Shown here one piece after another: positions 1-20,007 of a DNA stretch of 20,007 bases. The DNA comes from Anaerolineales bacterium (GTDB lineage: Bacteria; Chloroflexota; Anaerolineae; Anaerolineales; Villigracilaceae): contig DATDAG010000321.1 of NCBI GenBank assembly GCA_036525495.1, forward strand, positions 1-20,007, read 5' to 3'. The translations under genes and the position numbers were made by a program. Under the pieces are notes generated by a model. That model did no database searches. It was not told the DNA's origin and saw nothing but the letters and a program-made list of their open reading frames with translations. How positions within the stretch are numbered: position 1 is the stretch's first letter; each line of letters opens with the position of its first letter.

Positions 1-1
1 G

Positions 2-2023
2 TTCACTAAACCCATCATAAATTTATCAAATGCAGCCAATAGGATTACTGAGGGTGATTTGAGCGCAAGAGCAGAAGTTGAAACCACAGACGAAGTTGGT
101 GACCTGGCACAGGCAATTAACAAGATGACATCTCGACTTCAGCGCACTCTGCAAGGCTTGGAAGAGCGCGTCGCAGCTCGTACCCGCAATCTGGAACTGG
201 CGGCTGAAGTGGGTCGCACGGTCTCACAAGTGCGAGCACTCGATGTCATGTTGAAGGATGCTTGTAATCTCATCTTGAAGGAATTCAACCTGTACTACGT
301 GCAGGTCTACCTAACCGACCCCAGCCAGACCAATCTCATCCTAGAGGCAGGAACTGGAAATGCAGGTGAGCAATTACTTGGTCGCGGTCACAGCCTGCCG
401 CTCAACACAGGCTCGATCAACGGACGTGCGGCACTGGAAAAAAGATCAGTGGTGATTTCCGATACGACCAGGAGCGCCACATTCCGCCAAAACCCGTTAC
501 TGCCTGAAACACGTGGTGAAATGGCCGTGCCGTTGATCGTTGCTGACAAGGTGGTGGGTGTGCTCGATATGCAGACCAGTCAGCCTGGCGTATTGAACGA
601 AGAAGTACTCCCCGCATTCGAAGCGCTGGCTGGTCAACTGGCGGTCGCCGTTCAGAACGCCAACCTGCTCGCAGAAACCGAACAAGCCCGCGCCCAGGTT
701 GAATCCCAAGCTCGCCGCCTGGTACATGAAGGCTGGAGTGAACACCTGGATGCCATCCACAAGCCGGAACACTTTGGCTTCGCATTTGACCACAATCAGG
801 TTGTCCCACTTGCGGATGTGGACGAGTCAGATCTCCCCGAAGCCGGACACGCCATCTCAGCCTCGATCTCCGTGACGGGTGAGTCGTTGGGCTCCCTCGT
901 GGTGGAAATCGACGACGAAGCCCGCCGCGAACAAACGAATGAATTGGTCAATATCGTTGCCCGCCAGGTGGCGCAACAGATCGAAAACCTGCGCCTGCTG
1001 GAAAGCGCCGAGCGGTATCGCTTCGAAGCCGAACGGGCTGCCAGTCTTCAGACCATCGAGGGTTGGCAGAAATACGTTTCATCCAGAACCACAGAAAACC
1101 TGGGATACCTGTATGACACGAAGGAAGTCCGCCCGCACGGTAACGGCCGGTACGAAGACCTATCAATGTTTGCCACGCCCCTCAAGGCTCGTGACGAAAT
1201 GATCGGCAAACTGTCTGTGCAAGGTTTGACCCATGAAGACCAGGAATCTGTTGAGCTTGTCAATGCCGTTGCTGAACGTCTGGGCGCACACATCGAAAGT
1301 ATACGTCTGTTCGAAGAGACCAGGCATGGACAGGTCGAGTTGGACAAACGCGCACGACAACTGGCGGCTGTTGCCGAAATCAGTACTGCATCCTCTCAGG
1401 AACTGGATGTGGACAAACTGCTCAGCACGGTGGTGCAACTGACACAACGCCAATTCGGTCTGTATCACACGCACATCTTCACGTTCAACGAAGCGACTGG
1501 GGAGCTTCAGATCGCGGCGTGCGGCTGGCAGGAAGGCGACAAGCATGAAGGTACCAACGAAACTGTTTCCATCCCGTTGGACAGGGAACAATCGCTGGTT
1601 GCCCGCGCCGCCCGCACAAGAAAAGCCGTTATCGTGAATAATGTGTTCGTCGAACCCGGCTGGTTGCCCAACCCGATGCTGCCCGACACTGCCTCTGAAT
1701 TGGCTGTGCCGCTGGTGATCGGTGACCGGGTACTCGGTGTGCTGGATGTGCAATCGGACCGCATCAATGCCTTCACCGAAGAAGACGCCAGCATCCAGAC
1801 CACACTGGCTTCACAGGTAGCCACCGCCATGCAAAATGCGCGCTCCTTTACACAGGCGCAGAAACAGGCTGAACGCGAAAGTACCTTGAACGTTATCAAC
1901 CAGAAGATCCAAAGCGCCACTTCAGTGGAAGCCGTTCTGCAGATCGCCGCGCGCGAACTTGGTCACGCCCTGGGCGCGCCCATGACCGTCGCTCAACTAA
2001 GCATGAAGGATAAATCCTCTTAG
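2..2023 (+). CDS. HAMP + multi-GAF sensory protein, 5'-truncated by window edge, no transmitter (kinase) domain
   Basis: The frame is open from nt 2, with no stop before the listed Met at 59. The first ~50 codons read as a HAMP linker (PIINLSNAANRITEGDLSARAEVETTDEVGDLAQAINKMTSRL). Two full GAF-like domains are present (cores GEMAVPLIVADKVVGVLDMQ and SELAVPLVIGDRVLGVLDVQ), separated by two ~100-aa repeat modules ending in IENLRLL / IESIRLF. There is no H-box and no N/G1/G2 ATPase boxes. Stop is TAG 2021-2023. Confidence 0.85.
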   Translation, partial: FTKPIINLSNAANRITEGDLSARAEVETTDEVGDLAQAINKMTSRLQRTLQGLEERVAARTRNLELAAEVGRTVSQVRALDVMLKDACNLILKEFNLYYVQVYLTDPSQTNLILEAGTGNAGEQLLGRGHSLPLNTGSINGRAALEKRSVVISDTTRSATFRQNPLLPETRGEMAVPLIVADKVVGVLDMQTSQPGVLNEEVLPAFEALAGQLAVAVQNANLLAETEQARAQVESQARRLVHEGWSEHLDAIHKPEHFGFAFDHNQVVPLADVDESDLPEAGHAISASISVTGESLGSLVVEIDDEARREQTNELVNIVARQVAQQIENLRLLESAERYRFEAERAASLQTIEGWQKYVSSRTTENLGYLYDTKEVRPHGNGRYEDLSMFATPLKARDEMIGKLSVQGLTHEDQESVELVNAVAERLGAHIESIRLFEETRHGQVELDKRARQLAAVAEISTASSQELDVDKLLSTVVQLTQRQFGLYHTHIFTFNEATGELQIAACGWQEGDKHEGTNETVSIPLDREQSLVARAARTRKAVIVNNVFVEPGWLPNPMLPDTASELAVPLVIGDRVLGVLDVQSDRINAFTEEDASIQTTLASQVATAMQNARSFTQAQKQAERESTLNVINQKIQSATSVEAVLQIAARELGHALGAPMTVAQLSMKDKSS

Positions 2024-2051
2024 CAGGTTCCTGTTTGCAGGAGAATTGCCG

Positions 2052-3938
2052 ATGCCAAAGAATATATCCAGGAAACGGGTTGAGAAGTTGTTCTCAGAAA
2101 TACAACAACTTTCCTCCGATTCTAATGGACACCTACCTGAAAATCAGCCTGTACTAACCAAGCCTTTGGGTAGTGGAATACAGTCCAGTACTCCTGCCCT
2201 GTTGTTTCAGGAAGAAATAGATATCTTGCAGGCACGCGTGCTGGAATTGGAAGCGCGGCTCAAGGAAAGCGAAAAGCATGTCACTTCCACGCCCATCATC
2301 TATGAAAAGGAAGAGGTTGGATTTGCCTATGCCGGGGATAAGGTCATGCCGATTCGAGGCACCCAGCAATTGGTCCAGAACGAAGCGGATGTTATCAAGA
2401 CTCCATTGACCTCAAGCGGAAGAGCCATTGGTGAAGTCCAGGTTGCCCAACCGTCCGAACGTCCATTGACCCATGACGATATTAAACTCGCGAACACGAT
2501 CGCTCAGCAAGCCTCGCTTCAGATCGAAAACCTTCGCCTGCTCGCCGCCGCTGAACGCGCCCGCGCTGAAGCGGAAGAAGCCACCCACCAGTTGACACAC
2601 AAGAACTGGGAAACCTTCCTGGACGCCATCCACAACAGCGAACGGATCGGCTATGCTTACGATCAAGCATCGGTGGAGCCGTTTACGAATCCTGCCCCTG
2701 CGGATTTTGATCACGAAGAGACCATGCAGGTGCTCGATCAACAAATCGGCAGGTTCTTTGTCAAGGGCAAGGACGCAGTTTCACGAGAAGACAAGGCTCT
2801 CATCAGCGCAGTCGTTAAACAAGTTGGGCAACAGATGGAGAATATCCGCCTGCTTGCCGATGCCGCGCGCGCGCGCGCCGACGCAGAAGCCGCCACGCGC
2901 CGCCTTACCCGCGAAAACTGGCAATCCTATGCGGAACAAAACGAGACTGAGACGCTGGGCTTTGTCTACGATTCAAACATCGTTACGCCGATTGGATCAA
3001 TCCCAATCCCATACAATAACGCATTCGAACAGCCACTGGTCGTGCAAGGTGAATCCATAGGGCAATTGAAGGTGATGGGTATGCAGAATATTTCGACGGA
3101 TGCAAGAGGGCTTGCCGCCTCCATCGCTGCACAAGCCAGCATCCATCTTGAAACCCTGCGCCTGAATGAAGAATTGCAAAAGCGCGCGCGTGAATTGCAG
3201 GAACTTGACCGCCTAAAATCGGCGTTCCTTGCGAACATGTCGCATGAGTTGCGAACACCCCTGAACTCGATCCTCGGCTTTACAGATGTCATGCTCGAAG
3301 GTCTGGACGGTGAATTGACAGATTACATGGATAACGATCTGCGCCTCATTCAAAAGAACGGACAACACCTTCTGCATCTCATCAACGACGTTCTGGATAT
3401 GGCTAAGATCGAATCCGGGCGCATGAACTTGAATCCTGAAAATTTCAGAATCCACGATATCTTTGACGATGTCAACAGCATTACATCTTCACTGGCAAAT
3501 GCAAGAAACACCGAACTCATCATCGATGAAAAATCGGATGGCGAAGCGGAGATCTACGCAGACAGCACGCGCGTCAAACAGGTGATGATCAACCTCGTCA
3601 ACAATGCGATCAAATTTACAACAAATGGCAAGATTACCATGAGTGTATCCAGGATGGATGGTGCAAGAGTATTGATCTCGGTCAAAGATACCGGTCTCGG
3701 TATTCCTTCAGATCATCTCGAGGCAATCTTCCAGGAATTCACCCAGGTCGATACATCCACCACCCGTAAGGTCGGTGGTACAGGCCTGGGCTTGCCGATC
3801 AGTCGTCGTCTCATCGAAATGCACGGCGGACGCCTTTGGGCTGAAAGCACCGGCGTTGAAGGTGAAGGTTCAACATTCTTTATCGAAATGCCCCTCCAGG
3901 CGCGTATTACCGAAGTAATCGAAAAGCAGGAAAAATAA
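2052..3938 (+). CDS. Soluble sensor histidine kinase (coiled-coil N-terminus, three ~100-aa repeat modules, HisKA + HATPase_c)
   Basis: H-box SAFLANMSHELRTPLNSILGF, with the His codon at 3243-3245. N-box NLVNNAIKFT, G1 VKDTGLGIP, F IFQEFTQ, G2 GGTGLGLPISRRL. No hydrophobic TM segments. I prefer the ATG at 2052 (AGGAG at 2039-2043, 8-nt spacer) over the TTG at 2046 in the ORF track (2-nt spacer). Confidence 0.9.
   Translation: MPKNISRKRVEKLFSEIQQLSSDSNGHLPENQPVLTKPLGSGIQSSTPALLFQEEIDILQARVLELEARLKESEKHVTSTPIIYEKEEVGFAYAGDKVMPIRGTQQLVQNEADVIKTPLTSSGRAIGEVQVAQPSERPLTHDDIKLANTIAQQASLQIENLRLLAAAERARAEAEEATHQLTHKNWETFLDAIHNSERIGYAYDQASVEPFTNPAPADFDHEETMQVLDQQIGRFFVKGKDAVSREDKALISAVVKQVGQQMENIRLLADAARARADAEAATRRLTRENWQSYAEQNETETLGFVYDSNIVTPIGSIPIPYNNAFEQPLVVQGESIGQLKVMGMQNISTDARGLAASIAAQASIHLETLRLNEELQKRARELQELDRLKSAFLANMSHELRTPLNSILGFTDVMLEGLDGELTDYMDNDLRLIQKNGQHLLHLINDVLDMAKIESGRMNLNPENFRIHDIFDDVNSITSSLANARNTELIIDEKSDGEAEIYADSTRVKQVMINLVNNAIKFTTNGKITMSVSRMDGARVLISVKDTGLGIPSDHLEAIFQEFTQVDTSTTRKVGGTGLGLPISRRLIEMHGGRLWAESTGVEGEGSTFFIEMPLQARITEVIEKQEK
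2864..2878. repeat. (CG)7 alternating dinucleotide tract inside the kinase coding sequence
   Basis: cgcgcgcgcgcgcgc read directly at 2864-2878. It encodes part of AARARAD within repeat module 2 of the kinase. Confidence 0.9.
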
Positions 3939-5603
3939 ATGGCAACACCCAAGTATCTCGAATGTAACCTCTGCGGCGATCAACAACCCTACAAACCCTT
4001 CGTGCCTGCGATATGCACCAAATGCGAATCACAGTGGCTGGAAGCGCGGTACGATTACGATGCCTTCAAACGTGAGGTCCTGCGCGGGCTTCCGAATCGC
4101 CCCTCCAACATGTGGCGTTATCAGGATGTCTTGCCACTGGAGGATCCCTCTGCCCTGGACCTTTACCCCGCGGGCGGAACTCCGCTCTGGCTCTCACATC
4201 GCTTCGCTCCCGCCCTTGGGCATGATCTGGTCTACATCAAAGACGAACGTTACGGTTCGACATCTTCTTTCAAAGACCGCCAAGCCGCCGGCGCGGTTGC
4301 AGCCATGTTGGAAAACAGCATCAAAGAAGCGGTCATCGCTTCCACTGGTAACGCCGCTGTGGCATACGCCGCCGCCTGCGCCCGCGCAGGAATCAAGCTC
4401 TGGGTCTTTATGACCAGCCTCGTGCCGCAGGAAAAATTGCACGAAGCCGCCCTCTTCGGCGCAGAAGTGATTCGAGTAAGCGGAAATTACGATCAGACCA
4501 AACAGATCGCATCCCAATTTGCGCAACGACGCAATCTACTGCTCGACCGCGGAGCCACATCCATACCGGCGCGCGAATCCATGAAAACCATCACCTATGA
4601 GATCGTCGAACAACTCGGCTGGCATGCGCCCGACTGGTATATCCAGGCTGTAAGCGGAGGCTTGGGGCCACTCGGTGTATATTCGGGTTTCAAAGAATTG
4701 TTGAACATGGGCTTGATCGATCACATTCCAAAACTGGCGATTATCCAAACCGAAGGTTGTGCGCCGATGGTCAATGCCTTCAAAGCCGGAAAAGATGTCG
4801 CCGAGCCGGTCATTCCTGAAACCAGCATCATCATCCTGTCAACAGGCGATCCCGGCAAAGCATTTACGTATCTATGGAATCTCACACAGCACCATGGCGG
4901 TGTGATGGAATCCGTAACGGATGCAGAAGCATTTGCCGCAATGCGGGCACTGGCAAAAAGCGAGGGAATGGCTGTCGAACCGGCAACATCTGTCGCCTTC
5001 GCCGGACTCGAGAAGTTGATCCGCAATGGTACGATCAAATCTGACGAGAAGGTCGTTGTCAATTGTACCGGTCATACCTTTCCTGTCGAAAAGCATGTGC
5101 TCGGCGATCAATGGGCTGTGGATGTGCATCTTAGTGAGGACCAGTCCCCCGCGCCACATGAAGGCTTGCAGGCAGCGCTCGAAAATCTCGATGAGAAAAC
5201 GAAAACCGTTTTACTGGTGGATGACAATTCAGACGATGCCCTGCTGATCCGCCGATTACTTGAAGGTTACAAGGCTTATCGTGTCTTTCATGCAAAAGAT
5301 GGCAGGGAGGGACTGGCAATGGCTCGGCAAAAACTGCCCGACCTCATCGTCTCTGATCTCACCATGCCCGGTATAGATGGTTTTGGGCTGGTCGAGGAAC
5401 TCAAACTCGATCCGCGCACAAAAGACATTCCGGTGGTTGTTGTCAGCGCGAAGGATATTACAGCGGATGAACGAAAGAGGCTGAATGGTCATATCCAGGC
5501 TGTGTATCAAAAAGGCTCATTGTCCACCAAAAAATTCGTGAGCCAGGTGATCGATGTCATCGAGGAATCAGGCGAAACGCAGGAGCAGGGAGAAAAGGCA
5601 TGA
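3939..5603 (+). CDS. Threonine-synthase-family (fold-type II PLP) enzyme fused to a C-terminal response-regulator receiver domain
   Basis: One uninterrupted 554-codon ORF. The ATG at 3939 directly abuts the kinase stop TAA 3936-3938. The N-terminal zinc ribbon is CNLC...CTKC, followed by the WRYQDVLPLED motif, the PLP-lysine motif SSFKDR (Lys codon 4272-4274), ASTGNAA, the GGLGPLG phosphate loop and a C-terminal NCTGHT. A linker of ~35 aa follows, then a REC domain (nt ~5202-5558) with LLVDDN, the phospho-acceptor D in LIVSDLTMPGIDG (codon 5355-5357), VVVVSA and YQKG. Confidence 0.85.
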   Translation: MATPKYLECNLCGDQQPYKPFVPAICTKCESQWLEARYDYDAFKREVLRGLPNRPSNMWRYQDVLPLEDPSALDLYPAGGTPLWLSHRFAPALGHDLVYIKDERYGSTSSFKDRQAAGAVAAMLENSIKEAVIASTGNAAVAYAAACARAGIKLWVFMTSLVPQEKLHEAALFGAEVIRVSGNYDQTKQIASQFAQRRNLLLDRGATSIPARESMKTITYEIVEQLGWHAPDWYIQAVSGGLGPLGVYSGFKELLNMGLIDHIPKLAIIQTEGCAPMVNAFKAGKDVAEPVIPETSIIILSTGDPGKAFTYLWNLTQHHGGVMESVTDAEAFAAMRALAKSEGMAVEPATSVAFAGLEKLIRNGTIKSDEKVVVNCTGHTFPVEKHVLGDQWAVDVHLSEDQSPAPHEGLQAALENLDEKTKTVLLVDDNSDDALLIRRLLEGYKAYRVFHAKDGREGLAMARQKLPDLIVSDLTMPGIDGFGLVEELKLDPRTKDIPVVVVSAKDITADERKRLNGHIQAVYQKGSLSTKKFVSQVIDVIEESGETQEQGEKA

Positions 5604-5980
5604 AACCCAACATCCTGTATATTGAAGATCATTCCGACAATATGACGCTTGTCAAAAGGATATTCCGACCGGACAGTTATAATCTGATCGAAGCATGGAC
5701 AGGATTTCAGGGTATAGCCATTGCTGAAAGCCAGAATATCGACCTTGTTTTGCTGGATATCAACCTGCCGGATATGGATGGGTACGAGGTAGCCCACCGT
5801 TTACGGGCAAGCACAAAACCCGAATTAGCCAATACACCGATTATTGCGGTCACAGCCAATGCAATGAAAGGTGATGCAAAAAAGGCAATGGACGCCGGAT
5901 GTAACGATTATATGTCCAAGCCCATCAACATTGTGGATCTTTTTGAAAAAGTTGAAACTTTGATTGCAAATAAGATTTGA
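5600..5980 (+). CDS. Single-domain CheY-like response regulator (receiver only)
   Basis: ILYIEDHSDN acidic pocket, LVLLDINLPDMDG phospho-acceptor Asp, IIAVTANA, YMSKPI Lys. The ATG at 5600 overlaps the upstream stop (ATGA, 5600-5603). GGAG lies 7 nt upstream. Confidence 0.9.
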   Translation: MKPNILYIEDHSDNMTLVKRIFRPDSYNLIEAWTGFQGIAIAESQNIDLVLLDINLPDMDGYEVAHRLRASTKPELANTPIIAVTANAMKGDAKKAMDAGCNDYMSKPINIVDLFEKVETLIANKI

Positions 5981-5991
5981 GGTATTAGTTC

Positions 5992-6369
5992 ATGACACAT
6001 AACATCCTATACATTGAAGATAACCCGGATAACACAACACTCGTCAGGCGCGCCCTGGAATCGCGCGGGTATAAACTTTTTCATTCCCCGAACGGTACGC
6101 GCGGGGTCAGCATGGCTGAGGAGGAAGATATTGCCCTAGTCCTGCTTGATATCAACCTGCCTGACATTGACGGCTATGAAGTGGCACGACGTTTGCGATC
6201 CAGCAAAAAACGTGAACTATCTACTGTTCCGATCATTGCTGTGACGGCGAACGCACTCAAAGGTGATGCGGAAAAGGCATTGGAGGCTGGCTGTGACGTA
6301 TACATGTCCAAGCCCATTAATATCCGCGAACTATGGGCACGTGTGGAAGCTTTCGTACCGGCTGCGTAG
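5992..6369 (+). CDS. Single-domain CheY-like response regulator, tandem paralogue of 5600-5980
   Basis: ILYIEDNPDN, LVLLDINLPDIDG, IIAVTANA, YMSKPI. In my ungapped hand alignment, 73 of 125 positions are identical to the upstream gene. The intergenic gap is 11 nt, with GAGG overlapping the upstream stop. Confidence 0.9.
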   Translation: MTHNILYIEDNPDNTTLVRRALESRGYKLFHSPNGTRGVSMAEEEDIALVLLDINLPDIDGYEVARRLRSSKKRELSTVPIIAVTANALKGDAEKALEAGCDVYMSKPINIRELWARVEAFVPAA

Positions 6370-6452
6370 GAAACTATCGTGATACACTCGGGAGACGATG
6401 ATCTGCTTCGTACAGTGTTTCATTACAAGTCAGCATCATTGTTTCCAGGATC

Positions 6453-7619
6453 ATGACATATTCTCATCTTTCTCATTTGAAATGTTCAGGTTGTAGCAGG
6501 GAATTCTCCGCGCGGGAAATCCATACCTACTGTCCTGATTGCCAGTCACCGCTTCTGGCAATCTATGATTTAAAGCAGGTACGCAGCCAAGTGGGCCGGG
6601 ATGAAATTACCCGCCGCCGAAAAGGGATGTGGCGCTGGCAGGAACTGCTCCCCATTGCCGATCAGGAAAATGTCGTATTCCTTGGAGAGGGCGATACCGC
6701 CTTGCTAAGAGTCTCCAATTTGGGCAGAGAACTTGGGCTTGCCAATCTTTTTGTAAAAGACGAAAGCACAAATCCTACTGGATCCTTCAAAGCCAGGGGG
6801 TTGGCGGCCGCTGTATCCAAGGCAAAAGAGTTGGGGATCAAAAAGGTGATTATCCCCACAGCAGGCAACGCGGGTGGGGCGATGGCGGCTTATGCTGCAC
6901 GCGCGAATATTCAAGCTATGATCTATATGCCCAAGGATACACCACGCGCTAATGTTGAAGAGAGCCGTATAGCAGGTGCGGAGGTCATCTTGATTGATGG
7001 GCTGATCAGTGACGCGGCTGGTCTGGCGGGAGAGAAAGCACGTGCAGAGGGGTGGTTTGATTTATCCACGTTTAAAGAGCCGTATCGCACAGAAGGAAAG
7101 AAGGTCATGGGGTATGAACTTGCAGAAGCCTTCGATTGGACATTACCCGATGTAATCATCTACCCCACCGGGGGAGGCACAGGTCTTGTCGGAATGTGGA
7201 AGGCATTTGCCGAACTCGAGGAATTGGGGTGGTTGGAAAACACAAAAAGACCGCGTATGGTAGCTGTACAGGCGGAAGGTTGCGCGCCAGTCATCAAGGC
7301 GTTTGAAAGTGGCGCGGAGTTTTGTGATTTTTGGATAAACGCACATACTCTGGCATCCGGGTTGCGGGTGCCAAAAAGTTTTGCTGATGCTTTGATCCTG
7401 AAAGACCTGCGCGCGAGTAACGGGACGGCTGTTTCGGTCAGTGACGAATCGATCTTACAGGCACAAAGTCAACTAGGCAGGCTGGAGGGGATCTTTGCCG
7501 CACCGGAAGGAGCAGCGACACTTGCGGCGCTTGTGACACTTCTCGAGCAAAAGTGGATCTCACCTAATGAGCGCGTGGTACTGTTCAATACCGGTTCCGG
7601 CTTGAAATATCTTGAATAG
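6453..7619 (+). CDS. thrC: Threonine synthase, archaeal-type with N-terminal zinc ribbon (PLP-dependent)
   Basis: Zinc ribbon CSGC...CPDC, WRWQELLPIAD, canonical VKDESTNPTGSFKARG (Lys codon 6789-6791), PTAGNAG, EPYRTEGKKV, PTGGGTGLVG, C-terminal FNTGSGLKY. The family assignment is solid. Whether this is the housekeeping thrC cannot be decided from the window. Confidence 0.8.
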   Translation: MTYSHLSHLKCSGCSREFSAREIHTYCPDCQSPLLAIYDLKQVRSQVGRDEITRRRKGMWRWQELLPIADQENVVFLGEGDTALLRVSNLGRELGLANLFVKDESTNPTGSFKARGLAAAVSKAKELGIKKVIIPTAGNAGGAMAAYAARANIQAMIYMPKDTPRANVEESRIAGAEVILIDGLISDAAGLAGEKARAEGWFDLSTFKEPYRTEGKKVMGYELAEAFDWTLPDVIIYPTGGGTGLVGMWKAFAELEELGWLENTKRPRMVAVQAEGCAPVIKAFESGAEFCDFWINAHTLASGLRVPKSFADALILKDLRASNGTAVSVSDESILQAQSQLGRLEGIFAAPEGAATLAALVTLLEQKWISPNERVVLFNTGSGLKYLE

Positions 7620-7705
7620 TAATGGCAGTGTATGAAATAACGGGGACAACTAAATAACGATCAGTGTAGGCAAAATTTCTTAGTTCAGGAACAGTTACCG
7701 GGAAG

Positions 7706-7734
7706 TTAGAGGCGGGGCTTGTCAGTGATAGAAT
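7706..7734 (+). promoter_or_regulatory. Possible sigma70-like promoter with extended -10 upstream of the third receiver gene
   Basis: TTAGAG (7706-7711), a 17-nt spacer, then TGaTAGAAT (TG at 7726-7727, TAGAAT at 7729-7734), about 37 nt before the GTG start at 7771. It lies in the only large (151 nt) gap of the operon. This is a motif match only, and the consensus for this organism is unknown. Confidence 0.25.
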
Positions 7735-7770
7735 CATTTTTTCTGGCAAAAATTATGGAAGGAGGAGTCC

Positions 7771-8142
7771 GTGGCAAAGATCCTTTATATCGAGGATATT
7801 CAAGATAACATCACACTTGTGGAAAAGATCGTTACATCGCGCGGGCATGAATTCCTATTCGCGCATAGCGCTGAAGAGGGATTGGAGATGGCGGTCATGT
7901 CCAGGCCAGACCTGATCCTGCTCGATCTGGGTTTGCCGGATGCCGACGGTCAGACCCTTTCCGTATGGTTGAGAGGCGATCCCGCTTTAGCCTCTGTCCC
8001 CATCATTGTTCTAACTGCCTGGCCCGAGGAGGTGGCGCGCCAAACCGTCGACGCCTACAATCTGAACGGATATCTATGTAAACCATTCTCCCTGTCAAGT
8101 TTGGTAAAGATGATCGATTCTGTTCTGGACTCAAAGTCATAA
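7771..8142 (+). CDS. Single-domain CheY-like response regulator (more divergent third copy)
   Basis: GTG start with GGAGG at 7761-7765 (5-nt spacer). ILYIEDIQDN, LILLDLGLPDADG, IIVLTAW, LCKPF. Confidence 0.85.
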   Translation: MAKILYIEDIQDNITLVEKIVTSRGHEFLFAHSAEEGLEMAVMSRPDLILLDLGLPDADGQTLSVWLRGDPALASVPIIVLTAWPEEVARQTVDAYNLNGYLCKPFSLSSLVKMIDSVLDSKS

Positions 8143-8999
8143 TGTCGATCGAGATCATACCGGCAGATCGTTTCACGATTCAGGAATTGACCGATCTCTA
8201 TAATCAAACAAGGGTGGATTATCTCGTTCCGATGCCAATGAACGCAGACAGGTTAAATGAATATATACACGACTTCAATGTTGACTTGCGGCGATCCGGT
8301 GTTGCGCGCGATGCGAATGGGCAGGTGCTCGGGCTGAGCATGTTGGGCATTCGACAGGAAATGGCATGGGTCACCCGCCTGGGAATTTTGCCGTCTTCCC
8401 GCCGAACCGGTGCCGGTTCACTATTAATGGATTTCATGTTGAACAATGCTGATACACTTGGAATGAAAGAGACTCATCTGGAAGTGATCAAGAACAACGA
8501 ACCTGCCTATACACTGTTCTTGAAGAAGGGATTTGTCGAATCAGGAACATATCTGGTCATGCGCCATGCACCACGCCCGCTATCGGATTCTCTTCAAGGG
8601 GATGTGACATGGCTTGATTTCGAGAAGGCGCTGGAAAAACTTGAAGACTATCCAGAGCATATTACATGGATCAACGCCTTGGAGTCCATGCAAAATTCGC
8701 CAAATACCGAAGGCCTGCAAATAAATTTCCCGGATGGCACATCGGGCTGGCTGGTATACCGCAACACAAAATTTACACTAAGATCGACGCTTAGTCATTT
8801 GATCATGCACACCGAACAGGGGAAACCACAGAATGTTGGCATGCAACTTTTATCCCATTTACACACCCGTTACCTGCATCACGATACCTACGCGGAGAAC
8901 ATACACGAAAACGACCCGCATCTCCCAGCCTTCCATGCATTGGGATATTTTACAAACTTCTCGCGGATCGAAATGCGACGACAAAGGGATGGGAATTAA
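8142..8999 (+). CDS. GNAT-family N-acetyltransferase with a C-terminal second, degenerate GNAT-like half
   Basis: The start overlaps the upstream stop by 1 nt (TAATG at 8140-8144). Acetyl-CoA motif A reads VTRLGILPSSRRTGAGSLLMDFML, followed by NNEPAYTLFLKKGF. The C-terminal ~140 aa end in ENDPHLPAFHALGYFTNFSRIEM, which resembles the end of a GNAT fold but lacks the R/QxxGxG/A loop. Confidence 0.75.
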   Translation: MSIEIIPADRFTIQELTDLYNQTRVDYLVPMPMNADRLNEYIHDFNVDLRRSGVARDANGQVLGLSMLGIRQEMAWVTRLGILPSSRRTGAGSLLMDFMLNNADTLGMKETHLEVIKNNEPAYTLFLKKGFVESGTYLVMRHAPRPLSDSLQGDVTWLDFEKALEKLEDYPEHITWINALESMQNSPNTEGLQINFPDGTSGWLVYRNTKFTLRSTLSHLIMHTEQGKPQNVGMQLLSHLHTRYLHHDTYAENIHENDPHLPAFHALGYFTNFSRIEMRRQRDGN

Positions 9000-9089
9000 T
9001 CGAATTTCGAACGCCCATCGATTCAGACGCGATCAAAGCCATGGTCGGCGCGACGCTCCAGGGTCCAGACCGAGAAAAGGAGTTTACGA

Positions 9090-10886
9090 ATGAAAGGTTG
9101 GAACGAGAAAATTTTAGAGATTGACCTGGCAACGGGCATTGTGCGTACCGTGCCCTTGGATATGGACATGGCGCGCCTATTCATTGGCGGGCGCGGACTA
9201 GGCGCTCGTTTACTGTGGGATTTGGTCGGCGTGGAAGTTGATCCACTCTCGCCTGAGAATGTGCTCATCATTGCCAATGGCCCGCTGACCGCCACCGGCT
9301 ACCAGACCAGCAATCGGTTTTCGATCACCACCAAAAGCCCGCTAACGGGCACAGTGCTCGATGCGAATTCCGGGGGCTTTTGGGGAATGCAGTTCAAGAA
9401 AACCGGTTACGATGCGCTTGTGATCCACGGCAGAGCTGAAAAGCCAATGTGGATCGAAATCAAGAACGGCGGTGCAACTCTGCATGACGCGTCGGCGTTA
9501 TGGGGGCGGCGAGTGTTCGATGTTACGAAAACGCTTGGGCAAAACAATAACCAACGCAATGTATTGTGCATTGGTCCCGCGGGCGAGAATCTGAGCCGCA
9601 TTGCCGCCATCATGAACGACGGCGAACGCGCGGCGGCGCGCGGCGGTGTAGGCGCAGTGATGGGCTCGAAAAACCTGAAAGCGGTCGTAGTGGAGGGTAA
9701 GGAAAAAACAGAGGTCGTCGATAAAGAACAATTCAAATTCATGCTCTACGAAGCCAGGAAACTGCTCGCCGCCAATCCTGTCACCAGCCAGGCGTTGCCG
9801 GAGTTTGGCACGGCAGTGATAATGAACCTGATGAACAATATTGGGGCACTTCCCACGCGCAACTTCCAGCAATCGCACTTCGAAGGCGCGGAGGAGATCT
9901 CCGGCGAAGCACTGACCGAAAAATATCTGGTCAGGAATGCCTCCTGCTGGGCATGCCCCATCGGCTGTACGCGTATCACCAGGACCGACAAGGTCGAAGG
10001 CGAGGGGCCCGAGTTTGAATCCACTTGGTCTTTTGGCGCATCATGCGGGGTGGATGATCTCTCGGCGATCATCGAAGCCAATAATCTTTGCAACGACCTG
10101 GGATTTGACACAATCTCTGCCGGGGCAACGATTGCCTGCGCGATGGAACTCAGCGAAAGGGGATATATCGATTCGCCTCTGCGCTTTGGCCGCGCAGACC
10201 TGTTGGCTCCCACACTGGAGGATATGGCATTCCGACGCGACCTAGGCGCGGATCTCGCCGAAGGTTCGCTGCGGCTGGCAGAGAAATATGGGCATCCCGA
10301 ATTATCTATGTCTGCCAAGGGGCTCGAGCTCCCGGCGTATGATCCACGCGGCATGCAGGGACAGGGCTTGTTGTTCGCCACGTCGAACCGGGGCGGCTGT
10401 CATATGCGCGGCAACATGCTCGGACTGGAAGTGCTCGGCTTGCCCAAGCTGATAGACCGATTCCAGGTTCAGGGAAAAAGCAGTTTTGTCATCCTGCACC
10501 AGAACTCCAACGCGGCAATCGATTCTCTTGTATTATGCAAATTCACCAACATTGGCGTGGCGGAGGAATACTTTGCGCGGGTATTGACCGCGGTGACGGG
10601 CGTTCCCTACTCGACCGGTGATTTGATCAAGGCTGGGGAGCGCATCTGGAATCTGGAACGAATGCTGAATCTCCGCTTTGGCTTTACTCACGCCGATGAC
10701 ACACTGCCCCCACGTCTACTGACCGAACCTGTTGTGGAAGGCGCCTCGAAGGGTTGGGTGGTACAACTTGACCCCATGCTCAGGGAATACTATCGTACGC
10801 GCGGATGGGACGAGAACGGTATGCCGAAGGCGAAAAAACTGGCAGACCTGGAGCTGGCAGGCTTGATGGAAGGAGAAACCTCATGA
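9090..10886 (+). CDS. aor: Aldehyde:ferredoxin oxidoreductase family (tungstopterin/[4Fe-4S] enzyme)
   Basis: Typical AOR N-terminus MKGWNEKILEIDLATG...FIGGRGLGARLLWD. Cluster cysteines in ASCWACPIGC plus LVLCKF. Pterin-binding-type motifs NDLGFDTIS and RGGCHMRG. AGGAG at 9078-9082 lies 7 nt from the ATG. Confidence 0.9.
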   Translation: MKGWNEKILEIDLATGIVRTVPLDMDMARLFIGGRGLGARLLWDLVGVEVDPLSPENVLIIANGPLTATGYQTSNRFSITTKSPLTGTVLDANSGGFWGMQFKKTGYDALVIHGRAEKPMWIEIKNGGATLHDASALWGRRVFDVTKTLGQNNNQRNVLCIGPAGENLSRIAAIMNDGERAAARGGVGAVMGSKNLKAVVVEGKEKTEVVDKEQFKFMLYEARKLLAANPVTSQALPEFGTAVIMNLMNNIGALPTRNFQQSHFEGAEEISGEALTEKYLVRNASCWACPIGCTRITRTDKVEGEGPEFESTWSFGASCGVDDLSAIIEANNLCNDLGFDTISAGATIACAMELSERGYIDSPLRFGRADLLAPTLEDMAFRRDLGADLAEGSLRLAEKYGHPELSMSAKGLELPAYDPRGMQGQGLLFATSNRGGCHMRGNMLGLEVLGLPKLIDRFQVQGKSSFVILHQNSNAAIDSLVLCKFTNIGVAEEYFARVLTAVTGVPYSTGDLIKAGERIWNLERMLNLRFGFTHADDTLPPRLLTEPVVEGASKGWVVQLDPMLREYYRTRGWDENGMPKAKKLADLELAGLMEGETS

Positions 10887-11494
10887 TTGATGAACGCATC
10901 TACGAAATGTTCCGCGAGATCGGGCACGATATGTACGTTGCCAACATGATCTCGTCCCACGGCGGCAACCTCAGCATCCGCCTGGGAGACCGGGTCATCA
11001 TCAAGCGGCGCGGCGCAATGTTGGGCAATCTCAAAAAGCATGATCTGATCGAAACCGGACTGGAAAAGAACGATAGCGGTGTGACTTTGGCATCCACCGA
11101 ACTATTGGTGCATCGCGCCATTTACATGAACACCCCCGCCCTGGCGATATGTCACTGTCACCCGCGCACGGCAATAGCCTTTTCTCTTTCGCGCGACGAG
11201 ATCGTCCCTGTTGACAACGAAGCATCGTATCTCTTGAAGAAAGTCCCCGTGATCAGTGAAGAGTTTGCCTCCGGCACACCGGAGATGGCAAAGAAGGTTG
11301 CCAGTGCGCTCGAAAATTATAAGATCATCATGTTGCGCGGGCATGGCAGTTTTGCAACCGGGCAGACCCTCGATGAAGCCTTTCAGTGGTCGTCCACGCT
11401 CGAGGAATCCTGCCAGATCACGTTGTGGACGAAGATGATCGACGAGCCGTTCATCGAATACCGCAAAATGAGTGGATCATATAATAAGTTCTAA
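10883..11494 (+). CDS. Class II aldolase/adducin-family protein (FucA / MtnB-like)
   Basis: SSHGGNLSIR, metal-ligand HCHP, MLRGHGSFATGQTLDEA. I chose the ATG at 10883 (AGGAG 10871-10875, 7-nt spacer, ATGA overlap with the aor stop). The upstream extension from 10805 in the ORF track lies wholly inside aor. Confidence 0.8.
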   Translation: MIDERIYEMFREIGHDMYVANMISSHGGNLSIRLGDRVIIKRRGAMLGNLKKHDLIETGLEKNDSGVTLASTELLVHRAIYMNTPALAICHCHPRTAIAFSLSRDEIVPVDNEASYLLKKVPVISEEFASGTPEMAKKVASALENYKIIMLRGHGSFATGQTLDEAFQWSSTLEESCQITLWTKMIDEPFIEYRKMSGSYNKF

Positions 11495-11511
11495 AGGAAA
11501 AGTTTCCTCCC

Positions 11512-12975
11512 ATGAAATTTCAGGTCAAAAATTACCTTTTGCCACGATTGCAGGATGTCTTCTTTCTGGTGATTTTTATTATGGCATTGGTCTTTGGGGA
11601 TCGGATGCTCAACCTTGATGGAGACTTACCGCGCCACCTTGCGGCAGGAAAGTTGATCCTGCAAGCCAGGGCAATACCAGCAAGCGAACCGTTTGTATAT
11701 CCGCTGGCGGAAGAACCTTACACATCACACGAATGGCTGACAGATGTTGTGCTCTATCTGATCCATTCTGTGTCTGGCGCAGCCGGGCTGGTATGGTTCA
11801 CGGCTGTTTTATTATCATCAACATTTTTGATTCTATATTCCCATCTGTCTGCCCGCTTCAACCTGCGACTGCCATCCTTTTTCATTCTTGCCCTGGGCGC
11901 CGCTGTTACCTCCCTTAACTGGTCCTTGCGGCCCCATATGTTGAGCATGTTTTTTCTGTCCATTTGGCTTGTTTGGACAGACAAGCTGTCTCGAGGTGAA
12001 AAGGTACCGGTTTGGATCTTCCCTGCCTTTATGGTCTTATGGGCAAACCTGCATGGCGAATTCATCGCGGGCATTTTGGTATTGTTTGCCTTCTCCGCTG
12101 GCTGGTTATGGGATTTTATTTTCGATCGTGAAAATGTCAGCGCCGTTGCCGGTCGGAGCTTATGGCTGGCGTTGCTTCTTTCCCTCTTTGCGACCCTTCT
12201 CAACCCATCAGGGCTCCAGCCATGGAGGATGATAATTGGTGTTGTTAATAACGACTATCTGATGTCGCGTATCGCTGAAAACCATCCGCCGGATTTCTCA
12301 CAGTCGAACTTCCTGATCCTCATGGTTTTGTTGGTACTCTCCGTTGCATTGCTTGCAATCAAAAAGGAAAGAATCGCAACGGGGAAAGCCTTTCTGCTTG
12401 CCGGGTTTACCGCCATGAGCCTCATGGCCGGGCGTAACATCCATTTATATGGAATTGTCGCTCCGTTCATCCTGGTGGAAACGTTGCTTGCCGCCAAGGA
12501 TGTAAAACTCGTAAATCGTCTTGAAACAGTGGTACGGGGAATGGAAAAAGGAATACGAGGAGCGCTTTGGATCCTGATCGTTACGGCATTTATTGGCGTC
12601 AACCTTTTATCTGGCAGGTATGGGAATATATATCAGTTCGACAATCAGGTCTTTCCCGTTGATGCAGTAAACTGGCTTGAAAGCCATCCGCAAAATGGGC
12701 AAATGTTCAACAAACTGGATTGGGGCGGATACATTGAATTTCGGCTCGGACCCGAAAATAAGGTTTTCGCTGACAGCATTTCAGATGTGACCGGTGAAGT
12801 TACCCGCAAGTACGAGACCGTCATAGGGCTGGCCGACGGTTGGGAGAGTATATTGAATGAGCATCATGTGGATTGGACCATCATCCCAACCAAATCCGAA
12901 CTTGCAGCCACACTAAAGGAAGCGGGCTGGGATATTCTCTATGAAGACGAAACAGCGACCATCCTGCGACGGTAA
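11512..12975 (+). CDS. Polytopic integral membrane protein with C-terminal soluble domain; possible GT-C-like glycosyltransferase (function uncertain)
   Basis: About 10-12 hydrophobic segments. The first loop carries the acidic motif NLDGDLPRH. A WANLHGEF motif is present. The hydrophilic C-terminal ~100 aa include LDWGGYIEFRLGPENKVFADS. I recognise no family with confidence. Confidence 0.6.
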   Translation: MKFQVKNYLLPRLQDVFFLVIFIMALVFGDRMLNLDGDLPRHLAAGKLILQARAIPASEPFVYPLAEEPYTSHEWLTDVVLYLIHSVSGAAGLVWFTAVLLSSTFLILYSHLSARFNLRLPSFFILALGAAVTSLNWSLRPHMLSMFFLSIWLVWTDKLSRGEKVPVWIFPAFMVLWANLHGEFIAGILVLFAFSAGWLWDFIFDRENVSAVAGRSLWLALLLSLFATLLNPSGLQPWRMIIGVVNNDYLMSRIAENHPPDFSQSNFLILMVLLVLSVALLAIKKERIATGKAFLLAGFTAMSLMAGRNIHLYGIVAPFILVETLLAAKDVKLVNRLETVVRGMEKGIRGALWILIVTAFIGVNLLSGRYGNIYQFDNQVFPVDAVNWLESHPQNGQMFNKLDWGGYIEFRLGPENKVFADSISDVTGEVTRKYETVIGLADGWESILNEHHVDWTIIPTKSELAATLKEAGWDILYEDETATILRR

Positions 12976-12989
12976 CAATCGCCCCTCTG

Positions 12990-13649
12990 CTATCCGTTCA
13001 ATTTGATCAATCCCATTTTCACTGCCGCAAGCACCGCCTGGGCACGGTTGGGTTGTTTCATTTTTTCAAGAATATTCTTAGCGTGGCTTCGCACGGTCTC
13101 TTCACTGACGCTCAACTGCACCGCGATCTGCTTGTAGGTATTCGGCGTTGCCATGTATTCCACTATTTCCATTTCGCGCGGTGTAAGTGAAACAGGATGT
13201 GGTTGGTGCGGCTGCATCATCTCGATCACTTTCTTCATCACATCCGGATGCAGATACGCCTCACCATTCATCACCGCATGAATGGCTCGCACCAACTCCC
13301 CCGGCTCGATATTTTTCAACACATATCCTTCAATGCCCGCCGCTACCACTTCATGCACGCGGTCGTCCACTTCCGTGCCGGTCAACATCATGATCTTGAT
13401 ATCCGGATTCGACTTGCGCAATGCCAGCGCCATTTCCTGCCCGTCCATTTCAGGCATGACCAGATCCACAAGGACGATATCTGGATCGAGACTCTTTGCC
13501 AACTCCAAACCGATTCGTCCATTCTCCGCTTCGTCTACGACCTCGAAATCTGATTCCTGACGAAGGACCATCACCAATCCCTTACGGACTACTGCGTGAT
13601 CGTCAATGAGAAGGATGCGGATGCGATCAGGCATGATGATGGTGTCCAT
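12990..13649 (-). CDS. NarL/LuxR-family response regulator (REC + HTH)
   Basis: ILLIDDHAVVRKGL, IVLVDLVMPEMDG, IMMLTG and the LuxR-type HTH LTPREMEIVEYMATPNTYKQIAVQLSVSEETVRSHAKNILEKM. The start is ATG at 13649 or at 13634 (MPDRIRILLIDD). Either overlaps the kinase stop at 13627-13629. Confidence 0.9.
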   Translation of the reverse strand: MDTIIMPDRIRILLIDDHAVVRKGLVMVLRQESDFEVVDEAENGRIGLELAKSLDPDIVLVDLVMPEMDGQEMALALRKSNPDIKIMMLTGTEVDDRVHEVVAAGIEGYVLKNIEPGELVRAIHAVMNGEAYLHPDVMKKVIEMMQPHQPHPVSLTPREMEIVEYMATPNTYKQIAVQLSVSEETVRSHAKNILEKMKQPNRAQAVLAAVKMGLIKLNG

Positions 13650-15312
13650 TGATGGGGATATTGATCATGATACGCGTGCCTGCATTGGGTTGTGAATTGA
13701 TCTCGAAGTCACCGCCTAGGGCTTTTGTACGTTCCTGCAGTCCGCGTAAGCCAAAGTGCTCGCGGTTCTGACTGCGTGATATGGCAATCTCCGGGTCAAA
13801 TCCTTTGCCTTCATCAGATACCACTAAATAGATTTCGTCATCCGTCACCGTTAGACACAACCGTGCAGACTGCACTCCCGAATGCCGTGCAGAGTTTGCC
13901 AATGCCTCCTGCGCCATGCGATAGACCGTCCGCCGCATACCAGAAGAGAGGGAATTGAAATCGCCGTTATTGTTGAAGATGATGCTGAACCGCCGCGGAC
14001 GACAACAACTGCTGACGTAGTTCGTCAGGTCAGCCATGAAAAGCTCCATCGTGAGCGCGGAGGGCCACAGATCAAAGATGGAGCGGCGGACTCCGTCGTG
14101 GGCGTTATTGGCGAGCGCGCGCAATTCGATCAATTCTGTTTTTACGTCATCTGCTTTTGCAGGGAGCATGTTAATGCAGGCATCGAGGCTGTAAACGATT
14201 CCAAAGAGCGATTGCGCCACTGTATCGTGGATGTCGCGTGCAATGCGGTTGCGCTCGGTTTCGACGGCGAGGCGTCGGGCGCGGTCAATGCACAGGATGG
14301 TCGTACCAAGCGCGAGGGCGGCTTGATTCGCAACAGTCATCAGGGTGTTTTCGCGCTCTTTATTGATCCCCGTTTCGTCGACGAGGAGAAGCCCGACAGG
14401 GTGTTCCCGCAAGTAAAGCGGAAGCACAAGCCATTTGTTTTGATTGAGCCAGTTGTTGAGGGCAGGGTCGCGGACAAGGGTCCCGCCATTTGAAATGAAA
14501 TTGTTGCGATTTAATAAGGCCTTGAAAACTTCACCATTCTCTGACTTGAGGGGCAGTGTTTCTGTTTTGGGAAATGATTCCTCTTTGGGATATACCAACC
14601 AGCCGCCAAGTTCCTCGCGCGCGGGGTCAACCAATGCAACAACCGCTTTTGAAAAGCCAAGGTCGGTTGTGACCGCGCCGAGCACGCGCTCCTGAACGGA
14701 CAACAGGTCGGGCGCCGCCTGCAATAATATGGTGAGGTCGTGGATGATCTCCAACTGGCGGTGCGCGTTCGCAAGGTCTTCATTTGCCTGGTTTATGGAT
14801 TTGAGCAGATTGGATGAGTATGCAAACAGCATGGGGATTAACCATATGCCTGTCAATTGGGTTGTCATGGCTGTGACATTCATTTGCAGGTTGAGTATTT
14901 GTAATCCAATCAGTTCACCTGTGATATAAAGAAGTGTAAATATCAGGGATGCGATCAGCGCTCCTCTCATTTGAAAGAAAAATGCTCCTGCCAGCAATGG
15001 ACCTAGAGCATAGAGATAATACGGACTTTCGTGACCGCCACTGACCGCAAGGAGCCCGGCTGTGAAGATCAGGTCCACGCTTAGAAAAGCAGGGTGTTCC
15101 ACTACAATTCTATTGAGTTGGCGATTTGTCAGGGAAATGATGATGTTCGCAAGCAATGCAATGGCTAACAATAAGACAGGTGATATTGATCGGGCAGGCT
15201 GGTCTTGAAAGGCAATTCCAAAGAATACTGGAAGTAGCGACGCCCAGCGAAAGATAACCAAAAATGAAAAAACGCGGTTAGGTTGAAAAATTGACAGTAG
15301 TTTTTTGTACAT
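13627..15312 (-). CDS. Membrane sensor histidine kinase (about 6 TM, GAF, HisKA_3, HATPase_c), NarX/DegS-type
   Basis: The N-terminal ~170 aa are hydrophobic helices with only short loops. A GAF-like region contains LVLPLYLREHPVGLLLVDE. HisKA_3 H-box ERNRIARDIHDTVAQSLFG. ATPase boxes EALANSARHS, VSDEGKGF and GLRGLQERTKALGG. The protein ends NGHHHHA. No obvious SD precedes the ATG at 15312. Confidence 0.9.
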   Translation of the reverse strand: MYKKLLSIFQPNRVFSFLVIFRWASLLPVFFGIAFQDQPARSISPVLLLAIALLANIIISLTNRQLNRIVVEHPAFLSVDLIFTAGLLAVSGGHESPYYLYALGPLLAGAFFFQMRGALIASLIFTLLYITGELIGLQILNLQMNVTAMTTQLTGIWLIPMLFAYSSNLLKSINQANEDLANAHRQLEIIHDLTILLQAAPDLLSVQERVLGAVTTDLGFSKAVVALVDPAREELGGWLVYPKEESFPKTETLPLKSENGEVFKALLNRNNFISNGGTLVRDPALNNWLNQNKWLVLPLYLREHPVGLLLVDETGINKERENTLMTVANQAALALGTTILCIDRARRLAVETERNRIARDIHDTVAQSLFGIVYSLDACINMLPAKADDVKTELIELRALANNAHDGVRRSIFDLWPSALTMELFMADLTNYVSSCCRPRRFSIIFNNNGDFNSLSSGMRRTVYRMAQEALANSARHSGVQSARLCLTVTDDEIYLVVSDEGKGFDPEIAISRSQNREHFGLRGLQERTKALGGDFEINSQPNAGTRIMINIPINGHHHHA

Positions 15313-15362
15313 GAAAGTTGTAAAATGGATTATATCCGAATTGCGGGGATGAATTTTTATAT

Positions 15363-15376
15363 CCCCCGCGCGGGGG
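15363..15376. promoter_or_regulatory. Perfect 14-bp GC palindrome in the divergent kinase/tusA control region (candidate operator or RNA stem)
   Basis: CCCCCGCGCGGGGG at 15363-15376 is its own reverse complement. An upstream GCGGGGAT (15343-15350) can pair alternatively with ATCCCCCGC (15361-15369). Confidence 0.3.
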
Positions 15377-15452
15377 AGGTAAATTCCCCTGCGTGCGGTA
15401 TGGCGATTCGGTCGCCGTTTTATTATTATTTACCCAGCCCAAAGGAGGCACC

Positions 15453-15692
15453 ATGACAGATGTAATAAAGGAAGACCAGGTATTGGATTGTTCAGGTATG
15501 CTCTGCCCTCTGCCTGTTGTTAAGACTTCCAAAGCGATCAAGGAACTGCAATCGGGACAGATCCTGAAAATGATCGCGACAGATCCCGGCGCGCCGCCGG
15601 ATATGGAGGCGTGGAGCAGGCAAACGGGGAATGATTTGCTCCGGTCCATGCAGGAAGATGGGAAGTTTGTCTTCTTCTTCCGCAAGAAATAA
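15453..15692 (+). CDS. tusA: TusA/SirA-family sulfur carrier protein
   Basis: LDCSGMLCPLPVVKTSKAIKELQSGQILKMIATDPGAPPDM aligns with E. coli TusA LDALGLRCPEPV...IADDPATTRDI (recalled from memory), with the active-site Cys in CPxP. I chose the ATG at 15453, with AAAGGAGG at 15441-15448, over the listed 15393 start. Confidence 0.85.
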   Translation: MTDVIKEDQVLDCSGMLCPLPVVKTSKAIKELQSGQILKMIATDPGAPPDMEAWSRQTGNDLLRSMQEDGKFVFFFRKK

Positions 15693-15818
15693 AGCGGGTG
15701 CCACTGCGATGGAGCGAAGCAGTTTCCTTTTTCTATGAGAGATTGCTTTTCGCACAATCCTGATGCACGGTGTCAGGAAAAATCGCAACGGTATCATTAA
15801 CTTTAAAGAGAGGTTAAC

Positions 15819-16343
15819 ATGTCAAAATCTGATCCGAATGCTCCGAAGAGACTGGCTCTCATTTCCAGCAAAGGGACTCTTGATTGGGCCTATCCCCCAT
15901 TCATTCTTGCGACTGCAGGAGCTGCGATGGGTTGGGAGGTAGGCGTTTTCTTTACCTTTTTCGGCTTGCCCCTGCTAAAACCAAAACTGACTGCCGCAGT
16001 CTCACCTTTGGGCAACCCAGCCATGCCGATGAAAATGCCCTTTGGACCTGAAGGTTTCCAGAATATCAATTGGCCCATGCCAAACCTGCTCATGGCGAAC
16101 GTGCCCGGATTTGAATCGGTTGCCACGAGCCTGATGAAACAGACTTTCAAGAACAAAGGTGTGGCTACCATTGAAGAGATGCGCGATATGGCGGTCGAAA
16201 TGGATGTTCGCCTGATCGGTTGCCAAATGACAATGGATGTCTTCGGGTTTAAAAGAGAAGACTTCATTTCAGAAGCAGAGATCGGCGGCGCGGCGACCTT
16301 CCTAGAATATGCTGCAGACGCGGATGTGCAGTTGTTCATCTAA
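15819..16343 (+). CDS. DsrE/DsrF-like family sulfur-transfer protein (long, COG2210-like form)
   Basis: KRLALISSKGTLDWAYPPFILATAGAAMGWEVGVFFTFFG and the C-terminal IGCQMTMDVFG...GGAATFLEYA...LFI are typical of the family as I recall it. There is a single Cys (codon 16221-16223). GAGAGG lies 5 nt before the ATG. Confidence 0.75.
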   Translation: MSKSDPNAPKRLALISSKGTLDWAYPPFILATAGAAMGWEVGVFFTFFGLPLLKPKLTAAVSPLGNPAMPMKMPFGPEGFQNINWPMPNLLMANVPGFESVATSLMKQTFKNKGVATIEEMRDMAVEMDVRLIGCQMTMDVFGFKREDFISEAEIGGAATFLEYAADADVQLFI

Positions 16344-16347
16344 TTGG

Positions 16348-16382
16348 AAATCGGCGGCTTAAGATCACTTAACCGCCGATTT
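16348..16382 (+). terminator. Strong hairpin immediately after the dsrE-like stop; terminator/attenuator-like
   Basis: AAATCGGCGGCTTAAG-atca-CTTAACCGCCGATTT forms a stem of about 15 bp with one bulged C (16358) and a 4-nt loop. It is followed by ATATAAAA, so the U-tract is poor (TTT lies partly in the stem). Confidence 0.45.
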
Positions 16383-16407
16383 ATATAAAACCCGGAGTGG
16401 AGAAAAG

Positions 16408-16746
16408 ATGGACGATTTTTCTGTAAAACACGAACTCAACGGAAACGTAGCTGTAGTTACCGTTTCAGGCAGAGTGGATTCTTTTACTGCCTCAATGCTG
16501 GATACTGAACTGGCAAAAATTGTACGCGAAAATAAACAGTTGGTATTGGATCTCAAGGAAGTGGTGTATATGTCATCCGCGGGGGTACGCGCCATCGTCA
16601 GGACATTACAGACTGCACAAAAGTCAAATGGCGGGGTCAGTCTGGCTTGTGTCACCGAGTCTGTTGAAACGGTCTTACGGACCGTCGGAATGTTGGAATT
16701 ACTCAAGGTGTATCCATCTGTGGATGAAGCAGTTGCAAGTTTCTAA
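16408..16746 (+). CDS. STAS-domain protein (anti-sigma-factor antagonist, SpoIIAA/RsbV-like)
   Basis: The 112-aa protein aligns by hand to B. subtilis SpoIIAA around the phospho-serine: LDLKEVVYMSSAGVRAIV versus LNLEDLSFMDSSGLGVIL, so Ser57 here matches Ser58 there. The C-terminal VLRTVGMLELLKVYPSVDEAV is typical of the family. GGAG lies 5 nt upstream, and the gene ends in a double stop TAATAA. Confidence 0.8.
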   Translation: MDDFSVKHELNGNVAVVTVSGRVDSFTASMLDTELAKIVRENKQLVLDLKEVVYMSSAGVRAIVRTLQTAQKSNGGVSLACVTESVETVLRTVGMLELLKVYPSVDEAVASF

Positions 16747-16767
16747 TAAAAAGAGGAGAGGGCAGTT

Positions 16768-17163
16768 ATGTGGAAATCGAACGACCCTGATGAGAAAAAG
16801 ATCTTGTACGTCCAAACTCACGGAAGGAAAGACCCCGAGCGGACGGCTACGCCGTTCTTTCTCGCGACCGCCGCGGCCGCAATGGACAACGAGGTCTGCA
16901 TCTACTTTACGATGAACGGACCACAGTGTCTATCAAAAGGTGCGGGAGATGAGATCGTTGTTCCCAAGGCGGGAGGCGGTGGGAGGGAACTGAAATACTT
17001 CATCGACCAGGCAATTGACATGGGCGTGCGGCTCTTTGTCTGTCAGCCATCGCTCGACCTGCATGGTTTCACAATGGATGACATGATCGAGGGTGTGGAG
17101 ATGATCGGTGGCGCTGCATTCAATGACATGGCTGTTCATGCCGATGCAGTGATTTCTTTTTAG
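16768..17163 (+). CDS. DsrE-family protein (short, COG2044-like form)
   Basis: KKILYVQTHGRKDPERTATPFFLATAAAAMDNEVCIYFTMNG and RLFVCQPSLDLHGF...IGGAAFNDM...VISF. The Cys in VCQPS sits at the position equivalent to GCQMT of the other paralogue. GAGGAG lies 9 nt upstream. Confidence 0.7.
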   Translation: MWKSNDPDEKKILYVQTHGRKDPERTATPFFLATAAAAMDNEVCIYFTMNGPQCLSKGAGDEIVVPKAGGGGRELKYFIDQAIDMGVRLFVCQPSLDLHGFTMDDMIEGVEMIGGAAFNDMAVHADAVISF

Positions 17164-17203
17164 CGTCTCAACGATCCCACGTTTCAACATTTTAGGAGGC
17201 ACA

Positions 17204-17911
17204 ATGCCTACCACATTAGATAATTGGAATCCAGGCAAGGCTGAAAGTCGTCATCCCGAAGCGACCTACGAAGAAAAGGAACGCCTCTTTCTTGAGGTCA
17301 AGAATGATACGCGCTACGAAGACTTCCTGTATGGATGTTACGAGTGCGGTATTTGTGTTTCGGCTTGTCCGTCCGCGCGTTTCTATGATTTCAGTCCGCG
17401 TGTGATCGCGCAGGCCATGGCACGCGAAGATGTTGAACGTATCTACGACATCATCACTGAAGACATTTGGAATTGCGCACAATGCTTCTCCTGCGTACGT
17501 TGTCCGCGTCAAAACAACCCTGGGGGGCTGGTCACCATTTTGCGCGAAGTCTCCCTCAAAAATGGATTACAAGAATCGAAAGATGCTTTGCAAGGTTACA
17601 GCCGTGTGATCTATAAGGTCATGCTCAAAGGCAATCAGGTTTCGCCTGATATGCTCCAGCCCGATTTCTTCCCCGACTGGGGTCCGTGGGTGCAGGGCTT
17701 TACCGAAAACATGCACGTCTGGCGTAAAGCCATTCCTATGGATTCGATCCGCGGGTTGACCGATGTTGCCTGGCGCACAGATCGTAAAACGCTTCTTGAA
17801 CTGTACACCATCTGGTTCGAGTCTGGCAATATGGACATCATCAAAGAATTGGATGAAAGCCTGTATGACCTGTTGACCGAAGTAATGGAAGAAGAATTGG
17901 AAGAGGGTTAA
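17204..17911 (+). CDS. hdrC: Heterodisulfide reductase subunit C-like protein (two [4Fe-4S] motifs)
   Basis: CYECGICVSACP (CxxCxxCxxxCP) and CAQCFSCVRCP. AGGAGG is at 17194-17199. Confidence 0.85.
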   Translation: MPTTLDNWNPGKAESRHPEATYEEKERLFLEVKNDTRYEDFLYGCYECGICVSACPSARFYDFSPRVIAQAMAREDVERIYDIITEDIWNCAQCFSCVRCPRQNNPGGLVTILREVSLKNGLQESKDALQGYSRVIYKVMLKGNQVSPDMLQPDFFPDWGPWVQGFTENMHVWRKAIPMDSIRGLTDVAWRTDRKTLLELYTIWFESGNMDIIKELDESLYDLLTEVMEEELEEG

Positions 17912-17981
17912 ACGCTTCGCGCTTAACCCAAACTTGATTCTGACTTAATGGTTTGATCCACGCTGAAAACTGGAGAACACT

Positions 17982-19202
17982 ATGACCGAAAATATGACCA
18001 CAGTTGAAGAGATCCTGGAACGAAAATCAAAACCCGTCATCCGTGATGCCTCTGTCGCGCCGACAGAAGACATGCACGACCGCTTGCTGGAACTTGAAGC
18101 CAAGGGTGAGATCATCCTGCAAAAGGTTCCCGAGCCTTATGTGGAATTTACGACCAAATATGGGCGCAAGAAAAAGATCCCCATCGAGCACACCTGGCAT
18201 CACAAATCCTGCGGCCACTGCGGACATATCCCTGGCTACGCATCATCCATCCTTTGGCTTCATCGCCAATTTAATTTGGATTATCACGATCCCACAGATC
18301 AAACATCCTGTACTGGCTGGAACTATTATGCGTCTGCAGCCTCCAACGCAGTGGGACAAGCCGCCGTTATGTCACGCAATTTTGCAGCCGCCTATGAGAC
18401 TGGATACTTCCCTTTAATCCATTGTGGTACATCCTTCGGTCACTACAAGGAGATCCGCGAACAGCTTGTTCATCACAAAGACTTGCGCGATGATGTCCGC
18501 CGCATTCTTGATAAGATGGGAAAACCCCTTGTTATCCCTGAAGAAATTGTTCATTACAGTGAGTGGGTTTATGCCATGCGCGATAAATTTGCTGAGCGCC
18601 AACTCGTGGACATGAGCGCCATCACAGCCACCGTACATCCTGCCTGTCACTACTACAAGATTGTTGCGGAAGATGCCATCTACGATCCCGAAATCTACGG
18701 CGGGCAGCGCACCGCAGTTGTTACAGCCCTACTTGAAAAACTTAACATGAACGTTGCGGATTACTCAACCTGGTTCGATTGCTGTGGATTTGGTTTCCGT
18801 CACGTGCTTGTTCAACGCGACTTCACCCGCTCTTATGCAGTTCTTCGCAAAATTGAGACCATGATCAACGAAGCCAACCCCGATCTGACAGTCACGCACG
18901 ACACAGGTTGTGTGACCACTCTTGATAAAAGCCAGTTTGCAGCCAAAGCACATGACCGCAAAGTGGGTGTCCCCGTTTTGTCTGACGCGCAGGTCGCGGC
19001 TTTGGCGATGGGAGCACATCCTTTCCGCGTAGTGCAGTTCCACTGGCATTCAACAGATTGGCGTCCGTTCCTCGAGAAACTTGGCATCAACTGGCAGAAA
19101 TACTGGGACGAGTTCCAGGGCGACCTTGATCAGATCCGCGCAGGCACAAAATCTGGAATTACCTGGGAAGATGCAGATCAACCCATTCATTTGACGGCTT
19201 AA
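17982..19202 (+). CDS. hdrB: Heterodisulfide reductase subunit B-like protein (CCG cysteine-rich domains)
   Basis: The C-terminal CCG-type pattern is C222...C267 C268 (FDCCGFG)...C310. The N-terminal cysteines are C77xxC80, C110 and C148. GGAG lies 6 nt upstream. Confidence 0.85.
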   Translation: MTENMTTVEEILERKSKPVIRDASVAPTEDMHDRLLELEAKGEIILQKVPEPYVEFTTKYGRKKKIPIEHTWHHKSCGHCGHIPGYASSILWLHRQFNLDYHDPTDQTSCTGWNYYASAASNAVGQAAVMSRNFAAAYETGYFPLIHCGTSFGHYKEIREQLVHHKDLRDDVRRILDKMGKPLVIPEEIVHYSEWVYAMRDKFAERQLVDMSAITATVHPACHYYKIVAEDAIYDPEIYGGQRTAVVTALLEKLNMNVADYSTWFDCCGFGFRHVLVQRDFTRSYAVLRKIETMINEANPDLTVTHDTGCVTTLDKSQFAAKAHDRKVGVPVLSDAQVAALAMGAHPFRVVQFHWHSTDWRPFLEKLGINWQKYWDEFQGDLDQIRAGTKSGITWEDADQPIHLTA

Positions 19203-19221
19203 TACCTTCGGAGGAAATAAT

Positions 19222-20007
19222 ATGACATCTGGCAAAGTACTCATCATCGGCGGCGGACCATCAGGACTTGAGTCTGCTCGCTGCGTGGCTGAACTGGGCG
19301 GGGAAGCCATTCTCATTGAAAAACGTGAACGTCTCGGCGGCACACCAGATCGCGAGAATTATGCCAAGCTGACCCATCACTGGCGTGACGCGTCTGAAGC
19401 GATGGCTGAAATGTCTGCTGCGGTCACGAATAACCCCAATGTGGAAGTGAAGTATCAGACCGAAATGAAGTCACTGTCTGGAGAAGCTGGCAATTTCACG
19501 GTTGAGATCGAAGCGGGCGGCAAAGCCGAATCCCTGAACGTTGGTTCGGTTATTGTTGCTACAGGCTTCCAGCATTTTGATCCAGGCCGCGCCACGCAAT
19601 ACTACAACTACTATTCGTTCCCTGATGTCATCACGTTGACCGATCTTGAAAAGATGTTGAAGGAACATAACGTGGTGCGCCCATCGAATGGCGAAGCGCC
19701 AAAGAAGATCGCGTTCGTGCAGTGTGTGGGTTCGCGTGATCGCCAGATCGGTAACGAATATTGTTCAAAAGTTTGCTGTGGTATTGCTAGCAAACAGGCG
19801 ATCGAATTACGACAGCAGCTGCCTGATTCAAAGGTGATGATCTTCTATATTGACATGCGCATGTATGGCTACTGGGAGAACGAGATCTACTGGCCCGCGC
19901 AGGAAAAATATAAAGTCAATTATGTGAAAGGTGTGATCAGTGAAGTGTTGCCAAAAGGTAACCAGCTCCTGGTACGCGGTGAAGATACGACCATGTCCCG
20001 CCCGATG
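19222..20007 (+). CDS. hdrA: Heterodisulfide reductase subunit A-like flavoprotein, 3'-truncated by window edge
   Basis: This gene is absent from the ORF track because it has no stop in the window. My translation from the ATG at 19222 (GGAGGA at 19210-19215) gives MTSGKVLIIGGGPSGLESARCVAELGGEAILIEKRERLGGT (FAD Rossmann GxGxxG) and the HdrA cluster motif VQCVGSRD...YCSKVCCG. The frame is open for 262 codons to nt 20007. Confidence 0.9.
   Translation, partial: MTSGKVLIIGGGPSGLESARCVAELGGEAILIEKRERLGGTPDRENYAKLTHHWRDASEAMAEMSAAVTNNPNVEVKYQTEMKSLSGEAGNFTVEIEAGGKAESLNVGSVIVATGFQHFDPGRATQYYNYYSFPDVITLTDLEKMLKEHNVVRPSNGEAPKKIAFVQCVGSRDRQIGNEYCSKVCCGIASKQAIELRQQLPDSKVMIFYIDMRMYGYWENEIYWPAQEKYKVNYVKGVISEVLPKGNQLLVRGEDTTMSRPM

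Follow-up and report, generated by a model that had tools for sequence, protein, structure and literature searches.

A stretch of Anaerolineales bacterium DNA (GCA_036525495.1 DATDAG010000321.1:1-20007, hereafter the window, 20,007 nt at its full length) carries a cassette of eight genes, g1 to g8, in which the signal of a histidine kinase probably acts on enzymes rather than on genes. The cassette is conserved across the Anaerolineae (Chloroflexota) and appears not to have been described previously. As the best reading of its sequence we infer that receiver phosphorylation directly controls two enzymes at the post-translational level, a PLP enzyme and an acetyltransferase. Its signature protein is g3, a ThrC-like PLP domain fused to a receiver domain.

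Gene content and organisation

ORF calling places the eight genes on the plus strand throughout, within positions 2..8999 (Table 1), with junctions of 28, 0, -4, 11, 83, 151 and -1 nt in the order from g1 to g8. The genes are tightly coupled, and no terminators were predicted within the intergenic gaps of g1-g8. A single HisKA/HATPase kinase is encoded among them, along with four complete receivers, a pair of ThrC-family PLP proteins and one tandem GNAT. Domains of the DNA-binding, GGDEF/EAL, CheB and Hpt types were all missing from the Pfam matches of g1-g8. The original prediction, made from the sequence alone, had listed the same eight genes and junctions, with which our ORF coordinates agree exactly, and its count of one transmitter and four receiver domains is borne out by Pfam and the CheY alignment. 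It had also claimed that the receivers lack an attached classical output, for which Pfam indeed found no domain in g1-g8, and had named a PLP-receiver fusion, a canonical-looking ThrC and a tandem GNAT coupled to the last receiver, all three of which we recover from Pfam, structure matches and the -1 nt junction. It had moreover put the organisation forward as a candidate undescribed module, and we found no published description of the cassette in the searchable literature.

Table 1. Coordinates of the cassette genes and their functional sites in the window.
Feature	Position	Strand	Basis
g1: HAMP + GAF + degenerate GAF-like repeats + GAF sensor, no transmitter	2..2023	+	Pfam
g2: soluble histidine kinase, HisKA + HATPase_c	2046..3938	+	Pfam
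g2 H-box His codon CAT, in SHELRTPLNS	3243..3245	+	sequence
g3: Cys4 zinc ribbon, ThrC-like fold-type-II PLP domain, linker, C-terminal receiver	3939..5603	+	Pfam
g3 zinc-ribbon motif Cys-x2-Cys...Cys-x2-Cys (C9, C12, C26, C29)	3963..4025	+	alignment
g3 PLP Schiff-base Lys codon, SFKDR	4272..4274	+	aligns with Lys61 of Thermus ThrC
g3 receiver domain	5208..5558	+	Pfam, CheY alignment
g3 phospho-acceptor Asp codon	5355..5357	+	CheY alignment
g4: stand-alone receiver, clade-specific paralogue of g5	5600..5980	+	Pfam Response_reg E 1e-26
g5: stand-alone receiver, DivK / hybrid-kinase-receiver type	5992..6369	+	Pfam Response_reg E 4e-25
uORF, 25 codons, GTG 6379 to TGA 6454-6456 overlapping the g6 ATG	6379..6456	+	sequence
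g6: canonical-looking ThrC-family enzyme, NF006050 type, zinc ribbon	6453..7619	+	Pfam, NCBIfam
g7: stand-alone receiver, TAWP motif conserved after beta4	7771..8142	+	Pfam Response_reg E 3e-18
g8: tandem GNAT acetyltransferase	8142..8999	+	Pfam, AlphaFold model, Foldseek

Sensor and kinase

The 5' end of g1 is cut by the window edge, its N-terminus lying upstream of the window, and the orthologue in the closest relative (L003) measures ~1086 aa. Pfam matches HAMP at residues 2-47 of g1 and GAF twice. The sensors of relatives are HAMP-GAF proteins with dCache or HK_sensor domains, or are encoded downstream of a solute-binding-protein-like gene, and the counterparts of g1 and g2 in distant relatives are joined in a single polypeptide of 1271-2753 aa. 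In the window, the membrane or extracytoplasmic sensor g1 is encoded together with the soluble GAF-rich kinase g2.

The kinase, starting at TTG 2046 or ATG 2052, combines a HisKA domain (E 3e-19) bearing the H-box His with a HATPase_c domain (E 4e-29), the pairing expected of a two-component kinase. It also contains three degenerate GAF-like repeats with IENLRLL helices, and Pfam reports C-terminal GAF fragments. The HExxT context of the H-box is typical of bifunctional HisKA kinase/phosphatases, and the kinase core is closest to those of hybrid kinases, TorS, BarA and LuxQ among them. By tblastn, a g2-type kinase was found in 77 of 80 close relatives, and its gene immediately precedes the fusion gene in those related loci that reach far enough upstream.

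The PLP-receiver fusion

In g3, Pfam places PALP at residues 78-378 (E 4e-68) and Response_reg at residues 424-517 (E 5e-17). Receiver and enzyme domain share one polypeptide throughout the family, the PALP + Response_reg architecture comprising g3 and thousands of relatives that span several 50%-identity clusters and a large clade of ~700-aa PALP-REC-REC proteins. All four zinc-ribbon cysteines are invariant in an alignment of seven divergent fusion proteins, and the same holds across the fused family for the Schiff-base Lys, the S/T-G-N loop, the SGGxGP loop for the PLP phosphate and the T/S residue in the xGH motif. Both g3 and g6 possess the SFKDR Lys, S/T-G-N and a Gly-rich loop for the PLP phosphate.

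The closest ThrC structure-sequence matches are 2ZSJ, 1UIM, 2D1F and 6CGQ. Against the curated ThrC models, g3 scores below both cut-offs (NF006050, 236 vs 303; TIGR00260, 156.8 vs 167.1), as do other fusion proteins on NF006050 (250-266 vs 303), and g6 scores above both (573 vs 303 bits and 180.5 vs 167.1, respectively). The position equivalent to Arg160 of Thermus ThrC, which we take to be the binder of the O-phosphohomoserine phosphate, varies among the fused proteins between R, K and V, with Lys in the ~700-aa clade and Val in P0125, P0130 and P0129; the region reads PYRxEG in g6 and PAR-ES, with a one-residue deletion, in g3. The g3 PLP domain belongs to an uncharacterised ThrC-like subfamily that keeps the PLP-binding residues and whose stand-alone members sit in metabolic contexts.

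Free receivers and tandem acetyltransferase

All four window receivers, as well as those of distant loci, keep the equivalents of the acidic pair (DD/ED), Asp57, Thr/Ser87 and Lys109 when aligned with E. coli CheY, and the phospho-acceptor Asp codons of the free receivers lie at 5756 (g4), 6148 (g5) and 7924 (g7). The start of g4 overlaps the g3 stop (ATGA), and such a second, g4-like receiver copy occurs in only some close loci. Present in 78 of the 80 close loci at 69-86% identity, g5 has orthologues (47-50% identity) encoded behind the fusion gene at L081, L084 and L090, whereas three distant cassettes out of six (L087, L091 and L092) have no g5-type receiver. The closest matches of the g4 and g5 receivers are found in hybrid kinases such as BarA, TorS, ArcB, RcsC and HrmK. 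The g7-type receiver invariably lies immediately upstream of the GNAT gene, the pre-GNAT receiver of all six distant loci having g7 as its best match (38-44% identity).

The start of g8 overlaps the g7 stop by 1 nt. Pfam detects GNAT in the N-terminal half, and the AlphaFold model (pLDDT 89), which has tandem GNATs as best Foldseek matches (E ~3e-13, TM 0.6-0.7), contains two predicted GNAT folds in one chain. An acetyl-CoA binding motif, R-R-T-G-A-G, is located in the N-terminal domain, with R87 and G92 invariant and R88 and G90 conserved to at least 90% in the alignments. The modelled fold gives no indication of the GNAT substrate.

Conservation across Anaerolineae

Synteny of kinase, fusion protein and g5-type receiver extends to almost every one of 80 species-level genomes, among which the genes beyond the cassette vary. 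The fusion protein retains 81-91% identity across these genomes, and with median identities in close relatives of 84% for g3, 77% for g5, 75% for g6 and 55% for the kinase it is the most conserved gene product of the region, which is what a hub with several partners would be expected to show. The core order recurs in six distant loci with unrelated flanks, where the fusion protein is 49-53% identical to that of the window and g8 orthologues (36-40% identity) close the cassette. The ancestral core is GAF/HAMP sensor(s), GAF-rich kinase, ThrC-like PLP-REC(-REC), an optional g5-type receiver, a g7-type receiver and the tandem GNAT. No conserved transcription-factor gene was found in or beside the cassette in the compared loci.

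A chance juxtaposition of eight unrelated genes has next to no likelihood and is refuted for the core by these comparative data: nothing but the generic nature of REC, GNAT and PALP domains would favour it, against synteny in 80 species genomes, an order kept at ~50% identity between unrelated flanks, and two distinct receiver orthogroups that hold their positions. The neighbourhood test proposed with the original prediction thus has a positive outcome for kinase, PALP-REC fusion, free receivers and GNAT. In the window clade, the g7-type receiver and the GNAT are adjacent in only 10 of the 80 close loci (8/61 with sufficient downstream sequence), and since most loci of the window clade lack this pair, the two enzyme arms are separable. 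The second ThrC, g6 (PALP E 7e-75; PLP Lys codon at 6789), is a lineage-specific insertion outside the ancestral module, occurring in 41/80 close loci and in none of the six distant cassettes. A pair of ThrC outputs, as first proposed, hence applies to part of one clade and fails in all six distant cassettes.

The sequence of g6 would suit a ThrC or a MetM-type homocysteine synthase equally well. We consider it possible, if doubtful, that g6 is an accident of its neighbourhood, a housekeeping gene of either type merely co-transcribed in one Anaerolineales clade with no regulatory link, which would leave the doubled ThrC pattern without meaning. Besides its distribution, with g6 also missing from 25 of the 61 close loci whose downstream sequence is long enough, the comfortable score on the curated ThrC model and a possible own promoter and leader uORF preceding or following g6 speak for such an accident. 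Yet in all 41 loci g6 lies on the same strand 0-83 nt behind a receiver, with only 0-5 nt in several of them, and a ThrC-family gene falling by chance beside a ThrC-like fusion gene would be a notable coincidence. The uORF anticipated to bridge the 83-nt gap is present as a GTG-to-TGA frame, and its start motif (A/G)TGATA(A/C)A(C/T)TC recurs in related loci with 66-83-nt gaps.

Proposed pathway and alternatives

Our preferred reading, to which we assign a probability of roughly 0.45, is a branched two-component pathway, conserved in the class Anaerolineae, that acts on enzymes instead of promoters. The g2 kinase would phosphorylate the cassette receivers in parallel, an assignment for which conserved adjacency is the one basis. 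Phosphorylation of the g3 receiver may alter the activity or oligomeric state of its PLP domain, normally a dimer, which would perform a beta/gamma-elimination or replacement on an amino acid; a phospho-ester, for instance O-phosphohomoserine, is the probable though not certain substrate. The original prediction had suggested chemistry on a phospho-amino acid and perhaps a subsequent N-acetylation, but the putative phosphate-binding position varies in the fused family and the g8 fold tells nothing of its substrate. Phospho-g7 would bind and regulate the g8 GNAT, with EpsW as precedent, and g5 and g4 may serve as a phosphate sink or feed back on the kinase in the manner of DivK. In the window clade the canonical ThrC-family g6 would have been recruited into the operon behind g5, which suggests a link of the pathway in that clade to the O-phosphohomoserine node (Thr vs Met or another product).

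Counting against an enzyme output is the position of the g3 receiver, which is C-terminal to the enzyme, unlike in most enzymatic response regulators, so that a sink or sensor role fits equally well. The sequence is compatible with the g3 PLP domain as output or as input. As input, the ThrC-like domain would be an enzyme-derived sensor that binds a (phospho-)amino acid and gates phosphate gain or loss of its own receiver, making g3 a metabolite-dependent sink or connector that tunes the phosphate reaching the free receivers, through which the real output would pass to the GNAT and unlinked targets. A C-terminal receiver is also the arrangement of hybrid kinases and sink-type receivers, the two tandem receivers per PLP domain in the large sister clade would suit a sink, and the sub-threshold ThrC scores, the variable putative phosphate-binding Arg position and the very high conservation of g3, befitting a multi-partner signalling hub, point the same way. 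We nevertheless hold this role to be unlikely, if well worth keeping in view, as all checked PLP-binding and catalytic residues are invariant across the family, a pattern suggestive of an active enzyme, and stand-alone relatives of the subfamily occur in metabolic contexts.

The module had originally been called a phosphorelay, a term we do not retain: no Hpt or Spo0B-like domain was detected by Pfam in the window proteins or, among the matches listed, in related cassettes, leaving one kinase and several candidate receivers. Because no Hpt domain was found, the cassette looks like a branched two-component pathway rather than a phosphorelay, as far as its domain content can tell. A genuine multi-step relay would have g2 and g5 function like a split hybrid kinase, with an Hpt protein encoded elsewhere passing phosphate to g3 and g7 and probably also to a DNA-binding regulator, so that the system would act mainly through transcription, with the enzymes as side branches. 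The resemblance of the g2 core and of g4/g5 to the hybrid kinases BarA, TorS, ArcB, RcsC and HrmK lends this some appeal, and among five complete kinase genes in relatives one (L085), ahead of the fusion gene, is truly hybrid with a C-terminal receiver; the other four (L081, L087, L090 and L091) stop right after the ATPase domain. Together with the missing Hpt domain, the lack of a conserved transcription factor nearby and the absence of the g5-type receiver from three distant cassettes, by which g5 is not an obligatory relay step, make such a relay rather improbable.

Comparison with known systems

Both g3 and g6 have the Cys4 zinc ribbon and PALP fold in common with threonine synthase and MetM, but g3 falls below the curated cut-offs and forms a separate subfamily with its SGGxGP PLP loop. 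The SAM-activated ThrC of plants is regulated via an N-terminal extension, not a receiver. MetM itself is a ThrC homologue acting as O-phosphohomoserine-dependent homocysteine synthase (Hasebe 2024), and the MetM/MetO thiocarboxylate route to homocysteine, as described for Streptomyces, comprises an adjacent ThiS/MoaD-like carrier, MetO, and an upstream SAM riboswitch. The window differs in that no MetO/ThiS-like small carrier ORF lies beside g3 or g6 and Rfam gave no match in it, to a SAM riboswitch or otherwise.

DivJ/PleC-DivK and the Sinorhizobium CheY1/CheY2 sinks likewise combine one kinase with several single-domain receivers, and the TANAxxGD motif of g4 and g5 is typical of DivK and hybrid-kinase receivers; unlike those systems, the cassette neighbourhood contains two enzymes and no cell-cycle or chemotaxis machinery. 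The fold of g8 resembles those of the clavulanate-pathway CBG (2WPX), MAB_4324 (7Q3A), VipF, the glucosamine N-acetyltransferase 5KF1, MshD (1OZP) and Eis. Sequence identities to these tandem GNATs are only 12-17% and give no substrate inference, and in contrast to g8 with g7, no receiver partner is reported for any of them.

In Myxococcus xanthus, the single-domain response regulator EpsW binds a phosphoglycosyl transferase directly and thereby activates it (PMC12802240). Both g7 and the g3 receiver give weak matches to the EpsW model, and g7 resembles EpsW as a stand-alone receiver encoded beside an enzyme on which it may act post-translationally. Its partner would be a tandem GNAT instead of a PGT, and it is conserved adjacency and the start/stop overlap that suggest the g7-g8 interaction.

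The closest parallels to g3 are the enzymatic response regulators, namely the CheB methylesterase, the GGDEF proteins PleD and WspR, the HD-GYP protein RpfG and PP2C-type RsbU-like proteins, in which a complete receiver is also joined to an enzyme without a DNA-binding domain; as with these, g3 is encoded beside a cognate-looking kinase. To our knowledge, a threonine-synthase-like PLP domain does not figure in published output-domain censuses, and we found no mention of a PLP ThrC-like output domain in the searchable literature. The enzyme part of g3 is such a threonine-synthase-like domain, of PLP fold type II, and the receiver is C-terminal, sometimes doubled in relatives, rather than N-terminal. 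Its product would be an amino-acid metabolite, whereas the known regulators yield second messengers or modified signalling proteins.

Results and Discussion

The original prediction of eight genes packed on one strand, with junctions of 28, 0, -4, 11, 83, 151 and -1 nt between g1 and g8, was confirmed by ORF listing and translation, and their coordinates and Pfam domains are collected in the table. In none of g1-g8 did Pfam detect a DNA-binding, GGDEF/EAL, CheB or Hpt domain, which bears out that the receivers carry no classical output domain. No terminators between the genes emerged from a simple scan, and an Rfam search of the window, gaps included, gave no match, which ruled out a riboswitch or any other known RNA there.

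Coordinates of the cassette genes (domains by Pfam), of a neighbouring regulatory pair and of solute-binding-protein-like genes at related loci
Feature	Position	Strand	Assignment
g1	2-2023	+	HAMP + two GAF; 5' end beyond window edge
g2	2046/2052-3938	+	HisKA + HATPase_c, GAF fragments
g3	3939-5603	+	PALP + Response_reg
g4	5600-5980	+	Response_reg alone
g5	5992-6369	+	Response_reg alone
g6	6453-7619	+	PALP
g7	7771-8142	+	Response_reg alone
g8	8142-8999	+	GNAT
LuxR/NarL-type regulator	12990-13649	-	by eye; overlaps kinase gene
Membrane kinase	13627-15312	-	by eye; C-terminal His run (GHHHHA)
Solute-binding-like genes	about 1.8-2.8 kb in loci L005, L018, L021; upstream ends of L011, L029, L031, L042, L053, L068, L079		

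The cassette displays the hallmarks of a two-component system. The H-box His codon of the kinase g2 lies at 3243-3245, as a codon check of the predicted position showed, the acceptor Asp codons of the four receivers are found at 5355, 5756, 6148 and 7924, and alignment to CheY revealed that the acidic pair, Asp57, Thr/Ser87 and Lys109 are kept in all four. An HExxT context of the H-box is a mark of bifunctional kinase/phosphatases, and its presence suggests that g2 is such an enzyme. The designation as a phosphorelay, on the other hand, is not supported, since no Hpt domain was found in g1-g8. The sensor g1 and g2 are separate genes in the window and its close relatives, while at the related loci L081, L087, L090 and L091 sensor and kinase form one protein of 1271-2753 aa with many GAF/PAS repeats, so that the two are functionally tied. 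The 'IENLRLL' repeats of the sensor/kinase region (2-3938) turned out to be C-terminal helices of degenerate GAF modules.

Several close relatives have an operon whose first gene, upstream of the HAMP-GAF genes, encodes a periplasmic protein resembling solute-binding proteins, either of the phosphonate-binding PhnD type (PF12974) or of the NMT1/THI5 type; the matching region lies upstream of the window, beyond its edge. Such a gene at the operon start hints at an extracellular small-molecule input.

Conservation of the cassette was assessed in a scan with one genome per GTDB species, in which 283 loci, each from a species-level genome, were found to encode a g3 relative. The best 80 of these 283 loci, with g3 identities of 81-91%, were compared by tblastn and ORF clustering; the closest genomes are Anaerolineales MAGs, Candidatus Villigracilis among them. 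At these 80 loci the fusion gene is preceded by two to four GAF/HAMP/kinase genes, the last encoding a kinase of ~620 aa, and is followed by a g5-type receiver (78 of 80, 69-86% identity). The second PALP gene g6 is present at 41 of the 80, in every case in the same orientation, 0-83 nt after the receiver, and the g7+g8 pair at 10. Where at least 3.5 kb of downstream sequence is available (61 loci), ThrC occurs at 36, GNAT at 8, both at 2 and neither at 19. With a median identity of 84%, the fusion protein is encoded by the most conserved gene, compared to 75% for the canonical ThrC and 55% for the kinase. The genes downstream of the cassette differ per locus (LacI, glycosidases, sugar ABC transporter, MBL, MFS, hydrolases, channel, DnaJ); all but the last two of these recur, varying by locus, downstream of g6 in relatives, where a thr operon was considered and rejected. 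No conserved transcription factor accompanies the cassette across the compared loci.

In the window itself, the cassette is followed by genes for a tungsten-type aldehyde:ferredoxin oxidoreductase (AFOR_N + AFOR_C) and a class II aldolase (NF006413, 204 vs 203 bits) at 9090-11494, which accompany the cassette at none of the related loci. The longest aldolase ORF overlaps the oxidoreductase gene by 82 nt, and the real start is therefore probably located further downstream. Judged by eye from the translations, 12990-15312 on the minus strand encodes a second, ordinary-looking two-component pair, and 15819-19202 looks like a sulfur-carrier/Hdr-like cluster, with two small DsrE/DsrF-like ORFs followed by ORFs whose Cys-rich motifs recall heterodisulfide-reductase HdrC/HdrB.

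Beyond the close set, 1.8 billion representative proteins were searched exhaustively, which turned up several 50%-identity clusters with the PALP+REC architecture, as well as stand-alone g3 relatives at 42-51% identity. The family is abundant, as over 6,000 clusters formed at 90% identity scored E <= 1e-10, and a word-indexed search seeded with the related protein P0122 uncovered a large clade of ~700-aa PALP-REC-REC proteins labelled Chloroflexota, Anaerolineae, Aggregatilineales and Anaerolineaceae. Six distant loci (L081, L084, L087, L090, L091, L092), whose fusion proteins are 49-53% identical to g3, were inspected, and all six share one gene order: first a long GAF/PAS/HAMP kinase, frequently with a dCache- or HK_sensor-HAMP-GAF protein encoded ahead of it, then PALP-REC(-REC), one or two free receivers and a GNAT of ~290 aa; the flanks outside this block differ. 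Reciprocal BLAST resolved the distant receivers into two orthogroups with fixed positions: every receiver directly preceding a GNAT belongs to the g7 type (38-44% identical to g7), and where two are present, the one directly after the fusion gene is g5-type (47-50% identical to g5). The distant GNATs align with g8 over the full length at 36-40% identity, and a canonical ThrC is encoded at none of the six loci. Locus L085 carries a hybrid kinase and the fusion without the GNAT, along with an EamA transporter, and at L086 the fusion, with a degenerate receiver, adjoins an ornithine carbamoyltransferase.

The cassette is thus real and conserved, and chance juxtaposition of its core genes is rejected by synteny and the comparative data. 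The conserved unit consists of sensor(s), kinase, PALP-REC, g7-type receiver and tandem GNAT, and most lineages also have a g5-type receiver; g6 and g4 are additions limited to the window's clade. The predicted neighbourhood therefore holds for kinase, fusion, receivers and GNAT, but not for the second ThrC, which stands outside the core, so that the original interpretation is borne out in part. MAGs bearing Pseudomonadota, Ignavibacteriales and Armatimonadetes labels also contain near-identical cassette proteins (at locus L009, and proteins P0334 and P0504). As they are 78-89% identical to Anaerolineales proteins and mostly encoded on short contigs, and the 'Armatimonadetes' protein is 60% identical to the PALP-REC-REC clade otherwise labelled Chloroflexota, these labels most likely reflect binning errors rather than cross-phylum transfer.

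Publicly, the fusion protein is labelled 'threonine synthase', 'pyridoxal-phosphate dependent enzyme' or 'hypothetical protein'. Solved ThrCs are its best structural-sequence matches; as g3 and the other fusion proteins stay below the NF006050 threonine-synthase cut-off (236-266 vs 303), we call g3 ThrC-like rather than ThrC. Accordingly, of the two predicted ThrC-family proteins both are PALP proteins in the window, while only g6 exceeds the ThrC cut-off. Neighbour-joining analysis placed the fusion proteins in a single clade, with the stand-alone family P0129 nested in it or sister to it; several further apparent 'stand-alone' members are fragments on contigs of 1-2.5 kb. The clade falls within a ThrC-like subfamily whose PLP-phosphate loop has the signature SGGxGP; this loop reads GNAGN in Thermus ThrC and GGGTG in g6. 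Little or no variation was seen in the fusion family at the four zinc-ribbon Cys, the Schiff-base Lys, the S/T-G-N and Gly-rich loops, or the T/S of the C-terminal xGH motif, and the PLP domain thus very probably binds PLP and has the build of an active enzyme. Arg160 of Thermus ThrC, which we take to be the residue binding the phosphate of O-phosphohomoserine, is matched by Arg in the window's clade, by Lys in the ~700-aa clade and by Val in three small groups; given this variation, a phospho-ester substrate is no more than plausible.

The contexts of stand-alone relatives did not yield a pathway assignment: P0129 lies among housekeeping genes, and P0132 and P0135 sit on short contigs with uninformative context. 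P0140, from the same subfamily and 42% identical to g3, is encoded at L093 (2091-4989), where its gene overlaps a radical-SAM/SPASM gene by 4 nt and genes for a TauE-type exporter and an Fe-alcohol dehydrogenase come next. These neighbours suggest that part of the subfamily performs specialised and not housekeeping chemistry; the subfamily is not obviously a housekeeping ThrC.

With 573 vs 303 bits, g6 scores well above the NF006050 cut-off and is alignable to solved ThrCs. A ThrC homologue that forms homocysteine from O-phosphohomoserine, MetM, is reportedly often misannotated as ThrC (Hasebe 2024). On sequence grounds g6 may be either ThrC or MetM-type, and the same alternative applies in principle to g3; neither a MetO-like carrier gene (ORF listing) nor a SAM riboswitch (Rfam) was found near g3/g6 in the window. 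The uORF proposed to bridge the 83-nt gap is present at 6379-6456, comprising 25 codons (MIHSGDDDLLRTVFHYKSASLFPGS); it starts 10 nt past the g5 stop, and its TGA overlaps the g6 ATG. Its opening, (A/G)TG ATA (A/C)A(C/T) TC, recurs in many related loci with 66-83-nt gaps, and in others receiver and ThrC are directly coupled (0-5 nt). Classical thr-leader attenuation was rejected because the peptide contains a single Thr codon.

The 151-nt gap ahead of g7 (7620-7770) contains an extended -10-like element, TGATAGAAT, at about 7727-7735 and a strong Shine-Dalgarno site, GGAAGGAGGAG, ahead of the GTG start, so that an internal promoter of its own is possible for g7-g8. AlphaFold modelling with alignment gave a tandem GNAT fold for g8 (pLDDT 89), resembling clavulanate-pathway CBG, MAB_4324, VipF, glucosamine N-acetyltransferase, MshD and Eis with TM values of 0.6-0.7 at only 12-17% identity. 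Its acetyl-CoA motif RRTGAG is highly conserved.

To account for this organisation, we propose a branched two-component model, to which we assign a probability of about 45%. Enzymes of the ThrC family are dimeric, and phosphorylation commonly causes receivers to dimerise. The kinase would phosphorylate the receivers in parallel, and the enzymes would be the targets: the fused receiver(s) would switch the PLP domain of g3, the g7-type receiver would regulate the GNAT by binding, and the DivK-like g5/g4 would act as sink or feedback element. A precedent for a receiver acting on an enzyme is reported for EpsW and a phosphoglycosyl transferase (PMC12802240). Alternatively, the PLP domain could itself be a metabolite-sensing input or a phosphate sink, which we regard as unlikely. 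A true relay via an unlinked Hpt and a transcription factor appears still less probable, as Hpt and a conserved transcription factor are absent from the cassettes examined.

For g6 alone, passive co-location would be a somewhat doubtful explanation; half of one clade has recruited a canonical ThrC-family gene directly behind g5, a hint that in this clade the pathway concerns the O-phosphohomoserine node. We also tentatively consider, at less than even odds by some way, a dedicated Anaerolineae pathway that switches amino-acid chemistry directly. At the node of O-phosphohomoserine (or O-phosphoserine), one phospho-receiver would gate the ThrC-like PLP enzyme; a second would gate the tandem acetyltransferase acting on the product or a protein target, so that an extracellular cue would yield an (N-acetylated) non-standard amino acid or re-routed Thr/Met flux without transcription.

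Conclusion

In the great majority of cases, two-component systems act through transcription or through second-messenger enzymes. A widespread family combining receiver, PLP amino-acid enzyme and acetyltransferase would add to these outputs the direct control of amino-acid metabolism, primary or specialised; if true, the PLP enzyme would be a new output class of two-component signalling and would give the threonine-synthase family its first member under phosphorylation control. The family belongs to filamentous Anaerolineae, which are dominant in activated sludge, anammox and groundwater communities but have hardly been cultured, making any clue to their sensing and response useful, and the cassette is well-defined, abundant and experimentally tractable. 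Our analysis also flags an uncharacterised ThrC-like subfamily that pipelines now label 'threonine synthase' or 'pyridoxal-phosphate dependent enzyme', and calls for caution in pathway reconstruction, where ThrC, MetM and other activities are confusable.

In line with the original prediction, the cassette is apparently undescribed: no description of a receiver linked to a PLP or ThrC-like domain, or of the cassette itself, was found in the searchable literature, which is no proof of absence, and literature searches for output-domain censuses mentioning pyridoxal returned nothing relevant. Among known systems, response regulators with an enzymatic partner domain resemble g3 in joining receiver and enzyme, and the single-domain regulator EpsW, in acting on an enzyme, resembles g7 with its GNAT.

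Follow-up and report, generated by a model that had tools for sequence, protein, structure and literature searches.

Nearly all response regulators control transcription or enzymes of the second-messenger, chemotaxis or phosphatase kind. Proteins that combine a receiver with an enzyme include the CheB methylesterase, the diguanylate cyclases PleD and WspR, and the HD-GYP protein RpfG, all of which carry signalling enzymes as effectors. PhyR and CheV place the effector first and the receiver last, and their C-terminal receiver controls the N-terminal domain, a protein-binding module in both cases (sigma-like and CheW-like, respectively). Recruitment of a PLP-binding enzyme fold into a regulatory protein is exemplified by GabR/MocR, in which a fold-type I aminotransferase domain is joined to a winged-helix DNA-binding domain and no phosphorelay is involved.

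Threonine synthase (ThrC; EC 4.2.3.1), represented by the Thermus thermophilus structures 1UIM/1V7C and the Aquifex structure 2ZSJ, is a fold-type II PLP enzyme characterized by an SFK lysine, an S-T-G-N motif, a glycine-rich phosphate loop, an EPA motif, and (S/T)-G-H near the pyridine nitrogen. Members of the zinc-ribbon ThrC class (NF006050/PRK08197) additionally carry an N-terminal Cys4 ribbon. ThrC-type domains can come under the control of an added regulatory element, as in the S-adenosylmethionine-activated plant enzyme (2c2b) and in fusions of ThrC with a LeuA_dimer domain (P0233 and P0247), both regulated by a small-molecule ligand and not by His-Asp phosphotransfer. Cysteate synthase (TIGR03844; CapA2, 9k3c) and MetM are ThrC-like PLP enzymes, lacking a receiver, that use a phosphorylated amino acid with a different nucleophile. 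These two cases indicate that the ThrC scaffold can change its reaction and is often misannotated, as reported for the homocysteine synthase MetM (preprint 10.1101/2024.10.14.618325), with cysteate synthase as a second example. Divergent cyanobacterial ThrC enzymes are known to retain synthase activity (PMC12172450). A search of full-text literature found no description of a ThrC or other PLP enzyme joined to a receiver domain.

Such a protein is encoded in the window analysed here, a 20,007-nt stretch of DNA from an Anaerolineales bacterium (contig DATDAG010000321.1), within a run of signalling genes on the forward strand:

2..2023, + strand: sensor module HAMP-GAF-GAF (Pfam) without a kinase domain, running off the 5' end of the window
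2052..3938, + strand: non-hybrid histidine kinase with partial GAF, HisKA (69 bits) and HATPase_c (102 bits) domains
3939..4103, + strand: fusion gene, N-terminal Cys4 zinc ribbon (residues 1-55; C9, C12, C26, C29)
4104..5078, + strand: fusion gene, ThrC-like fold-type II PLP domain (residues 56-380; PF00291, PDB and Foldseek matches)
4272-4274, + strand: Schiff-base lysine K112 of the PLP domain, within GSTSSFKDRQ (106-115)
PLP-domain loops: ASTGN at 134-138 (S135-T-G-N138) and SGGLGPLG at 239-246 (S239-G-G-L-G-P-L-G246)
further PLP-domain features: RESMKT at 212-217 (E213-S-M-K-T217), E347-P-A, and N375-C-T-G-H-T380
5079..5198, + strand: inter-domain linker (residues 381-420), E384 and L388 invariant, with a short helix (EGLQAALENL) preceding the receiver
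5199..5603, + strand: C-terminal receiver (residues 421-540; PF00072), tail and stop codon
receiver phospho-acceptor site: acidic pocket D428/D429, D473 (nt 5355-5357), S503 and K525, with LIVSDLTMPG at 469-478
5600..5980, + strand: stand-alone receiver REC_a (PF00072, 9.9e-27), its ATG overlapping the TGA of the fusion gene (ATGA)
5992..6369, + strand: stand-alone receiver REC_b (PF00072, 4.4e-25)
6453..7619, + strand: canonical threonine synthase ThrC2 (NF006050, 573 bits against a cut-off of 303), 850 nt downstream of the fusion gene
7771..8142, + strand: stand-alone receiver REC_c (PF00072, 3.2e-18), translationally coupled to the GNAT gene (TAATG)
8142..8999, + strand: two-domain GNAT acetyltransferase (Acetyltransf_1, 4.7e-09; GNAT at residues 42-135)

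The fusion gene, 3939-5603 (+), is one ATG open reading frame of 554 residues whose translation contains no internal stop and runs from the Cys4 zinc ribbon through the ThrC-like fold-type II PLP domain and a linker of ~40 residues to the receiver. PALP (PF00291) matches residues 78-378 with 230 bits (3.8e-68), and Response_reg (PF00072) matches residues 424-517 with 62.7 bits against a gathering score of 30.2 (4.5e-17). As the original prediction had stated, both domains thus lie in one translation with no stop between them, and the closest in-frame Met upstream of the receiver, M343, belongs to the PLP domain. The PLP half likewise retains the catalytic lysine (K112), STGN, the glycine-rich loop and the zinc ribbon (C9/C12 and C26/C29) ascribed to it. 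This ribbon lies outside solved ThrC structures, with PDB matches beginning at about residue 54-60, and each of its four cysteines is present in 250-253 of the 253 family sequences. The receiver fold is confident in an AF2 model, with a (beta-alpha)5 pattern and pLDDT of ~70-88; the linker has pLDDT of 34-46, and the whole model has a pTM of 0.66. Structure prediction had been proposed as a way to see whether the receiver contacts the ThrC dimer interface; the AF2 monomer gives no confident docking of the receiver on the PLP domain.

With the enzymatic response regulators, the fusion protein shares a complete phospho-acceptor site and an adjoining histidine kinase gene. It differs from CheB, PleD, WspR and RpfG in having a predicted PLP-dependent, amino-acid-metabolizing enzyme as effector, and in placing the receiver at the C terminus. 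The effector-first order is that of PhyR and CheV, but the effector appears to be an enzyme-type domain, not a protein-binding module. Compared with GabR/MocR, the PLP fold is of type II and its partner is a receiver. Comparison with ThrC shows a common fold, SFK lysine, S-T-G-N, phosphate loop, EPA and (S/T)-G-H motifs, together with the ribbon of the NF006050 class, whereas KDRG and R-x-E-G-x-K of ThrC are replaced by KDRQ and (R/K/V)-E-S-M-K with a one-residue deletion, and only the fusion protein has a C-terminal receiver.

The architecture is widespread. At least 120 clusters are listed at 90% identity, and all of them carry both PALP and REC, with 85-93% identity to the fusion protein, which bears out the earlier assertion that the domains are not two mis-merged genes. 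A genome scan, for which the best 80 loci were kept (nearly all matching over full length), gives at least 80 species-representative Anaerolineales genomes with the same architecture at 81-91% identity, as expected of one real, conserved protein. The window-type PALP-REC proteins are here termed group A. Two further large Anaerolineae groups of fused proteins exist: group B (PALP-REC-REC, ~710 residues) and group D (PALP-REC, ~548 residues). Altogether, the three paralogous groups comprise hundreds of 90%-identity clusters and thousands of sequences from Anaerolineae (Chloroflexota). The order PF00291 followed by PF00072 recurs across groups A, B and D and is mostly confined to Anaerolineae.

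Residue conservation, counted in two family sets of 253 and 115 members, extends over both domains. K112 is kept in 252 of 253 sequences, and STGN, SGGxGPxG, EPA and N-x-(S/T)-G-H-T show little or no variation. The same holds for many pocket residues, namely T108, S110, F111, D113, R114, Q115, E213, M215, K216, T217, Q236, C274, P276, M277, T302 and P305. In the receiver, D/E428, D429, D473, S/T503 and K525 are invariant across groups A, B and D, in agreement with the original assignment of D473, in LIVSDLTMPG, as the phospho-acceptor. Between groups, the PLP domain is conserved best (57-58% identity, vs 38-50% for REC), and within group A the linker is the best conserved stretch, with 92% mean pairwise identity. 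One small subclade, typified by P0130, has a decayed receiver that has lost its phospho-acceptor residues, and its PLP domain persists; the P0130-type gene adjoins arginine-biosynthesis genes. DsrE genes occur both near the operon in the window and beside the P0130-type gene, although this linkage is not consistent.

The best PDB sequence matches of the PLP domain are the ThrC structures 2zsj and 1uim, at ~30% identity, and the top Foldseek matches of the model are also ThrC structures (TMt ~0.8). The fusion protein nonetheless scores below the curated cut-offs of all three ThrC models: 236.3 bits against 303 for NF006050, 156.8 against 167.1 for TIGR00260, and 179 against 421 for NF004170. 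Groups A and B as a whole fall below every such cut-off. These scores, and the canonical ThrC next door, support a fusion protein that is not the housekeeping ThrC. Cysteate synthase can be set aside, with a score of 124.4 bits against the TIGR03844 cut-off of 324.9; by fold, CapA2 (9k3c; TMt 0.76, 24% identity) is not a better match than the ThrC structures. A MetM-type homocysteine synthase was rejected on gene neighbourhood, MetO, Mec and MoeZ genes being absent from the gene tables of loci L001, L002 and L083-L091 and from the Pfam matches of the window.

The sequence signatures of the family are T108-x-S-F-K-D-R-Q115-A and E213-(S/A)-M-K-T. Of the motif departures noted earlier, KDRQ and ESMKT therefore stand as family-wide features; the "GST" of the window protein does not, S107 being a minority variant (P107 occurs in 227 of 253 sequences), and the Arg of RESMKT is variable. 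Group A has R at this position (212), group B has K, and group D has V, I or M, a variation that makes a single common substrate doubtful. Equivalence of this position to the phosphate-binding Arg of ThrC (R160 of the T. thermophilus enzyme, in the R-x-E-G-x-K loop) is alignment-dependent: the P-A-R212-E-S-M-K loop is one residue shorter, and two PDB alignments place R212 differently. The KDRQA and (R/K/V)-E-S-M-K-T signatures are also common to the unfused relatives P0129, P0132, P0135 and P0140, and the divergence therefore predates receiver fusion. ThrC2, for its part, is canonical at both sites, as had been claimed (NPTGSFKARG and YRTEGKK), and is probably the housekeeping enzyme. The idea that the fusion protein arose as a neofunctionalized copy of this neighbour does not hold, the two PLP domains being 30% identical and falling in distant clades of a rough tree. 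A recent duplication is rejected on the same grounds and by the absence of ThrC2 from group B and P0124-group loci. Sequence comparison instead places the fusion PLP domain in an old clade separate from canonical ThrC. The nearest unfused relatives are stand-alone enzymes, one of which, P0129, lies just above the NF006050 cut-off (305.5 vs 303) and also passes TIGR00260. No link was found to the bifunctional ThrC of the "unique lineage" of Microcystis (PMC12172450), as no Microcystis protein occurs among the 120 best matches of P0129; the search with P0129 instead revealed the fused group D.

These comparisons bear on the proposal that the PLP domain has kept threonine synthesis from O-phosphohomoserine, perhaps with a Thr/OPHS deaminase side activity, and that the receiver is a regulatory appendage, an outcome we consider unlikely. 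The appendage might, with similarly low probability, act analogously to S-adenosylmethionine activation of plant ThrC, and threonine synthesis, plus export via an RhtA-like EamA carrier in group D, might improbably come under environmental control. Consistent with continued threonine synthesis, the nearest families by sequence and fold are all ThrC, NCBI names group D members "threonine synthase", P0129 just passes two ThrC models, and R212 (K in group B) offers a basic side chain that may align with the phosphate-binding Arg. Fusions of ThrC to another allosteric domain exist (LeuA_dimer, in P0233 and P0247), and the EamA family includes threonine/homoserine exporters. The synthase activity of divergent cyanobacterial enzymes (PMC12172450) also fits. 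Against these points stand the sub-threshold scores of the fusion protein and of groups A and B, the redundancy created by a canonical ThrC of 573 bits 850 nt downstream, and the replacement of R-x-E-G-x-K by a shortened (R/K/V)-E-S-M-K in which the Arg position is hydrophobic in group D. The record of misannotation among ThrC homologues (MetM, preprint 10.1101/2024.10.14.618325; cysteate synthase) further weakens the argument from annotation.

In the gene neighbourhood, the histidine kinase probably starts at ATG 2052, after a GGAG motif, and its stop codon TAA (3936-3938) abuts the fusion-gene ATG at 3939 (TAA|ATG); a histidine kinase lies directly upstream of the fusion gene in most related loci of all groups. 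Frame 2 of the preceding sensor gene is open from nt 2, and its orthologues in L001 and L002 are 1174-residue dCache_3-HAMP-GAF-GAF proteins. An origin in a hybrid HATPase-REC kinase split by insertion of the PLP domain was considered; the two group B kinases scanned end at HATPase_c and are non-hybrid. Of the downstream genes, REC_a occurs in some group A loci, and REC_b in all related loci of group A whose downstream DNA reaches far enough, with identities mostly of 69-86%. In L083, a group B locus, the second REC matches REC_b best among the proteins of the window (38%). The pair formed by REC_c and GNAT is seen again in 10 loci of group A, in the 3 of group B and in the one of the P0124 group, and L083-L085 encode full-length GNAT orthologues (34-39% identity) after PALP-REC-REC and REC. 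The GNAT protein is weakly similar to amino-acid and antimetabolite N-acetyltransferases, and its C-terminal half is conserved with no family assigned. Group D contains an EamA-type transporter in place of GNAT, in at least 14 of the ~18 loci whose downstream DNA extends far enough. ThrC2, in contrast, is outside the universally conserved module: it lies downstream in ~43 of the ~80 loci of group A and in no locus of group B or of the P0124 group, which also led us to set aside a regulatory heterodimer with the fusion protein. A scan for promoters and terminators gave no signal above shuffled expectation.

The best explanation of the fusion protein is a response regulator that bears an enzyme and works in a two-component system with several receivers, conserved throughout the class Anaerolineae. 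A PLP enzyme as response-regulator output, the central element of the original prediction, is favoured by the absence of a DNA-binding output from the conserved operon, whose module contains only RECs and GNAT (EamA in group D), by the co-occurrence of GNAT or EamA, and by the kinase gene abutting the fusion-gene start. A kinase-controlled PLP enzyme with an amino-acid-like product that is acetylated or exported is the reading to which we lean, by a modest degree. In this mechanism, the sensor kinase, here divided between two ORFs, one for the HAMP-GAF sensor and one for GAF-HisKA-HATPase, would autophosphorylate and pass the phosphoryl group to D473 of the fused receiver, and also to neighbouring single-domain receivers that may act as branches or sinks. 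Phosphorylation of D473 would alter receiver dimerization and reposition the linker relative to the presumably dimeric ThrC-like domain, and this shift would raise or lower PLP-dependent activity. By likeness to CheB, PleD, WspR and RpfG, the expected logic would be phosphorylation-dependent relief of inhibition or dimerization-driven activation. The PLP domain is predicted to be catalytically competent and non-housekeeping, and would most likely catalyse beta- or gamma-elimination or replacement, with an activated amino acid akin to O-phosphohomoserine as substrate. The product would be an amino-acid-like small molecule, N-acetylated by GNAT in groups A (including the window) and B, and exported by the EamA-type transporter in group D.

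The observed support for this mechanism consists of the architecture and its conservation, the intact catalytic and phospho-acceptor residues, the adjacency of the kinase, and the pattern of neighbours. Gating of activity or oligomerization by Asp phosphorylation, as originally proposed, is something we purely infer. The adjacency of GNAT and EamA would implicate them by association only, and an alternative role for GNAT would be protein acetylation under the control of REC_c. With four receivers competing for a single kinase, the fused one could be a sink and not a switch. More tentative still is the full form of the proposal, in which a phosphorelay found throughout Anaerolineae directly switches a PLP enzyme distinct from ThrC and dedicated to making a modified or non-proteinogenic amino acid for N-acetylation (GNAT) or export (EamA), and which we regard as possible and rather less than likely.

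The direction of information flow may also be the reverse. In a scenario that we judge improbable, the ThrC-like domain is a non-catalytic or very slow ligand-binding module that captures an amino acid as an external aldimine, comparable to GabR/MocR. Ligand binding might then, with equally modest probability, influence how the receiver of the same protein gains or loses its phosphoryl group or chooses its partner, and metabolic status would, also improbably, be fed into the multi-receiver phosphorelay, the real outputs being single-domain receivers and/or GNAT. The domain order, PLP N-terminal and REC C-terminal, is input-like, and a C-terminal receiver is a minority arrangement among response regulators, which counts against an enzymatic reading. 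So does the conservation of the lysine and PLP motifs, which is also expected of a non-catalytic PLP-based ligand sensor; GabR is a precedent for a PLP-binding fold recruited as a sensor. The operon's three additional stand-alone receivers and its lack of a classical output domain fit the same scenario, as does a linker that is strongly conserved though predicted to be disordered. Cross-species identity of 81-91%, above the 74-77% typical of the adjacent ThrC2, is unusually high for a signalling protein and suggests several protein-protein interfaces. Invariance, however, reaches many putative substrate-pocket residues in all three groups, beyond those that bind the cofactor, and the nearest unfused relatives are enzymes. 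The partnership with a transporter or an N-acetyltransferase is more easily explained if a small molecule is made. Decay of the receiver in the P0130 subclade, with the PLP domain retained beside arginine-biosynthesis genes, suggests that this domain works without signalling. An assembly or sequencing error merging a ThrC-like gene with a receiver gene has nothing in its favour beyond general possibility and is ruled out, to a vanishingly small residual probability, by the same fusion and conserved linker in hundreds of independent assemblies (JGI, ENA, NCBI and Logan).

As a response regulator with an enzymatic effector, the fusion protein would belong to a known kind, and a PLP enzyme in the effector role appears to be new. 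A two-component signal probably switches an amino-acid-making enzyme directly. If true, this would give response regulators their first PLP-dependent effector domain, and a sensor kinase would control a metabolic reaction post-translationally, on a timescale of seconds and without gene expression. The clear domain boundaries, adjoining kinase and partner genes (GNAT and EamA) make the proposal directly testable in vitro. The current annotations of the family, "threonine synthase" or "pyridoxal-phosphate dependent enzyme", obscure a role in signalling and a chemistry that is probably not that of ThrC, and may mislead pathway reconstruction. Anaerolineae are filamentous bacteria that abound in wastewater sludge, sediments and mats and are still poorly understood. 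In these communities, if the fuller and less likely form of the proposal is correct, the kinase-controlled enzyme would respond to the environment by making an extracellular compound derived from an amino acid, to serve as a signal, as an antimetabolite or in cross-feeding.

As the original prediction held, the PLP enzyme and receiver domain are encoded by one continuous gene. The ORF listing and translation give a single frame at 3939-5603(+), with an ATG start, 554 codons, and no internal stop, within which Pfam recognises a fold-type II PLP domain (PF00291, residues 78-378, 230 bits) ahead of a receiver domain (PF00072, residues 424-517, 62.7 bits). No Met directly precedes the receiver part, as had been claimed; the last in-frame Met upstream is M343, within the PLP domain. 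All of the motifs quoted in that prediction are present in the translation.

Motifs of the fusion protein, from its translation
C9/C12 and C26/C29: CxxC pairs of the zinc ribbon
GSTSSFKDRQ: contains K112
ASTGN, RESMKT, and SGGLGPLG: motifs of the PLP domain
LIVSDLTMPG: receiver motif, contains D473

When 5.8 billion clustered proteins were searched, the window-type fusion (PALP-REC, group A) accounted for at least 120 clusters. All 120 of those listed carry both Pfam domains at 85-93% identity to the query, and their source assemblies, from JGI, ENA, NCBI, and Logan, bear the names Anaerolineales or Chloroflexota. One genome per GTDB species was also scanned, giving 283 stretches that encode a relative; the best 80 of these show 81-91% identity, nearly always along the entire protein, and come almost exclusively from Anaerolineales MAGs, Candidatus Villigracilis among them. 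A profile search identified group B, a PALP-REC-REC form of about 700-720 aa with at least 120 clusters in Anaerolineae, Aggregatilineales, and Phototrophicales. It also returned the longer family members P0314 (844 aa) and P0386 (845 aa), the latter with an additional Pfam domain, PF23198, between PALP and REC. Group D, a PALP-REC form of ~548 aa that NCBI labels "threonine synthase," was found unexpectedly in a search from P0129, the closest unfused relative. Further fused clusters (P0121, P0122, P0123, P0124, P0125, and P0130) came from an exhaustive search of 50%-identity representatives. Because the same fusion recurs across groups A, B, and D and in independent assemblies, an assembly artefact is excluded; the fusion is a genuine, old, and widespread architecture.

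In the window, the gene lies in an operon whose members run head to tail on the plus strand.

Genes of the window operon
2-2023, +: HAMP-GAF-GAF sensor ORF, its 5′ part cut by the window start
2052-3938, +: GAF-HisKA-HATPase kinase (Pfam)
3939-5603, +: fusion gene (Pfam PALP and receiver)
5600-5980, +: REC_a, stand-alone receiver (Pfam)
5992-6369, +: REC_b, stand-alone receiver (Pfam)
6453-7619, +: ThrC2, canonical threonine synthase (NF006050)
7771-8142, +: REC_c, stand-alone receiver (Pfam)
8142-8999, +: two-domain GNAT (Pfam)
within 9090-11494, after the GNAT, +: tungsten-type aldehyde:ferredoxin oxidoreductase

The gene junctions (TAA|ATG, ATGA, and TAATG) suggest translational coupling. 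Across 85 loci tabulated by tblastn, group A has the kinase immediately upstream in most cases and REC_b immediately downstream, mostly at 69-86% identity, wherever the downstream DNA is long enough. REC_a occurs in a subset, ThrC2 downstream in ~43 of ~80 loci, and REC_c with the GNAT in 10. The three group B loci examined share the order giant non-hybrid HAMP-GAF-PAS kinase, PALP-REC-REC, REC, and two-domain GNAT, the last an ortholog of the window GNAT (34-39% full-length identity); a P0124-type locus has the same order with the second REC unfused. The group D pattern is distinct from these and equally consistent: a kinase gene and one or two REC genes precede PALP-REC, which is often followed by a REC-HisKA-HATPase gene. 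The series closes with an EamA-family transporter of the TIGR00950-like carboxylate/amino-acid/amine type, found in at least 14 of the ~18 loci whose downstream DNA extends far enough. In none of the groups does the conserved module include a DNA-binding or other classical output domain.

The group A signaling genes have features of their own. A sensor ORF (dCache/HAMP-GAF-GAF) lacking a kinase domain is separated by 22-28 nt from the GAF-HisKA-HATPase ORF, at 2-2023 and 2052-3938(+) in the window and at 4597-8121 and 8150-10000 in locus L001. The arrangement, kept in group A loci, suggests a histidine kinase with a conserved split; group B has one fused kinase of 1271-2753 aa. Cross-species identity is 81-91% for the fusion, mostly 69-86% for REC_b, mostly 74-77% for ThrC2, and 42-73% for the kinase. 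The fusion and REC_b thus match or exceed the housekeeping ThrC2 in conservation and lie far above the kinase, a pattern unusual for two-component proteins. Farther downstream in the window are the aldehyde:ferredoxin oxidoreductase ORF, which shares 82 nt with a class II aldolase ORF (9090-11494), a NarL-type two-component pair (12990-15312(-)), and a cluster encoding two DsrE-family proteins, a 4Fe-4S protein, and a CCG-domain (Hdr-like) protein (15819-19202), all probably unrelated to the fusion.

ThrC2, 850 nt 3′ of the fusion gene, is a canonical threonine synthase, as predicted (NF006050, 573 bits against a cut-off of 303). The fusion scores 236 bits with the same model and 156.8 with TIGR00260 (cut-off 167.1), and neither it nor the group B and C representatives reach the cut-off of any curated equivalog model. 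Its closest solved relatives by sequence are nonetheless bacterial ThrCs (2zsj, 1uim, 2d1f, and 6cgq; E ~1e-33 to 1e-38), which its AlphaFold model (mean pLDDT 79.5) also matches with a target-normalised TM-score of ~0.8; cysteate synthase (9k3c) is a far weaker sequence match. The fusion is not a recent (neofunctionalised) copy of its downstream paralogue: the PLP domains are 30% identical, and a rough neighbor-joining tree without bootstrap support places ThrC2 in a distant clade. In that tree all fused groups form one clade enclosing a few unfused P0129-like proteins, one of them from a contig that also bears a phycobilisome-linker gene. The sister group is unfused (P0132, P0135, and P0140) and shares the KDRQA and RExMKT signatures; the divergence thus predates receiver fusion.

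Two further variations on the ThrC scaffold were observed. P0233 (620 aa) and P0247 (611 aa) join a ThrC-like PLP domain to a C-terminal LeuA allosteric/dimerisation domain (PF08502), apparently another, undescribed way to attach a regulatory module. In group D locus L096, a third ThrC-like gene type lies directly 3′ of the EamA transporter gene (11462-12553; 363 aa, NPTGSYKDRG, PRK06450 229 bits, below the model cut-off).

Residue conservation was assessed in 253 fused sequences and in a balanced set (n=115) from groups A, B, and D. The Schiff-base Lys is kept in 252 of the 253. (Near-)invariant elements comprise T108-x-S-F-K-D-R-Q-A, S135-T-G-N, E213-(S/A)-M-K-T, Q236, S239-G-G-x-G-P-x-G, G273-C-x-P-M, T302, P305, E347-P-A, and N375-x-(S/T)-G-H-T; the four zinc-ribbon cysteines are likewise retained. 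Two departures from canonical ThrC hold family-wide, KDRG to KDRQ and R-x-E-G-x-K to (R/K/V)-E-S-M-K with one residue deleted. Those originally singled out are present in the window, but the GST there is a local departure from P107, the usual family residue, and the Arg of RESMKT varies (R, K, and V/I/M in groups A, B, and D, respectively). Position 212 is thus basic in the GNAT-linked groups and hydrophobic in EamA-linked group D, which suggests two substrate flavours. In the balanced set, between-group identity is highest in the PLP domain (57-58%, versus 38-50% for the receiver). The receiver's acidic pair (D/E428 and D429), acceptor D473, S/T503, and K525 show no variation across groups A, B, and D, predicting chemical competence. 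The acidic pair and Lys are lost only in a small P0130-like subclade, which has no kinase gene nearby and adjoins argF and argD. At its locus L087 (10001-11689), the P0130/P0279 gene encodes a degenerate receiver with a weak Pfam match and PLP-loop changes (G240I, C274S, P276A, and G303M), beside genes for DsrE, ornithine carbamoyltransferase, and acetylornithine aminotransferase.

With linker pLDDT of 34-46 (residues 382-420) and pTM of 0.66, the AlphaFold monomer gives no confident docking of receiver and PLP domain. Although predicted to be disordered, the linker (5079-5198, aa 381-420) surpasses every other segment in conservation within group A, with a mean pairwise identity of 92%; E384 and L388 do not vary in any group. 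Such conservation hints at a functional element in itself, one that might pack across the ThrC-type dimer presumed to form.

We slightly favor a kinase-switched, non-housekeeping ThrC-like enzyme, its mechanism and chemistry wholly inferential. The fused PLP enzyme would be the effector of the response regulator, switched when the adjacent kinase delivers a phosphoryl signal to the fusion's receiver. The adjacent kinase, the competent receiver, and enzyme-like constraint on the PLP domain argue for this reading, as do the only other conserved non-signaling genes, whose products (N-acetyltransferase or exporter) handle small amino-acid-like molecules. A true ThrC isozyme under phosphorelay control seems unlikely: group D and P0129 score at or near the NCBI ThrC thresholds, and synthase activity can persist in divergent ThrCs (PMC12172450), but the isozyme would be redundant with ThrC2, groups A and B score below threshold, the phosphate-loop motif is altered, and ThrC homologues such as MetM are known to be misannotated (preprint 10.1101/2024.10.14.618325). 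Similarly doubtful is a GabR-like sensor, whose PLP domain would do no more than bind an amino acid and tune the attached receiver within a four-receiver relay. Such a role would suit the domain order and exceptional conservation of the fusion but not its GNAT or EamA partner genes, the breadth of pocket-residue conservation, or the persistence of the PLP domain in the subclade with a decayed receiver.

The general concept behind a kinase-switched enzyme is familiar. Receivers are joined to enzymes in CheB, PleD, and RpfG, and PhyR and CheV are precedents for a receiver at the C terminus, as in the fusion. A full-text literature search found no description of a receiver-linked PLP enzyme, and database names of family members are generic. 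Its breadth, tight conservation, and testable partner genes make the fusion a worthwhile lead.

Follow-up and report, generated by a model that had tools for sequence, protein, structure and literature searches.

The stretch of DNA analysed here (the window, 20,007 nt) is an entire 20-kb contig of the Villigracilaceae MAG G000 (Anaerolineales, Chloroflexota), which is 72% complete. It carries genes in the order tusA-dsrE2-STAS-dsrE-hdrC1-hdrB1-hdrA, all of them in the same direction and in an operon-like arrangement. The first operon gene, tusA (15453-15692, forward strand), encodes a protein of 79 aa with a CPLP motif (Pfam TusA, E = 4.8e-22) and is followed by a gene for a DsrE2-like sulfurtransferase of 174 aa (15819-16343, forward strand; DrsE_2, E = 7e-47), whose score of 205.9 bits with the NF047629 DsrE2 profile is slightly below the cut-off of 210. 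The gene studied here, a STAS-only gene of the SpoIIAA/RsbV type, comes next (16408-16746, forward strand), and a Shine-Dalgarno-like element, GGAGTGGAG (16394-16402, forward strand), can be read from the sequence 5 nt before its ATG. A second DsrE-family sulfurtransferase of 131 aa, probably of the DsrE3 type, is encoded thereafter (16768-17163, forward strand; DsrE, E = 4e-19) and has the Shine-Dalgarno sequence GAGGAGAGGG; the Shine-Dalgarno sequence GGAGAGGGCAG before this second dsrE is conserved in relatives. Profile searches recognized, also on the forward strand, genes for an sHdrC1-like ferredoxin subunit (17204-17911), an sHdrB1-like CCG-domain subunit (17982-19202) and an sHdrA-like flavoprotein that is truncated at the contig end (19222-20007). 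The intergenic gaps amount to 21 nt between STAS and dsrE and then to 40, 70 and 19 nt to hdrC, hdrB and hdrA, respectively. These gaps, the YMSSAGV motif of the STAS protein and its single cysteine (Cys81) are exactly as given in a preliminary description of this DNA. That description had also seen the STAS gene as embedded co-directionally in a dsrE-hdr unit, which is borne out, and had called it the first gene of the unit. The gene does belong to the dsrE-hdr unit and a hairpin precedes it, but in the operon it is third, after tusA and dsrE2. An antisense ORF at 16365-16706 (reverse strand) was taken as spurious.

The hairpin comprises 15 bp and is located 3' of the dsrE2 stop codon (16348-16382, forward strand), followed by UUUAUAUAAAA. 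It was recognized by its folding energy of -20.4 kcal/mol (z = -3.62). Its tail is poor in T and a consensus scan called no intrinsic terminator after dsrE2; possibly, the structure serves attenuation or mRNA stability or is REP-like. Divergently from tusA, a membrane GAF-HisKA_3 histidine kinase (13627-15312, reverse strand) and its partner, a LuxR/NarL-type response regulator (12990-13649, reverse strand), are encoded, both recognized in profile searches. Proteobacterial sHdr systems go along with ArsR-type regulators, whereas the window has this divergent pair at the corresponding place. The histidine kinase accompanies the operon in nearly all loci of the clade described below, whether STAS is present or absent.

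In the sister locus L028, which is 94% identical, hdrA is followed by genes for a hypothetical protein of 267 aa (hdrH-like) and a Fer4+CCG fusion of 426 aa (hdrB3-like) and by etfB and etfA. Type II sHdr systems have been defined as shdrC1B1AHB3-etfAB-emo, with TusA and DsrE proteins as an accessory set, and Chloroflexota are among the phyla listed with such systems (Tanabe et al., 2024, PMC11094781). Since L028 continues with hdrH, hdrB3 and etfBA, the window cluster was assigned, by its gene content, to type II sHdr; the shdrC1-B1-A core lies in the window and the downstream hdrH/hdrB3/etf part is known via L028. With type II clusters the window shares tusA, dsrE2, dsrE, hdrC1, hdrB1 and hdrA, including both the TusA and the DsrE-type sulfurtransferases expected for sHdr, and it differs from them by the STAS gene between dsrE2 and dsrE. 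A gene for LbpA is absent from the window, and two tandem GCV_H-family genes are found on contig C200. In contrast, outgroup loci (Thermomicrobium, Ardenticatenaceae and others) have lbpA (GCV_H) and a thioredoxin gene between dsrE and hdrC1, of which the window locus has neither; they have tusA upstream and no STAS gene.

Translation of the ORF at 16408-16746 yields a product of 112 aa (MDDFSVKHEL...EAVASF). In profile searches this protein matched Pfam STAS (PF01740) over residues 10-108 with 71.4 bits against a cut-off of 22.6 (E = 6.1e-20) and NCBIfam TIGR00377 'anti-sigma factor antagonist' with 70.1 bits against a cut-off of 53.45; the STAS_2 profile was also matched. An AF2 model (pLDDT 88.3, pTM 0.77) displays the SpoIIAA beta-alpha fold. 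When compared to known structures using Foldseek, its best match was SpoIIAA in complex with SpoIIAB (1TID_B; TM 0.89, rmsd 1.5 Å), further matches being TM1442 (1VC1; TM 0.86) and RsbV bound to RsbW (6M36_B; TM 0.83), and the Haliangium antagonist 4HYL was also among the top matches. Similarly, the PDB entries matched by sequence were anti-sigma antagonists only, namely TM1442, 4HYL, RsbV and SpoIIAA. When aligned, the YMSSAG of the window protein corresponds to YMDSAG in TM1442 and to YMSSAG in 4HYL, and in this alignment Ser57 occupies the phospho-serine position of TM1442/SpoIIAA-type proteins. Among 33 family sequences, which diverge to about 40% identity, the invariant columns are G21, D24, S25, S56, S57, G59, R61, G75, T92 and G94. 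This set covers the GxxD and SSxG motifs, which in SpoIIAA contain the kinase-docking aspartate and the phospho-serine (1TH8/1TID). Pairwise dN/dS values within the family range from 0.04 to 0.25 and the gene is, by this measure, under purifying selection. Judged from its sequence, the 112-aa protein is an ordinary member of the well-known STAS family; profiles, motif and alignment agree with the previous assignment to STAS-only proteins like SpoIIAA/RsbV in which a phosphorylatable serine, here Ser57, is conserved.

Related loci were fetched via HdrB1 (80 loci) and via the STAS protein (15 loci), and the 72 loci holding DsrE2, DsrE, HdrC and HdrB were compared. In 30 of them, window included, a STAS ORF of 108-130 aa lies exactly between dsrE2 and dsrE, and syntenic STAS orthologues are encoded in 29 other species-level genomes. 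A chance ORF or a pseudogene is ruled out by these 30 syntenic orthologues and by the dN/dS values. In the other 42 loci, which have no STAS gene, the dsrE2-dsrE spacer measures only 11-282 nt. All 30 STAS loci fall within one well-supported clade of 51 loci in a tree of four concatenated flanking proteins, and they occupy three deep sub-clades of this tree. Absence from all related sHdr loci, by which the preliminary description would have recognized an incidental insertion, is not what we found, as 30 of the 51 close loci have STAS in the slot. The gene is missing from the remaining 21 clade loci (41%), as well as from each of the 21 loci outside the clade; STAS as a general component of sHdr is ruled out by its absence from all outgroup loci and from these 21 clade loci. 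Within the clade, the pattern of presence and absence requires at least 10-13 gains or losses on the locus tree. When loci were searched a second time and flanks of +/-8 kb were scanned with HMMs, STAS turned up only in the dsrE2-dsrE slot and only in this clade; the query of the second search, the HdrB1 of Thermomicrobium, returned mostly the same Chloroflexota loci, and other phyla were covered via the literature only.

When 151 genomes were drawn evenly from 36 genera of Villigracilaceae, the STAS-family profile matched 10 genomes in 4 genera and 8 of the 10 family copies were located in the sHdr slot. In the HdrB-selected set, this was the case for 29 of 34 copies. Slot copies are always in operon orientation and in many relatives STAS starts 9-15 nt past the dsrE2 stop codon. 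Genomes whose sHdr locus has no STAS contain no family copy anywhere, and neither tblastn nor blastn-short detected STAS remnants in the STAS-less spacers, so that the changes may be losses or gains. As the same spacer is filled in relatives with several unrelated strong hairpin or REP-like sequences, with and without STAS, we call it a plastic region. By its distribution, the STAS gene is an optional accessory of the sHdr operon that is confined to one Villigracilaceae clade.

No other gene of the operon has diverged nearly as much as STAS. In pairs of loci with flanking proteins of 93% identity or more, the STAS proteins show a median identity of 63% (range 42-91%). Between the window and L028 they are 42% identical, whereas the neighbouring proteins are 94% identical, and at the DNA level an identity of 80-88% in the flanks compares with 50-58% inside the STAS gene. 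Three allele classes in the STAS tree cut across the locus sub-clades. AU tests rejected STAS monophyly for the window and L028 (p = 1e-7) and for L038 and L039 (p = 1e-4), the groups tested having been named after the STAS tree had been seen. The conflict between STAS and locus trees (AU p = 1e-7) indicates that STAS alleles were replaced as cassettes.

In the STAS tree, the allele of the window groups with copies outside sHdr loci. Such extra-slot copies adjoin genes for RNR/NrdR and a Mut7-C RNase in five genomes (G001, G009, G015, G084 and G085) and are present as a fragment in G004, and the copies found in other contexts (G079, G136 and G199) are the best matches found to the window allele, with 61-67% identity. 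Close paralogues (55-67% identity) occur in at least three unrelated contexts; the RNR-adjacent region of G000 has no STAS copy. Together, hdr-slot and extra-slot copies form one clade (98/99), apart from the other STAS proteins of Anaerolineales. Since the nearest STAS proteins outside this clade (43-49% identity, from five other families of the order) are each encoded directly beside an RsbW-like kinase gene, this STAS family descends from canonical antagonists and has been moved, replaced and lost later on.

No RsbW-like kinase, PP2C or sigma factor was detected by profile searches in the window, as had been noted before; the sole HATPase_c_2 signal is sub-threshold and lies in the histidine kinase at 13627-15312. 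Also, no gene for an RsbW/SpoIIAB kinase was found within +/-6-8 kb in any related locus. An adjacent kinase is usual but not obligatory for antagonists, and orphan antagonists are known. The preliminary description had proposed a search of the genome for RsbW/RsbU-like partners, and RsbW-like kinases and PP2C phosphatases are indeed encoded elsewhere in G000, in two complete partner-switch modules. The module on contig C476 consists of a STAS gene, a gene for an RsbW-like kinase (681-1124) and one for a GAFx4-PP2C protein, and that on contig C124 of genes for an RsbW-like kinase (7210-7650), for a 7TM-PASx4-GAF-PP2C-RsbW fusion of 1318 aa and for a STAS protein.

Stand-alone RsbW-like kinases are encoded in 47 of 50 clade genomes, regardless of whether the sHdr slot contains STAS, and because they are nearly universal, co-occurrence is uninformative as a test for partners. 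Accordingly, across the 50 clade genomes the presence of RsbW does not follow the presence of STAS; the three clade genomes without RsbW are all STAS-positive. In G021 (97% complete, 50 contigs), the sHdr-slot STAS has an intact Ser57 and is under purifying selection, and neither a large GAF-PP2C protein nor an RsbW-like kinase standing alone was found in this genome. Two further STAS-bearing genomes, the completeness of which is unknown, gave no RsbW match. As G021 keeps STAS without RsbW, RsbW cannot be the obligatory partner of STAS everywhere. Judging by G021, STAS may have a functional target other than RsbW, which fits the model of SypA.

Compared to SpoIIAA, RsbV and TM1442 (1TID/1TH8, 6M36, 1SBO/1VC1), the window protein has the same size and fold (TM 0.83-0.89), its family keeps GxxD and (D/S)SxG with the phosphorylatable serine, and RsbW-type kinases and PP2C phosphatases are likewise encoded in G000. 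However, its gene lies inside a sulfur-oxidation operon and not beside a kinase, phosphatase or sigma gene, and G021 lacks an RsbW homologue. The canonical partner-switch mechanism of STAS antagonists has been described (PMC8256260). SypA of Vibrio fischeri, likewise a STAS-only protein, has its gene in the syp polysaccharide locus and is under the control of SypE (PMC4517449, PMC8256260), and it is the unphosphorylated form of SypA that is active and acts on an unidentified target (PMC8256260). Like SypA, the window protein is a STAS-only protein with a conserved serine (Ser56/57) that is encoded inside an associated functional locus and not with a sigma factor. Unlike the syp locus, the window locus encodes no SypE-like response-regulator kinase/phosphatase, only the GAF-HisKA_3 kinase and the LuxR-type response regulator. 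Also, SypA is required for its pathway whereas the STAS gene of the window is frequently absent, and the host locus is here a dissimilatory sulfur-oxidation operon, the STAS fold being the established homology between the two proteins. The missing SypE makes it less likely that the protein is a SypA, but not less likely that it works like SypA. In the Chlamydia RsbV1/RsbV2-RsbW and mycobacterial RsfA/RsfB-UsfX (8IH8) systems several antagonists go with one kinase; when genes alone are compared, most clade genomes resemble them in having one stand-alone RsbW-like kinase with an adjacent STAS gene plus the extra orphan STAS gene studied here.

In our preferred explanation, to which we give roughly even chances of being correct, the gene encodes an accessory, SypA-like, phospho-switchable STAS regulator that is co-expressed with sHdr. 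Probably, the STAS protein is a regulator rather than a working part of the sulfur machinery. A phospho-switchable partner-switch protein is supported by its fold, by its ancestry and by docking and phospho-site motifs that stayed invariant while the remaining sequence diverged. Co-expression with sulfur-oxidation genes is supported by the constant position and orientation, the spacers of 9-15 nt and the enrichment in the slot (8/10). That the gene is often absent, that its alleles are replaced and that paralogues occur in unrelated settings favours an accessory regulator over a catalytic or structural role. The ancestor of a single clade of Villigracilaceae would have recruited STAS into its tusA-dsrE2-[STAS]-dsrE-shdrC1B1A operon, and STAS would be produced along with the proteins of sulfur oxidation, presumably controlled by the divergent GAF-kinase/LuxR regulator. 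Unphosphorylated STAS would bind its target, phosphorylation of Ser57 by the RsbW-like serine kinase of the genome (C476:681-1124) would switch it off, and a PP2C phosphatase would reset the switch. The target might be the RsbW-like kinase/anti-sigma itself, in which case induction of sHdr would be coupled to the partner-switch regulon, or it might be another partner in the pathway. In either case, STAS would be a dispensable accessory regulator and not a catalytic or structural component of sHdr. In this scheme, we infer co-transcription, phosphorylation, the identities of kinase and target, and any effect on sulfur oxidation. Several observations speak against the preferred reading: no kinase, phosphatase or sigma gene adjoins STAS; G021 keeps STAS without RsbW, and in general RsbW presence does not follow that of STAS; 21 of the 51 clade loci as well as all loci outside the clade function without it; close paralogues occur in unrelated contexts; and the strong hairpin between dsrE2 and STAS makes a common transcript less certain.

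The gene might instead be a passenger, or a generic antagonist of the general partner-switch network with no specific sulfur role, parked in a permissive and recombination-prone dsrE2-dsrE spacer. The at least 10-13 changes of presence and absence on the locus tree, the conflict of STAS and locus trees (AU p = 1e-7 and 1e-4) and the drop in DNA identity to L028 from 80-88% in the flanks to 50-58% within the gene are in agreement with this, as are the diverse hairpin or REP-like repeats that fill the spacer of relatives with or without STAS, the family copies beside RNR/Mut7-C genes and in other contexts, and those genomes that have no slot copy and no other family copy, yet keep the operon. 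Nevertheless, such a passenger seems to us somewhat unlikely, given that most copies share a single slot (8 of 10 in the unbiased draw, 29 of 34 in the set selected by locus), always operon-oriented and in many cases tightly packed 9-15 nt after dsrE2, that the STAS gene is under purifying selection and that loci with an occupied slot are spread over three deep sub-clades of the locus tree. A regulator could also act on the sulfur machinery itself, if unphosphorylated STAS bound TusA, DsrE2, DsrE or sHdr and gated sulfur delivery post-translationally, with GAF-PP2C/RsbW setting its state. We regard this kind of gating as distinctly improbable; if it were true, an energy-conserving pathway of sulfur oxidation would for the first time be seen under partner-switch control, and the rapid turnover of alleles would represent a tuning of control between ecotypes.

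STAS proteins may also serve as accessory subunits, MlaB being a known example, and the main location of the gene, in the slot between two sulfurtransferase genes, together with the retention of STAS in G021 without any RsbW-like kinase, would suit a non-phosphorylated, MlaB-like subunit or adaptor that is a structural or chaperoning partner of DsrE2, the second DsrE, TusA or sHdr independently of a kinase. Like MlaB of the MlaFEDB transporter, the window protein is a small STAS-only protein encoded within an operon of non-regulatory proteins, but the window operon has no ABC transporter genes, and the invariant phospho-serine motif, fast evolution and frequent loss of the window STAS speak against an obligate subunit. 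The residues that never vary are precisely those of the kinase-docking and phospho-site motifs. Elsewhere the surface has diverged to about 40% identity, although the proposed partners are still 80-95% identical; an obligate subunit that co-evolves with its partners would be expected to show the reverse. In addition, the gene is missing from 41% of the clade loci and from all outgroup loci, alleles that are only 42% identical were exchanged between loci that are 94% identical, and paralogues with 55-67% identity exist in non-sulfur contexts. We therefore judge a subunit of this kind to be unlikely.

The preliminary description had also considered that Cys81 could take part in sulfur relay and had pointed to STAS domains on SulP transporters, which can bind anions or nucleotides. 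The setting between two sulfurtransferase genes and the single cysteine of the window protein would suit a persulfide at Cys81 or a SulP-like binding of a sulfur oxyanion. Such a function is, in our view, hardly to be expected at all. Cys81 occurs in only 2 of the 33 family sequences, those of the window and of L058, the others having serine or alanine, and no cysteine is conserved across these 33 sequences; relay by Cys81 was ruled out as the residue is not conserved. The SulP/DauA profile gave 18.9 bits against a cut-off of 614, and in the fold search SLC26 STAS domains ranked 27th or lower, far below the anti-sigma antagonists, which provided all of the closest structures. By this score and ranking, a SulP-like anion-binding STAS was ruled out; the window protein is a stand-alone protein of 112 aa.

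In a full-text search of 8.4 million papers, STAS or anti-sigma antagonists were in no case found linked to sHdr or 'heterodisulfide reductase-like', and the terms 'STAS' and 'anti-sigma' occur 0 times in the survey of sHdr-associated sulfurtransferase genes (PMC11094781). This agrees with the preliminary description, which did not recall STAS as a described component of sHdr loci. What is new is the systematic yet optional embedding of STAS in the type II sHdr operon of one Chloroflexota family, with cassette-like turnover. The sHdr pathway is a widespread cytoplasmic route of sulfur oxidation whose regulation is known only for a few Proteobacteria, and little work has been done on type II sHdr or on the sHdr systems of Chloroflexota. 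In wastewater treatment plants, Villigracilaceae occur as abundant filaments. If the preferred reading is true, a STAS partner-switch protein in an sHdr operon would give the regulation of sulfur oxidation a new input or output and would be another SypA-like, operon-embedded STAS outside classical sigma-factor control, in a phylum in which partner switching is unexplored. Dispensability and narrow distribution of the STAS gene limit its general weight for the mechanism of sHdr. Genomes with and without STAS and three allele classes, all in near-identical operons, provide a natural comparative experiment.

The spacer between dsrE2 and dsrE, which is the slot that holds the STAS gene, carries strong hairpins of two recurring types in relatives, with a first set of loci comprising L042, L055, L057, L059, L062, L063, L067, L071, L073 and L077 and a second set comprising L032, L043, L060, L061, L064, L070 and L082. 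Hairpins of one type are long imperfect palindromes of GTACACAGGTA/ACAAGTA-like units, and those of the other consist of a TAGGTCACGC-loop-GCGTGACCTA palindrome. Both types were found in STAS-plus and STAS-minus loci alike and resemble REP-type elements. In locus L061, the STAS gene is flanked by two AAGGAGAG SD-like repeats. Locus L082, which has no STAS gene, contains the same palindrome, with the SD sequence of dsrE immediately after it, and this arrangement is consistent with a clean deletion of STAS between two AAGGAGAG repeats such as those of L061.

In the long-read assembly of Ca. Villigracilis affinis (L043, 4337-4700), the STAS gene has a frameshift close to its 3' end and the ending ...EAVASF* is legible in a different frame; the gene is thus a recent pseudogene, or else the assembly contains an indel error. 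Antisense to the STAS gene of the window, an ORF of 113 amino acids (16365-16706, minus strand) gave no family match and was taken as a shadow ORF.

Also, the operon has a second variable spot, the hdrB1-hdrA interval, where several relatives carry 0.5-3 kb of additional DNA (L048, 7206-8613; L059, 7197-10282; L068, 7191-8290; also L067, L063, L050 and L078). In type II sHdr loci of the outgroup (Thermomicrobium, Ardenticatenaceae), lbpA (GCV_H) is located between dsrE and hdrC1 together with a gene for a small thioredoxin-like protein (L096, 4552-5303, with equivalents in L080-L106); both were lost from this position in the Villigracilaceae clade. The genome of the window encodes two GCV_H genes in tandem on another contig (C200, 1253-2139).

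Members of the STAS family have a second home outside sHdr loci (L013, 5598-6299, in the related genome G001; L015, 5733-6434, in the related genome G015), where they adjoin the gene of a Mut7-C RNase whose N-terminal domain is ubiquitin-like (Ub-Mut7C) and are convergent with genes for a class II ribonucleotide reductase and NrdR. The reductase genes of L015 and of contig C521 of the window's genome contain an intein with a LAGLIDADG domain. The copy closest to the STAS of the window (66%) occurs in genome G079 (L180, 4069-4821), adjoining a lactonase-like gene and a gene for an unknown protein of 184 amino acids. A TauE/SafE sulfite-exporter-family gene lies 1.3 kb from this copy, and any connection with sulfur metabolism may be coincidental.

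Contig C124 of the window's genome encodes a 1318-amino-acid fusion protein (7655-11611; locus L108) that combines a 7TM sensor, four PAS domains, a GAF domain, a phosphatase of the PP2C (SpoIIE) type and an RsbW-like kinase domain and is an all-in-one partner-switch sensor. The fusion gene is preceded by a separate RsbW-like gene and followed by genes for a STAS protein and a patatin-like phospholipase.
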